A DNA stretch of 64,000 bases from Candidatus Wolfebacteria bacterium (GCA_024654025.1 JANLIR010000007.1:421-64420), one strand, 5' to 3'; numbered from the stretch's first letter, positions 1 through 64,000 are shown. The notes: generated by a model from the letters alone, not told the origin. Numbers and translations are program-made.

Positions 1-39
1 CCGGAGGTTAACACTGCGAAATGTCTGGTATGTAAGGGG

Positions 40-1311
40 TTGTTTATGCCTCGGTACGATGAAGAGTACATTAAGCATCTTTTGAACAGAAACTATTTTA
101 CGCCGCGGCAGTATTTTGACGAGATTCGCTGGGGCGCCAAAAGAAAGCGGTACCCGTACGGCAGCGGTGTTTTTATGTGGTTGGACTTTATTTTACCGGA
201 TTTTCCGACTGAGTTTGTAGTATCTCTTCGGGAGGGGCAGACTGATATGTTCGAGGCTCCTGATTGGCTCAAAAAGGAAATCGGCCTTAAGAATCTTTTC
301 ATCAAGCTGGAGGGGCAAAATCCTTCCGGGAGTTTTAAAGACCGGGGAATGCCTATGGCTATTTCCTGGGCGCGGTTTCAACAAGAGGTGTTTCCCGAGC
401 TCGGCATAGTCGGAGTAGCTTGCGCTTCAACCGGAGATACTTCGGCCTCGGCTGCCCAGTACGCGAGTTATTGCCGCGACAAACTTTTGTGCGTGATTTT
501 CGTTCCGCACGGAAAGATTAGTCCGGAGCAACTCGCACAGGCCACGATGTCCGGCGCTATGGTTATAGCGGTGGACCATCCTACGAATCCGGGTTTTGAT
601 TCCTGCATGAAAATAGTGCAGGAGTTTAATGCCAGATTTCCGAAATTCGCGATGGTCAATTCGGCTAACATACTTCGGGTTGTTGGGCAACAAAGTATTG
701 CGGTTGAGATAAACCAGGATTTCGGCTGGGATTCGCCGGATTGGATCGCTATTCCCGCGGGAAATGGAGGGAATCTTACGGCGTTGATGCTTTCTCTGCT
801 ACGGCAGAAAGAGCATGGTTTGATTGATCGTGTTCCGGGTGTCATAGCCGGGCAGACAGCAAATTCGGATCCTTTGGTGCGCTGGGCAGATTCCGGATTT
901 ACGAAATATGAACCGCTTAAGAAACCGCCGATATCTATTGCTTCGGCAATGGATATCCAAGACCCCGTGTCTTTTCCAAGAATCAACCTTCTACTCAAGG
1001 ATTTTTTGAAAGAGTCTGTTTCAGGAATTCATTTTTTTAAGTCTGACAATCTGGAGATAAACCGGACTCGGGCGCGATTCAACCGAGCTGGCGCGGATGT
1101 GTGTCCGCAGGGAGCGGTAGCAATTCATGCCACGCTCCAGGCAAGAGACAAGGGGATTGTGAAAGAAAATGACCGAGTGGTTGCAATAAGCACAGCGTCT
1201 TCATTGAAGTTCACCGAGTCGGCGATGAAGTATCATATGCTTGTAAATCCGTTTCGCGTGGCAACAACTGGCACGGTGGAGGAGATTGCGAAAATCCTCA
1301 ATCTGACATAA
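40..1311 (+). CDS. thrC: threonine synthase (PLP-dependent)
   Basis: 423-aa ORF with the PLP-lysine motif 'PSGSFKDRG' typical of threonine synthase / beta-family PLP enzymes; followed by a rho-independent terminator at ~1366-1397. Confidence 0.7.
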   Translation: MFMPRYDEEYIKHLLNRNYFTPRQYFDEIRWGAKRKRYPYGSGVFMWLDFILPDFPTEFVVSLREGQTDMFEAPDWLKKEIGLKNLFIKLEGQNPSGSFKDRGMPMAISWARFQQEVFPELGIVGVACASTGDTSASAAQYASYCRDKLLCVIFVPHGKISPEQLAQATMSGAMVIAVDHPTNPGFDSCMKIVQEFNARFPKFAMVNSANILRVVGQQSIAVEINQDFGWDSPDWIAIPAGNGGNLTALMLSLLRQKEHGLIDRVPGVIAGQTANSDPLVRWADSGFTKYEPLKKPPISIASAMDIQDPVSFPRINLLLKDFLKESVSGIHFFKSDNLEINRTRARFNRAGADVCPQGAVAIHATLQARDKGIVKENDRVVAISTASSLKFTESAMKYHMLVNPFRVATTGTVEEIAKILNLT

Positions 1312-1365
1312 TTTGATTTGAACGTTCTTTATTAGTTGGGCGTTTTGCCGTTAGGCAGAAAGCCA

Positions 1366-1397
1366 TTGCCGCCTGGAGCGATTCAGGCGGCATTTTG
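1366..1397 (+). terminator. rho-independent terminator after thrC
   Basis: GCCGCCTGgagcgattCAGGCGGC hairpin followed by TTTT; a perfect TATAAT hexamer at 1399-1404 follows. Confidence 0.55.
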
Positions 1398-1550
1398 CTA
1401 TAATAGAGAGTGAGGTTGCGCATTTTTCTACCAATGAAGGTTTTAAGGCTAAAAATCAAAACAAAAACAAATTAAAAATACTTTTCGGAATTGGCGGGGA
1501 AACACAATAATTTTACAGATTCGCGTTGACCGCGATCTGCTTCTAACGGT

Positions 1551-1754
1551 ATGAATGGGCAAAAAAGGGAAGACGTAAAAATCGGTTCAAGGGTAGAGGT
1601 TGTGGCGAAGGCGGATCAAAAAACCGGAATACTCACTTACGGAATAGTGGCGGAGATTTTGACGAACTCTAATTTTCATCCGCATGGGATTAAAGTACGC
1701 TTAGAAGACGGACAAGTCGGCCGGGTGCAAAACATTATGCCGTCAAAGGGTTAA
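1551..1754 (+). CDS. YwbE-family small protein (DUF2196)
   Basis: 67 aa; 'GIVAEILTNSNFHPHGIKVRLEDGQVGRVQNI' matches the conserved YwbE core as I recall it. Confidence 0.6.
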   Translation: MNGQKREDVKIGSRVEVVAKADQKTGILTYGIVAEILTNSNFHPHGIKVRLEDGQVGRVQNIMPSKG

Positions 1755-1859
1755 CTATTTTATAGAGGAGGGGGGTTGAAAATATAAATTTATAAGCTAT
1801 AATAAGACGGTACTAATATATGGAAACAAAGTCGAGTTTCTAACTATAAAAACAATTAA

Positions 1860-2066
1860 ATGAACGGAACTATAAAAAGCCTTCCTGAAGGAAAAAGTTT
1901 TGGATTTATTTCTCGCGAAGGCGAAGAAAAAGATTTATTTTTTCATTCCTCCGAGTTGGTTGGCGTGACGTTTGAAGATTTGAAGCTTGGCGATGCCGTC
2001 ACCTTTGAAGTCGTTGATGGCGAAGGCGGAAAAGGCCCGGCCGCCACAAAAGTATCACGCGTTTAA
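1860..2066 (+). CDS. cold-shock protein (CspA family)
   Basis: 68 aa; 'GTIKSLPEGKSFGFISREG...FFHSSEL' cold-shock domain RNP motifs. Confidence 0.85.
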   Translation: MNGTIKSLPEGKSFGFISREGEEKDLFFHSSELVGVTFEDLKLGDAVTFEVVDGEGGKGPAATKVSRV

Positions 2067-2077
2067 CTAAACGCCCC

Positions 2078-2110
2078 AAAAAAACCGCCCTCCTATTGAG
2101 GGCGGTTTTT
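2078..2110 (+). terminator. rho-independent terminator after csp
   Basis: CCGCCCTCctattGAGGGCGG hairpin + TTTTT. Confidence 0.7.
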
Positions 2111-2170
2111 GTCTATAATTAGAATTAGCCGGTTGATAATCTTTCTGATAACCCCCCCGATAACTTCTCA

Positions 2171-2782
2171 ATGAAAATAAGCAAAAAAGAAATTGTAGCG
2201 GTTATTTTTCTGGCGATATTTCTCGCGCTGGCTTTTTTTACAACCAGATATTATTCCGATTTGGTCAGGGAAGCTACCGATAAAACCGGTATTTGGGGCG
2301 CGTTGCTTTATGTGGCGATAACCGTATTGGCCGTGGTGGTTGCGCCTATCAGCACTTTGCCTTTGGTGATTGTCGCGGTTTCAGCTTGGGGGCATTTTAT
2401 CGCGGCGGTTTTAAGCATTATCGCCTGGACATCAGGCGCGGTTATTGCTTTTGTTTTGGCTAGAGTTTTCGGCCGGCCGTTGGTGGCTAGATTGGTAAAT
2501 TTGGAAAGAGTCCGGGCAATTGAAAATAAAATTCCGCAGAAGAATTTTTTTTGGAGTGTCGTTTTTTTACGCATGGTTTTGCCGGTTGATATTTTGAGCT
2601 ACGGTCTCGGCCTGTTTTCAAACATGAAATTTTTGCCTTATTTCACCTCAACCATTATCGGCGTTATTCCTTTTGCCTTTATTTTTTCTTATTCGACCAA
2701 ACTACCAATTTTTTACCAAGTTTTGGTTATCGGTTTAGCGTTTGTTATTGCCGCCCTGGGTTTTGTAAAATCGCAACGTTAA
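2171..2782 (+). CDS. TVP38/TMEM64 (DedA/SNARE-associated) family membrane protein
   Basis: 203 aa polytopic membrane protein; 'VLPVDILSYGLGLF' type core typical of TVP38/DedA proteins. Confidence 0.55.
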   Translation: MKISKKEIVAVIFLAIFLALAFFTTRYYSDLVREATDKTGIWGALLYVAITVLAVVVAPISTLPLVIVAVSAWGHFIAAVLSIIAWTSGAVIAFVLARVFGRPLVARLVNLERVRAIENKIPQKNFFWSVVFLRMVLPVDILSYGLGLFSNMKFLPYFTSTIIGVIPFAFIFSYSTKLPIFYQVLVIGLAFVIAALGFVKSQR

Positions 2783-2844
2783 CTATTGGCTGGAATGGGC
2801 GGGAAAGCCGAAGTTCTACTACGGGGTGTGTTATAATACTTGGG

Positions 2845-3369
2845 ATGGAAATAAAACAGCGATTAGGCAGAAAAACTTTTTGGATTTTTGTTTTATCGAA
2901 TTCCAAAGCGGCTTTCGCTTTTCTTTTAGTCACAATAGTTTTAATTGTCAGCCGGGGGTATGTCGGAAACAACTTCACGGATATTTTGAATTACAGCATT
3001 ATTGTGGCTGGAGTTATTTTTACCAACGCTCTTTTATTGAGCATTGTTGTTTCGTGGTTGGTATATATTAACTACACGTTTTCCATAACGGAAAACGCTT
3101 TTAAAGTGAGGGAGGGGATTTTTAATAAAAAAGAAACCGCCATTCCTTACAGGCAAATACAGAGCGTTGATCTTCGCCAGGATGTTGTTGCCCAAATTAT
3201 CGGCGTAAGTAAGCTTGTGGTGCTTACGGCCGGGCACGACGATAACGATAAAACAGGCGAGGCAGAAATTGATTTTCCGGTGATAGACACGGAGTTTGCT
3301 CAAAATATACAAACAGAATTGTTAAAGCGCTCCCAAACGGAAAAAATCGTTATTCAAAAAGCAGAATGA
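2845..3369 (+). CDS. membrane protein with bacterial PH (bPH_2 / YdbS-like) domain
   Basis: two N-terminal TM helices followed by a soluble domain of YdbS/DUF304 type. Confidence 0.45.
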   Translation: MEIKQRLGRKTFWIFVLSNSKAAFAFLLVTIVLIVSRGYVGNNFTDILNYSIIVAGVIFTNALLLSIVVSWLVYINYTFSITENAFKVREGIFNKKETAIPYRQIQSVDLRQDVVAQIIGVSKLVVLTAGHDDNDKTGEAEIDFPVIDTEFAQNIQTELLKRSQTEKIVIQKAE

Positions 3370-3460
3370 AATGAAAAAACTTGTAATAATAGGGGCGATT
3401 CTAGGATCTTTAGCGGGTATTTGGATCGCGTATAAAATAGCTGAAAGGATTTAAAAATAT

Positions 3461-3724
3461 ATGAATAATCATATGAACAATCACGGTTTTGTAGGAATAA
3501 TTGTTATTGTTATTACGGTGGCGATAATCGCGCTTTTATTTGTTAAGTATGCAGGCGTTTTTGTTAATAATCCGGGAAATTCCGCCATCTCAACAGAACC
3601 TTCAGGATCTTTTTTAGCTCCGATTGATTATGCCCGGCAGGCGGCTTCTTCGGCTGATGAGTACGGCCAAAATATACAAAAAGTTTTTGACCAGGCGAAA
3701 AAAGCCGGCCAAGCGCAACAATAA
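3461..3724 (+). CDS. small membrane-anchored hypothetical protein
   Basis: 87 aa, one TM helix. Confidence 0.35.
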   Translation: MNNHMNNHGFVGIIVIVITVAIIALLFVKYAGVFVNNPGNSAISTEPSGSFLAPIDYARQAASSADEYGQNIQKVFDQAKKAGQAQQ

Positions 3725-3823
3725 TTTTAACATGATTTATTATCTCGCGAGGTTTGATTGACAAAATATTATAAAAGTGCTATTTCTAGCTTAGTATTTA
3801 TTTCAATAGAAAGGAGCAAGAAC

Positions 3824-4180
3824 GTGTCGACAAAAAATACCAGGTCGGGTGGAAAATACGGCGGTGGCCATACGACCATGATTCCTGCCGCGATTATCGT
3901 AGCCGATATTGTTGAAAGACAGCCAGAGGTTTCGCGGATTTCTCCCGGTATTTTGAAAGCCGGACTTAAGTCTGCCAACGGACAAAGGCGAGTTAAAATC
4001 TCAGATTGGGAAGGAGGAATTCTTCTTTCGGTTCGGGACAACACAACTCACCAGGAGGTAAGAGTTTACACGAGCAATTCTCACGTTACAAAGCTGGCGA
4101 TAGCCCGCGGAGCCAGAAACGCCGGCCTGCACATTTCTTTTGGGAATTTGCGGGAATTTAGTAGCAGACTGATAAAATAA
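3824..4180 (+). CDS. hypothetical protein (island ORF 1; GTG start with strong SD AAAGGAG)
   Basis: ORF in GC-richer island; AAAGGAG 7 nt upstream of GTG at 3824; no recognisable domain. Confidence 0.4.
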   Translation: MSTKNTRSGGKYGGGHTTMIPAAIIVADIVERQPEVSRISPGILKAGLKSANGQRRVKISDWEGGILLSVRDNTTHQEVRVYTSNSHVTKLAIARGARNAGLHISFGNLREFSSRLIK

Positions 4181-4218
4181 GCTAATTGGAAAAAATATTT
4201 CGGAGAAAGGGGACTGAA

Positions 4219-4896
4219 ATGAAGGCTTTTACTGTTGAGGAGGACGGGCGTTTGTGGAGGCTTTCGCGATTTGGGCTTCGAACAATGGCTGGAAACCACG
4301 TTTACGAAGGTATTGATGTGTGGAAAGAAACTGAGGATGCTGGCTATAGAAAGATAAAAGAAGTAGGTCCGTATCTTTTTCGTCTGACAGTTTGCGGCAC
4401 GCCGAAAGTTTTGCCTGTTCTTGACGAGGAGATAGTGCGAATTGTCCACGAACAGGAAATTATGTCTTCGAAGGAATCGATTGTGGAAGATATTGATTTT
4501 CAATACGATGAAAATGGTTGCGCAAAGACAATAATTGCTCCTTCTCGCTGTAGTGACGATATCGTGGTTTACTGGAGGTTGGGAAGGATATACAACAGTC
4601 TTATCGAGAGCGAAAATTCTTCCATAGCCGTCGTGTTGAATAATGTCAGAATTATAGCTTTGGGATATGATTGGGACTTCTACGGTTCGTCGACTGGATA
4701 CTATCCAAGGATTCTCGTTCAACTTGAACCCGGAGGAGAAGTTATTGTGCCAATAACGTATAGATGGAGATTCGCAACACGTTTCCATACGCGGATTTTC
4801 TATGACGCCGAGACGAAGCGAATCGTATTGGACAGCGAGAAAAGTGTTCAAAGATCGGCGTTCGCGGAAAATATAGGGAAGGTCATTTCTCTCTGA
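4219..4896 (+). CDS. hypothetical protein (island ORF 2)
   Basis: ATG at 4219 preceded by GGAGAAAGGGGA SD; the upstream in-frame ATG at 4186 lacks an SD; no recognisable domain. Confidence 0.45.
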   Translation: MKAFTVEEDGRLWRLSRFGLRTMAGNHVYEGIDVWKETEDAGYRKIKEVGPYLFRLTVCGTPKVLPVLDEEIVRIVHEQEIMSSKESIVEDIDFQYDENGCAKTIIAPSRCSDDIVVYWRLGRIYNSLIESENSSIAVVLNNVRIIALGYDWDFYGSSTGYYPRILVQLEPGGEVIVPITYRWRFATRFHTRIFYDAETKRIVLDSEKSVQRSAFAENIGKVISL

Positions 4897-5049
4897 ATAA
4901 TTCCATGTGTAATTTGTAGGGGGCAGCCATTTGGTTTGCCCCTCATTTTTTTGACAATGCATAAGAATTTTGGCAGGATAAGGGCAGTATTTCGGCTTAA
5001 TTTAATAAGGCAGAATTGATTACAAATTTAAGAATAAAAGGGGAAAGCC

Positions 5050-5286
5050 ATGCCGTGTGAAAAATGCGAGATTATTTTTCGCAGTCGTAAGTCGGCTCCG
5101 TTCATTCCTTTTAACGGCAGGAAAAGAGATGATTTGTACGAATGTATTGGCTGTAAACAAATCTGGTGGCAGTATGATTTGGTTTGGCATTGCTGGACTA
5201 CGTTGAATGCGCGGCAGGTGGAAATCACGCAGAGAAAAATTAAAGCGCAAGAAAGAAAACCCATAAATCGAGTAAGAACATATTAG
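5050..5286 (+). CDS. small Cys-rich zinc-ribbon-like protein (island ORF 3)
   Basis: CxxC...CxxC pattern (CEKCE ... CIGCK); AAAGGGGA SD. Confidence 0.4.
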   Translation: MPCEKCEIIFRSRKSAPFIPFNGRKRDDLYECIGCKQIWWQYDLVWHCWTTLNARQVEITQRKIKAQERKPINRVRTY

Positions 5287-5304
5287 GAGAGAGGGGGTGT
5301 TGAA

Positions 5305-5634
5305 ATGGGTGAGAGCAAAGACCAGTGGTTTTTAGAAACCGATGCGTTTACAAACGAATCAGTCGCTGATTTTTTAGCGAGCGAAGGAGTCGCGGCTGAA
5401 AGTACAGCTCAGTTCAAGGACAAGAAAGGAAGAATAAGACATGTCTGGAACGTGCCGTATCGGATAATTACCTTGCTCAAAAATTCGGAAAAGACGTTTC
5501 CGTTCAAGTACCGCGTTTTTGTCCGGTCCGGAGGACGCGCTATCAGGCCGTTTACGCTTCACAGAAAGAAAAAGACCTCGGTTCATTCCCGGCGGGCGCA
5601 AGAGTGGCTTCGGGAAATCGGAGCAAGGAAGTAA
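5305..5634 (+). CDS. hypothetical basic protein (island ORF 4)
   Basis: 109 aa; GAGGGGGTG SD; lysine/arginine-rich C-terminus. Confidence 0.4.
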   Translation: MGESKDQWFLETDAFTNESVADFLASEGVAAESTAQFKDKKGRIRHVWNVPYRIITLLKNSEKTFPFKYRVFVRSGGRAIRPFTLHRKKKTSVHSRRAQEWLREIGARK

Positions 5635-5646
5635 AAGGAGGACGCG

Positions 5647-5853
5647 ATGGGAAACGAGCTTAATAAACACCAGAAAGAAGCGTTGTCGGCTTTACGGGAA
5701 TTGGGAGGAACCGCAACTACGCGGCAGATTGCCGAGAAGGTAAAACGGAGCGTAAACGGAGTTTCTCAAACTCTCGGCGCGCTTTGGCTGGCTGTGAATT
5801 GTCTCGGCGGCAAAGGCGGAGAAAACAAGTGGAGATTGTGGAAAGAGATATAG
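5647..5853 (+). CDS. small winged-helix DNA-binding protein (island ORF 5)
   Basis: 68 aa; 'TTRQIAEKVKRSVNGVSQTLGAL' HTH-like; AAAGGAGG SD; strong terminator follows. Confidence 0.45.
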   Translation: MGNELNKHQKEALSALRELGGTATTRQIAEKVKRSVNGVSQTLGALWLAVNCLGGKGGENKWRLWKEI

Positions 5854-5883
5854 GAAGTAGGCGAATCTGTTTTATCGTAACTG

Positions 5884-5915
5884 CCGCATGGCGCAAACCA
5901 TGCGGCGTTTTTTTA
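5884..5915 (+). terminator. rho-independent terminator closing the island
   Basis: CCGCATGGcgcaaaCCATGCGG hairpin + TTTTTTT. Confidence 0.75.
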
Positions 5916-5931
5916 TAATAGCGCCGTTTTT

Positions 5932-6510
5932 ATGTTAAAATTAATTATGCCTAAATATTTAAAAGTTTTAATATTAATTGTTGGGGCGGCTATTGCCGGT
6001 GGCGTGTTGGTTTATTCGGTTTATTTTAATTTGCCAAGATCAGAAGCGCCTAATGGAAAAAATGACAATCCGGTTTTTTGCACAATGGAAGCGAAGTTGT
6101 GCCCTGACGGGTCTTATGTGGGAAGAACAGGGCCGAAATGTGAATTTACGCTTTGTCCGAATTTCAAGGTAAAGTCCACTTCTACTTTGGAATTGCCGGG
6201 ATTTTTAAAAGGGAACATAACTATAGGGCCGATTTGTCCGGTTGAACGAATTGATAATCCTTGCAAGCCGACTCCGGAAATGTACGCTGCCAGAAAAATT
6301 TTTGTGTATAACCAAACTAAAACTTTGCTGGTGAAAGAAATAACTCCCGGTCCGGACGGCAGTTATAAAGCTGATTTGGCGCCCGGCGTTTATATTGTTG
6401 ATGTGGCGCATTTTGGCATTGGTTTTGCGAGAGGAGCGCCGGCGCAAATAAAAATTGAATCCGGTAAAACAATTAAATTAGATATTGATATAGACACGGG
6501 TATTAGGTAA
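5932..6510 (+). CDS. membrane-anchored/secreted Cys-containing hypothetical protein
   Basis: N-terminal TM/signal segment; several Cys pairs; no known domain. Confidence 0.45.
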   Translation: MLKLIMPKYLKVLILIVGAAIAGGVLVYSVYFNLPRSEAPNGKNDNPVFCTMEAKLCPDGSYVGRTGPKCEFTLCPNFKVKSTSTLELPGFLKGNITIGPICPVERIDNPCKPTPEMYAARKIFVYNQTKTLLVKEITPGPDGSYKADLAPGVYIVDVAHFGIGFARGAPAQIKIESGKTIKLDIDIDTGIR

Positions 6511-6581
6511 AAATTGGCGCATAATGTTATCCACATTTTTGGCTTTGAACTTGATGAGAATAGACTTATAATAATAATGAA

Positions 6582-6857
6582 GTGAACAAGAAAATAATAA
6601 TAGGTATTTTGGCTGTTTTAATAGTGGCTGGCTTATTATTGGCCGGCTATTTTTATTGGAAAAAGACGGCCGGTACAAATCAAGCGACAAATCAAGCGCA
6701 GAAATCAACGTCAACTGACCCGATTAAAAACGCGGCGACTCAAGGGGTTTTGCCGTCAATAAATCCGGGCTCTAATCCTTTGGAAAAATCTCCGAATGTT
6801 AATCCTGCTGATAGCGCTAATCCGTTTAAAAACGCAAAAACAAATCCGTTTCAATAA
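6582..6857 (+). CDS. small secreted low-complexity protein
   Basis: signal/TM segment then N/Q/P/S-rich tail. Confidence 0.3.
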   Translation: MNKKIIIGILAVLIVAGLLLAGYFYWKKTAGTNQATNQAQKSTSTDPIKNAATQGVLPSINPGSNPLEKSPNVNPADSANPFKNAKTNPFQ

Positions 6858-6863
6858 TAAAAA

Positions 6864-8540
6864 ATGAAAATAAGAATTTTAAGCTTATCGGTTTTAGCTT
6901 TCGGGATTATTATTTCCGCGGGCATTATTTTGGATGCGAAAACGTTTGCGCAAGAAAATGCGGGAAATTCCAACGCAGAGGTAAATATTCAGTATCCAAT
7001 TGTGGAATTGGGTAATTGTAAAAATAAAGAGGAGTGTAAAAACTTTTGCGAGAAACCTGAGCATACAAATGCTTGTCTTGCTTTTGCCCAGACAAATAAT
7101 TTGATGAGCAAAGAAGAAATTGCGGCAGCTAAAAAAATGCTTTCAATCGGTAAAGGCCCGGGTGGTTGCACGAGTAAAGATACGTGCGAAGCGTATTGTG
7201 ATAACACTGATCATATAAATGAATGCGTGGCGTTTGCCGAAAAAACAGGGATAATACCACCAAAGGATCTTGAAGAGGCTAAAAAAATAAAAGCGGCGAT
7301 TGATAGCGGTATAAAGCCGCCTCCATGCAAGAGCAAAAAAGAATGCGACAGTTATTGCGGCAGCGGGGCGGATCAGATGGAGCAGTGTATTACATTTGCC
7401 AAGGCAGCTGGTTTTATGAAACCGGAAGAAGAAGCGGACGCGCAGAAAATGATAGCCGCGATGAAAAAAGGAGCTAAGCCGCCGGCTTGTAACGGCAAGG
7501 AAGATTGCGATCAGTATTGTTCTCAGGATACCCATTTTGAAGAGTGTATTAATTTTGCGGAAGTGGCTGGTTTTATTACTTCCGAAGAAGTACAGATGGC
7601 GAGAAAGACCGGAGGAAAAGGTCCGGGAAATTGCCGCGGCAAGGAAGAGTGTGATAGTTTTTGCCAAAAAGATGCGAATATGGAAACTTGCGCGAATTTT
7701 GCTGTTGAGCACGGAATGATGAGCCAGAAAGATCTTGAGATGTTTAAGAAAACCGGAGGCAAGGGTCCGGGCGGATGCAAGAGTAAAGATGAGTGCGACG
7801 CGTTTTGTAATAATTCCGAAAACCGGGAGGCGTGTTTTAGCTTTGGGAAAGAACACGGGCTTATTTCCGAAGAAGATCTTAAAAAAATGGAAGACGGGAA
7901 ACAGAAAATGGTGGAAGGATTTAATCAAGCTCCGCCGGAAGTTGTAAATTGTTTAAAACAAGCATTCGGCGATAATAACTTTGAAAAAATAAAAAGCGGA
8001 GGTTTTATGCCCACTCAAGAGATGGGCGAACATATGCGCGAGTGTTTTGGGAAAATGGGTCCGCCTCCCGGTGATGAAAAACCAGGCGAAGGACCAGGTG
8101 GATGGCCTGATGGAGGGCCGAATAGTTCCGGAACGCCCATGATGGGTCCGGGAAAAGACGATCAGAGCGGCGGCCCGAATATTGATTCATTGCCTTCGCA
8201 GGTTAAAGAATGCATGATTTTAAATTTCGGGGCTAATTTTGAAGAGCGTGTTAAATTAGGGGAAATAAAAGGCGAAGAATTTGGCCAGCAAGTCACAAAA
8301 TGTTTTGTGAATTTCCAGTCGCAACAAGGCGTGCCAATGCAGAATTTTACTATGCCCTCAGGAAGCCAAATGATGCCGCTTCAAATGAATCAGCCCTTGC
8401 CAATTCAACCGCAACAAACATTACCGCCTCCTCCAGCTCCTACTCAACAGCCGCTTCCTTCCGGGTTTGTTCCGGCAAAAATGCTTTTAGGGTTTTTGAT
8501 TGAGGCGTTCGATAATGTTTTTCAAAAAATAGGATTTTAA
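6864..8540 (+). CDS. secreted protein with six cysteine-rich ~50-aa tandem repeats and a Pro/Gln-rich tail
   Basis: N-terminal signal/TM; six repeats of C-x5-C-x3-C-x8-C ... F-A/G-x-x-x-G (CKNKEECKNFCEKPEHTNAC, CTSKDTCEAYCDNTDHINEC, CKSKKECDSYCGSGADQMEQC, CNGKEDCDQYCSQDTHFEEC, CRGKEECDSFCQKDANMETC, CKSKDECDAFCNNSENREAC); C-terminal G/P/Q-rich region. Confidence 0.6.
   Translation: MKIRILSLSVLAFGIIISAGIILDAKTFAQENAGNSNAEVNIQYPIVELGNCKNKEECKNFCEKPEHTNACLAFAQTNNLMSKEEIAAAKKMLSIGKGPGGCTSKDTCEAYCDNTDHINECVAFAEKTGIIPPKDLEEAKKIKAAIDSGIKPPPCKSKKECDSYCGSGADQMEQCITFAKAAGFMKPEEEADAQKMIAAMKKGAKPPACNGKEDCDQYCSQDTHFEECINFAEVAGFITSEEVQMARKTGGKGPGNCRGKEECDSFCQKDANMETCANFAVEHGMMSQKDLEMFKKTGGKGPGGCKSKDECDAFCNNSENREACFSFGKEHGLISEEDLKKMEDGKQKMVEGFNQAPPEVVNCLKQAFGDNNFEKIKSGGFMPTQEMGEHMRECFGKMGPPPGDEKPGEGPGGWPDGGPNSSGTPMMGPGKDDQSGGPNIDSLPSQVKECMILNFGANFEERVKLGEIKGEEFGQQVTKCFVNFQSQQGVPMQNFTMPSGSQMMPLQMNQPLPIQPQQTLPPPPAPTQQPLPSGFVPAKMLLGFLIEAFDNVFQKIGF
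7017..7830 (+). repeat. six in-frame tandem ~150-nt repeats encoding the Cys-rich module
   Basis: periodic CxxxxxCxxxC motif in translation; the antisense ORF 7143..7928 is a by-product of the repeat. Confidence 0.6.
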
Positions 8541-8566
8541 TAAGCCGAATAAATCTTTGATAAATT

Positions 8567-9091
8567 ATGGACGGACAGGATGGACAAAAAAAATTTTCAA
8601 CAGGAATTCAGATAGCGGCCGTTGTCGTCGTAATAATTATTTTTGGCGCGCTTTACTATTATTCCAAAAATATGAGTAGCCAGCCAACAGAGCAACCGCA
8701 AAGCGGACAACAGACAACAACTTCATCTCAGCAGGCTTCTTCGACAAATTCGACAAAAACGAAACCGGGCGCCACCACGAAAAAGTCAACCGCGCCTACG
8801 CCCGAACAGTCCGTCACTTACGATCAGGCAATTAATACTTACGGCAGCAAGAGAATTCAGTTTGACCCCAGTTGCGGCGTTATCCCTTCGTATTCTAATT
8901 ATTTAAATAACACGAAAGTCATGTTTGATAATCGGTATGAAAAAGGCAGGTGGTTTTATTTGGACGGCAAGGGGTATTATTTGGAGTCGTACGGATTTAA
9001 AATAGTTACGCTTTACAGCAAAACCTTGCCGCATACGGTAAAAATCGACTGCGGCGCAGGCAAAAACAACGGGCAGATACTTTTGCAGTAA
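8567..9091 (+). CDS. membrane-anchored hypothetical protein with S/T/Q-rich linker
   Basis: TM helix, low-complexity linker, C-terminal globular part. Confidence 0.45.
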   Translation: MDGQDGQKKFSTGIQIAAVVVVIIIFGALYYYSKNMSSQPTEQPQSGQQTTTSSQQASSTNSTKTKPGATTKKSTAPTPEQSVTYDQAINTYGSKRIQFDPSCGVIPSYSNYLNNTKVMFDNRYEKGRWFYLDGKGYYLESYGFKIVTLYSKTLPHTVKIDCGAGKNNGQILLQ

Positions 9092-9195
9092 TTTAAAGCA
9101 AGCAGACAAGTTTTTATTTGTCCCGCGCAAGCGGGATTTATTTTGTAAGAAAACGCTTCTGATTCGTCTAATATTTAGTGGCTAAAAAACCAACC

Positions 9196-9322
9196 CATTC
9201 GACTGACTCAGGTCTTCGACTCCCTCGGGACTGAGTCCTCGGGACGAACGTCCGAGACTCAGATCTTCTGATTCAGAGAATCATCAGATTCGATGAACTC
9301 GAGGAGGTTGTCCTGAGTTAAT
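9196..9322. repeat. GC-rich highly palindromic element (REP/RPE-like or structured leader) upstream of 9365 gene
   Basis: local GC spike in AT-rich DNA; nested inverted repeats e.g. CTGAGTCCTCGG...CCGAGACTCAG (12-bp stem), TCTGATTC...GAATCATCAGA, GTCCT...AGGAC; shares 'TTCGACTGA' and 'AGGAGG..GTCCTGAG' with the uvrC insert. Confidence 0.4.
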
Positions 9323-9364
9323 TGAAGGACAAAAATGGTCGTAAAATAATTAAAAAAAATAAAC

Positions 9365-10645
9365 ATGAAAAAGAAATTATTAGCATCAATACTAGCAGGG
9401 CTTACAATTCTAAGTTTGGTCGCGTTTGCGCCATTTGCTTCGGCGGATAGGGGCGGTCGGGAGGACAAGAGAGGAGGTCGGGATCGAGATGATGACAATC
9501 TTAATCTTAATCGCGGCCAGATGATTTCTTCGTTTGTCCGCGGTCTCAACAGCGGTCCGGGCAGTATCAACAGCGGCCGGGATCGGGACGACGACGACGA
9601 TGATGATGATGAGGATCTTAACGATAGAGACGAAAACAGAGGTCGAGGGAATGTCGGGGCTGGTATTAGCGATGGCAGAATCCAGGCATTAGAGAGATTA
9701 ATAGTTCTTATCCAGGAACAAATTCAGATTTTATTGGCGAGATTGAATGAGCTTAGGGGGGACGTTAATACTGTTTTGACAATTTCTTCCGTTGCGGCAA
9801 CCGAGATCAAAATAACTGAAGCAAAGGTTGTCTGGTTAACAAGCAGATCGGCAGACAGCAAAGTTTACTTTAGCACGGCTTCGCCCGTTGATCTTGCTAC
9901 CGCGCGAACAAAGTCTAAGGGAGGCCTTGAATTCAGCCACAGAGTCAGTTTGGATGGATTATCTCCAAATACCACTTATTTCTTTATTGTTGAATCAAAG
10001 GACACTTCCAACAATGTCGTTCGATCAGCGCAGTTTTCTTTCACTACCTTATCTGTCGGCGTTGATAATGCCGCTCCGATATTATCTTCTTTGATTGTAA
10101 CTAACATTGCTTCAAGCTCGGCAGAAGTTAAATGGGTTACCAACAAATCCGCCACAAGTAAGGCCTACTTTTCAACTAGCTCCCCGGTTAATTTAGGAAC
10201 AGCTTTAACTGTTGTGGACGCCAGTTTGGTGACCAGCCATTCGTTGAGGCTGACAGGACTTAGCGCCAGTACGACTTACTTCTTTGTAGTTGAGTCATTT
10301 GACGCGGCGAGTAGTGTTACAAGGTCAGCGCAGCTTTCCTTTAACACGGTATCCGCGGCCGCGCCTGTTATTTCGGTGATTTCCGTTTCGGGCTTAAGTT
10401 CGTCAACGGCTACAATTTCCTGGACAACCGATACGCTATCTACGAGCAAAGTTTACTTCTCGACCAGCACTCCGGTTAATGTTTTGAGCGCTCAGACTGC
10501 ATCAAGCAGCGCTCTTGTTACAAGCCATTTAATAGTTTTAACAGGGCTTAGCGCCAATACCAATTATTACTTTGTAATTGAGTCTGTTGACGTAATAAGC
10601 AATGTGAGCCGGTCAAGTCAGTTTTCGTTTCTGACCACGCTTTAA
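9365..10645 (+). CDS. secreted protein: signal peptide, poly-acidic region, coiled segment, three tandem FN3-like domains
   Basis: signal peptide; 'DRDDDDDDDDEDLNDRDENRG'; three ~100-aa repeats each ending 'TTYFF(I/V)VES.D...V.RS(A/S)QFSF.T'. Confidence 0.6.
   Translation: MKKKLLASILAGLTILSLVAFAPFASADRGGREDKRGGRDRDDDNLNLNRGQMISSFVRGLNSGPGSINSGRDRDDDDDDDDEDLNDRDENRGRGNVGAGISDGRIQALERLIVLIQEQIQILLARLNELRGDVNTVLTISSVAATEIKITEAKVVWLTSRSADSKVYFSTASPVDLATARTKSKGGLEFSHRVSLDGLSPNTTYFFIVESKDTSNNVVRSAQFSFTTLSVGVDNAAPILSSLIVTNIASSSAEVKWVTNKSATSKAYFSTSSPVNLGTALTVVDASLVTSHSLRLTGLSASTTYFFVVESFDAASSVTRSAQLSFNTVSAAAPVISVISVSGLSSSTATISWTTDTLSTSKVYFSTSTPVNVLSAQTASSSALVTSHLIVLTGLSANTNYYFVIESVDVISNVSRSSQFSFLTTL
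9587..9616 (+). repeat. (GAY)10 trinucleotide microsatellite in coding sequence (poly-Asp)
   Basis: gacgacgacgacgatgatgatgatgaggat. Confidence 0.8.
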
Positions 10646-10676
10646 AAGCTGTTAGAAATTAGAATTTGAACAATAA

Positions 10677-10728
10677 AACAACAAGAAAACCGCTTTAAGC
10701 GGTTTTCTTGTTGTTTCCTTTGTTTTGT
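10677..10728 (+). terminator. rho-independent terminator (long stem)
   Basis: AACAACAAGAAAACCGCtttaGCGGTTTTCTTGTTGTT + T-rich. Confidence 0.75.
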
Positions 10729-10845
10729 GGTTTTGTGAAAACTTGTTTTCTAAAACGTCTTATTTTGGTATGATTAAAGCAAGCAAGCTTTTTTGCAAAG
10801 CTGATTGTCAAAGGTCGAGCTGAAAAAAATTACACACAATTTAAA

Positions 10846-11388
10846 ATGAATAAAAAATTATTTGCAAAGATTTTAGGCGTGGCAATGATTGCGGTTTTAG
10901 CGGTTGTGGCTTTAAATGTGGCTTTTGCGGAAAATGACAATTCTTCAACGTCAGCCGTAAAATCAAAAGGCGGTACGTTGGGATGGGGTGAAATGAAGAA
11001 GCTTTCTGACTACGACAAAGAAGAAAGTAAAAGCGGCCAAGCGGTTATTATAAGAGCTAACGGCGATTTCCGAGTTAACGGCGTAACTGCCAATTCGGTG
11101 AATGCTTCTTCCAGCTTAATAAACGTTACGTTTTTTAATTTTACAAGAGACGTTAATGTTTCCGGAGCTAAAATAATGGGTGGAGGAAGGGCAATTTCTC
11201 TCTCTGATATTCAGGCTGGAGACAAGTTAAATGCCGCCGGCAATTATAACGCTTCAACTAAAGTTATAACTGTTTACGAGATACAAGACATCACTGCGCG
11301 CACGCAGAATATTTCCGAAATTCAGAAGAGAATCCAGCAATTAATGGATATGATTAATGCGCTTAAGGCTAAGTTGGGAATACAGTAA
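10846..11388 (+). CDS. secreted hypothetical protein
   Basis: signal peptide; no recognisable domain; terminator CCCCCCTCCGActtaaTTCGGAGGGGG at 11399-11436. Confidence 0.5.
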   Translation: MNKKLFAKILGVAMIAVLAVVALNVAFAENDNSSTSAVKSKGGTLGWGEMKKLSDYDKEESKSGQAVIIRANGDFRVNGVTANSVNASSSLINVTFFNFTRDVNVSGAKIMGGGRAISLSDIQAGDKLNAAGNYNASTKVITVYEIQDITARTQNISEIQKRIQQLMDMINALKAKLGIQ

Positions 11389-11684
11389 AGAAAATTTTAA
11401 CCCCCCTCCGACTTAATTCGGAGGGGGTTTTGTTTAGGTTTTTTGGGGCCGGTCGGAGCTTCGGTTTTTAATTTCGCCACAGATTTCGTCCCAATTTTGA
11501 ATTCCTTGAGGATTTTAAGGAAATAGACGAGTTTTATGCAGGGTATTGCTTTATTTTCTTTTATGTGTTAACCTTATTTCATAGGGTAAGTGTTCTCGCG
11601 AATGGTTTTAAGGCGACAATGTTTTAATCGGTCTTAATTAAAACCAGACGGGGGTTGGTCGCCTTACAATACAAAAATCAAAAA

Positions 11685-12023
11685 ATGGCTAAGAAATTAT
11701 ATGTCGGCGGGTTGCCTTATACGACCACCGATGAAGAATTAAAATCCAAATTTTCCGAATTTGGTTCAGTCTCGTCTGCCAATATCATTACTGATAAATT
11801 TACCGGCAGATCACGCGGTTTTGGCTTTGTTGAAATGGAAAACGACGAAGAGGCTCAGAGCGCGATTGAGAAATTGAATGGTTCGGATTTTGGAGGAAGA
11901 AATCTTACTGTTAATGAAGCAAAGCCGATGGGAGAAAGAGCGCCGCGAAAGAGTTTTGGCGGTGGCGGACGAGGAGGATTCGGCGGAGGCAGAGGGAGAG
12001 GAGAAGGAGGTAATTGGCAGTAA
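11685..12023 (+). CDS. RNA-binding protein (RRM domain, Gly-rich C-terminus)
   Basis: 'KLYVGGLPYTTTDEEL...RGFGFVEM' RNP2/RNP1 motifs; the ATG at 11685 is preferred over the track start 11655; terminator at 12038-12076. Confidence 0.8.
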   Translation: MAKKLYVGGLPYTTTDEELKSKFSEFGSVSSANIITDKFTGRSRGFGFVEMENDEEAQSAIEKLNGSDFGGRNLTVNEAKPMGERAPRKSFGGGGRGGFGGGRGRGEGGNWQ

Positions 12024-12127
12024 AGTAGATAAGAAAAACACCCCTCCGACTAAGGTCGGAGGGGTGTTTTGTTTTGCTTATTTTTATGATATATTTAAGA
12101 AAATAAGGTTGTTTGATTTTTTATAAA

Positions 12128-12415
12128 ATGAGAGAAACACAACCACAAGTCAGTTCGTTTGTTTGCCAGAGCTGTTCTATGCCTATGGAAAAACCGACTG
12201 ATTTTGGAACCGAGATTGACGGTTTGGCAAGTAAAGAATTTTGCGTTTTCTGTTATTCCAACGGAAGTTTTATTGAACCCGATTTAATTCTTAGCCAGAT
12301 GATAGATAAAGTTTCGCGAATGCTGGCTAAGCAGATGAATATTTCGGAGGATGAGGCGAGTTCAATAGCGCGAACTTCGGTACCGTCTTTGAAAAGGTGG
12401 CAGAAAAAAATTTAA
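12128..12415 (+). CDS. zinc-ribbon domain protein
   Basis: CQSC...CVFC four-Cys motif; start could be 12113. Confidence 0.45.
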   Translation: MRETQPQVSSFVCQSCSMPMEKPTDFGTEIDGLASKEFCVFCYSNGSFIEPDLILSQMIDKVSRMLAKQMNISEDEASSIARTSVPSLKRWQKKI

Positions 12416-12428
12416 ATTTTACCACAAT

Positions 12429-12857
12429 ATGGAAAAAGAAATTAAAAAAATTTACAGATCAATTGACGACAGAATTATTTGGGGAGTTGGCGGAGGGCTG
12501 GCTAAATATTTTGGACTTGATTCGACTTTGGTCCGTCTTATTTTGGTTGCTTTTGCGCTCATAACAGGAGGATTGGGGATTTTATTTTATTTTGCGGCGG
12601 CTCTTATTGTTCCAAATGAGCCGGGAATTTTTAAAAATTCGAGCGAAAACGTTTCTGACAATTTTAATAATTTTAACGACAAAGTCAGAGCTAGAAAAGG
12701 GGGCGGAATAATAATAGGTACGGTGCTTTTAATAATAGGCATTTTAGCGGTGCTTAAAAAGTTTTTTCCGATTGTTTGGTTTGGCTGGGGTTTAACGTGG
12801 CCGATAATAGCTATAATTTTAGGAATAGCGATTCTTATAAGAAGCGGCCGCAAGTAG
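12429..12857 (+). CDS. PspC-domain membrane protein
   Basis: 'IYRSIDDRIIWGVGGGLAKYFGLDSTLVRLILVAFAL' PspC domain. Confidence 0.7.
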   Translation: MEKEIKKIYRSIDDRIIWGVGGGLAKYFGLDSTLVRLILVAFALITGGLGILFYFAAALIVPNEPGIFKNSSENVSDNFNNFNDKVRARKGGGIIIGTVLLIIGILAVLKKFFPIVWFGWGLTWPIIAIILGIAILIRSGRK

Positions 12858-12860
12858 ACT

Positions 12861-13352
12861 ATGAGTAAAAGTGTTGTTTTGATGGTTTTGGCAATGGCCG
12901 TTGTTTTATATGGCGGCTATTATTTTTATAATCAATTTTTAAACGGCAAATCCGAGATTAAAAATTCAGACTCTCCTGCTACGCAGGATCTTGCGAAGCG
13001 AGATAATATTATGGAAAATGTGACAAAAGAAAATCTTAAAATAGAAGTTTTAAAAGAAGGGAGCGGAATTGAAGCAAAAAACGGCGATAAAGTGAGCGTT
13101 CACTATGTCGGCACCTTAACGGATGGGAAAAAATTTGATTCCAGTTTAGACCGGGGTGAGCCGTTTAGTTTTATACTGGGAGCGAGCCAGGTTATAAAAG
13201 GATGGGATCAAAGCGTTTTAGGAATGAAAGTCGGCGAAAAAAGAAAATTGACAATACCGTCTGGTTTAGCATATGGCGATAACGGCATACCCGGAGTGAT
13301 TCCGCCGAAAGCAACTTTAATATTTGAAGTAGAATTATTGAAGATAAATTAA
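12861..13352 (+). CDS. FKBP-type peptidyl-prolyl cis-trans isomerase
   Basis: '[16 protein letters not shown]...[26 protein letters not shown]' FKBP signature. Confidence 0.85.
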
Positions 13353-13810
13353 TGAAGGATCCAAAAATATTATTGGGCGCTTTAATTATAATCGCAGCCG
13401 CGATTATATTTTTATTTGTTAAAGAAAAAAATACCGGATTGCAGCCGCAAGTTTGCGTTAAAAATATCTGTTTTAACGTGGAAATCGCAAAAACCTATTT
13501 TAAAAGAGGAAAGGGATTGATGTTTAGGAAAAACTTGATTGAAAAATCCGGAATGCTTTTTGTTTTTGAGCATCCGAACCTCTATCCTTTTTGGATGAAA
13601 AATACGCTTATTTCGCTAGATATGATTTGGATAAGTGAAGATAAGAAAGTTGTTTTTATCCATAAGAATGCCCAGCCTTGCGTTTCGGGGACAATTTGCG
13701 AAAATATTAATCCGCAAGCCCCGGCCAGTTATGTTCTTGAAATAAACGCCGGCGAAGCGGACAAAGAGGAAATTTCAATAGGCGACAGCGTTAGTTTTAT
13801 AAATATTTAA
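13352..13810 (+). CDS. DUF192-domain protein
   Basis: 'KGLMFRK...MLFVF...WMKNTLISLDMIWI' DUF192 (COG1430) pattern. Confidence 0.55.
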   Translation: MKDPKILLGALIIIAAAIIFLFVKEKNTGLQPQVCVKNICFNVEIAKTYFKRGKGLMFRKNLIEKSGMLFVFEHPNLYPFWMKNTLISLDMIWISEDKKVVFIHKNAQPCVSGTICENINPQAPASYVLEINAGEADKEEISIGDSVSFINI

Positions 13811-13811
13811 C

Positions 13812-15044
13812 ATGCAATTTAGTAAAAAATATGTTTTGGCGGTCTCTGTGCCTATTTTAGTTCTGATGGGATATTGGGGGTTGGCAACTAAAAAAAACAT
13901 CACTCTTTTGTCTCTGGTGTCTTTGGAAAAAAATGAAAACGCGATAAACTCCAGCTCAACTGAAAAAAAACTAAATGAATTTGTCAGAAACCCCGTTTTT
14001 ATAAACACTCCTGATGTTGTAAAGGGGATTTATTTAACAAGTTGGTCGGGAGGAAGCAAGAAAAAAATTGATGAGGTTATTAAACTTTCAAAAACATTCG
14101 GTATAAATTCGGTAGTTATAGACATAAAAGATTTTTCCGGTTATTTGGCCTATGATACTGGTTTGGAGCAGGTTAAAAAATATAAGGCTCACGAGATAAA
14201 AATCGCTAATATAACAGATGTTATTAATAAATTGCATAGCGAGAATATTTATACCATTGCTCGAATTACGGTTTTTCAGGATCCGGTTATGGCAAAAACG
14301 CGGCCGGACTTAGCGGTTAGAAGAAAATCCACAGGCGGGATTTGGCTGGATAGAAAAGGCTTGGGTTGGATTGATCCATCAAATAAAGATTATTGGAATT
14401 ATATAGTTGACATTTCTAAAGACGCGCGCAGCCGAGGATTTGATGAATTAAATTTTGATTATATCCGGTTTCCTTCGGACGGAAATTTGGCGGATATGGA
14501 ATTTCCATCGTGGAACCGGAAAATTCCAAAACACGAAATTATCAGAGAATTTTTTAAACACTTAAGGGATAATTTGCCCGGCGTTAAAATATCCGCTGAT
14601 CTTTTCGGTTTGGCCACCATCCAAAAGGACGATTTGGGCATTGGCCAGATAATTGAAGACGCGTATGAAAATTTTGATTATGTTTCGCCTATGGTTTATC
14701 CGTCGCATTACGCAAGCGGATTTTTGGGATATAAAAGTCCCGCGAAGTATCCTTATGAAGTCATTAAATATTCGATGGACAGCGCGGTTAAAAAGTTGAG
14801 CTTGCTTGATGGAAGCGCGGGTGCCACTTCGACTGCTTCTGCCAGTTCAACAAATTTAATAGCCAGTAATAAAAAATTTGCAGAGCTTAGGCCTTGGATC
14901 CAAGATTTTGATTTAGGCGCGGATTATAACGTTCAAATGGTGAAGTTGGAAATTGACGCGATAAAAGACGCTTTGGGTAGCGGGTTTACGGGTTTTATGC
15001 TATGGTCTCCGTCTAATATATACACCGTGGAAGCCCTGCGTTAG
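13812..15044 (+). CDS. putative glycoside-hydrolase-like (TIM-barrel, COG1306-type) membrane-anchored protein
   Basis: N-terminal TM; 'GIYLTSWSGG...INSVVIDIKD...IARITVFQD' resembles putative GH-like family proteins. Confidence 0.45.
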   Translation: MQFSKKYVLAVSVPILVLMGYWGLATKKNITLLSLVSLEKNENAINSSSTEKKLNEFVRNPVFINTPDVVKGIYLTSWSGGSKKKIDEVIKLSKTFGINSVVIDIKDFSGYLAYDTGLEQVKKYKAHEIKIANITDVINKLHSENIYTIARITVFQDPVMAKTRPDLAVRRKSTGGIWLDRKGLGWIDPSNKDYWNYIVDISKDARSRGFDELNFDYIRFPSDGNLADMEFPSWNRKIPKHEIIREFFKHLRDNLPGVKISADLFGLATIQKDDLGIGQIIEDAYENFDYVSPMVYPSHYASGFLGYKSPAKYPYEVIKYSMDSAVKKLSLLDGSAGATSTASASSTNLIASNKKFAELRPWIQDFDLGADYNVQMVKLEIDAIKDALGSGFTGFMLWSPSNIYTVEALR

Positions 15045-15077
15045 ATAATAATATATGTTAAAATAAATTTAATAAAT

Positions 15078-15209
15078 CCCGCACCTTTATTAGATTTAAA
15101 TTTTTAACGAAGCCAACGACAATTTAATTAATTTTGATATTTTTATAAAATAATGATTAGTTATAAATTAACAAAATTTTATTGCTTCGCGATCTAATAA
15201 AGGTGCGGG
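15078..15209. mobile_element. MITE-like palindromic element, family 1, copy 1
   Basis: terminal inverted repeats (T)CCCGCACCTTTATTAGAT ... ATCTAATAAAGGTGCGGG(A); flanked by TAAA/TAAA 4-bp direct repeats. Confidence 0.65.
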
Positions 15210-15231
15210 ATAAAATTAATTATTAAATAGT

Positions 15232-16788
15232 ATGTCCAAAATTATAAACTTTATAAAAGCCAGGAAATTTTCGGTTGGAGGATTGCTGTTATTCGTCGTT
15301 GTGGCGAGCTATTTTTTATTTATAAGAACCAAACCAAGCGGTTTAAAATTTTTTACCGTTACAAGGGGCGAAGTTAAGTCCGAAGTAAGCGTTACGGGAA
15401 AAGTAAAGCCATCTAAAAACTTGGATTTAGCCTTTGAAAAAAGCGGCCGCATAACTAGAATTTATGTTAAGGTAGGCGACAAAGTCGGCGAAGGTCAGCA
15501 ATTAGTCAGCTTGGATAATTCCGATTTGATTGCTCAACTTGCGCAGGCCCAAGCCAATCTTAAATCGCAGGAAGTAAAATTAGAGCAACTGAAAAAAGGC
15601 ACTCGGCCGGAGCAAATAAAAATCCATCAAGCCCAATTAGATAAAGCGAAACAAGATTTGACTAATTATTATTCGGGGGCGGTGAACGTACTTACTGACT
15701 CATACACAAAATCGGATGACGCGATAAGAAAGCAAGTCGGCGGGCTGTTTACGGGATTAACCACGTCTAATCCGCAATTGATTTTTTCTTCAAGCGACTC
15801 GCAGGCGGTTATAGACGTCCAAACGAAAATGGCGCTGTCAATCGCCGCTCTTGATAGTTGGCGAAGTCAATTAAGCATTCTTAATTCTTCTGATTCGGCG
15901 GCAATAGAACAAGCCATTAATAATTCAGATAAGTATTTGAATATCGTCAAAGGCATGCTTGACCGATTGACAGATTCGTTAAATAGCTCGTTTGGGATTT
16001 CTTCCGCAACGATTGATTCATATAAACTTAACGTTAATACTGCCAGAGCCAATGTGAATACAGCGATAACCAATATTAGCAACCAATTGCAATCAATATT
16101 GTCGCAAAAAATCGTAGTCCAGACGAATCAAGATCAGCTTTCTTTGGATTTAGCCGGTTCGACTGCGGAAGATATTTCTTATCAACAAGCGCAGGTTGAT
16201 TCAGTGGCGGCCAATGTCGCTTATTATCAGTCGCAGGTTTCTAAAACTGTTTTAAGAGCGCCTTTTTCAGGTACGGTGACAAAAGTGAATTTTGACCCCG
16301 GAGACATTATCCCTGCGAATACCGCGGCTGTTTCGTTGATCGGTGTGGGGCAATACGAGATAGAGGCCAATGTTGCCGAATCGGACATTGCCGACGTGAA
16401 AATAGGAAATACGGCAAGAGTTACTTTGGACGCTTACGGTTCAGATGTGGTTTTCGGGGCAAAAGTCGTTCAAATAGATTTATCTTCAACTGTTTTAGAG
16501 GGAGTAGCGACTTATAAAACGACATTGCAGTTTTTGAATAGTGATTCAAGAATATTGGCAGGGTTCACGGCGAACGTCGATATTTTAAGCGCGCTGAAAG
16601 AAAACGTTCTTTACGTCCCGACGCGGGATATACTTACCAGAGACACTAAAAAATACGTTAAATTAGTAAAAGATGAAAAAAATGGAATTGTGGAGGAGTC
16701 GCAAATTACCATTGGGCTTCGCGGTTCTGACGGAAGAACTGAAGTTGTATCGGGCTTGAATGAAGGAGACAAAATTGTTGTTGACTAA
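15232..16788 (+). CDS. efflux transporter periplasmic adaptor subunit (HlyD/MacA family)
   Basis: N-terminal TM, long coiled-coil, beta-barrel/lipoyl-like segments typical of membrane-fusion proteins. Confidence 0.75.
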   Translation: MSKIINFIKARKFSVGGLLLFVVVASYFLFIRTKPSGLKFFTVTRGEVKSEVSVTGKVKPSKNLDLAFEKSGRITRIYVKVGDKVGEGQQLVSLDNSDLIAQLAQAQANLKSQEVKLEQLKKGTRPEQIKIHQAQLDKAKQDLTNYYSGAVNVLTDSYTKSDDAIRKQVGGLFTGLTTSNPQLIFSSSDSQAVIDVQTKMALSIAALDSWRSQLSILNSSDSAAIEQAINNSDKYLNIVKGMLDRLTDSLNSSFGISSATIDSYKLNVNTARANVNTAITNISNQLQSILSQKIVVQTNQDQLSLDLAGSTAEDISYQQAQVDSVAANVAYYQSQVSKTVLRAPFSGTVTKVNFDPGDIIPANTAAVSLIGVGQYEIEANVAESDIADVKIGNTARVTLDAYGSDVVFGAKVVQIDLSSTVLEGVATYKTTLQFLNSDSRILAGFTANVDILSALKENVLYVPTRDILTRDTKKYVKLVKDEKNGIVEESQITIGLRGSDGRTEVVSGLNEGDKIVVD

Positions 16789-16793
16789 GCGCG

Positions 16794-17507
16794 ATGTTAA
16801 TAGAGACAAAAGGGTTGAAAAAAATTTACTCGATTGACGGATCGGAAACTCCGGCCGTAAACGGAATCAACCTTGAAATAAAGGAGGGTGAATTTGTGGC
16901 GATTATAGGGCCTTCGGGGTCGGGCAAGTCAACGTTGCTTCAGATTTTGGGTTGTTTAGACCGGCCGACGGGCGGAGAATATTTTTTTGACGGGAAAGAG
17001 ATAGAAAAATATTCGGACGACGAATTAGCGCATTTGCGCAATAAAAAGTTCGGATTTGTTTTTCAGTCATTTAATCTTTTGGGGAGATTATCGGTTTTAG
17101 AAAACGTAGAATTGCCTTTAATTTACGCGGGCATTCCGGAATTAAAACGCAGAGAAATGGCCGTTAAGGTTATAGGTTCGGTAGGATTATCCGATAGGGT
17201 TGATTTTGAAACCATGCGGCTTTCAGGAGGCCAGAAGCAGAGAGTCGCTATCGCGCGAGCTTTAGTTAATGAACCGAGAATTATTTTCGCGGACGAACCG
17301 ACGGGCAATTTAGATTCAAAATCAGGAGAAATTATTTTAGAATTTTTCGAAAAACTTCATGAAGACGGGCATACAATCGTTTTGGTCACTCATGAGACAT
17401 ATTTGGCGGAATCAGCCGAAAGGATAATATATCTTAAAGACGGGTTGATTGAGAGAGAAGAAATCGTTAATCACAAGTCCTTTAGAGAAAATAAATTTTC
17501 TAAATAA
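16794..17507 (+). CDS. ABC transporter ATP-binding protein (MacB/LolD-type)
   Basis: Walker [10 protein letters not shown], signature [15 protein letters not shown], Walker [13 protein letters not shown]. Confidence 0.9.
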
Positions 17508-17516
17508 GTATTTTTT

Positions 17517-18758
17517 ATGAAATTCAGGGATAATTTAAAAATGTCTTATTCGGGATTGACAACGCACATGTCGCGTTCGGTTTTGACCATATTGGGAATT
17601 GTTATCGGCATTACCGCGATAATTATAGTTATGTCTCTTGGGCAAAGCGCGCAGAATTTGATTGTGGGGGAAATACAATCAATGGGGCCGGAAACAATCG
17701 TTGTTTTGCCGGGCAAACAGCCTAAAGGGTTAAGCGATGTCGGCGGATCAATATTTGGCGATTCATTAAAAGAGAGAGATTTTAAGGATTTAAGCAAAAA
17801 AGAAAATGTTCCCGATGCCGTCAATGTTGGTCCGGTTGTTTTCAGCCAAATCAACTCTTCTTATGGATCGGAGACTTACGACACCATGATTTTGGGGGTA
17901 TCTCCTTCGATGTTTAAAACATTTGGCCTTGAAGTAAATCCGCCCGGAACGCTTTTTGGATCCAACGACGTTAATGAAAAATCCAGCGTTGTTATTTTAG
18001 GGAATAAAGCTCAAACCGAACTTTTTGGCAACTCTGATTCAATTGGAGAAAAAATTAAAATAAAAGGGAAAAATTTCAAAGTTATAGGCGTTCTGATAAA
18101 AAAGGGGCAGTCCTCGTTTGTTAATTTTGACGACCATATAATAGCGCCCTACACGACAGTTCAGGATTTGTCGGGCTTGAAATATTTCAACAGAATAGCG
18201 GTGACGGCTAAATCCGTGGAGGCAATTCCAAGCGTCATTAAGGACATAGAGCTTGTTTTAAGGACTAACCATAAAATTGACGATCCAAAAAATGACGATT
18301 TTTATATTCAAACACAGGAAGATCTGGTTAAAAGCATCAGCAGCATAACGGATATTTTGACGATTTTTCTGGGTTCCGTGGCCGCTATATCTCTGGTAGT
18401 GGGCGGAATTGGCATTATGAATATTATGTTTGTATCGGTTACCGAACGCACTCGCGAGATTGGGTTAAGAAAGGCGCTGGGCGCTACCAATAAAAATATT
18501 TTGGTCCAGTTTTTGACCGAAGCGGTTATTTTGACCGTAACCGGCGGGGTGATAGGCATTATTTTCGGGACCGGACTAACCGCTTTGACCGTGGTTGTTT
18601 TAAACAAGTTCGCGGGCATTAATTTTTCTTTTTCTTTTCCTATAGACGGAGCGCTTTTAGGACTGTTCGTTTCCAGCGCGGTTGGTTTTATTTTCGGAAT
18701 TTTCCCGGCGCGCAAGGCTTCACTAAAGAGTCCCATTGAGGCGTTAAGATACGAATAA
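17517..18758 (+). CDS. ABC transporter permease (FtsX/MacB family)
   Basis: N-terminal TM, large periplasmic domain, C-terminal FtsX-like 3-TM bundle. Confidence 0.85.
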   Translation: MKFRDNLKMSYSGLTTHMSRSVLTILGIVIGITAIIIVMSLGQSAQNLIVGEIQSMGPETIVVLPGKQPKGLSDVGGSIFGDSLKERDFKDLSKKENVPDAVNVGPVVFSQINSSYGSETYDTMILGVSPSMFKTFGLEVNPPGTLFGSNDVNEKSSVVILGNKAQTELFGNSDSIGEKIKIKGKNFKVIGVLIKKGQSSFVNFDDHIIAPYTTVQDLSGLKYFNRIAVTAKSVEAIPSVIKDIELVLRTNHKIDDPKNDDFYIQTQEDLVKSISSITDILTIFLGSVAAISLVVGGIGIMNIMFVSVTERTREIGLRKALGATNKNILVQFLTEAVILTVTGGVIGIIFGTGLTALTVVVLNKFAGINFSFSFPIDGALLGLFVSSAVGFIFGIFPARKASLKSPIEALRYE

Positions 18759-18759
18759 A

Positions 18760-18896
18760 CCCCGCACCTTTAGAAGATATTAACGCCCCGACGCTTTTAT
18801 TTAATATCGATATTTGTTTAAAAATATAGGCTTTTTATCATTGCCGCTTTTTACTAAAGGGCGTTTTTAAAAGCGTAATCTTCTAAAGGTGCGGGG
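18760..18896. mobile_element. MITE-like palindromic element, family 1, copy 2
   Basis: CCCCGCACCTTTAGAAGAT ... ATCTTCTAAAGGTGCGGGG; flanked by TAAA/TAAA. Confidence 0.65.
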
Positions 18897-18897
18897 T

Positions 18898-18920
18898 AAA
18901 AAAAGGCCCGGTTAAGGGCC
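18898..18920 (-). terminator. rho-independent terminator for the minus-strand gene 18967-19407
   Basis: minus strand reads GGCCCttaaccGGGCC + TTTTTTT. Confidence 0.6.
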
Positions 18921-18966
18921 AACGAGCTGGTGGTGCACGGCAGGAAAGCGGGTAGGTTGTCTTAAG

Positions 18967-19407
18967 TCATCTTGGGCAAGTTTTGTTCATCATGTTCAGA
19001 TATTTTTTGGGAAAACTTTGTAAATCTATTTTTCTTGGAATATCTGTGAGTGAAGTCAAACCAAAAACGGATTTTGTCAGATGGGGCACGGAAGAATTTA
19101 AAAAATCATAGTCGTATTTCTTTATCGTTAAAAGCAGGGGATAGGCGTTTAAAATGTTGTTGTCGTCTTCTCCCGTAAAGATTCCGATCCATAAATCGTC
19201 TATGGCGACATAGGCCGCTATCGTGAAACCTACAACTTCAATTCTTAGTCCCTCCAATCTTTTTGTCAGAAATTCCGCCAATCCGCATAGTAAAGTGAAT
19301 TCCCGCGGATTTTGACAGGACGTTTGAATATCGGCGTTGTTTTTTACTTGTTTGAGTTTTTCTTGAAGCGCCGTTGTTAAATGCACAACATTCAATCTAC
19401 TTGGCAT
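18967..19407 (-). CDS. hypothetical protein
   Basis: 146 aa, no recognised motif. Confidence 0.4.
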   Translation of the reverse strand: MPSRLNVVHLTTALQEKLKQVKNNADIQTSCQNPREFTLLCGLAEFLTKRLEGLRIEVVGFTIAAYVAIDDLWIGIFTGEDDNNILNAYPLLLTIKKYDYDFLNSSVPHLTKSVFGLTSLTDIPRKIDLQSFPKKYLNMMNKTCPR

Positions 19408-19688
19408 AATCTCCCCCCTTATGTGACTGCGATTTTTTTAGAGCTTTACCATATATAATTTAAAAAAAGCTCAATGTCAATAAACAAAAAAAACAAAAAC
19501 CGCCTCCTCACAAGACGGCCTTTGCTTTTTTCTTTGGTAACACAAAGAATGCATTACCTTTTGATTGATAAGTTAATTATATATCCGCCATTAATTGCGT
19601 CAACCCCCGCATTTTTTACCGGATTGTGGATAAAAAAATTCCGATATTTGCCTTAAATATGAAGAATATTATATAGTTATGTTGATAT

Positions 19689-20783
19689 ATGGTGATAAAA
19701 TTTTTATATAAATCAGTTCTTCGGCCAATTCTTTTTTTGAATGATCCGGAATTTGTCCATGGGCGGATGATTAAATTTGGAAATTTTTTGGGTAGGTATC
19801 GGTTCGGAAAAAAAATTGTTTCGTCGCTGTTTTTTTATTCCGATAAATCTCTTGAACAAAATATTTTAGGAATCAATTTTAAAAATCCTGTTGGTTTGGC
19901 GGCCGGATTTGATAAAAATGCCGAGCTGGTTGATATTTTATCGTCAGTGGGTTTTGGATTTATGGAAGTCGGTTCTATTACCGGCGAGCCTTGCGAAGGA
20001 AATCCCAAGCCGAGATTATGGCGGCTAAAAAAATTAAAAGGCATAGTTGTTTATTACGGATTAATGAATGACGGTTGTGAAAGGATTTTTGGGCGGTTAA
20101 AAAATAAAAAATTTAATATTCTTTTAGGAACTAGCGTTGCCAAAACGAATAGCCGTGAAACCGCGGAAATTGAAGCGGGCATAAACGATTATTTTAAGGC
20201 ATATAAAACAATGAGTGAGATAGGCGATTATACGACTATAAATATTAGCTGTCCCAACGCTTTCGGAGGAGAACCGTTTACAGATCCCGTAAAATTAGAG
20301 GCTCTTTTAAAAAAAATATTTGAAATACCAAAAAAGAAACCGATTTTTTTGAAGCTTTCTCCTGATTTAAGTGAAGCCGAAACGGACGCGATTTTGGAGG
20401 TTTGTAAAAAATATCCCGTTGACGGTTTTATTTGCTCCAATTTAACTAAAAAAAGAGTAAATATTATCGATAAGGATTTGCCTGAAAAAGGGGGTGTAAG
20501 CGGCAAGCCTATGGAAGAATTATCGAATAGACAGATAAGCTATATTTACCGGAAAACAGGCAGAAAATACGTGATTATTGGCTGTGGAGGGGTTTTTAGC
20601 GCCGAGGATGCTTATAAAAAGATTAAATTAGGGGCCTCATTGGTTCAGCTTATAAGCGGTATGATTTATGAAGGCCCACAACTTATAGGAGCAATAAACA
20701 AGGGTTTGAAACGTCTGTTAGAAAAAGACGGTTTTGATAATATTTCTCAAGCGATAGGGGTGGATAACGGCGGTAGAAATTAA
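19689..20783 (+). CDS. pyrD: dihydroorotate dehydrogenase (quinone), class 2
   Basis: 'NPVGLAAGFDKN', 'GFGFMEVGSIT', 'GCGGVFSAEDAY' motifs; N-terminal membrane-association extension. Confidence 0.85.
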   Translation: MVIKFLYKSVLRPILFLNDPEFVHGRMIKFGNFLGRYRFGKKIVSSLFFYSDKSLEQNILGINFKNPVGLAAGFDKNAELVDILSSVGFGFMEVGSITGEPCEGNPKPRLWRLKKLKGIVVYYGLMNDGCERIFGRLKNKKFNILLGTSVAKTNSRETAEIEAGINDYFKAYKTMSEIGDYTTINISCPNAFGGEPFTDPVKLEALLKKIFEIPKKKPIFLKLSPDLSEAETDAILEVCKKYPVDGFICSNLTKKRVNIIDKDLPEKGGVSGKPMEELSNRQISYIYRKTGRKYVIIGCGGVFSAEDAYKKIKLGASLVQLISGMIYEGPQLIGAINKGLKRLLEKDGFDNISQAIGVDNGGRN

Positions 20784-20808
20784 AAAGCCCCACGAAGGGG
20801 CTTTTTAA
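20784..20808. terminator. bidirectional terminator between convergent pyrD and pilin gene
   Basis: AAAAAGCCCCacgaaGGGGCTTTTT. Confidence 0.7.
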
Positions 20809-20831
20809 TTTCTGAATTAGTTGTTGTTGAT

Positions 20832-21281
20832 TTATCGAGTTACTGAAATTATTGCTGTTTCTGGAGTTAATTCTGTATCTGGAGCGGCAACCGTGACTCT
20901 TCTGGTTGCTGGATCGTAAACCACGGTATATCTGGTTGATGTCGCGGTTCCGTTTGTTGGGTCAACAGGCATAGTGGAAACATAAGTAGGAACTATACAG
21001 CTTTGTATGTTATAGAAGCTGGTTCCTATTTCTGTGGTTGATGTAGGAAGTGAAGCGCCAGCAATCACGCAAGTAAAGTTGCCTTTGTTGTCAACTTGGT
21101 TTTGGCTGATTGCGTTCAAAATCGTGTTAACATTGCTCCATCTTTGGGTGTTTCTTGCCTGGGCAAACTGTCTGCCCGGGTTTAACGCGACTATAACGAC
21201 TCCGGCTAAAATCGCGATAATGCCGATAACGACCAGTAATTCGATTAATGTAAAACCTTTGCTTTTCATTTTGTGTTTCAT
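20832..21281 (-). CDS. type IV pilin (prepilin N-terminal methylation motif)
   Basis: 'KGFTLIELLVVIGIIAILAGVV' class III signal peptide; start may be the second ATG (MKSKGF). Confidence 0.75.
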   Translation of the reverse strand: MKHKMKSKGFTLIELLVVIGIIAILAGVVIVALNPGRQFAQARNTQRWSNVNTILNAISQNQVDNKGNFTCVIAGASLPTSTTEIGTSFYNIQSCIVPTYVSTMPVDPTNGTATSTRYTVVYDPATRRVTVAAPDTELTPETAIISVTR

Positions 21282-21379
21282 TTTGTGTCTTTTTCTTGAA
21301 TCTCGACCTTTTATCGATATTAATTATATTTTAGCAAAGTATAATTCATTGGGCAAAACAACTTATCCACACCCAGCTC

Positions 21380-22855
21380 TTATTTTATTTCATCCCAGGA
21401 TAATATTTGGTAGCTGTCGCTTGTAAGAGGGAAGCTTGGCGGCGGGCTGTATAAAAGATTCGTGTCGTAAATAAGATTTCTTGTTTGATAGCCGGTGCCG
21501 TCAGTGTAAGCGAATCCGTATCTTTGGTTGGACATTATCATTCCGTAAAGAGTAATAGTGTTTCTTATGTGGTAAGGAGAACAGCGATCTTGATTGCTTC
21601 CTGGCGGCCGGAAATAATACCTTCCAACCCGTCCGTTTTGAGCTATTAGAGCGGCGTCTATTGTTAGAAAGTCCGAACTTTGCAAGCCGGCGTTGATGTT
21701 GCCCTGGGCTATGAGGCCGATCGTGTCACGGCCGTCAAAATTAGTATAAAGAAGATCGTTATTTACTGTTATGGCCCGCCAGTTGGACGGAGTTTCAGGA
21801 AACTTTGCGGCGGCTACGGTTATTCTGGCGGTATTTATTTGGCCGTCTATCCAGACATTATCCTCGATAAATATTAAGCCGTTTGCCGGAAAAGGATAAT
21901 TGGCTACAAATTGTTGAGCGCTGATTGTCCAGGTTCCCCAATCCTGTTCGCCTAAAACAGATATGCAGCCCTGAGGAGGGTTAAGAACCGAGGTGACGCG
22001 GTAAAAATCAAAAGTATCATTAGTTTTTAGGACGATATGATAGCCCTGATTGCCGGAACTGGAAGCGTAAAATCCGTTAGCTTGGGAGTCGGTTTTTATT
22101 TTAGTTAAATTTGCGCTGATACCGGTAAAGTCAACCGCTGGAACTGGAAATTGCCTGCCAGCCATAAAAACATCCGATCTATTCGGCACAGGAGATGTTG
22201 GCGGAGCTTCGCTTGGCCGGAAGTTATTGTTAACTGTATTTGCAGGCGGAAGGTCTTTGTGAGTATGGACTCCAAATTCGCTGTTACCGGAATGGTCAGG
22301 ATCTTTATAGGTGCCCAAAGCGCTAGAAACGATATTATGCGCCAGTCCGTCAACTCGCACGCCGTAATTGGAAAACAGTTCTCCGAAAATTTCCGTTCCT
22401 TGGCCAAACCGTACATTTGCATTTAAAACCGCGGCGTATTTTGCGAACGAAGGAATGCCCAATTTTACCTCGACTATTTTTTCGATAGTTGGGTCAGAAA
22501 GAACTTTTCCCGTAGATTTAATTACTACAATAGTAGACCCTATAGGCGGGGGAGTTATGTCTAAAATAAATTGGCCGATTTGAACTCCATTTTTGTCGAA
22601 ATAATTATGGATGTACGGTCCAGGCTGGCCGGTGCCGTCTTGATAATCATTGGCAGCGTGCGCTAAGTGCCAGCGGTAATATTCGATTCCCGATTCCGCG
22701 ATTGAAAGCGCCGATTCTTTTTCGTTGTATCTTGTCGCGGATTTTAAAGTAGCGTCGGCCCAGATTATAAATCCCGATAGAAAAATAACGGCAACGGCGC
22801 CATATATCAATACCTGGATTGCCAACGTTCCTTTTTGATTATAATTTTTTATCAT
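21380..22855 (-). CDS. PilX-like / type IV pilus minor component with large secreted domain
   Basis: N-terminal TM with PilX_N-like segment then ~450-aa Gly/Asn-rich beta-rich domain. Confidence 0.4.
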   Translation of the reverse strand: MIKNYNQKGTLAIQVLIYGAVAVIFLSGFIIWADATLKSATRYNEKESALSIAESGIEYYRWHLAHAANDYQDGTGQPGPYIHNYFDKNGVQIGQFILDITPPPIGSTIVVIKSTGKVLSDPTIEKIVEVKLGIPSFAKYAAVLNANVRFGQGTEIFGELFSNYGVRVDGLAHNIVSSALGTYKDPDHSGNSEFGVHTHKDLPPANTVNNNFRPSEAPPTSPVPNRSDVFMAGRQFPVPAVDFTGISANLTKIKTDSQANGFYASSSGNQGYHIVLKTNDTFDFYRVTSVLNPPQGCISVLGEQDWGTWTISAQQFVANYPFPANGLIFIEDNVWIDGQINTARITVAAAKFPETPSNWRAITVNNDLLYTNFDGRDTIGLIAQGNINAGLQSSDFLTIDAALIAQNGRVGRYYFRPPGSNQDRCSPYHIRNTITLYGMIMSNQRYGFAYTDGTGYQTRNLIYDTNLLYSPPPSFPLTSDSYQILSWDEIK

Positions 22856-22856
22856 A

Positions 22857-22997
22857 CCCGGTATTACAACTTCGATTATTTTTGGGTTAATTCTCGAAAT
22901 TGAAAATTAGTTAATATTTTTTGTTTTTTACCCAATATTGTTTATTCTAAAATCCTCAAAAATTTTATAGAGAATTTGTCGAAGTTGTAATACTGGG
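22857..22997. mobile_element. MITE-like palindromic element, family 2 (single copy)
   Basis: 19-bp TIRs CCCGGTATTACAACTTCGA ... TCGAAGTTGTAATACTGGG (18/19 complementary) exactly filling the intergenic gap; flanked by TCATA/TCATA 5-bp direct repeats. Confidence 0.65.
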
Positions 22998-25262
22998 TCA
23001 TAAATTTGTTCTTAAATTTCTTGGGGATATTTTTATAGAAAATTGTTGCGATGAATCGGCGTCTGCGTCTTTGGCGGTAACTTGGATGCCGATTTCGCGG
23101 ATAAGTGAAATATCTATAGGGTAGGGCATCGCTGGTTCAGAGCCGGAATAATTGGCGTCGTAATAAGAAAATATGCTTGAAGTGCTCATATCAAGATTGT
23201 GGACCATATCCGTGATAATTTGATTCGCCGGATTGTATACGAGCGGATTGCCAACGGGTTTAGTGACGCTTTTTTCAAGAATTGTGCTGCTTGTAAAATA
23301 TCTTACTTGTTCTATAACGTTGTCTCCGTCAATGTCGCTGAAAAACGTAAAAGAACTGGTGGTTGCTTCGGCAATCGGATAACCGCCGACAGCAGATATT
23401 CTCATTGAACGAATTTCGGGAATAACCGTTTGTTGGGTTTGTAAAAGTTCTTGTTGAATTCCTATTTCTCCGGTAAAGAAAGTTTCAAAATTTATGACAT
23501 TTCTGATGAAATATCCGATAAACAGCATAATCATAATCGCTATTCCCATGGCCACAAGAATTTCTATAAGAGTAAATGCGGATTCGTTTTTGGGCAAAAC
23601 TTTTTTTGTTTTTATGAAATAAATAGTCGCCGCTGCGGCAATTAAAAGCAGTACGATGAGCGCGACGTAAAAAATGTTTTTTGAGGAAAAGGGCGAGGTT
23701 TTGGGTGAGGCTAAAAAATCAACGGGCTTAGAAATTTTTTCAAAAACCTCGTTGTTATTCGAATAAATTATTGCTTTATATTTTCCCGCAGGTAAGTCGT
23801 TTAGAGTGGCGGCGCGGTTATTTTTAGAGACAAATATTTTTTTGACGAGTTTATAATTCTCGTCGAATATATCTATTAGATATCCGTTTGAAGGTTCAGA
23901 AACTGGCGATGACCAGGTGATATTTAATGTTTGATTGCTTTGAAAAATAGACAAAGAAGAAGGGAGGTTTTGACTTTGATTTGTTGTAGTGGAGGCGTTT
24001 AATAAAGTTTGTGTTGGCGGAGTGCTTGTGGGAGAAGTTGTCGGTAATGGTTGAGGCGGTTGCGTTACAGGTGGCTGTGTTGAGGGCGGTTGTGTCGTTG
24101 ATGGTTGAGTTGTTGATGGGGGTGTTTGTAGGGTAGTGAATTCAATATATTGGTTAGAGATATTTCCAAAAAGATCAACAGACATAATTGAGGCAAAATA
24201 GTTTGTGTTCGGCTGTAAAACATTTCCGGAATTGATCGCGTGTTCAAGTTCAAAAGTGGAGTCGCCGACGCTGGTAATAATTTGATATTTTTTAACAAGG
24301 CCGATTAAGACGCTGGAATTAGCTGGCTTATCGGTTGTCCAAGCAAACAGAGCGGAGTTTTGGCTTAGGGACAAAACGCGGATGTTTGAAATTACCGGGG
24401 GTACTGTGTCTGTTGGTGTTGAAGTTGAAGCGGTATAAGCGTTAACGCCGACAGTGCCATTAATGCCGGATTCATTGCCCCACTGGTCTTTTGCCAGTAT
24501 TTGATAATTATATTGGGTGTTTGGCAGTAAAGCGGAGAATATAGATTCGCAGGTTGTTATTGCTTGATTGCAAATTTGATAACCGTTTTTAAATGGATCG
24601 GTTTGTAATTGGGTTTTATCCGACGATTCGATCGTTATTTTGAAATCAACCGGCTCATTGGCGTTAAATTTTATGGAGGTGGTGGCGGAAGAAGTTGACG
24701 AAATTATATTTGAAAGCGCCGGAGGTAATAAATCAGAATTATCATAAAGAGCGAATTTAACGGAAAAACTTTGTTCAATTCCGGAAACAATCGCAGGCAT
24801 GACTATTTTTTCCAAAGGCGAATAAACGGCGTTATGTTCAAGCGGCTGGACTCGATTGGCGTAATAAATATTTATGTCCGCTGAAGCGCTGGAGATTTTA
24901 ATTTTATATGTTTGATCTCCGGTTACCGCTATTACTTGGCTGAAAGCTACATGGAATCGTTTTCCGCCCCAAGCAGGAGAAAGTATTGGCACGGAAACCG
25001 ATTTTGAAGACAAAGTTTGATTAGCGTTGTTTAAAAGAGAGACGGATATATTGCCCGAGGCGGAATTGTCGAGCCACAAATCAAAGCCGGAAATCAAGTC
25101 ATTGGAAACGATGAATGGCTGGATTATTTCTCCGCGGCGGGAAACAGAAAAATTATTGGATTCGTCCGGAGCGAATTCGAAATACTTAATTTCAGAAGTT
25201 TGCGCTAGTACCAAAGTTGGCGCGGCGATTAAAATGAACAATATGGCGATAATATATTTCAT
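22998..25262 (-). CDS. large secreted FN3/Ig-like protein with Pro/Thr linker, followed in the same frame by a pseudopilin-like segment
   Basis: signal peptide; FN3-like 'NTNYFASIMSVDLFGN'; PT-rich linker; TM; then 'ESAFTLIEILVAMGIAIMIM' prepilin-like motif ~220 aa from the C-terminus. Confidence 0.45.
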   Translation of the reverse strand: MKYIIAILFILIAAPTLVLAQTSEIKYFEFAPDESNNFSVSRRGEIIQPFIVSNDLISGFDLWLDNSASGNISVSLLNNANQTLSSKSVSVPILSPAWGGKRFHVAFSQVIAVTGDQTYKIKISSASADINIYYANRVQPLEHNAVYSPLEKIVMPAIVSGIEQSFSVKFALYDNSDLLPPALSNIISSTSSATTSIKFNANEPVDFKITIESSDKTQLQTDPFKNGYQICNQAITTCESIFSALLPNTQYNYQILAKDQWGNESGINGTVGVNAYTASTSTPTDTVPPVISNIRVLSLSQNSALFAWTTDKPANSSVLIGLVKKYQIITSVGDSTFELEHAINSGNVLQPNTNYFASIMSVDLFGNISNQYIEFTTLQTPPSTTQPSTTQPPSTQPPVTQPPQPLPTTSPTSTPPTQTLLNASTTTNQSQNLPSSLSIFQSNQTLNITWSSPVSEPSNGYLIDIFDENYKLVKKIFVSKNNRAATLNDLPAGKYKAIIYSNNNEVFEKISKPVDFLASPKTSPFSSKNIFYVALIVLLLIAAAATIYFIKTKKVLPKNESAFTLIEILVAMGIAIMIMLFIGYFIRNVINFETFFTGEIGIQQELLQTQQTVIPEIRSMRISAVGGYPIAEATTSSFTFFSDIDGDNVIEQVRYFTSSTILEKSVTKPVGNPLVYNPANQIITDMVHNLDMSTSSIFSYYDANYSGSEPAMPYPIDISLIREIGIQVTAKDADADSSQQFSIKISPRNLRTNL

Positions 25263-25282
25263 GTTTGATAATTCTCAATAAA

Positions 25283-27079
25283 TTATAGCGGCAGTAAATT
25301 TATTACAAATTCCTGCCAGTCGTTAAAAATGGAAACCGCTGAATTGGTATAATTTTGATAACCTGTTTTTGAGGCGGTAACCGTGTAAGTTTGATTGGTT
25401 AATCCATTAAATAATGTTTGGCCTAACGGGATGCATGATGACGAAAAATAAAATTCTATTTCCTGAAGCGAGGGAGTGTAGGCTGGGTTAACGGTATTCA
25501 AAAATACTTTATAACGGAAATAACGATTGTTGTTGAGTAAAGAAGAAATTGTGCTGCTGGAAGTGTAAAAGGAATTGGAAGTTCCGTCCGGGCCAACATA
25601 ATTCCATGTTGAGTTATCGTTGTTGGCGGCAAGCTGGAATTTTAAACTGTCAATGCCGGTTTGGGACGGCTGACTCGCTGGAAGCCAATCAATTGAATAA
25701 AAAGACACATTGGAGGCCCCTAAATTAAAAGTATTAGATTCTAACCACTGGGTGCTTGTTGTGTAAGTTCCGTTGGATGACTTTAGTGTTATTGTTCCGG
25801 GGATAGCTTCGGTTTCAATATCTCCGCTTTGGGAAAAATAATTTGATCCTGACCAATCGGTTTGTATAAACGATCTTTGTCCGGTAATTTGAGTTTTGTC
25901 GATCAAATTTCCGGTAATTTTTACAGAAACATCGTCTATTGGCTGGTTGTTTTGATCTTTAACGGTTGCAAGGAGAGCCAGGGGTAATTTCGGTTCCATT
26001 AGCCATTTGAGATTAGTAGTGGTGCTGGGATTTAAAGTAAGAGGCAGAAGAGGCAAGTTGCCGCTTAAATCATAAGAAGTGTTAGAGTTTGTGAATCCGT
26101 AAGTATCCCATTCCAGATTGTTTAATATTTTATTTCCGCTCGCGTCGGTTTGTGAATTAGCCGAATATTTTAAAATATCTGGATTTGTTCCAATTAGTTT
26201 TCCTCCCTGGATCGAAAAAGCGCTGTTAGGAACAGGGGAGCAGAATTTGTCTTGGGTTGATAGATTAATAACGCTTAGTCTGTCGATAGTGAAACTTATT
26301 GAAGTTACTTGTTGAGAGGCAACCGTGGCGTCGGGTTTGGTTGGGTTGGGGTTTGATGGAGCGCCGGCGGGGTATGTTCTTTCGGAAGAATAACCGGATT
26401 TGCTGACGGGAATTCTGTACGACGCGGTGCTGGTTGGGATGTCTACAAGTTGGAGCACTCCATTTAGGTTTGTGGTGTCGGTTATGTTAATTGGCGGCGT
26501 AGTGCTTGAATTTGTTACGTTTACGTTGGCGCCGCTTATTGGCTGGCCGTAAGCGTCTAAGACATTTATGAAAAGCGAGCCGTTGTTGGTTGTGGTTTCA
26601 AGGCCTTTTGCCGGAGCAACGGTTGTGGTCATAGTAATAGAAGCAACGCCGCCAAAACCAGCGCACGAAATACAATTCGCTTCGACTTCAATAATTTTAT
26701 AATCAGCCGGAGAAGTGTCGTTGGGAGTTCCGCCCAAAGTGCCGTCAAACGGGTCGTCAACATTTCTAACGGTTGTTGTTAATAAAAAACTGCCGCCGCC
26801 GGATTGTACCGTTGTGGTTGCCAAAAGTTTTCCAACAGGATAACCGCCTAAAATGCCGATGTCGGAGTAATTCATTTTTCTGGCGGTTTCGAACTCAGTT
26901 TCTATGGCCGCAACTGCTTCGGCGCGCCATTGGTTTTTTAAAATTATTTCCAAAATATTGGCGTAAGTCAGATATATTGAAGAGGAGATTATTAAAAGCA
27001 ATGTGGAAGCCACTAGAGCTTCTATCAAAGTGAACCCAGTATTACAACCGCGGTTTTTAAAATTAGAGAAAGATTTCAT
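25283..27079 (-). CDS. large pilin-like protein (prepilin-type N-terminus + ~560-aa carbohydrate-binding/Ig-like region)
   Basis: 'NRGCNTGFTLIEALVASTLLLI' G-FTLIE motif; the start may be 27100 as in the track. Confidence 0.5.
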   Translation of the reverse strand: MKSFSNFKNRGCNTGFTLIEALVASTLLLIISSSIYLTYANILEIILKNQWRAEAVAAIETEFETARKMNYSDIGILGGYPVGKLLATTTVQSGGGSFLLTTTVRNVDDPFDGTLGGTPNDTSPADYKIIEVEANCISCAGFGGVASITMTTTVAPAKGLETTTNNGSLFINVLDAYGQPISGANVNVTNSSTTPPINITDTTNLNGVLQLVDIPTSTASYRIPVSKSGYSSERTYPAGAPSNPNPTKPDATVASQQVTSISFTIDRLSVINLSTQDKFCSPVPNSAFSIQGGKLIGTNPDILKYSANSQTDASGNKILNNLEWDTYGFTNSNTSYDLSGNLPLLPLTLNPSTTTNLKWLMEPKLPLALLATVKDQNNQPIDDVSVKITGNLIDKTQITGQRSFIQTDWSGSNYFSQSGDIETEAIPGTITLKSSNGTYTTSTQWLESNTFNLGASNVSFYSIDWLPASQPSQTGIDSLKFQLAANNDNSTWNYVGPDGTSNSFYTSSSTISSLLNNNRYFRYKVFLNTVNPAYTPSLQEIEFYFSSSCIPLGQTLFNGLTNQTYTVTASKTGYQNYTNSAVSIFNDWQEFVINLLPL

Positions 27080-27119
27080 TGTCAGAAAATTAACGTACAA
27101 AAATCCAAAAACTTAAAAA

Positions 27120-28181
27120 TTATTTTATTTTCAATCCTTGCGTTACCGAATATATCGGGGTGATTATCGAAAGCGCCACAAAGCCGATAAGCACGCCCAT
27201 GACAATTATAAGAAGCGGTTCTAAAACGCTAGACAGATTTTTAGTAACATCGTCCACGTCATTTTCGTAAAATTCGGAAAGATAAAGCAAGGTTTCGCTT
27301 AAGTTTCCGGTTTTTTCGCCGATTGAAATCATTTCTCCGACCATCGGAGGGAAAAGATCCGGCCGGCCGATTAAGAATCGAGAAATTTCTTCGCCGCGGG
27401 AAACTCCGGTTGCTATTTTGCCGATTTGCTCTTTGTAAATAAGATTAGCGGTGGTTGTCGACGTGATGGTTATGGCTTCAATCACTTTTATGTCGCTTCG
27501 AAGAAGAAGGCCTAATGTCCGGCAGAAGTTTGCTATGTTGTAGTGTTTTGATAATCGTCCAGCCAAAGGCAAAATCAGCAAAAAACGGGTGGCGGCATAT
27601 TTAACTATTCTTATTTTTAAAATCAGCCAAACGAAAATTATAAAAATTATGATTCCGATAATAACGTAAAATCCGTAAGCGACTAAAAAATTGCTGACCG
27701 CGATTAAGATTCGCGTTGTAATCGGAAGCGTCATTTTCAAGCTTTTGAAAACCGGAAGAATTTTAGGAAAAATATAAACAGTCAAAAATCCAACGATGCC
27801 CAAAGTAGAAATGCCGATTATTACCGGATAAATAAGGGCGCCCTTTATTTTTTTATTCAAGTTTTGGTTTTTTTGGAGTTCTTCGGCCAAGTAATTGAGG
27901 TTTTCGTAAAGTATTCCACTGGCCTCGCCGACTCTGATGACGTTTATAAATAATTCGCCGAAAACGTTTTTGAATTTTTCAAGCCCGGTTGATAAAAATT
28001 GGCCATTGGAAACATCGTCAACCAGTTCGGTAAGAATTTTTTTCATTGTTTTGGAAGTGGCCTGTTTTTTTAACAGTTGCAAGCTGTCGACAATGGGCAT
28101 TCCGGTTTTCACCATTATGGAAAGGTGCTTGGCAAAAATTATTTTTTCCTGATTGGAAACTCTAAAAAATATATTATTCAT
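27120..28181 (-). CDS. pilC: type IV pilus assembly platform protein PilC (T2SS F domain)
   Basis: two T2SSF repeats, 3 TM; 'ISIGEKTGNLSETL'. Confidence 0.85.
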   Translation of the reverse strand: MNNIFFRVSNQEKIIFAKHLSIMVKTGMPIVDSLQLLKKQATSKTMKKILTELVDDVSNGQFLSTGLEKFKNVFGELFINVIRVGEASGILYENLNYLAEELQKNQNLNKKIKGALIYPVIIGISTLGIVGFLTVYIFPKILPVFKSLKMTLPITTRILIAVSNFLVAYGFYVIIGIIIFIIFVWLILKIRIVKYAATRFLLILPLAGRLSKHYNIANFCRTLGLLLRSDIKVIEAITITSTTTANLIYKEQIGKIATGVSRGEEISRFLIGRPDLFPPMVGEMISIGEKTGNLSETLLYLSEFYENDVDDVTKNLSSVLEPLLIIVMGVLIGFVALSIITPIYSVTQGLKIK

Positions 28182-28184
28182 ATG

Positions 28185-29402
28185 TTATTCATGGATAACT
28201 CTTAGCACTTCTTCTATTGTGGTTATGCCTTCGATGGCTTTTTTAAATCCGTCTTCGATCATTGAAGTCATGCCGTTTTTTTCAGCTAAATGTTTGATTT
28301 CAGTGGCATCGGCTTTTCTAACGATAGCCGCCCTCATTTCGTCGTCTATTTCCATAACTTCGTGTATTCCGACGCGGCCTCTATAGCCAGAGCCGCTGCA
28401 ATTTTCACATCCTTTGCCCTGATAAAATTTTTTAGATTTGTAAAGAGTTTCAACCGGAAATGTTCCCATTAGCCCTTCCAGATCGTTTATTGTTACTTTT
28501 TTTTCAAATTTGCATTCGACACAAATTCGTCTGACCAGTCTTTGACCGATGGCGACGTTCACCGTGGAGGCGATTAAAAATGGTTCGACTTTCATATCGA
28601 TAAGCCGCGGTAATGTTGTCGGCGCGTCGTTGGTGTGGATGGTAGATAAAAGCAAATGGCCGGTTAAAGCGGCGTTAACCGCAATAGCAGCGGTTTCTTC
28701 GTCTCTGATTTCGCCGACCATAACGATATTCGGATCTTGCCTTAAAATAGAACGAAGTCCGTTGGCAAAAGTTAAGCCGGTTCTCGCGTTGACTTGGATT
28801 TGTTCGAGACCTTCAATCGCGTATTCTATCGGGTCTTCGATGGTGATAATGGAAACGTCTTTAGTGTTGAGAGTTTTTAAAATCGTGTAAAGAGTCGTTG
28901 TTTTGCCGGAGCCGGTGGGGCCGGTTGCTAAAATCATTCCGTACGGTTTTTTCATATTCCGTTCTATTTTTTCAATATCTTTGGGCGCGAATCCTAAACT
29001 GTCCAGAGTGAATTTTTCGGCTTTTTCCGAAAGAAGGCGCATAACGCAATCCTCGCCGTAAAAAGTCGGCGCTAAGGAAACGCGGATGTCCACGAAGCCG
29101 CCGTTTTTAAATTTCAAACGGAAACGGCCGTCTTGCGCCGCCTGGTGTTCGTCGGTCCGAAGCCCTGAGAGGACTTTGACGCGGGTGATGACTTCGGATT
29201 GGATTTCTTTAGGTAAAATAAACGAGTCGTTTAAAATGCCGTCAATTCTAAGCCGCACTCTGACTCTTTTTTCTTCAGGATCAACGTGAATATCGGAAGC
29301 GCCGGCTTTGTACGCGTATTCAATAAGAGAATCAACCAAGCTGATAATTGAAATCCCGGCGCCGCGTTGTAATTCTTCTTCAACTTTTGAAAAGGGAGCC
29401 AT
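28185..29402 (-). CDS. pilB: type IV pilus assembly ATPase PilB/GspE (short form)
   Basis: Walker A GPTGSGKTTT, Asp box, His box 'TGHLLLSTIHTNDA', tetra-Cys motif CVEC...CENC. Confidence 0.85.
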   Translation of the reverse strand: MAPFSKVEEELQRGAGISIISLVDSLIEYAYKAGASDIHVDPEEKRVRVRLRIDGILNDSFILPKEIQSEVITRVKVLSGLRTDEHQAAQDGRFRLKFKNGGFVDIRVSLAPTFYGEDCVMRLLSEKAEKFTLDSLGFAPKDIEKIERNMKKPYGMILATGPTGSGKTTTLYTILKTLNTKDVSIITIEDPIEYAIEGLEQIQVNARTGLTFANGLRSILRQDPNIVMVGEIRDEETAAIAVNAALTGHLLLSTIHTNDAPTTLPRLIDMKVEPFLIASTVNVAIGQRLVRRICVECKFEKKVTINDLEGLMGTFPVETLYKSKKFYQGKGCENCSGSGYRGRVGIHEVMEIDDEMRAAIVRKADATEIKHLAEKNGMTSMIEDGFKKAIEGITTIEEVLRVIHE

Positions 29403-29503
29403 TATTTATTATTTTATCAATATAAAAAACAAAAGACAATGGAACAAAGTTTAAGAAACGTTACGTTAAGTGGCGTTTCGTAATCCTGAGTTTATCGAAG
29501 GAT

Positions 29504-29532
29504 AAAAAAACGCCGCGTTTTTAAGGCGCGGC
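29504..29532 (-). terminator. rho-independent terminator (minus strand) after gene 29557-29988
   Basis: minus strand reads GCCGCGccttaaaaaCGCGGCG + TTTTTTT. Confidence 0.6.
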
Positions 29533-29556
29533 TAGTTGAGGCAGAACAGCGCGAAG

Positions 29557-29988
29557 TTATAAGAATGCTTGAATTTTCTGTTTGGACACTCCCATTTTTA
29601 GAAGTTCTTTTTTGGTATCGCAATACTGTTTTTCGATAAATTGTGAGCGGTTCATGCCCGAAGGAGGGCTTTCGAAATATTCCACCGCATTTTTAGAACT
29701 CAAACGCGGTGAAATTTTTTCTAAAATATACTCTCTTATTTCCGCTACTGTGGAGTATTGTCTGCTAATAGCTAGCAGTTCCTGGAGTTTTTCAACTTCT
29801 TCTTTTTTCCCGAATCGTTTAATCCATAAGCGCCGAGGAATGCGGTAAAAACGAAGGCCAACAAACAAAAGCAGTAAAGTTGGAAGGACTATAAATATTA
29901 ACAACGCTTTGGGAAGTTCGATAATAGTTGGGACGACGAGTTGATAAAAGAAATCGGAAAATGTTTCCGTCCAAGGCGTAGATGTCAT
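29557..29988 (-). CDS. hypothetical membrane protein
   Basis: one or two TM segments, no known domain. Confidence 0.4.
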   Translation of the reverse strand: MTSTPWTETFSDFFYQLVVPTIIELPKALLIFIVLPTLLLLFVGLRFYRIPRRLWIKRFGKKEEVEKLQELLAISRQYSTVAEIREYILEKISPRLSSKNAVEYFESPPSGMNRSQFIEKQYCDTKKELLKMGVSKQKIQAFL

Positions 29989-30102
29989 TTTATCCTCCGG
30001 AGAATGGGGTTATTTGGCTATTGTTCGACTTGTAAATATCTGATTACAAAATAACTTTTTATTTTGACAAAGTCAATTTTTTGCGTAGTAATATAAGTAA
30101 TT

Positions 30103-31947
30103 ATGCCGCTATTCAAACTGCATTCTAAATTCAAGCCGTCCGGCGATCAACCTGAGGCTATCAAAAAACTTATTGAAGGAATTAATAAGGGATTTAATAA
30201 ACAGACGCTTTTGGGAGTAACCGGATCAGGGAAAACTTTCACGATGGCGAATGTTATCGCTAATTTTGATATGCCAACATTAGTTATCGCGCCAAACAAA
30301 ACTTTAGCTGCCCAGCTCTACCGCGAGTACAAAAATTTTTTTCCTAAAAATTCGGTAAATTATTTTGTTTCTTATTACGATTATTATCAGCCTGAAGCGT
30401 ATATGCCTATAACCGATACTTATATAGGAAAGGAGGCAATGATAAACGAGGAAATTGACAAACTTCGGCATCAAGCAACCAGCGCTCTTTTAACAAGAAA
30501 CGACGTTATAGTTGTAGCGTCGGTTTCGTGTATTTATAATTTAGGAGTGCCGGTGAATTATTTTAAAAACGCGCTTCATTTGGAAATCGGAAAATTAATC
30601 ACGCGAGGAGATTTAATACGCCAGCTTGTGAAAATTCAATTTAAAAGAACACCCGGTTCTCTAAAAAGAGGCTATTTTCGCGCCAGAGGAGACGCTTTTG
30701 AAATTATGCCGGCAAGCGGAAACGCGCTTTATTTTGTCGAGATCGAAAACCAAAAAATAAAATCACTCGCGCTTTTGGACCCTCTTACCCGAAAAATAAC
30801 AGAAAGTTTGAATGAAACAGTTATATTTCCGCCAAAGCATTTTATTTCAGAGGAGCCGCAGATAAAAAAAGCGGTTGAGGAAATTAAAAATGAATTAAAA
30901 GAGCGGTTGGAATATTTTAATAAGAATAATTTATATCTTGAAGCTCAGCGGCTGGAGAGAAGGACCAGGTATGACATGGAAATGCTTAAAACTCTGGGGT
31001 TTTGTCCGGGAATTGAAAATTATTCAAGGCATTTAACGGGTAAATTAGCGGGTGAGCCGCCGGATTCTTTGTTGGCGTATTTTCCTGTTGATGAAAAAGG
31101 AAGGCCTCGATTTTTAACCATTATAGACGAGTCGCATATCGCAGTACCGCAAATTAGGGGGATGTACGAAGGCGACAAAAGCAGAAAAGGAATATTGGCG
31201 CAGTATGGCTGGAGACTGCCTTCGGCTTTGGATAACCGGCCGCTTAAGTTTTCTGAATTTGAAAAAAGAGTTGGTCAAGTTGTTTTTACTTCCGCCACTC
31301 CAAGCAATTTTGAGTTGGAAAATTCAAAGCAAGTCGTTGAGCAGATTATTCGGCCAACGGGCTTGATTGATCCTCCAATTGAAGTGCGTCCGGTTTTTGA
31401 TAAAGAAAAAAAATTTAGCCAGATAGACGATATTATGGCGGAGTCGGAAAAAATTGTAAAAAATAACGAACGAGTGATTATAAATACTTTGACCAAAAAA
31501 ATGGCCGAGGATTTGCAGGAGTTTTTGGTTAAAAGGAAATTTAAGGCGAAATATCTTCATTCGGATGTAAAAACTTTGGAAAGAGCGGAGATTTTAACCC
31601 AATTTCGAAAAGGAGATTTTGATATTTTGGTCGGGGTTAATTTGCTTCGTGAGGGGTTGGATTTGCCGGAAGTAGCGCTGGTGGCGATTTTGGATGCGGA
31701 CAGAGAAGGTTTTTTAAGAAGCGAGACGTCGTTAGTTCAAACAATGGGCCGCGCCGCTCGAAATATTAACGGCCGAGTTATTATGTACGCGGATAAATTA
31801 ACCGGATCGCTAAAGCGGGCAATTAAAGAAGTTGAACGCCGCCGGAAAATCCAGACCGAATACAACAAGAAAAATAAAATTACTCCACAATCGATTGTCA
31901 AAAAAGTGGAAGATTTGATTCAGTTTGATTCTGATTTTGGGGTATAA
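30103..31947 (+). CDS. uvrB: excinuclease ABC subunit B
   Basis: helicase motifs GVTGSGKT, DESH, beta-hairpin region; 614 aa. Confidence 0.95.
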   Translation: MPLFKLHSKFKPSGDQPEAIKKLIEGINKGFNKQTLLGVTGSGKTFTMANVIANFDMPTLVIAPNKTLAAQLYREYKNFFPKNSVNYFVSYYDYYQPEAYMPITDTYIGKEAMINEEIDKLRHQATSALLTRNDVIVVASVSCIYNLGVPVNYFKNALHLEIGKLITRGDLIRQLVKIQFKRTPGSLKRGYFRARGDAFEIMPASGNALYFVEIENQKIKSLALLDPLTRKITESLNETVIFPPKHFISEEPQIKKAVEEIKNELKERLEYFNKNNLYLEAQRLERRTRYDMEMLKTLGFCPGIENYSRHLTGKLAGEPPDSLLAYFPVDEKGRPRFLTIIDESHIAVPQIRGMYEGDKSRKGILAQYGWRLPSALDNRPLKFSEFEKRVGQVVFTSATPSNFELENSKQVVEQIIRPTGLIDPPIEVRPVFDKEKKFSQIDDIMAESEKIVKNNERVIINTLTKKMAEDLQEFLVKRKFKAKYLHSDVKTLERAEILTQFRKGDFDILVGVNLLREGLDLPEVALVAILDADREGFLRSETSLVQTMGRAARNINGRVIMYADKLTGSLKRAIKEVERRRKIQTEYNKKNKITPQSIVKKVEDLIQFDSDFGV

Positions 31948-32098
31948 ATTTGACACCGATTATTTGCGGGTTTAATCTATTATCAACAGAATAAAAATTT
32001 ACTTGCCCCCTATAAGCCAAAAGGAGGGCGCTTTGAGTTATGGAAGACCCGGATAGTAGTCCGCCGTAGGCGGGCACTACCGGGCAGGTAAAATAATT

Positions 32099-34648
32099 AT
32101 GGAAGAGAAGATTATTATCAAGGGGGCGCGGGTGCATAATCTTAAAAACATCAGCGCCGAGATCCCAAAAAATAAATTGATTGCTTTTACCGGAGTTTCG
32201 GGAAGCGGCAAATCGTCGCTTGCTTTTGATACGATTTTTGCCGAAGGACAGCGTAGATATATTGAATCGCTTTCGCCGTACGCGAGGCAATTTTTGGGGC
32301 AGATGGACAGGCCGGACGTTGACGAAATTGTGGGGTTATCGCCGGCAATTGCCATTGATCAAAGAGCGCTTTCGCACAACCCGCGTTCTATCGTAGGAAC
32401 GCTTACGGAAATTTATGATTATCTTCGTGTTTTATACGCCCGTTTGGGAGAAGTTTATTGTCCCAATGACGGAACAAAAATTAAAAAATTATCATTGGAA
32501 GAAATCGTGGATATTATTGAAGACAACGCGAAAGAACTGAAAGAAGAAACGGTTACAATTTTATCTCCGGTCGTCCGTGGCAGAAAAGGAGAGTATTACC
32601 AGCTCCTTTATGATTTTCTTTCACAGGGTTTTAGCGAGGCGAGAATTGACGGGAAATTTTATAGTTTGCATGAACGCGTGGAGCTTTCTCGTTATAAAGA
32701 GCACGAGATAGAAATAGTAATGGATAAGGTGATGATTAATGATGAAGGCCGGTTGTTTGAGGCGGTTGAAAATTCTTTAAATTACAGCAAAGGTTTGGTT
32801 ATCGCGAAATTTTCCGAAAAAGAAATATTGCTTTCTTCAAATTGGACTTGCCCGGTTGATAATTTTTCTTTTCCGGAAGTCGAGCCAAGGCTTTTTTCTT
32901 TTAACAGCCCGCACGGCGCGTGCCCGACTTGTTTCGGACTCGGAAAGACCGATTTGTTTTTGAAAACGATTTGTCCCGATTGTAACGGAAAAAGATTGAA
33001 GCCGGAGTCGCTTTCGGTAAAAATCGGCGGCACTTCGACAGGCTCAGTACAAGGCAAAAGTATTTATGAAGTTTGCAATTTATCGCTCAGCCAAGCTCGC
33101 GATTTTTTTGCAAGTTATAAAAAGAAAATGTCTTTACGGGAAAAGAAAATTGCTCTTAATGTTGTTGAGGAAATAGAAAACCGGCTGCAATTTTTACTGG
33201 AAGTCGGCCTTGATTACTTAACTTTAAACCGGGAAGCGGAAACGCTTTCAGGCGGCGAAGCGCAGAGAATTAGATTGGCTTCCCAGATTGGCTCAAAACT
33301 TTCAGGCACTCTTTACGTTTTGGATGAACCGACCATTGGGCTTCATGAAAGAGACACGGAAAAATTAATAGGCACTTTGAAATCATTAAGAGACCAAAAT
33401 AATACCGTTATTGTGGTAGAACACGACGAGAAAACAATCCATAGTTCTGATTATTTGCTTGATTTGGGGCCAGGCGCTGGAGTGCACGGCGGAGAAGTAA
33501 CCGCGATTGGAGAGACAAAAAAACTTTTACGTAATACCAATCCGCGAACGCATACGAACACCACGAACAAAGAATTCGAAAATTCGCTAACTTTAAAGTA
33601 TTTGCGAGGCACTAAGGAAATCGCTGTTCCAGAAATAAGAAGGCACAAAACAGCCGAATCAATAAAAATAATAGGCGCGAGGGCGAATAATTTAAAAAAT
33701 ATCGACGTCGAGTTTCCTTTGAGGCGTTTGGTGTGTATGACCGGCGTTTCCGGAAGCGGTAAATCGTCTTTGCTTTACGATGTTTTATACACAAATCTTT
33801 CAAAAATAAAAGCGCGTTTTAACGAGCCGTTGGAAAACGCCGCGAAAATTTTGGGAAGCGAGTTTATCGATAAAATTGTAATGGTTGATCAGTCGCCGAT
33901 AGGCCGGACTCCGCGTTCCAATCCCGCAACTTATACTGGCATATTTACTCCAATAAGAGATTTTTTTGCCGAACTTTCCCAGTCGAGGGAAAAAGGTTAT
34001 ACCGCCTCAAGGTTTTCTTTTAATGTCCAAGGGGGCAGGTGCGAAGCTTGTCAAGGTGCCGGGTCTAATTTGATAGAAATGCATTTTTTGCCGCCGGTTT
34101 TGGTGGAATGCGAAGTTTGCCACGGGAAACGCTTTAACCGGGAAACTTTGCAGATTAAACACAAGGCTAAAAACATTTTTGAAATTTTGGAAATGAGCGT
34201 TGACAAGGCGCTGGAATTTTTTGACGGAATATATTTGATAACCGATAAATTGAAAGTGCTTCAAGAAGTCGGGCTTGGATATATAAAACTCGGCCAGAGC
34301 GCCACGACTTTGTCGGGCGGAGAAGCGCAGAGAATAAAACTTTCTAAAGAGCTTATCCATCCTTTGGGAAAGAGGGGATTGTTTTTACTGGACGAGCCGA
34401 CGGTCGGGCTTCATTATCATGATATTGAAATGCTTTTGAAGGTTTTAAACAAGCTTATTGAAAAGGGAAATTCGATATTTATTATAGAGCATAATATGCA
34501 TGTGATAAAATCAGCGGATTACGTGATTGATTTGGGTCCTGAAGGCGGAGAAAAAGGCGGAAAACTTATTGCTAAAGGCACTCCGGAGGAAATTGTGAAA
34601 AACGCGCACAGCATCACAGGGAAATATTTGAAAGAATATTTGAGGTAG
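32099..34648 (+). CDS. uvrA: excinuclease ABC subunit A
   Basis: two ABC ATPase modules ([10 protein letters not shown] twice), zinc-finger Cys clusters, LSGGE signatures. Confidence 0.95.
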
Positions 34649-34689
34649 GGTATGGGGTATAGCCACTAGGGCTTAGTGAGTAAAAAAGT

Positions 34690-34720
34690 AAGGACCTTTT
34701 TAGGGGTCCTTTGGCGGAGG
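34690..34720. terminator. hairpin terminator shared by convergent uvrA and the 34700-35098 gene
   Basis: AAGGACCtttttaGGGGTCCTT with T-run on the minus side. Confidence 0.45.
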
Positions 34721-35098
34721 AAAGGCTGACAGAAATTCCTCTGCAGTTTTGATGATGTAGTTTACTTCGGGAAACATTAAGCTGTGAGAAAAAGGCATTT
34801 TCGGGTTTGCGCGATATGGATTTACAGCTTCAAGCAGAGGCATTTCGGTTTGCTGTATAATTTTTCTTATCACGGTCTCGGAAATAGGAGTTATTGGGCA
34901 AAAAGCGTGTCTGTTTATATTCTGCAGTTCCTTTTTTGTATATCTTCCTTCGTCCAATCTTTTGGCGTTCTTTTTACCACCAATAAAGATTTTGTCTTCT
35001 TTCGCCAGCTCCTTTAATTTCTCGATAAGGTAAAAGGTGTATGCCCACGAAAAGCCGGTTATGACCGAAGGAATCGGGTATTTCGCTACGTTCTTCAT
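34700..35098 (-). CDS. hypothetical protein
   Basis: 132 aa; no confident family assignment. Confidence 0.4.
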   Translation of the reverse strand: MKNVAKYPIPSVITGFSWAYTFYLIEKLKELAKEDKIFIGGKKNAKRLDEGRYTKKELQNINRHAFCPITPISETVIRKIIQQTEMPLLEAVNPYRANPKMPFSHSLMFPEVNYIIKTAEEFLSAFPPPKDP

Positions 35099-35163
35099 TT
35101 TATGACTCCTCTCAATATGGATTTGTTCGTGTTCTGATATAATGAAATCATCGTCTATAATTT

Positions 35164-36498
35164 ATGTCAAATTTGTTATTAAAAGCAAAAAAATTTCCGC
35201 TAACACCGGGAATTTATATGTTTTTAGACGCTAAAAAGAAGGTGCTTTATGTTGGCCGGGCGGTTTCTTTGAGAAAGCGTATTTTGAATTATTTCCAGAA
35301 AAATTTGTTGGACCAGAGGATAAAAGAAATGGTTTTTTTGGCGCGCGACATTAAATATAAAAAAAGCGAAAATCTTTTAGACGCAATTGTTTTGGAGGCG
35401 AATCTTATAAAGAAATATTGGCCGAAATACAATATAAAAGATAAGGACGACAGGTCATTTGTTTATGTCGCGATTTCAAAAAAAGATGATTTTCCGAAAC
35501 CGATTATTGTACGGGGCAGGGAAGTGGGGAAAATTTTGTCTGAACCGGTTAATTCTCAAATTCTCAAGAACATTGGAATAAACAAAATTAGCGTAAGGAA
35601 ACAGATGCAAATATTTGGACCATATCAGTCATTGCATTTAATAAAAAACGCATTAAAAATTATTAGAAAGATTTTTCCATATAGCACTTGCAAAATTGGT
35701 TCGGGAAAGCCGTGTTTTGATTATCAGATTGGACTGTGCCCGGGCGCGTGCGTCGGAGCTATTTCAAAAAAAGACTACAAAAAAAATATTGAAAACATAG
35801 CGCAATTGCTTAAAGGAAATAAAAAAAGATTGCTGAAAAAACTAAAAAAAGAAAATCCTAATCAGGCGATGGCTTTGGAGCACATTCAAGACGTTGCTTT
35901 GTTAAGCGGATCGGAGTTTGAAAATTTTAAATTGAAAATTGAAAATTCCGCGAAGCGGATAGAAGGATATGACGTTTCTCACCTAGCCGGAAAAGAAACT
36001 TACGGATCAATGGTTGTTTTTGCAAACGGCGAAGCGGATAAAAGCCAATACCGGTTGTTTAAAATTAAAAGCGCGCCGGCAAACGACGACTTGCGGGCTT
36101 TGGAAGAAATTATTTTAAGGAGATTTAAACACGACGAATGGCAAAGGCCAAACTTAATTTTAATAGACGGCGGCCGGCCGCAAATAAGTTTTGTCTCAAA
36201 AGCGCTAAGAAATAAAAATATAAATATTCCTTTGGTCGGCATTTCTAAATACAGGAGGACTCGTCCTGAGGGCGTTCGACTGAGCCCTTCGGCGGTGAGC
36301 CGTTCAGGACGGTCGAACCGCTCAGCCGAAGTCCGTGTCGAAGGAGATGAATTAGTTTTCCCGCTAGGCATGAAAAAACCAACAAGAGAATTGATTGAAA
36401 ATATCAAAAGTATTTTGTTAAAAGTTCGCGAGGAGGCGCATCGATTTGCGTTAAAATCCAGCAGGCGCAAAAGAGGGATGTTGATAAGTAATTTCTAA
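35164..36498 (+). CDS. uvrC: excinuclease ABC subunit C (short; no C-terminal HhH module) carrying a ~30-aa in-frame insert
   Basis: GIY-YIG N-terminus 'PGIYMFLDAKKKVLYVGRAVSLRKRI', UvrBC-interaction and RNase-H-like endonuclease regions; insert 'YRRTRPEGVRLSPSAVSRSGRSNRSAEVRVEG' between conserved 'LVGISK' and 'DELVFPLG'. Confidence 0.85.
   Translation: MSNLLLKAKKFPLTPGIYMFLDAKKKVLYVGRAVSLRKRILNYFQKNLLDQRIKEMVFLARDIKYKKSENLLDAIVLEANLIKKYWPKYNIKDKDDRSFVYVAISKKDDFPKPIIVRGREVGKILSEPVNSQILKNIGINKISVRKQMQIFGPYQSLHLIKNALKIIRKIFPYSTCKIGSGKPCFDYQIGLCPGACVGAISKKDYKKNIENIAQLLKGNKKRLLKKLKKENPNQAMALEHIQDVALLSGSEFENFKLKIENSAKRIEGYDVSHLAGKETYGSMVVFANGEADKSQYRLFKIKSAPANDDLRALEEIILRRFKHDEWQRPNLILIDGGRPQISFVSKALRNKNINIPLVGISKYRRTRPEGVRLSPSAVSRSGRSNRSAEVRVEGDELVFPLGMKKPTRELIENIKSILLKVREEAHRFALKSSRRKRGMLISNF
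36250..36345 (+). repeat. GC-rich palindromic in-frame insertion inside uvrC (RPE-like)
   Basis: local GC ~65% within AT-rich gene; inverted repeats GTTCGAC...GTCGAAC, GGAC..GTCC, CTTCGGC..GCTCAGCCGAAG. Confidence 0.55.
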
Positions 36499-36552
36499 TT
36501 TTTGAGGAATTTAGATATAATCAATAAACGGTCGATAAAGATGAAATAATAT

Positions 36553-36792
36553 ATGACAAAAAATCTTAGCACAATCGATAGGATAATCAGATTAATAATT
36601 GCCCTAGGATTATTATATGTAGCGTTTGCTTATTACCAAACTAATTTTGTTTTAGCTATAATAGCTTTTGTTTTAGCACTCGGAACCGCGATCACCGTAA
36701 TTACCGGGTTTTGTATTGTTTATAAACTTTTTGGAATAAGCACAAGAAAAGATCAAGGTGGTTCATCGTTTCCGTCGCAACCTATGCAGTGA
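36553..36792 (+). CDS. DUF2892 (YgaP-like) small membrane protein
   Basis: 'IDRIIRLIIALGLLY' + second TM with 'GFCIVYKLFGIST'. Confidence 0.5.
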   Translation: MTKNLSTIDRIIRLIIALGLLYVAFAYYQTNFVLAIIAFVLALGTAITVITGFCIVYKLFGISTRKDQGGSSFPSQPMQ

Positions 36793-36818
36793 ATAGGGTT
36801 TAGCCACTAGCCACTAGT

Positions 36819-36858
36819 AAATGCCTGCTATGCGTATGAGTAGCAGGCATTTTTTTAG
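36819..36858 (+). terminator. rho-independent terminator
   Basis: AATGCCTGCTAtgcgtatgagTAGCAGGCATT + TTTTTTT. Confidence 0.8.
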
Positions 36859-36872
36859 AAATAAATAAATAA

Positions 36873-36900
36873 TTGAATTTTATTGACTTTTTGCTAAGAT
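36873..36900 (+). promoter_or_regulatory. putative sigma70-type promoter for the tRNA-Ala/tRNA-Ser pair
   Basis: TTGAAT -16 nt- TAAGAT, 12 nt upstream of tRNA-Ala. Confidence 0.4.
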
Positions 36901-36912
36901 GGTTTTGTTGAG

Positions 36913-36983
36913 GGGCCTATAGTTCAGTGGCAAAACACCTCATTTGCAATGAGGAGCCGCGAGTTCGATTCTCGCTAGGTCCA
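36913..36983 (+). tRNA. tRNA-Ala (anticodon UGC)
   Basis: acceptor GGGCCTA/TAGGTCC with G3·U70 Ala identity pair, anticodon loop cTTGCAa, T-loop GTTCGATTC; CCA not encoded. Confidence 0.8.
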
Positions 36984-36987
36984 CAAG

Positions 36988-37077
36988 GGAGGCGTGCGCG
37001 AGTGGTTGAAACGGATGGTCTTGAAAACCATTATGCCGGAAACGGCATCGAAGGTTCGAATCCTTCCGCCTCCGCCA
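36988..37077 (+). tRNA. tRNA-Ser (anticodon UGA)
   Basis: acceptor GGAGGCG/CGCCTCC, anticodon loop cTTGAaa, long variable arm ATGCCGGAAACGGCATC, T-loop GGTTCGAATCC, CCA encoded. Confidence 0.8.
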
Positions 37078-37112
37078 GTTAGAAAATGACTGAATATTAA
37101 AAGATCCGAACT

Positions 37113-37631
37113 ATGGAAAAATTTGAACCAAATATAGAAAATAAAGAAAAATTGAGAGACGCCACTCTTGTTTTTTTAATAAAAAAAGAGCACGAAAAAA
37201 TATTAGAAATTTGCTTAGCGATGAAAAAACGAGGGTTTGGTAAGAATAGGTGGAATGGCGTGGGTGGCAAGGTAGAGAAAGATGAAGAAATAGATAATGC
37301 TGCCGAGAGAGAAACTAAAGAAGAAATTGGCGTTGAGATCAGGCAAACAAATAAGGTGGCAGAACTATCATTTTTCTTTCCGCATAATCCAGCGTGGAAT
37401 CAAAAAGTCCATGTTTATTTTTCTGAAATTTGGGGCGGAGAACTAAGTGAAAGCGAAGAAATGAAACCGCAATGGTTTCCAACGCAAGAAATACCGTTTG
37501 ATCATATGTGGCCGGACGATGAATTTTGGGTTCCGGAAGTTTTGTCCGGGAAGTTAGTAAAAGCCACCTTTGTTTTTGGCGAAGGTGATATTATTCAAAG
37601 CAAGAATGTTCAAATCGTTGAGAGCCTATAA
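37113..37631 (+). CDS. NUDIX hydrolase (MutT-like)
   Basis: Nudix box 'GGKVEKDEEIDNAAERETKEEIGV'. Confidence 0.8.
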   Translation: MEKFEPNIENKEKLRDATLVFLIKKEHEKILEICLAMKKRGFGKNRWNGVGGKVEKDEEIDNAAERETKEEIGVEIRQTNKVAELSFFFPHNPAWNQKVHVYFSEIWGGELSESEEMKPQWFPTQEIPFDHMWPDDEFWVPEVLSGKLVKATFVFGEGDIIQSKNVQIVESL

Positions 37632-37697
37632 TTATTTATATTTTTTAAAAAAGCGGTATCTTTTGGAAAATTAAAATTTTGAATACAAAAATAATCC

Positions 37698-38453
37698 ATG
37701 AGAAAAGAACGGGAGAAAATTTATATATACGGAAAACACGCGCTGGAAGAGGCGCTTATTAATACGCCGTGGGCGGTGAAAAAAGTTTTTCTTTCTTTTG
37801 ATATAAATGATTCGAAACTGCGCGAACTTTTAAAGAAGCACAATGTGCCGGCTACGGTGATGAAAGGCAAGGAAGCTGACAGAATGGTCGGACAGGAAAC
37901 AGTGCACCAGGGCGTTATTGCCATATTGGATCCAGCCTTGCTTTTGGTAAATTTTGATGATTTTACAGCTAAACTTAAACCAACGGCAGATACGATACTT
38001 GTTCTTTTAGATGAGCTGACCGATCCGCACAATGTCGGCGCTATTATTCGCAGCGCGGCGGCGTTTGGAGCCTCGGGTATTTTAATGCCTTTTCATAATC
38101 AAGCGCCTATTACCGGCGCGGTGGTAAAAACTTCGGCTGGTATGGTTTTTCGCGTGCCGATAATTTCTATTGGAAATGTGAATTTTACCGTTGATAGGTT
38201 GAAAGATATGGGTTTTAAAACTTACGCGTTAACGATGCAGGGAGCAAAAGATGTTTCTACGGAAACTTTTGACGAGCCGGCATTGTTTATAGTTGGTAAT
38301 GAAGGCAAAGGCATACGGCAGAAAACAATGGAACGTTGTGATGTGTCGCTTCGCGTACCAATGAATCCGCGGTGCGAATCTTTAAACGCTTCGGTTTCGG
38401 CGGCGGTAGTGCTTTATCAGTGGAGCACAAAGCACGCGAAAACGCTAAAATAA
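37698..38453 (+). CDS. TrmH/SpoU-family RNA 2'-O-methyltransferase (RlmB-like)
   Basis: SpoU motifs 'LDELTDPHNVGAIIRSAAAFG', 'LFIVGNEGKGI', 'ESLNASVSAAVVLY'; N-terminal substrate-binding domain. Confidence 0.8.
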   Translation: MRKEREKIYIYGKHALEEALINTPWAVKKVFLSFDINDSKLRELLKKHNVPATVMKGKEADRMVGQETVHQGVIAILDPALLLVNFDDFTAKLKPTADTILVLLDELTDPHNVGAIIRSAAAFGASGILMPFHNQAPITGAVVKTSAGMVFRVPIISIGNVNFTVDRLKDMGFKTYALTMQGAKDVSTETFDEPALFIVGNEGKGIRQKTMERCDVSLRVPMNPRCESLNASVSAAVVLYQWSTKHAKTLK

Positions 38454-38465
38454 AAAAAGAAGAAC

Positions 38466-39353
38466 ATGAATAATATCAATTTGACTAGCCAGCCATGGCG
38501 AGACTACGAGCTGATTGATTCCGGAGACAATCGCAAATTAGAACGGTACGGATCTTATATTGTTATTCGTCCGGAAACGCAGGCTATTTGGAAACCGGCG
38601 CGGCCCAAAGATTGGAAGAGGGCGAACGCTGAATTTAGTTGGATCGAGGGCAAGGGCGTGTGGCAGAAAAAAAATATTCCCCAGTCGTGGGAACTTTCCT
38701 GGAAAGACATTCGTTTTATTGCGCGGTTAACGTCTTTTAAGCATACCGGAGTTTTTCCGGAGCAGGCTGTAAATTGGCAGTGGCTAAGCGAGCGTGTGGA
38801 CGCTCTTAAACAGCCGAAAGTACTAAACCTTTTCGGCTATACCGGCATTGCCAGTATAGCGGCGGCAAAAGGCAAAGCGCAGGTAACACATGTGGATGCT
38901 TCAAAACAAAGCAACGCGTGGGCAAAGGAAAATGCCCGACTTTCAGGAATTTCAGCAGGAATTTCAGAAGGAAGCATCAGATATATATTGGAAGACGTTT
39001 TGAAATTCAGCGAAAGAGAAGCGCGCCGGGGAGCCATTTATGACGGAATAATTTTAGATCCGCCGGCGTTTGGTCGCGGGCCAAAGGGCGAGGTGTGGAA
39101 AATAGAAGAATCGATTCCGCGTCTTTTAACCGCGATAAAAAGCATTTTATCTTCAAAGCCCGGTTCTTTCTTTTTGTTAAACGGTTACGCAGCCGGCTAT
39201 TCGCCGCAATCGTTTTTGCAGGCAGTGGAAAGTTTCTTTAGTGAGAAAAAAGGCGATAAAAAAGGCGAGTATGGGGAATTACGTATTCAAGAGGCTGGTT
39301 CAGAACGGTGCGTTCCAGCGGGTATTTATGTTCGTTTTACACGGACAACTTAG
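38466..39353 (+). CDS. class I SAM-dependent (rRNA) methyltransferase, RlmI/COG1092-like
   Basis: 'VLNLFGYTGIASIAAA' SAM-binding motif I, 'ILDPPAFGRG' motif IV. Confidence 0.55.
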   Translation: MNNINLTSQPWRDYELIDSGDNRKLERYGSYIVIRPETQAIWKPARPKDWKRANAEFSWIEGKGVWQKKNIPQSWELSWKDIRFIARLTSFKHTGVFPEQAVNWQWLSERVDALKQPKVLNLFGYTGIASIAAAKGKAQVTHVDASKQSNAWAKENARLSGISAGISEGSIRYILEDVLKFSEREARRGAIYDGIILDPPAFGRGPKGEVWKIEESIPRLLTAIKSILSSKPGSFFLLNGYAAGYSPQSFLQAVESFFSEKKGDKKGEYGELRIQEAGSERCVPAGIYVRFTRTT

Positions 39354-39363
39354 AATATCTTAG

Positions 39364-40104
39364 ATGCATAGCTTAACGCTAAAAAACCTTAAAACCGAGT
39401 TAAAGAAATTTGCCAGTCCCCAAAAAGCCGAAATTTTGGCTCGTTTTTTTAAAATCGGAAAAGGCGAATACGGAGAAGGGGATATTTTTATTGGGGTGGT
39501 TGTCCCGGATATCAGGAAAACCGCAAAAAAATATAACGCCATTGGTTTGCGCGAAACAGAAAAATTGCTTCATTCTAAAATCCACGAGGAACGGCTGTGC
39601 GCGCTTTTAATTCTGGTTGAAAAGTTTAGAAACGGCGGTGAAAAAACCAAAGAGCAAATTTATAAATTATATTTAAAAAACACAAAATATATTAATAATT
39701 GGGACTTGGTTGATTTGTCATCCCACCACATTGTCGGAGAATTTTCGTCTGACAAACCGACCGACAAACTGATTAAAAAGCCAAAAAGCGTTTTATATAA
39801 ACTTGCGAAGTCAAAAAATTTATGGGAAAGGCGAATCGCCACTCTAGCCACTTTTAATTTTATAAATAAGGGCCAGCACAAAGAAACTTTAAAAATCGCT
39901 GAAATATTATTAAAAGATAAGCATGATTTGATACACAAGGCGGTTGGATGGATGTTAAGGGAAACAGGTAAGCGCTGTTCGCGAGAGATTTTGGAAGATT
40001 TTTTAAAAAAACATTACAAGCAAATGCCGCGGACAATATTAAGGTACGCGATAGAAAAGTTTCCTGAAAAAAAGCGAAAATCGTATTTAGGTGGTAAAAT
40101 ATAA
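39364..40104 (+). CDS. DNA alkylation repair protein (AlkD/HEAT-like repeat family)
   Basis: 'WDLVDLSSHHIVG', 'WERRIATLATF', 'HKAVGWMLRE' match the DNA_alkylation family as I recall it. Confidence 0.6.
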   Translation: MHSLTLKNLKTELKKFASPQKAEILARFFKIGKGEYGEGDIFIGVVVPDIRKTAKKYNAIGLRETEKLLHSKIHEERLCALLILVEKFRNGGEKTKEQIYKLYLKNTKYINNWDLVDLSSHHIVGEFSSDKPTDKLIKKPKSVLYKLAKSKNLWERRIATLATFNFINKGQHKETLKIAEILLKDKHDLIHKAVGWMLRETGKRCSREILEDFLKKHYKQMPRTILRYAIEKFPEKKRKSYLGGKI

Positions 40105-40170
40105 TAAGTTTCTGTGGAATTTGATACGCGTTTTAAATAATGATAAATTTATAAGATATACTACAAAAAA

Positions 40171-41196
40171 ATGGAATTCGATTTAAACAAAATAAAAAAA
40201 TCCGCTCAGGAGGCCATAGAAGAACTTGCCAGTCCGGAAAAACTAGAGGAAATAAAAATTAAATTTTTGGGCAGAAAAAGCGAACTCACCGAACTTTTGC
40301 GTTCTTTAAAGGATTTGTCGATTGAAGAAAGGCGTAAATTAGGTCCGAAGCTTCAAGAGTTAAAAAAAGAATTAGAAAGGTCTTTTGACAAAAGACTCAA
40401 AGATCTTCGTATTTCACATTCTACGCTTCGCGAACGCATTGACGTTACCAAGCCGGGGCATAAAATTACTTCCGGTCATATCCATCCCTTGTCAAAAATC
40501 GAAGAAGAAATCGAGCAGATTTTTTTATCAATGAATTTTTCCGTGGTTGAGGGTCCGGAAGTTGAAGATGAATACCACAATTTTGACGCCTTAAACATCC
40601 CCAAAGACCATCCGGCAAGGGAGATGTGGGACACATTTTGGCTTCGCCAAAATGAAATCAAAAATCAAAAATCAAAAATCAAAAATCCTGAAAAACTATT
40701 ACTAAGAACTCATACGAGTCCGATGCAGATACGCTATATGGAGAAAAATAATCCGCCTTTTCAAATTATTGTGCCAGGCAGGGTTTTTCGCTACGAGGCC
40801 ACTGACGCGTCGCATGAAATAAATTTTTATCAAGTAGAAGGGCTTATGGTTGGCAAAGATATGAGTTTGGCGAATTTTAAATTTGTCGTTGAGGAATTTT
40901 TTAAAAAGTTTTTCGGCAGCCAAAAAATAGAGTTTCGGTTCAGGCCGAGCTATTTTCCGTTTGTTGAGCCCGGGGTTGAAGTAGATATCAAATTAGGCAA
41001 AAGCGGCAAGTGGCTGGAAGTAATGGGCGCGGGCATGGTGCACAGAAAAGTTTTTGACGCTGTCGGCTATAACCCTAATGACGTAACGGGTTTTGCTTTT
41101 GGTCTTGGTTTAGAGCGCTTGGCGATGATTAAATACAAGATTCCGGACATCAGATTATTTTATTCGGGAGATTTGAGATTTATTAAGCAATTTTAA
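40171..41196 (+). CDS. pheS: phenylalanine--tRNA ligase alpha subunit
   Basis: class II aaRS motifs 'HPAREMWDTFW', 'LLRTHTSPMQIRYM', 'FRPSYFPFVEPG', 'GAGMVHRKV', 'GFAFGLGLERLAMI'. Confidence 0.95.
   Translation: MEFDLNKIKKSAQEAIEELASPEKLEEIKIKFLGRKSELTELLRSLKDLSIEERRKLGPKLQELKKELERSFDKRLKDLRISHSTLRERIDVTKPGHKITSGHIHPLSKIEEEIEQIFLSMNFSVVEGPEVEDEYHNFDALNIPKDHPAREMWDTFWLRQNEIKNQKSKIKNPEKLLLRTHTSPMQIRYMEKNNPPFQIIVPGRVFRYEATDASHEINFYQVEGLMVGKDMSLANFKFVVEEFFKKFFGSQKIEFRFRPSYFPFVEPGVEVDIKLGKSGKWLEVMGAGMVHRKVFDAVGYNPNDVTGFAFGLGLERLAMIKYKIPDIRLFYSGDLRFIKQF
40654..40688 (+). repeat. (AAAATCA)~5 heptanucleotide tandem repeat inside pheS
   Basis: gaaatcaaaaatcaaaaatcaaaaatcaaaaatcc encoding NEIKNQKSKIKNP in a variable surface loop. 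Confidence 0.8.
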
Positions 41197-41255
41197 AGGG
41201 CTTTGTCTAAATTTTGAAGCCGTCAGGCGAACAAAATTTAGATGCAAAACCTTTA

Positions 41256-41539
41256 CCCAGCACCTTTTTATGCATTATGTTTATATAATTCAAAGCAATA
41301 AAACGGGTGCTCTGTATTTTGGAAGAACCAATAATCTTGTTCAAAGATTAAAAGATCACAATAATGGAAGTAACTTTTCAACAAAAGAACAGAAACCGTG
41401 GCATTATGTTTATACCGAAGGCTATTTATCAGAAAAAGACGCAATACAACGAGAGTTAAAGTTGAAAAATTACGGCAACGCTAGAACATATGTCAGAAAA
41501 CGAATTCAAAACAGTTTAAAATAATAAAAAGGTGCTGGG
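41256..41539 (+). mobile_element. GIY-YIG gene cassette bounded by 17-bp perfect inverted repeats
   Basis: ACCCAGCACCTTTTTAT (41255-41271) and ATAAAAAGGTGCTGGGT (41524-41540) abut the start and stop codons of the GIY-YIG ORF; the IR core CCC(A/G)GCACCTTT resembles the family-1 MITE TIR. Confidence 0.5.
41270..41524 (+). CDS. GIY-YIG nuclease superfamily small protein (UPF0213/YhbQ-like)
   Basis: 'YVYIIQSNKTGALYFGRTNNLVQRLKDHN' GIY-(x10)-YIG with conserved R and E/N. Confidence 0.75.
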   Translation: MHYVYIIQSNKTGALYFGRTNNLVQRLKDHNNGSNFSTKEQKPWHYVYTEGYLSEKDAIQRELKLKNYGNARTYVRKRIQNSLK

Positions 41540-41599
41540 TGCTCAATTTTATAGTAAAATTGACTGCGCCTACGGCTTGTAAATTTTAATAAAATTGGC

Positions 41600-43675
41600 A
41601 TGAAATTCTCGTATAAATTATTAAAACAATTAGTTCCGCAGATAAAAAACCAAAACGAGTTGGTTGATAAATTGACAATGCACGCGTTTGAAATTGACAG
41701 CGTGAAAGGGGATACGATTGACATAAAACTTCCGCCAAACAGATATTCAGACGCTGGATCGCATATTGGAATAGCGCGTGAAATTGCGGCAATTTCAAAC
41801 TACAAACTTAAAACTAAAAACTACGGACAAAAAGAAAAAAATAAAAAGAAATCGTATTTTAACGTAAAAATCCAGGATAAAAATTTATGTCCGCGTTACA
41901 CTGCTCAATACTTTGAAAATATTAAAATAAGCGCGTCTCCGAAATGGATACAGGATGTTTTAAAAACCTGCGGATTAAGGCCGATAAATAATGTCGTGGA
42001 CATAATGAATTACGTAATGCTTGAAACCGGCCAGCCTTTGCACGCGTTTGATTACGACAAACTTTACGCTAAAGGCGGAAAACAACCAACGATAATTATA
42101 AGAAAAGCGAATAAAGGAGAAAAAATAATCTCGCTTGACGGCGAAAAGTACAATTTAGACCCGGATGTTTTAGTTATTTCCGACGAAAAAGAAGTGTTGG
42201 CAATTGCCGGCATAAAAGGCGGCAAGATTGCGGAAGTGGACAAAAATACAAAAAGAATTATTGTTGAATCCGCAAATTTTGATCCCGTTAACATATATAA
42301 AACTTCAAAAAAACTTTTGCTTTCAACAGACGCTTCTTTAAGATTTTCGCGGAATTTAAGCCCTGAACTGGCGATTTTAGGCTTAAATAGAGCGGGGCAG
42401 TTGCTTATAGAGATCGCCAAAGCGTCTTCTGGCGCAGTTATCGATGTTTATCCAAAAAAGCAGTCTAAAAAAATAGTAAAATTCGACACAGAAAGATTTA
42501 GAAAATTTATCGGATTAGGTTTGGATTTTAAAACCTTCAAAAATTATTTTGAAAGTTTAGGGTTTATCGTTAAAGTTCCGGCTGACCAATTAACTAATTC
42601 GCCAATTAACCAGTTCTTTGTGGAGGTTTCACTGTTTCGCGTTGATATTGAAACATTTGAGGATTTAGCGGAAGAGATAGTCAGACTATACGGTTATGGT
42701 AAATTAAAATCAGTTCCGCCGTACGCGTTTTTAAAACCTTCCGGATTCGAGGATCAAATAGTTTTAAAAAATAAAATCAGAAAAATTTTAACCGGAATCG
42801 GATTAAGCGAAATTTATAACTATTCTTTTATTTCCGATAAGGAAGGCGAGTTAGATTTCGGGTTTGCTAAAAATAAATTAATCGAACTCGAAAATCCCAT
42901 TAGCAGTCAGTTCAAATATTTAAGGCCTAATTTAGAAATCGGTCTTGTTAAAAACATAAGCGATAACAGCCGGTTTTTTAACGAAGTTCATATTTTTGAG
43001 ATTGGTAAGATTTTTTCCGCCGGAGGCGGACCCGCTGATGGCGGGGAAATCGGTAAAGTTTTTTCCGCCAAAGGCGGATCCGCCTATGGAGGGCAGGCCG
43101 GTAAAGAAACATTGGCGTTAGGGATGATTTTATCCGACAAAAATCAGGAGACGTTTTTTAAATTAAAAGGGATTATTTCCGCGCTATTTAAGAAAATCGG
43201 CCTGGTGAACTATTCTTTTACCGAATCCGAAGCAAATGTTTTGCTTATAAAATCAGGAAATAAGTTTTTGGGCAGTATTAGAAAAAAATATGACTCGCCT
43301 AAAAAACAAATTTCTTCAGCGGAAATAAATTTGGACGAACTTCTGGTTTTAATCGAGGGAGAACACGAATTCCGGCCGCTTCCGAAATTTCCCTCTGTTA
43401 TGCGGGACATTTCTATTGCCGTTTTAGAGTCCGCAAAAGTTGGAAATATTATTGAGGAGATCCAGGAGGCAAACATGAAATACATCGAAGACGTTGATTT
43501 AATAGATGAATACGATTTAACAAAATCAAATTCTTCCGCCGATAAAGGCGTAAGCTATACTTTTCGAATTATTTTCCAAGCCCCTGACCGGACCTTAACC
43601 GACCAAGAAGTTGACAAGGAGATGGAGAAAATTATTTCAATTTTAAAAAATAAGTTTCGCGCTTCTTTGAGATAA
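41600..43675 (+). CDS. pheT: phenylalanine--tRNA ligase beta subunit
   Basis: N-terminal tRNA-binding/B3-4 and B5 domains, C-terminal FDX-ACB; contains an in-frame 48-nt tandem duplication. Confidence 0.9.
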   Translation: MKFSYKLLKQLVPQIKNQNELVDKLTMHAFEIDSVKGDTIDIKLPPNRYSDAGSHIGIAREIAAISNYKLKTKNYGQKEKNKKKSYFNVKIQDKNLCPRYTAQYFENIKISASPKWIQDVLKTCGLRPINNVVDIMNYVMLETGQPLHAFDYDKLYAKGGKQPTIIIRKANKGEKIISLDGEKYNLDPDVLVISDEKEVLAIAGIKGGKIAEVDKNTKRIIVESANFDPVNIYKTSKKLLLSTDASLRFSRNLSPELAILGLNRAGQLLIEIAKASSGAVIDVYPKKQSKKIVKFDTERFRKFIGLGLDFKTFKNYFESLGFIVKVPADQLTNSPINQFFVEVSLFRVDIETFEDLAEEIVRLYGYGKLKSVPPYAFLKPSGFEDQIVLKNKIRKILTGIGLSEIYNYSFISDKEGELDFGFAKNKLIELENPISSQFKYLRPNLEIGLVKNISDNSRFFNEVHIFEIGKIFSAGGGPADGGEIGKVFSAKGGSAYGGQAGKETLALGMILSDKNQETFFKLKGIISALFKKIGLVNYSFTESEANVLLIKSGNKFLGSIRKKYDSPKKQISSAEINLDELLVLIEGEHEFRPLPKFPSVMRDISIAVLESAKVGNIIEEIQEANMKYIEDVDLIDEYDLTKSNSSADKGVSYTFRIIFQAPDRTLTDQEVDKEMEKIISILKNKFRASLR
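43001..43096 (+). repeat. 2 x 48-nt in-frame tandem duplication within pheT (IGKIFSAGGGPADGGE / IGKVFSAKGGSAYGGQ)
   Basis: ~75% identical adjacent 48-mers. Confidence 0.75.
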
Positions 43676-43731
43676 TTTATGTTATTATTTATCGCGCTAG
43701 TTTGGTAAAATAATATAAGCGCTAAAAGGAA

Positions 43732-45234
43732 ATGGAAAAAATTAAAAAGATATTAAAATTTTTAAATCCTCAGCCCGCGATTGGCGGATTGGAAATAAGC
43801 GATTCCTATTTGCGTTTTGTTTTAATCAAGGAAAAAAAGGTTGATTTTTTTTCATTAAAACTTCCGCCCTCCATCGTGGAAAACGGCAAGGTTAAAAATC
43901 GCGACGCTTTGCGTCTGATGCTTTTGAATCTCCACGCTAAAATAACACCCAAAAAAAAGAAAAAAATATATGCGGTTGTAAGTGTTTCAGACGGCAATAT
44001 TTATTCCTCGCTTTTAAGTCTTCCGGCAATAGCCTCAAGCGGAATGGACGAAGCCGCCAAATTAAATTTGCAAATGGCTTCGCCTGTTGATTTTGAAAGC
44101 GTTTACAGCGATTGGCAATTAATAGGGGAAAAAGAATTAAGCGGCGGAAACCAGCTGGAAATTTTCGGAGCTTTTATTTCAAAGACTACCGTTAATGAAT
44201 TTGAGTCGGTAATCGAAGAAGCTGGTTTTGTAACTGCCGCTGTTGAGTTTCCGGCGCTTTCGCTTTCAAGAGTCATAGTTAAATTAGGTGAAAAAATTGC
44301 TAAAGAAAAAACCTATCTTTTTTTAAGGGTTAGCGGAGACGGATTGACATACGGAATTGTTAAAAACGGCAATCTATATTTTGCGCATTTTGTGGCATGG
44401 CTCTCGGCTTATGGAACAGAAAAAAAGATTAGTTCGGACTCCTTTAAAAAATTAATTATTTCCGAGACTAGAAAAGTTTTGAATTTTCATGAAAATCACA
44501 TTGGCGGGCAGATCGAAAAGATTTTAGTTATTACTCCCAGTATGATTGATGATATTTTAAGCGCGCTTGCCGAAGGAGCGCCAAATATAAAATCCGAAAC
44601 TCTCTCTCTTGAGCAATTTAAAGAATTAGCGATTAGCTGGTACAGCGTGCTGGGAGTAGCGCTTCGCGGATTAGTGCCTCGTCCCCAAGATAATATTGTT
44701 TCTTTGTCGAGTGACGATACCGATGTTAAGTTTGGAAATTATCAAACTATCGGTTTTATAAGAATTTGGAGAAATATTTCATTCGCGATTCTTGCTTTTG
44801 TTTTACTGGTTTTTATCAGTTTAGATGTTTTTTTAAGTTCTAATTCTAATAATTTGCAAAAACAGCTGGGCGCGTTGAGTTTAAATCCTAATAGCCAAAA
44901 AATATCCGAATTGACCCAGCAAGCCGCAGCATTCAATGAAAAAGTTGAATTAATAAGTAGCGCGTATTCTAATAAATCTTATTGGTCACCGGTTTTCGAC
45001 GCGCTTATTGAAAAGCTCGGGAGCGACATTACAATAAAAAGATTTTATCTTTCTTCTGCTGGTTCCCCGATTGTTATAACGGGCGAAGCGCCAAGCGAGG
45101 AAAGAGTGTCGGCTTTTGGAGAGGATCTTAAAAAAGACTCAAGATTTTCCGATGTTCAGATTCCTCTGTCGTCAATTAAAGAGATTTCCAAAAACGCCTT
45201 TATTTTTAACTTAATTTTTAAGGCTAATTTTTAA
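43732..45234 (+). CDS. pilM: type IV pilus assembly protein PilM fused to PilN-like C-terminal domain
   Basis: actin-like ATPase fold N-terminus (PilM/FtsA-like), internal TM helix then PilN-like periplasmic region. Confidence 0.6.
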   Translation: MEKIKKILKFLNPQPAIGGLEISDSYLRFVLIKEKKVDFFSLKLPPSIVENGKVKNRDALRLMLLNLHAKITPKKKKKIYAVVSVSDGNIYSSLLSLPAIASSGMDEAAKLNLQMASPVDFESVYSDWQLIGEKELSGGNQLEIFGAFISKTTVNEFESVIEEAGFVTAAVEFPALSLSRVIVKLGEKIAKEKTYLFLRVSGDGLTYGIVKNGNLYFAHFVAWLSAYGTEKKISSDSFKKLIISETRKVLNFHENHIGGQIEKILVITPSMIDDILSALAEGAPNIKSETLSLEQFKELAISWYSVLGVALRGLVPRPQDNIVSLSSDDTDVKFGNYQTIGFIRIWRNISFAILAFVLLVFISLDVFLSSNSNNLQKQLGALSLNPNSQKISELTQQAAAFNEKVELISSAYSNKSYWSPVFDALIEKLGSDITIKRFYLSSAGSPIVITGEAPSEERVSAFGEDLKKDSRFSDVQIPLSSIKEISKNAFIFNLIFKANF

Positions 45235-45240
45235 AATATC

Positions 45241-46545
45241 CTAACTCTCAAGGCTGACTTTTTGGAATTGTCCTTGACGAAGTATGTAGATAAAATTATT
45301 TTCTCCGTCATAAAACAAATTGTCGAAACCGTTTTCGATGTTGTAAAGGTTTAAAGGCGGTCGGTCATCAATTTCCGTTAAACTGACTTCGTTGGATTTT
45401 CCCGCCAGCAGCCTGAGAGAGTCTTTGTACCAGAAAATTTTTTCCAACTCTTGTTTTTTGGCCAGTTCAAATCTGGACACATCGCCAATTTTTTTCCTAA
45501 ATATTTCGTCCCACTCGTCGATAAAGCGGACATTTATAGTGCCGTTTGTGTCCAAAAAAGCAATTGCCCGGTTGTTTGGGGAAAACTCAAAAAATTTGAC
45601 GGAGTGAGCGATTTTTTCCGGCAAAGGATTTTTTTCCGTAAATAAATATAATCCTCCGCCCGAATCCAAAAACGCGATCCGATTTCCTGACCTAGAAGCT
45701 TCCACGCTTTTTACGGGGAATTTAGCGGTAGAAGAAGTTATTTCAAAGAGAGTGTTTTGAGTTTTAAAAACAAGGTTATAAGAAAGAAACGAAACAATAT
45801 TTTTGTCTCCTTTTTTTGTTTTTACGAAATATACAGTTGAACCCCTAATATTCCATGATAATATTTTTTCTTCTATCAGGCTTTCTTTTTGCCGTCGCTC
45901 GGTGTCTAAAATTATCAGACCATTTTTTGTTTCAATGATAATTCTATTGGAATCAAAGGGGAGAAACCCGACTTTTTTTATTTCTAAGGCGGTCGTATTT
46001 TCCGATAATATATTTGCAGCCAAAACCCCGAGATTTAAAGCGGTTTTTGGATTCTTTAAATCATAAAGGTAAAAATTGCCGCTTAAGCTGTTTAGGGAGA
46101 TGATTTTATTGGAATCCGTTGATACGTCGATTATGACGTTTCCTTTTATTGACTTTGCCAGAGTTTCCGATTTAAATTTGTTCGGCGGCAAAAACGCGTT
46201 TATCGTTTCCACCAAAGACGGCTTGAGTTTTAGTATTTTGCGATATTTTTGAAAGCCTTCTTTTTCTATTGTGACGGTATAGGTTTTGGGCAAAAGATTA
46301 GGGATAAGAGTATGGTTTTGAATTATATTCGAATCGTCCGAGAATTCTTTGTTGTCTAATTTTATAACAACTCCGCGGGGCGTTGTTTGAATTGCGATCG
46401 CGCCGGTTTTTTGTATTTGAAAATTTTCCAGATTCAGCCGCCAGCCAAGCCCGTATAAAACAATAATTGAACCGCCGATTATAAAAACCAGAGTAAAAAG
46501 GACGAGCAGCAGCCGTCTTGATAATAGTGACATATTCAACTGCAA
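45241..46545 (-). CDS. membrane-anchored hypothetical protein (PEGA-like + beta-rich domain)
   Basis: N-terminal TM; 'YTVTIEKEGFQKYRKILKLKPS' PEGA-like. Confidence 0.4.
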   Translation of the reverse strand: MQLNMSLLSRRLLLVLFTLVFIIGGSIIVLYGLGWRLNLENFQIQKTGAIAIQTTPRGVVIKLDNKEFSDDSNIIQNHTLIPNLLPKTYTVTIEKEGFQKYRKILKLKPSLVETINAFLPPNKFKSETLAKSIKGNVIIDVSTDSNKIISLNSLSGNFYLYDLKNPKTALNLGVLAANILSENTTALEIKKVGFLPFDSNRIIIETKNGLIILDTERRQKESLIEEKILSWNIRGSTVYFVKTKKGDKNIVSFLSYNLVFKTQNTLFEITSSTAKFPVKSVEASRSGNRIAFLDSGGGLYLFTEKNPLPEKIAHSVKFFEFSPNNRAIAFLDTNGTINVRFIDEWDEIFRKKIGDVSRFELAKKQELEKIFWYKDSLRLLAGKSNEVSLTEIDDRPPLNLYNIENGFDNLFYDGENNFIYILRQGQFQKVSLES

Positions 46546-46595
46546 TTATATCGCGTCGTTTGAATTTTTCAACAAAATCACGTATATTTCAAAAT

Positions 46596-47603
46596 ATGTT
46601 TACTAGAAAAATTGGAATTGATTTAGGCACGGCTAACACAATCGTTTTTGTTCCTAAAAAGGGTTTTATTATCAACGAACCGACAATTGTTGCTTTGAGT
46701 TCCACCGACAACACTGTTCTTGCGGTTGGCAGAGAAGCCAAGGAAATGATCGGCAGAACCCCGGCCGACATAAGGGCGTACAGACCGTTAAAAGACGGAG
46801 TTATCGCCGACTATTATATTACTAAGGCGATGCTTAAATATTTTATCGCTAAAGCAATCGGCCCTTTTAATTTTTTTAAACCCGATGTTGTTATTTCCGT
46901 TCCGGCCGGCATTACTCAGACAGAGCGCCGGGCTGTCATAAATTCCGCTAAGGAGGCGGGCGCAAAAGAAGCCCACGTGGTTAGAGAACCGATTTTAGCT
47001 GCTTTGGGCGCGGGGATTCCAATTAATTCCCACTCAGGCAATATGATTGTTAATATGGGAGGCGGCACGTCGGAAACGGCGGTCATATCGCTTGGCGGCA
47101 TTGTTTCTTGGGCGTCGCTAAGAGTGGCCGGCAATAAATTTGATTCTGCTATCAGTGATTATATAAAAAAGAAGTATTCTCTTTTTATAGGAGAGCAGAT
47201 GGCGGAAACCGTCAAAATCGAAGTTGGTTCCGCTCTTCAAACAAAAGACAAAAGGACCTTTAGGGTAAGAGGCCGGGATATGATTTCGGGTTTGCCCAAA
47301 GACGTCATTGTCAGTTCAAATGAGATTGCCGAGGCTTTGCACGGCCATCTTTTGGACATCGTAGCTTCTGTACAAAATGTGTTTAACGAAACTCCGCCGG
47401 AGCTCGTCGCTGATATTATGGAAAAGGGAATAATTCTTTCCGGCGGCACGGCTCAGATACCCCTGCTTGGAGAGTTTTTCAAAAGAGCTTTGGGCGTTAA
47501 TGCATACGTTGCCGAAAATCCTCTTTTTTGTGTTGCTAAAGGCGCCGGATTAATTTTGAATCACCTGGATGTTTATAAGAGAACATTATTGAATAAAAAG
47601 TAA
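46596..47603 (+). CDS. mreB: rod shape-determining protein MreB
   Basis: 'IGIDLGTANT', 'VISVPAGITQTERRAV', 'NMGGGTSE', 'ILSGGTAQIPLL'; start moved to 46596 to avoid overlap with the convergent gene. Confidence 0.9.
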   Translation: MFTRKIGIDLGTANTIVFVPKKGFIINEPTIVALSSTDNTVLAVGREAKEMIGRTPADIRAYRPLKDGVIADYYITKAMLKYFIAKAIGPFNFFKPDVVISVPAGITQTERRAVINSAKEAGAKEAHVVREPILAALGAGIPINSHSGNMIVNMGGGTSETAVISLGGIVSWASLRVAGNKFDSAISDYIKKKYSLFIGEQMAETVKIEVGSALQTKDKRTFRVRGRDMISGLPKDVIVSSNEIAEALHGHLLDIVASVQNVFNETPPELVADIMEKGIILSGGTAQIPLLGEFFKRALGVNAYVAENPLFCVAKGAGLILNHLDVYKRTLLNKK

Positions 47604-47608
47604 ACGGG

Positions 47609-48526
47609 ATGAATAAATATCAAAACGCATACATAATTTTTTTATCAAAATTTATCAAGCCCCGGCGCCGGTTAAAAGTTATTGTCGATTGCTCTAACGG
47701 CGCGGCTGGATCGATTGTTTATAAAATATTTAAAAACAGCAAGATTTTAAATTTTAAAATTATCAATTCCGTAGCGGATGGAAATTTTCCCGCTCACGGA
47801 CCAGACCCTTTAAGAGGAAATGCTTTTAAAAAAGCTTCTTCTTTCGTGTTAGAACAAAAGGCCGATGTTGGCATTGTTTTTGACGCTGACGGCGACAGGG
47901 CTTTTTTTATTGATAATCGTGGAAGAAAAATAAATCCAGATGTTATAGCTAAGCTTTTCGTTTGGCATTTAAAACCGAAAAAAATTGTTGTAGACGCCAG
48001 AACCGGATGGCTTGTTACTAAGTCACAAGCCACAAGTTACAAACCACAAGTTATTAATTCAAAAGTCGGCAGATATTTCGTTGAGCAGCTGATGAAAAAA
48101 AATAAGGCTGACTTTGGGGCTGAACACTCCGGACATTATTATTTCAAGACATTCTATTATTTTGATTCTGGAATTTTTTCAGCGATTCAAGCTATTAATG
48201 CTGTTTCGAAATTGCCCTATTCGCTCGCTGATTTTGCCGATTTATTGCCTCAGTATTATTCAAAGGATGTTAATTTTAGGTTAAATTCTAAGCGTGACTA
48301 CTCCGCGACCATAGGAAAAATAGAAAATAGATACAAGAAATTCGCCGTAAAAACTTCTCGGCTTGATGGGCTGAAAATGGAAATAAAAAAGCCTTCCGGC
48401 AGGTTTTGGTTCAATATTCATTTTTCCAATACCGAGCCGGTGATAAGGTTGACAATCGAGGCCCAATCGTCGAAGATACTGGCGGTAGAGGCTAGAAATT
48501 TAGCTGATTTACTAACGAAAGCATGA
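47609..48526 (+). CDS. phosphohexomutase (PGM/PMM) fragment lacking N-terminal catalytic domain I
   Basis: domain II 'GIVFDADGDR', domain III 'GAEHSGHYYF', domain IV present; no 'TASHNP' phosphoserine loop; ORF begins 6 nt after mreB. Confidence 0.5.
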   Translation: MNKYQNAYIIFLSKFIKPRRRLKVIVDCSNGAAGSIVYKIFKNSKILNFKIINSVADGNFPAHGPDPLRGNAFKKASSFVLEQKADVGIVFDADGDRAFFIDNRGRKINPDVIAKLFVWHLKPKKIVVDARTGWLVTKSQATSYKPQVINSKVGRYFVEQLMKKNKADFGAEHSGHYYFKTFYYFDSGIFSAIQAINAVSKLPYSLADFADLLPQYYSKDVNFRLNSKRDYSATIGKIENRYKKFAVKTSRLDGLKMEIKKPSGRFWFNIHFSNTEPVIRLTIEAQSSKILAVEARNLADLLTKA

Positions 48527-49005
48527 AAAACGACGACCTTTTTAATGATTCAAATGGGAAAAAGATAAGTTCTCGCGAAGTAGTTGAAGAAGTGATTAGT
48601 TTTATGAAGGAAGATCAGAAGCGCCACTACAAGGTGATGATCGGAACGGATTCTCAGCAAACCAGCAACGACAGCGATTTTGTGACCGCGATTGTGGTTC
48701 ATAGAGTAGGCAACGGAGGAAGGTACTTTTGGAGACGGTCCGAGAACGGTAAATTTTACACTTTAAGGGATAGAATTATTACCGAAGTTCTTTTGTCTAT
48801 TGAAGTAGCAAAAGAAGTTTTAATGTTTTTGAAATCAGCTACAACTCTTCCGTTTAATTTTGAAATCCACGCCGACGTCGGCAATAACGGCAAGACCAAA
48901 ACAATGATTTCCGAAGTGGTCGGCATGATAAAAGCAAATGATTTTGAAGCAAAAACAAAACCCGAAAGCTACGCCGCCAGCAAAGTGGCCGACAGACACA
49001 CGTAA
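48523..49005 (+). CDS. YkuK/DUF458-like RNase-H-fold protein
   Basis: 'MIGTDSQQ...DFVTAIVVHRVGNGG...FEIHADVGNNGKT' pattern. Confidence 0.4.
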   Translation: MKNDDLFNDSNGKKISSREVVEEVISFMKEDQKRHYKVMIGTDSQQTSNDSDFVTAIVVHRVGNGGRYFWRRSENGKFYTLRDRIITEVLLSIEVAKEVLMFLKSATTLPFNFEIHADVGNNGKTKTMISEVVGMIKANDFEAKTKPESYAASKVADRHT

Positions 49006-49025
49006 ATTATTTAATTAGTTACGCA

Positions 49026-49577
49026 ATGACCAATTCCATTGTTCTCGATATAGAGACAAAAAATACTTTTTTCGACGTTGGAAGAGATAATTTTGACGCT
49101 CTAGACGTTTCCTTAATCGGCGTTTATTCATACAACAAGAATGAATTTATCGCTTACGAAGAACATCAAATAGAGGATTTTATCGATTCCCTAAAAGGCG
49201 TTGGCTTAATAATCGGGTTTAGCATAAATCGGTTTGATATCCCTGTGTTGAAAAAACATTCCAAAGAAATGAATTTATTTTCAATTCCGAGGCTGGACCT
49301 GCTTGACGAAATAGAATTTAAAACCGGCAAACGCGTTAGTTTGAATAATCTTTCAAAAACAAATTTAGGCCTTGAGAAAACTCATCACGGCCTGGAAGCG
49401 CCCAATCTTTACCGGGACGGCAATATTGAAGAATTAAAAAATTATTGCTTGAATGACGTAAAAATAACAAAAGAACTTTACGAGCTCGCAAAGCGTCAGG
49501 GGTATCTTCTGGTGCCGAAAAAGGGGAGCGATGAATTAGAAAAAGTAGAACTTTTATTAAATAGATTACCGATTTAA
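49026..49577 (+). CDS. putative DEDD-type 3'-5' exonuclease (RNase H-like fold)
   Basis: 'VLDIETKNTFFDVG' Exo I-like motif, 'YCLNDVKITKELYE' Exo III-like YxxxD. Confidence 0.45.
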   Translation: MTNSIVLDIETKNTFFDVGRDNFDALDVSLIGVYSYNKNEFIAYEEHQIEDFIDSLKGVGLIIGFSINRFDIPVLKKHSKEMNLFSIPRLDLLDEIEFKTGKRVSLNNLSKTNLGLEKTHHGLEAPNLYRDGNIEELKNYCLNDVKITKELYELAKRQGYLLVPKKGSDELEKVELLLNRLPI

Positions 49578-49621
49578 TTTTATAATTTGCGGAAGCGGGA
49601 GGCCACAGCATCATAACAAGT

Positions 49622-49637
49622 AATGGTGCTGGGTAAA
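49622..49637 (-). repeat. solo copy of the GIY-YIG cassette terminal repeat next to tRNA-Ser
   Basis: minus strand reads ATTTTACCCAGCACCATT; 13/13 match to TTTACCCAGCACC at 41250-41262. Confidence 0.35.
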
Positions 49638-49653
49638 ATTCTCACTATTTTTG

Positions 49654-49742
49654 CGGTGGGGGTGAGATTTGAACTCACGATGCCCTTGCGAGCATACCAC
49701 ATTTCGAGTGTGGCGCCTTAAACCGGACTCAGCCACCCCACC
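49654..49742 (-). tRNA. tRNA-Ser (anticodon CGA)
   Basis: revcomp: GGTGGGGTGGCTGAGTCCGG...CCACACTCGAAATGTGG (anticodon CGA) long variable arm, T-loop GAGTTCAAATCTCAC, acceptor CCCCACC. Confidence 0.75.
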
Positions 49743-49756
49743 ACTATCTTTGTATG

Positions 49757-49828
49757 TGCCCTCGCGAGGAATCGGACCTCGATCCGCACGTTAGGAGTGT
49801 GCTATTCTATCCGTTGAACTACGAGGGC
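49757..49828 (-). tRNA. tRNA-Arg (anticodon CCU)
   Basis: revcomp: GCCCTCGTAGTTCAACGGATAGAA...CACACTCCTAACGTG (anticodon CCT), T-arm CGAGGTCCGATTCCTCG, acceptor CGAGGGC-A. Confidence 0.65.
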
Positions 49829-49839
49829 AATGAAAATAG

Positions 49840-49889
49840 ATTATATTTTTTATCAAAAACTTGCAAGGCATTAAAAGTTTCGTTATTAT
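49840..49889. promoter_or_regulatory. back-to-back divergent tRNA promoters sharing a palindromic -35 (CTTGCAAG)
   Basis: plus: TTGCAA-17-TATTAT toward tRNA-Ala(GGC); minus: TTGCAA-15-TATAAT toward tRNA-Arg/tRNA-Ser. Confidence 0.5.
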
Positions 49890-49944
49890 AAAATCGCTCC
49901 AGCGTTAATAGTCACAAGTTAAAAGTTATTAGTTATTTAATAAT

Positions 49945-50018
49945 GGGCCGTTAGCTCATTTGGCTAGAGCGCTACTATGGCATAGTAGAGGCGACCGGTT
50001 CGAATCCGGTACGGTCCA
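49945..50018 (+). tRNA. tRNA-Ala (anticodon GGC)
   Basis: acceptor GGGCCGT/ACGGTCC with G3·U70, anticodon stem CTACT/AGTAG loop aTGGCat, T-loop GGTTCGAATCC. Confidence 0.75.
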
Positions 50019-50033
50019 CGAGTAAAGCTTAAT

Positions 50034-50065
50034 AAAATCTCCCGATACCGGGAGATTTTATTTTA
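50034..50065. terminator. bidirectional terminator (tRNA-Ala + / response regulator -)
   Basis: TCTCCCGataCCGGGAGA with T-runs on both strands. Confidence 0.65.
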
Positions 50066-50444
50066 CAAACGTTTTGACTTTTGATACGAGATCATCGATT
50101 GAGGTTTTTGCCTTCACGAAATATTCTATTGCTCCAAGTTGTTTGCTTTTTTGAATATCCTCGGGCTGGCTTAAGTTGGAAATAATAATAACCGGAATGT
50201 CTATTTTATCGCTTAATTCCGGATCGGATTTTATGTCTTCCATAATTTCAAATCCGGACTTTTTAGGCAGAATAATATCCAAAAGGATAAGATTCGGCGT
50301 TGAAGATTTTAAAAATTTAATCGCTTCTTCGCCGTCTTTTGCCACCAGCACTTCAAAATTCTCCTTTTGGAGACGATTTTTTAAAAGCGAAGATAAAAAC
50401 GGTTCGTCTTCAATGAGTAATATTTTTTTCGGTTTTCCTGCCAT
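50058..50444 (-). CDS. single-domain response regulator (CheY-like receiver)
   Basis: 'ILLIEDEPF', 'ILLDIILPKKSG', 'PVIIISN', conserved K in 'YFVKA'. Confidence 0.85.
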   Translation of the reverse strand: MAGKPKKILLIEDEPFLSSLLKNRLQKENFEVLVAKDGEEAIKFLKSSTPNLILLDIILPKKSGFEIMEDIKSDPELSDKIDIPVIIISNLSQPEDIQKSKQLGAIEYFVKAKTSIDDLVSKVKTFVK

Positions 50445-50461
50445 ATGTTAATTAATTTATC

Positions 50462-50502
50462 AGATAAATCAAAATCCCGCCAGTCCAGAGACTGGCGGGA
50501 TT
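50462..50502 (-). terminator. strong hairpin terminator immediately downstream of the 16S rRNA gene
   Basis: 13-bp stem AATCCCGCCAGTC/GACTGGCGGGATT followed (minus strand) by TTTTGATTTAT. Confidence 0.6.
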
Positions 50503-50619
50503 GTTGGAAATTTTTTGGTTGCCCCAATACTCTCGCTTTAGGCGAGAGAGTCGAGACATAAGGCTCCTCGACTAACACCTGTGTCCGCAAAGCGGACATC
50601 GATCAATTTTCGAATTTAA

Positions 50620-52150
<1,531 letters not shown>

Positions 52151-52382
52151 ATGCTAAAGCTCAAGCTTATATAGCGAAGAAAATCTAACAACCAGTACTG
52201 ATTATTAGAAATCCTTCGCCAGCTTGAAGTTCAGCATTTTTGTCCTTCGACAAACTCAGGACAATCCTGAGTAGCATCGAAGGATTGGGACAACCAAAAA
52301 AGTTCCAACTTTTTTTGGTTTTAATAAGCATCGATTGTTAAAGTCCTTTCCATGTTCAGCTCATTTTTTTCAGAGCCTACTT

Positions 52383-52409
52383 ATTTTACTTGACGGAAAG
52401 GGATTGTCA
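52383..52409 (-). promoter_or_regulatory. putative rRNA promoter
   Basis: minus strand GTTGACA-16-TAAAAT ~225 nt upstream of the 16S 5' end; the -35 is contiguous with the MITE copy 3 terminus. Confidence 0.45.
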
Positions 52410-52546
52410 ACCCCGCACCTTTAAAAGATATTAACGCCTCGCCGCTTTATTTAGTATCGATATTTATTTAAAATATGGGTTTTTACTAATGCCGATTTTT
52501 ACTAAAAGGCGTTTTTTAAAAAGCGCAATCTTTTAAAGGTGCGGGG
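52410..52546. mobile_element. MITE-like palindromic element, family 1, copy 3
   Basis: CCCCGCACCTTTAAAAGAT ... ATCTTTTAAAGGTGCGGGG, flanked by TCAA/TCAA; interior ~85% identical to copy 2. Confidence 0.65.
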
Positions 52547-52726
52547 TCAACCCTTTTCGATTAAATGTGGATAAGTCTATTTGAGTTCTTGCGGCCTATG
52601 CTATAATAAAAACAATATCGAAACCGCAGTATTTTGTTTCGATTTTAAATAATTTGAAAAGGTCGAGATGAAAATCTACAAGTCGATTAATTTTTTACAG
52701 AAATAAAAAAGGAATAAAAATAATTC

Positions 52727-53302
52727 ATGAAAAAAGGATTTACATTGCTTGAGCTTTTAATTGTTATTGGTATTATCGCTATTTTAGCGTCAGTTGTCGC
52801 TTTGGTGTTAAACCCGGCTGAACTTTTGAGGCAAGCCAGAGACGGCCAGAGAATTTCCGATTTCGATACATTAAGGACCGCGATTAATTATCACTTGTCA
52901 ACCGGAACCAGTCCCGACACCAATCTTGGAGGCACTGGCTTGGCATACAGAAGAAGTCTTGCTGCCGCGAATTGTCCTTTTGCTTCTTCTTCCGCGTGTA
53001 CGGCAATTACAACCACTGCGTCAACTACCATTGATGGAACTGGGTGGGTTAACGTGAACTTTAATGATGTTGGAGGCGGCACGTCTCCTTTGACAATTCT
53101 TCCAATAGACCCGACTAACACTTTAACCTATTACTATACTTACGCTGGGGACGATTCACCTAACCTGTTTGAGCTTAATAGCAGATTGGAAAGCACCAAA
53201 TACAGGATTAAAATGACGCAAGACGGAGGAAATCAAAATGGCTGTTCTACTTATACCGAACCCACCTGTTACTACGAAGTCGGTACTTCAGTGACTCTCT
53301 AA
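52727..53302 (+). CDS. type IV pilin
   Basis: 'KKGFTLLELLIVIGIIAILASVV' class III signal peptide, 191 aa. Confidence 0.8.
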   Translation: MKKGFTLLELLIVIGIIAILASVVALVLNPAELLRQARDGQRISDFDTLRTAINYHLSTGTSPDTNLGGTGLAYRRSLAAANCPFASSSACTAITTTASTTIDGTGWVNVNFNDVGGGTSPLTILPIDPTNTLTYYYTYAGDDSPNLFELNSRLESTKYRIKMTQDGGNQNGCSTYTEPTCYYEVGTSVTL

Positions 53303-53320
53303 TCGGAAGGATATTTAGTA

Positions 53321-53929
53321 ATGGTTTTTTATCTTTCGCTTACAATTTTGATTTTAGCTTTAGGAGCGCAGCTAACCCTGCGCTCCTTTGGTAATAGATC
53401 AACAAACAACAAATCTGTACGAATATACGAATGGATTTTCTATGGCGCAATCATTTTAATTTTCGCTAATTCTTTTTATTTGTCATATTCGCAGTATAAG
53501 ATTTGGAAATACGGACCTCTTTCGGAATTTACAAAATTTTTTCTGCCACCGCATCAAAGTATAAATTATTTTATTGGTTATTCTCTATTTAATTTTTTTG
53601 CAACCTATCTGGTCTCATTAGTATTTGCATTTCTTTTTTTAAAAGCCGTTAAATATTACAATAAGAAATTTGAAGAAAAGTTTTTTTATCCTGAGGAGTA
53701 TTATTTAGGCGCGCTGGCGATTTTTTTATCAGGCTTTCCGGGGATTTTTATTTATATTATTTTTCTTTTCCTCGCCTCTGCTCTCGGCTCGCTAATATTG
53801 AATAAATTTTCCACTCTAAAAGGCGAGCGAGTATCATTTTATTATTTGTGGATACCAGTTGCGATTTTTGTTATAATAATAAGTAGGTATCTCCAGCAAT
53901 TGCCAATATGGCAATTGCTCAAACTCTAA
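53321..53929 (+). CDS. polytopic membrane protein of unknown function (not an A24 prepilin peptidase by motif)
   Basis: 6-7 TM helices; the A24 motifs (catalytic Asp pair, GxGDxK) are absent. Confidence 0.4.
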   Translation: MVFYLSLTILILALGAQLTLRSFGNRSTNNKSVRIYEWIFYGAIILIFANSFYLSYSQYKIWKYGPLSEFTKFFLPPHQSINYFIGYSLFNFFATYLVSLVFAFLFLKAVKYYNKKFEEKFFYPEEYYLGALAIFLSGFPGIFIYIIFLFLASALGSLILNKFSTLKGERVSFYYLWIPVAIFVIIISRYLQQLPIWQLLKL

Positions 53930-53987
53930 TTTATAAACAATAAATATCTATAAATATCGCGAAGCAAGTATCAATGAATATATTTTA

Positions 53988-55700
53988 ATGTTAACAATTC
54001 CTTCTCAAAAACTGAAAGATTTTTTGGTAAAAGACGGTTTAATAACCTCGGATAATTTTGATGTAATAGAAAAAGAAGCCAGCCGGCTTAATCAAAACTT
54101 GTCCGAAGTTCTTGTTTCTAGAGGCGTTCTTACAACAGAATATCTTTATTCGCTCCTTAGCAATTATTTGGGCGTTGAACCGGTTAATTTAAGCGCTAAT
54201 CCTATAGACGAAAATGTTTTAATGAAAATTAGCGAAAAGCTCGCTCGTCAAAAAAAAGTCGTGCTTTTTAAAGAAGAGGCCGGGGGCGTTTATGACGCCG
54301 CTATGGAAGATCCTAGTGATTTGAAAACCATAGATTTTTTAGAAAATTCTTTAAACGTAAAAATAAAACCCTTTTTGGCAAGGCCGGCGGATCTGGAAAG
54401 GGGATTTGCCATTTATAACCGCCAGTCATCCGCGGACTTTCAAAAAATAATCGAGGAAAATATCAAAACCTCGCTTTCTATCAAAGAGGACAAAATTGAA
54501 AAGATTGCCCGGGAAATGCCCATTGTGGCGATTGTTGAAAATTTTATTGCTTACGCGTCCGCGACTCGAGCTTCGGATATTCACATTGAAGCGCTGGAGG
54601 ATATGGTTTTGGTTAGATTTCGGATAGACGGCGTTCTTCATGAAATCGCTAAAATTCCCAAAGATGTCCACCCGGCGATTTTGGCGAGAGTTAAACTTTT
54701 GGCGGCGCTTAAACTTGACGAACATTATAAACCGCAAGACGGCAGATTTCGTTATCAGTTATCGGAAGCGGTTTTAGATATGCGCGTTTCGATTATCCCG
54801 ACTTTCTACGGCGAAAAAATTGTTTTGCGTTTACTTCCGGCCGCGCAGAAACCGCTTGCTTTGGAAGAAGTTGGCATGCTTGAAGATACCGTAAAAGTTG
54901 TTAAAGAAAATATTGTTAAAACTTACGGAATGATTTTGGTTTGCGGTCCTACCGGTTCAGGGAAAACGACAACCATTTATTCGATTTTAAATATGCTAAA
55001 TAAGCCCGAAGTCAACATTGTTACAATTGAAGACCCGATAGAATACTCGGTTAAATATATTAACCAAACACAAGTAAATGTTTTAGCCGGAGTGACATTT
55101 GCCAATGGGTTAAGATCGATATTAAGACAGGATCCTAATATTATCGGTGTAGGCGAAATCCGCGATGAAGAAACAGCTGAAATCGCGGTTCACGCCGCTT
55201 TGACCGGACATTTAGTGCTTTCAAGTCTGCATACTAACGACGCGCCAACGACAATTCCGCGTTTAATTGATATGAAGATCCCGCCGTTTTTGGTCGCGGC
55301 GGTTTTAAATTTAATAATCGCCCAAAGATTGGTTCGGAAAATTTGCTCAAACTGTATGGAATCTTATTCTACCCCGCCCGATCTTTTAAAAAATCTTGAA
55401 AAATTAAAATCCGAATCCAATTTATCAGCCGAATATCAAATACCTAAAACGTTATTTAAGGGAAAGGGTTGTAATGTTTGCGCCAATACCGGCTATCGGG
55501 GAAGAATGGGTATTTATGAAGTTATGCAAATAGACAACGAAGTCAGGGCGGAGATGGCAAAAACCGATTTTTCTTTGACGAATTTAACTAATCTAGTTCG
55601 TAAAAAAGGTATGATAACAATGTTTGAGGACGGTTTGCGTAAAGCCGCGCTGGGATTGACTTCGGTCGAGGAGGTAATGAGGGTTATAAGAGAGGAATAA
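53988..55700 (+). CDS. pilB: type IV pilus assembly ATPase PilB/GspE (full length with N-terminal domain)
   Basis: Walker A GPTGSGKTTT, 'TGHLVLSSLHTNDA', tetra-Cys CSNC...CNVC; paralog of 28185-29402. Confidence 0.9.
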   Translation: MLTIPSQKLKDFLVKDGLITSDNFDVIEKEASRLNQNLSEVLVSRGVLTTEYLYSLLSNYLGVEPVNLSANPIDENVLMKISEKLARQKKVVLFKEEAGGVYDAAMEDPSDLKTIDFLENSLNVKIKPFLARPADLERGFAIYNRQSSADFQKIIEENIKTSLSIKEDKIEKIAREMPIVAIVENFIAYASATRASDIHIEALEDMVLVRFRIDGVLHEIAKIPKDVHPAILARVKLLAALKLDEHYKPQDGRFRYQLSEAVLDMRVSIIPTFYGEKIVLRLLPAAQKPLALEEVGMLEDTVKVVKENIVKTYGMILVCGPTGSGKTTTIYSILNMLNKPEVNIVTIEDPIEYSVKYINQTQVNVLAGVTFANGLRSILRQDPNIIGVGEIRDEETAEIAVHAALTGHLVLSSLHTNDAPTTIPRLIDMKIPPFLVAAVLNLIIAQRLVRKICSNCMESYSTPPDLLKNLEKLKSESNLSAEYQIPKTLFKGKGCNVCANTGYRGRMGIYEVMQIDNEVRAEMAKTDFSLTNLTNLVRKKGMITMFEDGLRKAALGLTSVEEVMRVIREE

Positions 55701-55704
55701 ATAT

Positions 55705-56913
55705 ATGAAATTTTCTTATATAGCCGCGCAACAAAACGGAAAAGTTATTGAGGGAGAAATTGAAGCTGTTTCAACCGCCGAAGTTTTAGCGTCTTTGGCA
55801 GCCCAGGGCTTAAAGCCAATTTCGCTTAAGAAACAAAGCATCGCCACCGCCTCAAAAAAACGTTTATTCGGAGGTTCTATAAATGTCGCCGATAAAATAT
55901 TTATTACAAAATATTTATCGTTGATGTTGAAAATCGGAACCGATCTTTTTAAGGCTATTGATATTTTAATCAATGATTTTGACAAGCCAGCGGTTCGCGA
56001 CCTACTTTTTGAAATAAAAAGCAATCTTGAAAAAGGCCAGCCTTTTTATCTTGCTTTTGCCAAATATCCAAAACAATTTTCACAAGTTTTTATTAACTTG
56101 ATAAGAGCCGGGGAGATTTCGGGAAATTTAGATAAATCGCTTGAAGGATTAAGCGATAATCTTCAGCGTGAACAGGAACTGCGCTCTCAAATTCAGGCGG
56201 CTGTAATTTACCCGATAATACTTATAATCGTTGCCACGCTGGTTATTTTCTTTTTGGTTGGATTCGCGCTGCCGAGAATAGGAAAAATTTTTACCTCCGG
56301 CGATATTGATCCGCCTCTTTTTTCAAAAATTGTTTTTGCCGTTTCCGCTTTTGTTAATCAATATTTTGTTTTTTTCTTGGTATTTATTGTCGGCTCAATT
56401 GTGACGTTCTGGGTGCTTTTTAAGAAAAACCTATTTTTCAGAAGACTTATATACCGAGCTGGCAAAAGACTTCCTCTTATAGGAAAAGTTTTAAAAATCT
56501 TGGCGGTTCAGCGTTTTTGCGCTGTTTTCTCTTCCCTCCTCACGTCAGGGCTTCCTATTATAGAGGCCTTGGAAACCACGGCTAATGCAGTGGGCGATGA
56601 AGAAATGAAAGAAAGTATTTTAAGAGTTGCCAATGAGGGAATTGCCAAAGGCCTGACCGTGGGAGAAGCGTTTAGAAAAGAAGTTATATTCCCAAAAACC
56701 GTGGTAAATCTTATTGCCATATCGGAAAAAAGCGGCCACATTGAAAGTATTTTGCTTACTTTAGCTACTTTCTACGAATCAGAAGTAAAAACTTCGATAA
56801 AAACACTCGTGTCGTTTCTTGAACCCATTCTTTTGTTAGGCATCGGATTAATCGTCGGCGTTATCGCTTTATCGGTAATGGTGCCGGTGTATCAATTGGT
56901 GGGGAAGATATAA
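55705..56913 (+). CDS. pilC: type IV pilus platform protein PilC (T2SS F)
   Basis: two T2SSF repeats; paralog of 27120-28181. Confidence 0.85.
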   Translation: MKFSYIAAQQNGKVIEGEIEAVSTAEVLASLAAQGLKPISLKKQSIATASKKRLFGGSINVADKIFITKYLSLMLKIGTDLFKAIDILINDFDKPAVRDLLFEIKSNLEKGQPFYLAFAKYPKQFSQVFINLIRAGEISGNLDKSLEGLSDNLQREQELRSQIQAAVIYPIILIIVATLVIFFLVGFALPRIGKIFTSGDIDPPLFSKIVFAVSAFVNQYFVFFLVFIVGSIVTFWVLFKKNLFFRRLIYRAGKRLPLIGKVLKILAVQRFCAVFSSLLTSGLPIIEALETTANAVGDEEMKESILRVANEGIAKGLTVGEAFRKEVIFPKTVVNLIAISEKSGHIESILLTLATFYESEVKTSIKTLVSFLEPILLLGIGLIVGVIALSVMVPVYQLVGKI

Positions 56914-57098
56914 TTATGCTAAGAAAAATATCGGAGGATCGACGCGCCCTTTTGGAGCTTCTTATATGGAACAAGAAATTTTAAAAGATTGGCAGAAAAA
57001 GGCCATAGAATTTATAGCTTCGGCCAAAGAAGTTGAATAATTTTTTGTAAATTTAAACCCGCTAAACTCGCCAACGCGCCAAATAAATAATAAATTTA

Positions 57099-58691
57099 AT
57101 GCCGCAAATTTATAAAAAATTAAAAGGATTCACTTTGGTTGAAATAATTATCGCTGTTTTTATACTGGCTTTTTTGACGATTCTTGTTGTGGTTCTTTTG
57201 GATCCAGCGGATTTTTTCCCGGGCGCAAGAGACACGCGTAGGATTTCAGATTTGCAGGCGATTGATTCGGCTTTAAGTATATATAAAACAGAGGTAGGCG
57301 CGTTTTTTAAATCGTCTTCTGTTGCGACTGATCCGTCAAACGCCGTTATTGGTTTAGTGCGTCAGGACTGTACGGGCTATTCAAATTGTTTTACTTCTTT
57401 ATTTGCTTGGCAGGCGGCGTTTGGCGGGATAAATTTTGGCGCTTGCGCTCAAGGCGATTTAGTTTGCGCTAATAAATCTGCGGTGGCGAAAATTGACGGA
57501 ACTTGGACAAATCCAGATACAAGCCGTTTAAATATTGACGGATGGACAACGAGTCCTTCTAACTATATAAGAATTTATACTGCGCAAGCGGCGCGGCATA
57601 ATGGAAAGTGGAACACTAATAAATACCGACTTGAGGTCAGCGGGCAAAATCCAATCGGAATTAACGAAGATTATGTGCGTATTGAAGGATTACAAATAAG
57701 AATGCCCTCTCCAGATTATCAAGCAATTACAAACGGGTATAGCGGCGCGGATATTAGAATAAATAATAATATAATTCGCGGCGCGGGCGGTGTTTCTAAT
57801 TCAACCTTCGGGCTTTATCTTGATGGCAATATTAATACCGAAATAAAAATATGGAATAACATAATTTATGATTTGGGCAGCGGTACTTCTCTGTGCGTTT
57901 TTTCCTTTGCTAACCAAACCACCTACGCGTATAATAATACTTGTGTTGGAGCCGGGTTTGGTTTTTACCGAAATACGACTGGTTCCGGTAAGATGTCCGC
58001 TATAAATAATATTGCCCAAAACACAACCGACGGATTTAACGGAGTTGATTCTTCTTCTGATTATAATATTTCCGATCTTTCAAATGATGCTCAGGGGACA
58101 CATTCCAAGAATTCCACCACGGTGTTGTTTGTTTCTACTTCAACCCCCGATTATCACTTGTCTTTAAATGACTTAAACGCTAAGGGAGCCGGGATGAAAG
58201 GATGTTCTTCCTCGTCAATTATGACCTTTCAAGACGATATTGATGGGCAACCAAGAGGCGGCAGCTGGGACATTGGGGCTGACCAAGCTGTCCCTGATTA
58301 CAAAACGGTTTTTACCTCTCTTCCTGATAATAATTCTGCTTGTTGCGCCAGCTATTCTTTGCCTTCTCTTCCTTCGGATTGGACGTACGGCTGCGTTGTT
58401 TCTACGGGTCTTCAACAGGTAAATAGCGGAGGATGGATCCCCTTGGATTTTACTAACATTGCGGCAAACGCCATGTCTTTTCTGTCTATTGACCCGGGTA
58501 ATTCTACTTCAAGCGGGCAATATTACACTTTTGTTTCTGACGGAAAAAAATGGGAATTAACTTCCATATTAGAATCCGATAAAAATAAGGGCGTGGATAA
58601 GATAGGCGGTAAAGACGGCGGACAGTATGCTAATATATTAGAAATAGGGTCTAATTTAACCTTAACGCCCTCAAATGTTAAAAATAGATAA
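57099..58691 (+). CDS. large pilin-like protein with parallel beta-helix repeats
   Basis: 'KGFTLVEIIIAVFILAFL' prepilin motif; repeated N-x-I-x-G/N beta-helix rungs. Confidence 0.55.
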   Translation: MPQIYKKLKGFTLVEIIIAVFILAFLTILVVVLLDPADFFPGARDTRRISDLQAIDSALSIYKTEVGAFFKSSSVATDPSNAVIGLVRQDCTGYSNCFTSLFAWQAAFGGINFGACAQGDLVCANKSAVAKIDGTWTNPDTSRLNIDGWTTSPSNYIRIYTAQAARHNGKWNTNKYRLEVSGQNPIGINEDYVRIEGLQIRMPSPDYQAITNGYSGADIRINNNIIRGAGGVSNSTFGLYLDGNINTEIKIWNNIIYDLGSGTSLCVFSFANQTTYAYNNTCVGAGFGFYRNTTGSGKMSAINNIAQNTTDGFNGVDSSSDYNISDLSNDAQGTHSKNSTTVLFVSTSTPDYHLSLNDLNAKGAGMKGCSSSSIMTFQDDIDGQPRGGSWDIGADQAVPDYKTVFTSLPDNNSACCASYSLPSLPSDWTYGCVVSTGLQQVNSGGWIPLDFTNIAANAMSFLSIDPGNSTSSGQYYTFVSDGKKWELTSILESDKNKGVDKIGGKDGGQYANILEIGSNLTLTPSNVKNR

Positions 58692-60351
58692 TATAAATAA
58701 TATTGGGAAAAGAGAGATAAAAGTATTTTTTTCGTTTTTATTAACTATATTTTTTGGCTTTGGTTTGTTTTTTTTCTCTCGCGCAGACGCGGCTTACGCG
58801 CCACCCGCAGGAATACCTGCCCCGATTTTTGGAATTAACGAAGTAGCGCCAAGCACAGCCATAAAATGTTCTAGTTGGCCATCTGCTTTTTCTCCAGAGT
58901 GTTATTACATTGATAATACAAGTCCGGCCGCAACAGATATTGGGAATACGAATGGATATCCGAATAGGCCTAGGGCGACGATACCGACGACCTATGCCGC
59001 CGGTTCTTACGCAGAGGTTCGCGGAGGACCGTACAATAGTATTACGATTACATTCAACGGCACGTCGGCTAATCCGATATTTTTCCGCGGTCCTTCCGCG
59101 TTGGATCGGACGACAATTCATGGGGTTGGGCTTACGGGAAGTTATGCAATCGTGGAGTATATTAATTCCGATTTGAATGGCGGCAATGTAGGGTTTTTAT
59201 ATCCGGCGTCCTATATTTCTTTCCGAAATAATACCGTACAGGGAACAGGAGTTCTACTTACTGGAAATCAATCCGCCTTATCGTTAAGCGGCGGCACGGC
59301 CGGACACAATAATAATTTAGTAGTCTACAACAACACCATATGGAATCATGGCCAATGGAATTATAACACCACCGCCGATGTTCACGGGATAAAACCTCGG
59401 AACGATGTCGATGAGGCGTGGATTTTAGAAAATACAATTTACCATGTGCAGGGCGATTCGATTCAGACGGGCGAGGCGACTCTCGTCGGACAAAGTTACC
59501 CGACTAAGATATACATCGGAAAGAATATTATGTATGAGAATAAGGAAAATTGTATTGATATAAAAGGCGGAACGGACATTATCGTATCGGAAAATATCTG
59601 CCACGATATGTTAAACGCTTATGGGGACGACCAGATGGAAGGAATTGTTACTCATAATAGCGCGAACTGGACATGGTATATCAATAATACAATATGGAAC
59701 TCCGGGTTTGGAATTTATACCTCTGGTAGTGCAAATCAGTACGCGGTTGGAAACGTAATTTACAGCATCCAGGGGAGTTCCAATCCGTCTTCGTTCTATG
59801 ACTACGGTACGGGAATTATTTTTATCGGCGCCAACCCCGGGGCAATCGTCAATAATACGATAGACAACACTCAACATGGATATTCCGAGGCAGGAGGCGG
59901 CGTGGTGAATATGGCAAACAACATCATTTCAAATCGCAGCCTCGCGGCGGGCTACGACCAGATGATAGAGAACACGACCGGCAACACTTTAGACTACACG
60001 CTGACTAGCGGCAACACCAAGACTCGCTGGGGCGGGGGAACTTATGCCACGGCGGCGGCCTTTAATTCCGCTACCGGGCAGGGCGCGCATCATTGGGAGA
60101 CTAATCCGCTATTTATGAATACCGCAGGCAACGACTACCGGCTGACAGCGTCTTCTCCGGCAATAAACAACGGAGTTCTCGCGCAAGTATACGCTACGTT
60201 TCAGAACCGTTATGGTATTTCAATCGCGAGAGATATTAACGGAAATATTCGCCCGTCGGGAACAGCTTGGGACATCGGCGCGTATGAATATGTTTCAGGC
60301 GCTCCCGACACCACTCCTCCCGCCGCGCCAACAGGACTGTCAGTAAATTAA
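58675..60351 (+). CDS. secreted right-handed parallel beta-helix repeat protein
   Basis: signal/TM N-terminus; beta-helix rungs; C-terminus 'WDIGAYEYVSGAPDTTPPAAPTGLSVN'. Confidence 0.55.
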   Translation: MLKIDNINNIGKREIKVFFSFLLTIFFGFGLFFFSRADAAYAPPAGIPAPIFGINEVAPSTAIKCSSWPSAFSPECYYIDNTSPAATDIGNTNGYPNRPRATIPTTYAAGSYAEVRGGPYNSITITFNGTSANPIFFRGPSALDRTTIHGVGLTGSYAIVEYINSDLNGGNVGFLYPASYISFRNNTVQGTGVLLTGNQSALSLSGGTAGHNNNLVVYNNTIWNHGQWNYNTTADVHGIKPRNDVDEAWILENTIYHVQGDSIQTGEATLVGQSYPTKIYIGKNIMYENKENCIDIKGGTDIIVSENICHDMLNAYGDDQMEGIVTHNSANWTWYINNTIWNSGFGIYTSGSANQYAVGNVIYSIQGSSNPSSFYDYGTGIIFIGANPGAIVNNTIDNTQHGYSEAGGGVVNMANNIISNRSLAAGYDQMIENTTGNTLDYTLTSGNTKTRWGGGTYATAAAFNSATGQGAHHWETNPLFMNTAGNDYRLTASSPAINNGVLAQVYATFQNRYGISIARDINGNIRPSGTAWDIGAYEYVSGAPDTTPPAAPTGLSVN

Positions 60352-60367
60352 AAATGTAAAAATCAAA

Positions 60368-62008
60368 ATGAAAAACTATAATATAAAATCAAAAATTATT
60401 TTTCTCGCGATATTGTTTTTCGGAATTTTTGGTTTGGTGGAAATTTCCAGAGCCGCTTGGACTCCGCCGATAGGCATTCCTGTGCCGCCGTTTCCTTCAG
60501 ATTTAGATGTGGTGCGCCCCGCGCCTCCAATTCCCTGGACTTCGGAAGTGGCGGGAAATTATTACATTCAGCGCGACCAGGCGGGATGTTCCGATTCTCG
60601 CGCCTACGGGGCCCCCTCTGCGGCTAGGTGTTCTCTTCCGTCTTCTCCGCCTGCAGGATCTAAAGTATTTTTACACGGGGTATATTCAACATATCCAACT
60701 ATTTCGTGGACGGGAACGGCCAATAGTCCAATTTGGTTAATAGCGTATGATAATTCGAATAAACCAAATATGTCTAATGGCTACGCTGTAAATAGTATCT
60801 ATACTATTTTAGACGGGATTTCTTCTTCGATGACCGTTTCTGGCGGCATAGGCGTGGCTGGACGCTACACAATGTTGCGTAATTTTACGTTTACAAACTC
60901 CGCTGACGGATCGAACTATTCAGGCGTTGCAGTAGGCGGCGGTGGAAATAATATTGTGATATACAAAGCAACAGTTGGTCCTTTGGGGAATTGGCAATAT
61001 GCGGGCGCTGGCGATATCGATACTCATGGCGGAAACGTAAGCGGGAATGCTAATTATATTTGGTTTCTTGATTCTACTTGGTTTCACGCTCATGGCGATG
61101 GAATACAGATAGAAAATGGTTCTGGAAACGCTGCTGGAGCGCATCATATTTATATCGGCAGGAATCTTGCTTACGAAAACTATCAGTCAGGGTTTTGGAC
61201 TAAAAACGCCACTGACGTAATTATGTCTCAGAACGAAGTGTGGGGCATGCATGTAATCCCAACTAATGCTAGCGTTGGAGAAGCGATGGGGGGTCAATAC
61301 GACCCTAAGTACGTTTGGTTTATTGCTAACAAACTTCATGATTCGTCAATTGGTCTAAAAATGTCTGGCGGAAACAATGGTGGCGGTGGTCCGTGGTATG
61401 CCATTGGAAACGTGATTTATAATATTTATCACAGCACTGCTGCGTGTAATCCATGGGGAATGGGCGCGTTGTCTTATAGAAATGAAGGCGGGCTATATGC
61501 TTATTTCAATACAATAGATAACGTAGATTCTTTTATATCTGTGATTCCTGCCAATTCAGGCGAGTTTCGTGATAATATTTTTACAAACCAGTATACTCCT
61601 GCTGGATGTCCAGCGCTGAATGATGACGGGTACGGTACTTATACTATCGACTATAATCTTTGGGATAACGATAATATTATTACAAAATATAATGGGACAA
61701 TTCGTACAACGTTATCTTCATTTGCCTCCGCGACGGGGCAGGAGACGCATCGGGTAGTTGGGAGCCCGCTGCTAAACGTCGACCGCTCGATATCAAGCAA
61801 CTCTCCCGCGATTGACACTGCAAATCCTACGGAGGAAGCGGTATTTGCTACATTTCAGTCTCGGTACGGAGTTGATATTCGAAAAGATTTCGCAGGGTCA
61901 ACTCGTCCCAGCGGCGCGCGGTGGGACATTGGCGCGTATGAATACGTTTCCGGAGCTCCGGTTGATACTACTCCTCCCGCCGCGCCAAGCGGACTAGTGG
62001 TTAATTAA
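60368..62008 (+). CDS. secreted parallel beta-helix repeat protein (paralog of 58675-60351)
   Basis: same architecture; C-terminus 'WDIGAYEYVSGAPVDTTPPAAPSGLVVN'. Confidence 0.55.
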   Translation: MKNYNIKSKIIFLAILFFGIFGLVEISRAAWTPPIGIPVPPFPSDLDVVRPAPPIPWTSEVAGNYYIQRDQAGCSDSRAYGAPSAARCSLPSSPPAGSKVFLHGVYSTYPTISWTGTANSPIWLIAYDNSNKPNMSNGYAVNSIYTILDGISSSMTVSGGIGVAGRYTMLRNFTFTNSADGSNYSGVAVGGGGNNIVIYKATVGPLGNWQYAGAGDIDTHGGNVSGNANYIWFLDSTWFHAHGDGIQIENGSGNAAGAHHIYIGRNLAYENYQSGFWTKNATDVIMSQNEVWGMHVIPTNASVGEAMGGQYDPKYVWFIANKLHDSSIGLKMSGGNNGGGGPWYAIGNVIYNIYHSTAACNPWGMGALSYRNEGGLYAYFNTIDNVDSFISVIPANSGEFRDNIFTNQYTPAGCPALNDDGYGTYTIDYNLWDNDNIITKYNGTIRTTLSSFASATGQETHRVVGSPLLNVDRSISSNSPAIDTANPTEEAVFATFQSRYGVDIRKDFAGSTRPSGARWDIGAYEYVSGAPVDTTPPAAPSGLVVN

Positions 62009-62038
62009 ATTTATTAATATCCGTGTTATAATTTATTT

Positions 62039-63727
62039 ATGCGTAGAATTTTAACAATATTATTTATTTTGGGACTGGCTTTAATTATTTTCCCATTAAA
62101 TAAAACTAATGCGGCGCGTATTTGGTCGTCTGGGCTTGAATTGGCAAGTAGCACAGCCGAAGGGCTTGCTAATTCAGGGACAGGGCCTTCTATGGTTTTG
62201 GCAACTTCTACCGTAAGGAGCGGCTCTTATTCTTTGAAGACTCCGTCTTTAATTTCGGGTTCGTCTACGATTTCGCGTTATGCATTTGCAGCAAGTAATT
62301 CTACTGGCCCGTTTTATTTTAGATTCAATTTTTATATTTCTAATTTGCCGTCGGCCACAACAACTATTTGGGCTGCCGAATCCGGGTCTCCTTATTATAA
62401 ACGAGCCAGTATCGAAATTAATAACAGCGGCATCCTGGCTTTAGTATCACAGGAAGCGACAAGGATTGGTTATAGCGCCGTCCTCGCGACAAGCACCTGG
62501 TACAGAATAGAAGTTTTGTTTGACATAAGCGGAGCCGCGGGGAGTCATATAACAAGATCTAGATTAAACGGAGTTGAGTTTGCTTCATCAACTACTTTAA
62601 CTATTGCTGCGGGCGTCCAAAATTATTCTGTGGGCGGAAATATTTTAAGTGAAAGCCAGTCAGGCGGGCTGTGGTATTTCGATGATTTGGCGTTTAACGA
62701 TAATACGGGTTCATACCAAACAAGTTATCCTGGCGAAGGAAAGATTGTACATTTAAAACCGAACGCCGCTGGGGATAATGCTATGGGCACTTCCACTCCC
62801 TCGGGCCAATCCGCGTTTTCTGTTGTAAATGAATTACCGCCTAATAATGACACTAATTATTGGGCGTTAACAACCGATAACGATATTCTTGACGTGAATT
62901 TAGATTCTTTTGCTTCAACGAGCATAAAATCAATTGACACCATAAACCTAGTTAATGTCGGAATTATTACAAGAAATTCCGCCGCGGGAACTTCGCAATT
63001 TATTTTAAGAGTTAAATCGCAATCTAGCGGAACAGTAGCCACAGGGACAACGATGGATTGGAGTTTGTCTTCTTCTTGGTACCCGATAACTCTGCTGTCT
63101 TCTTATGTAAATCCTCAGGCAGGAGGGAGTTGGACGCCCGCGTTACTTGAAAACGCCCAAGCGGGTATAATAGCAACTATTGCGACCCCGAATGTTTTTG
63201 TAACTTCTATGTGGGCCTTAGTTGAATATATTTCCGTTCCTTTTGCTCCGTCTTCATTAGGGCCGTCAAACAAAGTAGACGGCTCCTGGTCTACTTCTAC
63301 CCAGCCAACATTGTCTTTCACTCAATCAGACTCTGATGCTTCTAGCACCATTAAATATACCATTCAAATCTCCACATCTTCTTCTTTTGCTTCCCAAGCT
63401 GTTGATTATGAATCAGCTCTCTTGGCTCAAGGTTCAACTTCATTTACCGTTGGCCAGGCTGCTGGAGGAGGAGCATACACAGTAGGTACGTCATCACAAA
63501 CATTACCTGATGGACAATACTACTGGAGAGTGATGTCAACTAATAATAATAATGTGACTTCATCATACACAACCGCCAATAGCGGAGCAGTTGCTTTTGG
63601 AATAGATACAACCGCTCCCACAGGAACAATAGCTTCATCAACATATGGAACCATCACCAGTTCATCAATAATCATCAACAGGCCTTCTACTTCAACGATC
63701 ATAGAAAGTGGTTCAGGACTTTATTAA
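62039..63727 (+). pseudogene. secreted S/T-rich lectin/FN3-like protein interrupted by an in-frame TAA; the reading frame continues open to the window end
   Basis: after the TAA at 63725-63727 the same frame stays open and encodes an FN3-like segment (…NTQYTYDVRFIDLMGNISSYGATSSKYTLTP…). Confidence 0.4.
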
Positions 63728-64000
63728 TGGCAAGTACGAAGAAACTCCACCACTACCTTATCAGCTGTTTCCACCTCCACTGCCACTACCTCTGACTCAT
63801 CTCTAACTTCCAACACCCAATACACCTATGATGTCAGATTCATAGATTTAATGGGAAACATCTCTTCCTATGGAGCTACATCTTCCAAATACACTCTTAC
63901 TCCTGATCCCACTAACTTCTCCGCCACCCCAAGCCAAACCTCCCAAACTTCAATTGCTTTATCAGTAGATTCTTTCAATAATGCGTCTTCCTCCTCATCG

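Follow-up and report, generated by a model that had tools for sequence, protein, structure and literature searches.

Type IV pilins that carry an additional module are a known kind of protein. The modular-pilin concept was published by Raynaud et al. 2021 (PMC8179133), whose examples include two pilins of Streptococcus sanguinis, PilB with a vWA module and PilC with a lectin module, and many proteins from candidate phyla; three proteins in that dataset have the N_methyl/IPR012902 + IPR039448 architecture. In such pilins, a class III signal peptide and a pilin module are followed by a C-terminal module that is bulky and not pilus-specific. In GspK-type minor pseudopilins, which belong to the tip complex of the diderm type II secretion system (T2SS), an extra alpha-domain is inserted within the pilin fold itself (PMC8179133).

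In chaperone-usher and 'Pam' pili an incomplete Ig-like fold is completed by a strand of another polypeptide, and this donor-strand complementation has been documented for the Pam pili of CPR bacteria (bioRxiv 10.64898/2026.03.03.709456). In the cohesin-dockerin cellulosome, secreted enzymes bear a C-terminal dockerin, a Ca-binding element of ~60 aa, and the scaffolds are wall-anchored.

We examined a locus that appears to touch on both themes. The window, the whole stretch of 64,000 nucleotides analysed here, is part of a Candidatus Wolfebacteria contig, and the host is an uncultivated ultra-small bacterium. The reading that we tentatively prefer, from comparisons of sequence and with a probability that we put a little under even, combines a filament-displayed beta-helix pilin, P5, with two secreted proteins, P6 and P7, that would dock on wall-anchored acceptors by donating a single strand to a split FN3 domain. 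If true, this would be a mode of attaching enzymes to cell surfaces that has not been described before.

A minimal type IV filament core

Every open reading frame of the pilus/beta-helix region matches the coordinates of the first-pass annotation, and all features of this region given below lie on the + strand. The reported order of pilin, membrane protein, pilB and pilC, followed by a 530-aa prepilin, agrees with both the reading frames and the profile matches. The major type IV pilin (52727..53302, 191 aa) matches N_methyl with 29.2 bits, as well as TIGR02532, and begins with the class III signal peptide MKKG/FTLLE (the slash marks the end of the leader). It is followed by a 202-aa polytopic membrane protein (53321..53929) that yields nothing with Pfam and NCBIfam profiles, leaving an identity as prepilin peptidase unsupported. 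Downstream are a PilB/GspE-type assembly ATPase with an N-terminal MshEN domain (53988..55700; T2SSE 401 bits, MshEN 46 bits) and a PilC/GspF platform protein (55705..56913; two T2SSF stretches, 176 bits; GspF 290 bits).

The co-encoded ATPase, platform protein and major pilin are those expected of a type IV pilus or T2SS-like system, and constitute a minimal type IV filament core. PilB scores 518 bits against TIGR02538, below its equivalog cutoff, and the scores of the machinery, lying under the NCBIfam equivalog cutoffs, do not tell T4aP, Com and T2SS apart. Neither a prepilin peptidase (PilD) nor a PilT retraction ATPase was found among the window ORFs scanned, and PilD, PilM/N/O and PilT are all absent from 52727-64000. 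Outside the pilus region, a 500-aa ORF at 43732-45234 gives a PilN match of 24.3 bits. The window also contains a second pilBC set, accompanied by modular pilins of its own.

A pilin with a predicted beta-helix insert

P5 (57099..58691, 530 aa) is assigned as a modular type IV pilin from its N_methyl match (24.7 bits against a cutoff of 21.2), its homology to the neighbouring pilin, its AlphaFold model and its orthologues, of which P0078-P0082 are full length. The prepilin leader (aa 1-10), MPQIYKKLKG/FTLVE, is short, basic and Gly-ending, with Glu at +5. Residues 9-60 align to residues 3-54 of the neighbouring pilin (E 2e-12), and residues 433-522 (58395-58664), the C-terminal pilin half, align to its residues 94-191 (E 1e-6). 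The AlphaFold model shows a helix at 13-72, in keeping with an alpha1 helix that sequence and model together extend to ~aa 72, and then a parallel beta-helix of ~340 aa at about aa 80-400 (57336-58298) with pLDDT >90. The segment 433-522 is modelled at pLDDT <50, though it is homologous to the pilin head. Judged from the alignments and the model, the pilin fold of P5 is split by the inserted beta-helix. The prepilin leader and the beta-helix that had been described as a fusion are both present, the latter apparently lying within the pilin fold and not appended to it. A fold search with P5 returned nothing at E<=0.001, and neither Pfam profiles nor the model show an FN3 domain in the protein. 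A relative carries two such inserts.

By analogy, P5 would be a modular pilin of an already known kind. [quoted passage not shown] IPR039448 is an entry that we take to denote right-handed beta-helices. Unlike the modules of the published set, which are C-terminal, that of P5 comes after alpha1 and before the pilin beta-sheet; it is not grafted by a short linker after a complete pilin, because the beta-helix sits between two pilin halves. In this respect P5 resembles GspK (PMC8179133), whose insert is an alpha-domain, whereas P5 has the ~340-aa parallel beta-helix, and partners of the GspI/GspJ type are not evident. P5 might be incorporated into the filament by means of its two pilin halves, displaying the beta-helix in the manner of other modular pilins.

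Secreted proteins encoded downstream of P5

P6 (58675..60351, 558 aa) and its paralog P7 (60368..62008, 546 aa) are 34% identical overall. Both have Sec-type signal peptides and would be exported by Sec. The structure model of P6 is a parallel beta-helix (pLDDT 93), so that structure prediction bears out the fold claimed for this protein as well as for P5. The best Foldseek matches of P6 are to GH136, PL6 and PL9 (E 2.6e-7 to 1e-4, TM up to 0.55), at only 12-15% identity. The right-handed parallel beta-helix is the fold of PL6/PL9 lyases, GH136 lacto-N-biosidase and phage capsule depolymerases, and the likeness of P6 to PL6, PL9 and GH136 is one of fold only: there is no match to a Pfam family, membership of PL6, PL9 or GH136 fails at the family level, and a PDB profile search gave weak partial matches only (E 1e-6 to 1e-3). 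From this fold similarity, P5, P6 and P7 are candidate enzymes. Toward the C-terminus, both paralogs match the choice-of-anchor Q domain (NF041518, cutoff 25 bits), P6 at aa 486-539 with 33.7 bits and P7 at aa 475-526 with 30.1 bits. One homologue, 44% identical, is encoded on a phage-like contig.

P8 (62039..64000, running off the window) is a large Sec-secreted surface protein with FN3-like repeats after an N-terminal region of ~400 aa. The four consecutive beta-helix or lectin-like proteins of the first-pass annotation are thus reduced to P5, P6 and P7; for P8 such a fold is unsupported because the N-terminal ~400 aa match nothing in Pfam or PDB. The proposed end of P8 at 63727 is likewise not upheld. 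An in-frame TAA (63725..63727) falls within an FN3 domain, and past it the frame stays open to the window end. Where the window reads TAT TAA TGG, four orthologous copies, in loci L001, L085 and L214 (two copies), read TAT/AAC CAA TGG, with CAA encoding Gln. Comparison with these copies indicates that P8 is an FN3 protein interrupted by a CAA>TAA change. It is 80% identical to the 878-aa protein of L001, and its orthologues end in PG_binding_1.

A C-terminal tag on unrelated secreted proteins

A C-terminal motif common to P6 and P7 had been noted, and from WDIGAYEYVSGAP to the stop codon the two proteins are indeed identical at 25 of 27 aligned positions. The sole DNA similarity between the two genes is that C-terminal stretch, 88 nt long and 82% identical. 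The shared end, DTTPPAAPxGLxVN-stop, comprises 14 residues. In P6 it reads DTTPPAAPTGLSVN and occupies, with the stop codon, 60307..60351; the corresponding element of P7, delimited by protein and DNA comparison with P6, is DTTPPAAPSGLVVN plus stop codon (61964..62008).

In 1.27 Mb of loci that were not selected for the tag, 21/22 in-ORF occurrences show one residue after GLxV and then a stop. A metagenome scan, with a search pattern that left third codon positions free, gave at least 106 true-stop matches. Among the matches listed, homology comparison with the tail masked sorts 64 tagged ORFs into at least 30 groups; Sec-type leaders are found on nearly all of the ORFs, as judged by eye without a predictor, many are arranged in tandem, and the GC of their contigs ranges from 0.37 to 0.56. 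Locus L055 has five tagged genes in 20 kb. The tag is far more conserved than the putative catalytic domains that precede it, with near-identical tails on proteins that are just 33-45% identical overall. These patterns, together with the position of the tag directly after the choice-of-anchor Q domain, support the view that the shared end behaves as a modular C-terminal tag, much as the first-pass annotation had surmised.

It is conceivable, but unlikely, that the tail is a functionless remnant or linker of truncated enzyme-FN3 fusions, kept similar by gene conversion. Some family members (P0011, L039 and L045) do have a complete FN3 domain where the tail would be, the tails of P6 and P7 are similar in DNA as well, and in the monomer model the P6 tag is predicted to be disordered (pLDDT 62 and 44). 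A remnant would nonetheless be hard to reconcile with the fixed register, with retention on so many unrelated families over this range of contig GC while third positions were left free, or with tails that stay near-identical on such divergent proteins.

Other members of the choice-of-anchor Q family carry T9SS-like or dockerin-like sorting modules at the position of the tag, and the P6/P7 tag takes the slot of ~86-aa C-terminal extensions in Flavobacteriaceae homologues, which by eye resemble T9SS sorting domains. This placement, and the recurrence of the tail on many unrelated proteins within a genome, would suit a recognition motif for a processing or sorting enzyme that covalently attaches or cleaves its substrates, much as happens with sortase or exosortase signals. 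We consider that explanation rather improbable. Unlike PEP-CTERM, LPXTG and T9SS CTD proteins, P6 and P7 lack a transmembrane helix or other hydrophobic segment, a basic tail and a beta-sandwich CTD, and their 14-residue tails do not qualify as LPXTG, PEP-CTERM, GlyGly-CTERM or T9SS CTD signals; nothing of the kind can follow the motif, because the protein ends one residue later. Moreover, no sortase-like or exosortase-like gene is present among the annotated neighbours at three tag-bearing loci, and a Desulfopila homologue encoded beside an exosortase has a different tail.

The tag as strand A of an FN3 domain

The consensus of 384 internal copies of one FN3 subtype over positions -21 to -9 before strand B is D T T P P A A P T G L x A. 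By this correspondence the tag consists of the linker + strand A from the NANTExDLAGY FN3 subtype and ends at the A-B turn; it is not a complete seven-strand FN3 domain (PF00041). That the motif might be just the start of a truncated FN3 domain had been raised beforehand as an objection to a docking or sorting function. Literally, it is such a start. We regard this as a mechanistic clue and not as a dismissal, because there are partner proteins that lack exactly that start.

These putative acceptors have the mature N-terminus AxA/G[ST]ATLSWNANTExDLAGY..., in which this FN3 subtype appears minus strand A, and their Pfam fn3 match begins at HMM position 14-15. Strand A is missing from 37 of the 39 N-terminal copies of the subtype, and mature N-termini hold 7/7 of its occurrences across all loci. 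After the first domain come FN3/Ig spacers and then a terminal PG_binding_1 or Dockerin_1 domain. In L136, a 124-aa protein combines acceptor and tag in one chain. Acceptors occur in 6/70 tag-positive and 0/141 tag-negative loci (p = 0.001, with lineage not accounted for). Joining a tag to an acceptor changed the Pfam score marginally, with 23.7 versus 22.1 bits in one pair and no gain in the other. No acceptor gene is present within the 64-kb window, and none was found in L055 despite its tagged genes. Giant proteins from other phyla (e.g. P0317 and P0318) likewise have N-terminal FN3 domains that lack strand A, and therefore a first domain may simply need no strand A.

In the donor-strand reading that we prefer, P6 and P7 would be retained at the cell surface by lending C-terminal strand A to acceptors anchored in the wall, whose strand-A-less first domain it would complete. 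The complementation is inferred from complementary sequences and from synteny. As in chaperone-usher and Pam pili, an incomplete Ig-like/FN3-like fold would be completed by another polypeptide; here, however, the strand would be strand A from the C-terminus of enzymes with many different folds, and it would be received by the N-terminal domain of a stalk anchored in the wall; neither chaperone nor usher is seen. The proposed arrangement of secreted enzymes with a C-terminal docking element and wall-anchored scaffolds likewise recalls the cellulosome. Some acceptors end in Dockerin_1, and a cohesin-domain protein is a close neighbour in L026. In contrast to a dockerin, the tag is a single beta-strand of 14 residues, and P6 and P7 have no dockerin.

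A recurrent cassette and its linkage to pilus genes

The genes appear in the order pilin, tagged genes, P8-like gene and acceptors in L214, L085 and L139. Tagged proteins of unrelated families directly follow P5 orthologues in L085 and L001/L214. Gene-order comparison indicates that P5, P6/P7 and P8 belong to one surface-protein cassette, met repeatedly among Wolfebacteria-like genomes. In related genomes its last genes encode acceptors; here these would lie beyond the contig end.

The first-pass annotation had envisaged a pilus-displayed module, and for P5 this stands by analogy with modular pilins. Its extension to P6 to P8, in which these proteins would ride on the pilus, attached by the tag to P5 or the filament, to give a glycan-degrading or host-binding appendage, we judge to be quite unlikely. 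Tagged genes do immediately follow a P5-type pilin gene in the window, in L085 and (twice) in L214, and in the window the cassette adjoins pilB/pilC. That linkage is seen in this window only. PilB/PilC lie within 10 kb of P6-family genes in just 2/78 species-level loci, so that co-occurrence with pilus genes is rare rather than nil; the P5 orthologues of L214 and L085 do not adjoin pilB/pilC; and among the matches listed, 46 metagenome loci carry tagged genes but neither a pilin nor PilB or PilC. Furthermore, what the tag matches is a strand of FN3, and P5 offers no domain of that type to receive it.

The same lack of conserved linkage to PilB/PilC weighs on a T2SS-like role, in which PilB, PilC, pilin and P5 would together be a pseudopilus piston, and beta-helix proteins exported by Sec would be pushed by it, in folded form, across the wall or S-layer; the tag would be irrelevant or a secretion cue. 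There is a monoderm precedent in Clostridium perfringens, where the pilin PilA3 is required for secretion of BsaC (bioRxiv 10.1101/2024.11.04.621531), and P6 and P7, rigid folds of ~55 kDa, are encoded downstream of pilBC. Yet neither a secretin nor any other component specific to T2SS is present, and the second pilBC set of the window has its own modular pilins, making such a piston very unlikely. In the same genome, the tagged protein P0122 is encoded on a contig that bears a P5 paralog.

Gene content of the second pilus cluster

The first-pass annotation placed all eight ORFs of the second pilus cluster (52727-63960, + strand) correctly. Searches with Pfam and NCBIfam models identify a pilin by its N_methyl domain, a PilB/GspE ATPase (T2SSE at 401 bits, plus MshEN) and a PilC/GspF platform protein with two T2SSF stretches, while the 202-aa membrane protein of the cluster matches no model in either collection. 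Two of the proteins encoded downstream, P5 and P6, are identical to annotated proteins (locus tags NUV83_) of a Candidatus Wolfebacteria (Patescibacteria/CPR) metagenome-assembled genome. Promoter and terminator scans of positions 52100-64000 gave counts no higher than those in shuffled sequence, and operon boundaries were therefore not drawn.

A pilin paralog split by a beta-helix

P5 (530 aa, 57099-58691) carries the prepilin leader previously noted from its sequence, KLKG|FTLVE, which scores 24.7 bits against a cutoff of 21.2. Its AlphaFold model consists of a long N-terminal helix (residues 13-72) followed by a confident beta-helix (80-400). The neighboring 191-aa pilin aligns to P5 in two pieces, with pilin residues 3-54 matching P5 residues 9-60 (E 2e-12) and pilin residues 94-191 matching P5 residues 433-522 (E 1e-6). 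Thus, the beta-helix interrupts a pilin paralog, separating its alpha1 from its beta-sheet head. P5 has full-length orthologues (P0078-P0082) at 49-61% identity. In L214, the best relative, the same two pilin halves flank a pair of tandem P5-like beta-helix inserts in an 867-aa modular pilin (13645-16248), which over its first 60 residues is nearly identical to P5.

We take IPR039448 to be the entry for right-handed beta-helices. Pilins with extra modules are an established class, and the N_methyl + IPR039448 architecture is present in a published dataset of such proteins (PMC8179133). P5 is a new member of this class with an unusual inserted topology, resembling other modular pilins in concept but departing from their arrangement of appended modules. 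P5 and its relative reveal that the pilin fold tolerates one, and even two, beta-helix inserts of ~340 aa, which widens the range of modular pilins. The beta-helix part of P5 alone is common to hundreds of large surface proteins with LamG, FN3 or Ig domains. A fold search with the P5 model yielded weak and generic pectate-lyase-like matches only (E ≥ 6e-3), and so no enzyme family was assigned; a profile search of the PDB with the P5 family gave zero matches.

Secreted proteins encoded downstream of P5

The cluster had been proposed to encode four consecutive beta-helix proteins. This is shown for P5, P6 (58675-60351) and P7 (60368-62008), but not for the fourth, P8 (from 62039), whose N-terminal ~400 residues match nothing in Pfam or the PDB. 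All three proteins downstream of P5 begin with ordinary Sec-type signal peptides, as judged by eye. The frame of P8 is interrupted within an FN3 domain by an in-frame TAA (63725-63727) and stays open onward to the end of the window. Recoding of this codon was rejected in favor of a CAA-to-TAA nonsense mutation or a sequencing error; four orthologous copies have CAA (Gln) at this position.

P6 and P7 are 34% identical, and the AlphaFold model of P6 is a confident parallel beta-helix (pLDDT 93). Structurally, the pair comes closest to GH136 lacto-N-biosidases, to PL6 and PL9 lyases, and to capsule depolymerases of phages (E 2.6e-7 to 1e-4, with TM reaching 0.55). In both proteins, the ~55 residues that precede the tail score above the cutoff of the NCBIfam model for the choice-of-anchor Q domain. 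The P6 family extends across many phyla, with members in Acidobacteriota, Planctomycetota, Gammaproteobacteria, Flavobacteriaceae, CPR and one Moritella isolate, among others. One homologue resides within a Desulfopila exopolysaccharide cluster. Another, 44% identical to P6, is encoded on a 36.8-kb phage-like contig (L087, the contig of P0004) with integrase, DNA polymerase A and Phage_stabilise genes, which suggests a tailspike or depolymerase relative of the P6 family. From fold and genomic contexts, it is reasonable to infer that P6 and P7 are putatively glycan-active.

The suggestion that proteins of the P6 type are coupled to pilus genes did not hold across the family, as PilB or PilC is encoded within 10 kb in only 2 of 78 species-level P6-family loci. 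Likewise, pilB/pilC do not lie next to the P5 orthologues of two other genomes. Direct contact of the surface-protein cassette with pilBC is so far confined to this window.

A modular C-terminal tag in fixed register

P6 and P7 share a C-terminal end, DTTPPAAPxGLxV plus one residue and the stop codon, which the first-pass annotation considered a possible docking or sorting tag. Of 61 P6-family members, 54 terminate no more than 35 residues from the DIGAYE motif, and many carry P..P..L.[VI] near the last residue. A near-identical DTTPPxxPxGLxV tail is retained in proteins only 33-45% identical to P6. Decisively, the same end is also found in unrelated proteins. In L085, a related locus, the P5 orthologue is followed by the gene for a 459-aa protein that is not a beta-helix and ends in PPAAPTGLTVN. 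L001/L214 encode a 739-aa Kelch/FN3 protein ending in APAAPTGLSVN, a 689-aa protein ending in PPAAPQGLIIQ and a 595-aa beta-helix protein ending in PPANPTGLSVI. In the genome from which the window derives, a further tagged protein, P0122 (...TTPPAAPQGLTVN), is encoded on a second contig that also bears a P5 paralog.

A metagenome scan with a degenerate DNA pattern for the tail plus stop codon gave at least 106 matches with true stop codons. With the tail masked, the 64 tagged ORFs among the matches listed form at least 30 homology groups. Sec-type leaders (by eye) begin nearly all of these ORFs, which often occur in tandem, with a maximum of four at one locus. Across 1.27 Mb of loci chosen without regard to the tail, the motif occurs within ORFs 22 times, and in 21 of these exactly one residue separates it from the stop. 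The end shared by P6 and P7 is a C-terminal tag, modular and in fixed register.

Stop-codon readthrough was rejected for P6 and P7, where the stop is followed by the start codon and signal peptide that belong to the next gene; at locus L132, the downstream in-frame ORF begins with a transmembrane segment. A sortase-type signal was likewise rejected because the tail has no transmembrane segment. More generally, the tag shows none of the features that define known C-terminal sorting signals, and none of those that define dockerins. In the literature searched, the motif strings occur in no paper, and nothing relevant to docking by FN3 strand complementation was found.

Five tagged genes are present in 20 kb of L055 (70-12272), a contig from a MAG labelled Smithella sp. 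that is assigned to a non-CPR lineage, and one in the Binatia locus L040. The tag may reach beyond CPR, or the L055 contig may be mis-binned. No recurrent partner gene was found near the L055 tag arrays.

The tag corresponds to strand A of an FN3 subtype

The motif is the start of an FN3 domain, and of one particular subtype. Over the residues before strand B, the consensus of 384 internal copies of this subtype in giant repeat proteins reads DTTPPAAPTGLxA, TAGDGxVx, LxW..N.E.DLAGY, and the tag is its first block. The chief difference lies at the position that is mostly A in intact domains and V or I in the tag.

Proteins encoded beside arrays of tag genes have a mature N-terminus that starts at strand B of the same subtype (AxA|G[ST]ATLSWNANTExDLAGY[KR]IYYG), such that only the three-residue A-B turn is missing between the tag and these proposed acceptors. 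Their architecture comprises a signal peptide, the strand-A-less FN3, FN3/Big_7 spacers, and PG_binding_1 or Dockerin_1. The Pfam fn3 model matches acceptors from position 14-15 rather than from position 2. In all loci examined, each of the seven occurrences of the subtype is N-terminal and of the strand-A-less kind. Among database proteins with a subtype domain near the N-terminus, 37 of 39 are without strand A, and both exceptions are truncated fragments. Small TM-anchored FN3 proteins (L214 20194-20631; L085 10716-11060) were set aside as acceptors since they may keep a strand-A-like segment, NSLIPEIF; the acceptor class was thus limited to proteins in which G[ST]AT directly follows the signal peptide.

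Of 70 tag-positive loci, 6 contain an acceptor ORF, compared with none of 141 tag-negative loci (Fisher p = 0.001, without lineage correction). The gene order in L214 is modular pilin, tagged beta-helix protein, P8 orthologue with PG_binding_1, small TM-anchored FN3 protein and acceptor, in the last of which the signal peptide is followed by a strand-A-less FN3 and then by more FN3 repeats. L085 and L139 repeat this order. The window keeps it up to P8, where the contig (64,957 bp) ends, and contains no acceptor gene.

In a 124-aa protein of L136 (4471-4842, - strand), the signal peptide is followed by a strand-A-less FN3 and the chain closes with the tag (PPAAPTGLTVK-stop), which places putative donor and acceptor on one polypeptide. 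From FN3 geometry, we infer that its linker is too short to fold back across the domain; the arrangement may reflect head-to-tail assembly of a self-polymerizing unit. In L026 (15122-18114, - strand), a locus of a Parcubacteria MAG, three tagged genes lie beside a cellulosome-like trio: a 257-aa protein with a strand-A-less FN3 and a dockerin-like C-terminus, a 210-aa membrane-anchored protein with a cohesin domain (PF00963, E 4e-10), and a 524-aa protein with a cohesin-like region, FN3 and PG_binding_1.

A possible docking mechanism

The prevailing view is that CPR/Patescibacteria live attached to host cells, but little has been described of how their surface proteins are organized. We tentatively propose that DTTPPAAPxGLxVx-COOH is an undescribed docking tag, a free strand A that would complete, in trans, the strand-A-less N-terminal FN3 of peptidoglycan-bound or dockerin-bearing stalks. 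This reading of the sequence match strikes us as a serious possibility that falls somewhat short of probable. Strand-A-less first FN3 domains also occur in other phyla, and hence strand A may simply be dispensable. A Pfam chimera test of tag plus acceptor gave a marginal result.

In the mechanism proposed, P5 would be assembled into the filament and present its beta-helix, and P6 and P7 would be exported by Sec and tethered to wall-anchored stalks by strand complementation. The enzymes would act on glycans, perhaps those of a host envelope. The proposed docking is similar in logic to cohesin-dockerin display and to donor-strand complementation, recently shown for CPR Pam pili (bioRxiv 10.64898/2026.03.03.709456). 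If correct, it would allow interchangeable secreted enzymes to be displayed on the surface of CPR bacteria, and possibly of other phyla, as well as head-to-tail polymerization of mini-proteins such as that of L136, and would represent a natural split-domain analogue of cohesin-dockerin. Because the tag occurs on dozens of secreted families that are unrelated to one another, it would, with the incomplete stalk domain that matches it, amount to a new surface-display mechanism that is easy to test. The tag is 14 residues long, and the tag/acceptor pair would aid annotation of many "hypothetical" proteins in which the tag or the acceptor domain is present, and offer a compact natural tag/catcher pair.

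Other features of the window

An earlier pilus gene set (21380-29402, - strand) has its own large prepilin-leader proteins. It comprises a T2SSE ATPase (28185-29402, - strand), a T2SSF protein (27120-28181, - strand), a 605-aa prepilin (25283-27100, - strand) that carries CarboxypepD_reg and Ig-like modules, and a 754-aa ORF (22998-25262, - strand) with N_methyl at residues 558-581. This is an odd place for a leader, and the ORF may have a miscalled start or be a fusion. Upstream of the second pilus cluster, at a distance of 7.5 kb, a 500-aa ORF (43732-45234) ends in a PilN-like domain (24.3 bits) and may encode a PilM/N-type accessory protein.

Housekeeping genes elsewhere in the window include UvrABC and PheT. 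A complete 16S rRNA gene (50613-52150, - strand) stands alone, with tRNA genes nearby (49653-50019) and no 23S or 5S rRNA detected anywhere in the window. Finally, a secreted protein encoded at 9365-10645 has at its N-terminus a highly acidic region of low complexity, rich in Asp/Arg, and after it a series of repeated FN3-like domains (Pur_ac_phosph_N-type, fn3).
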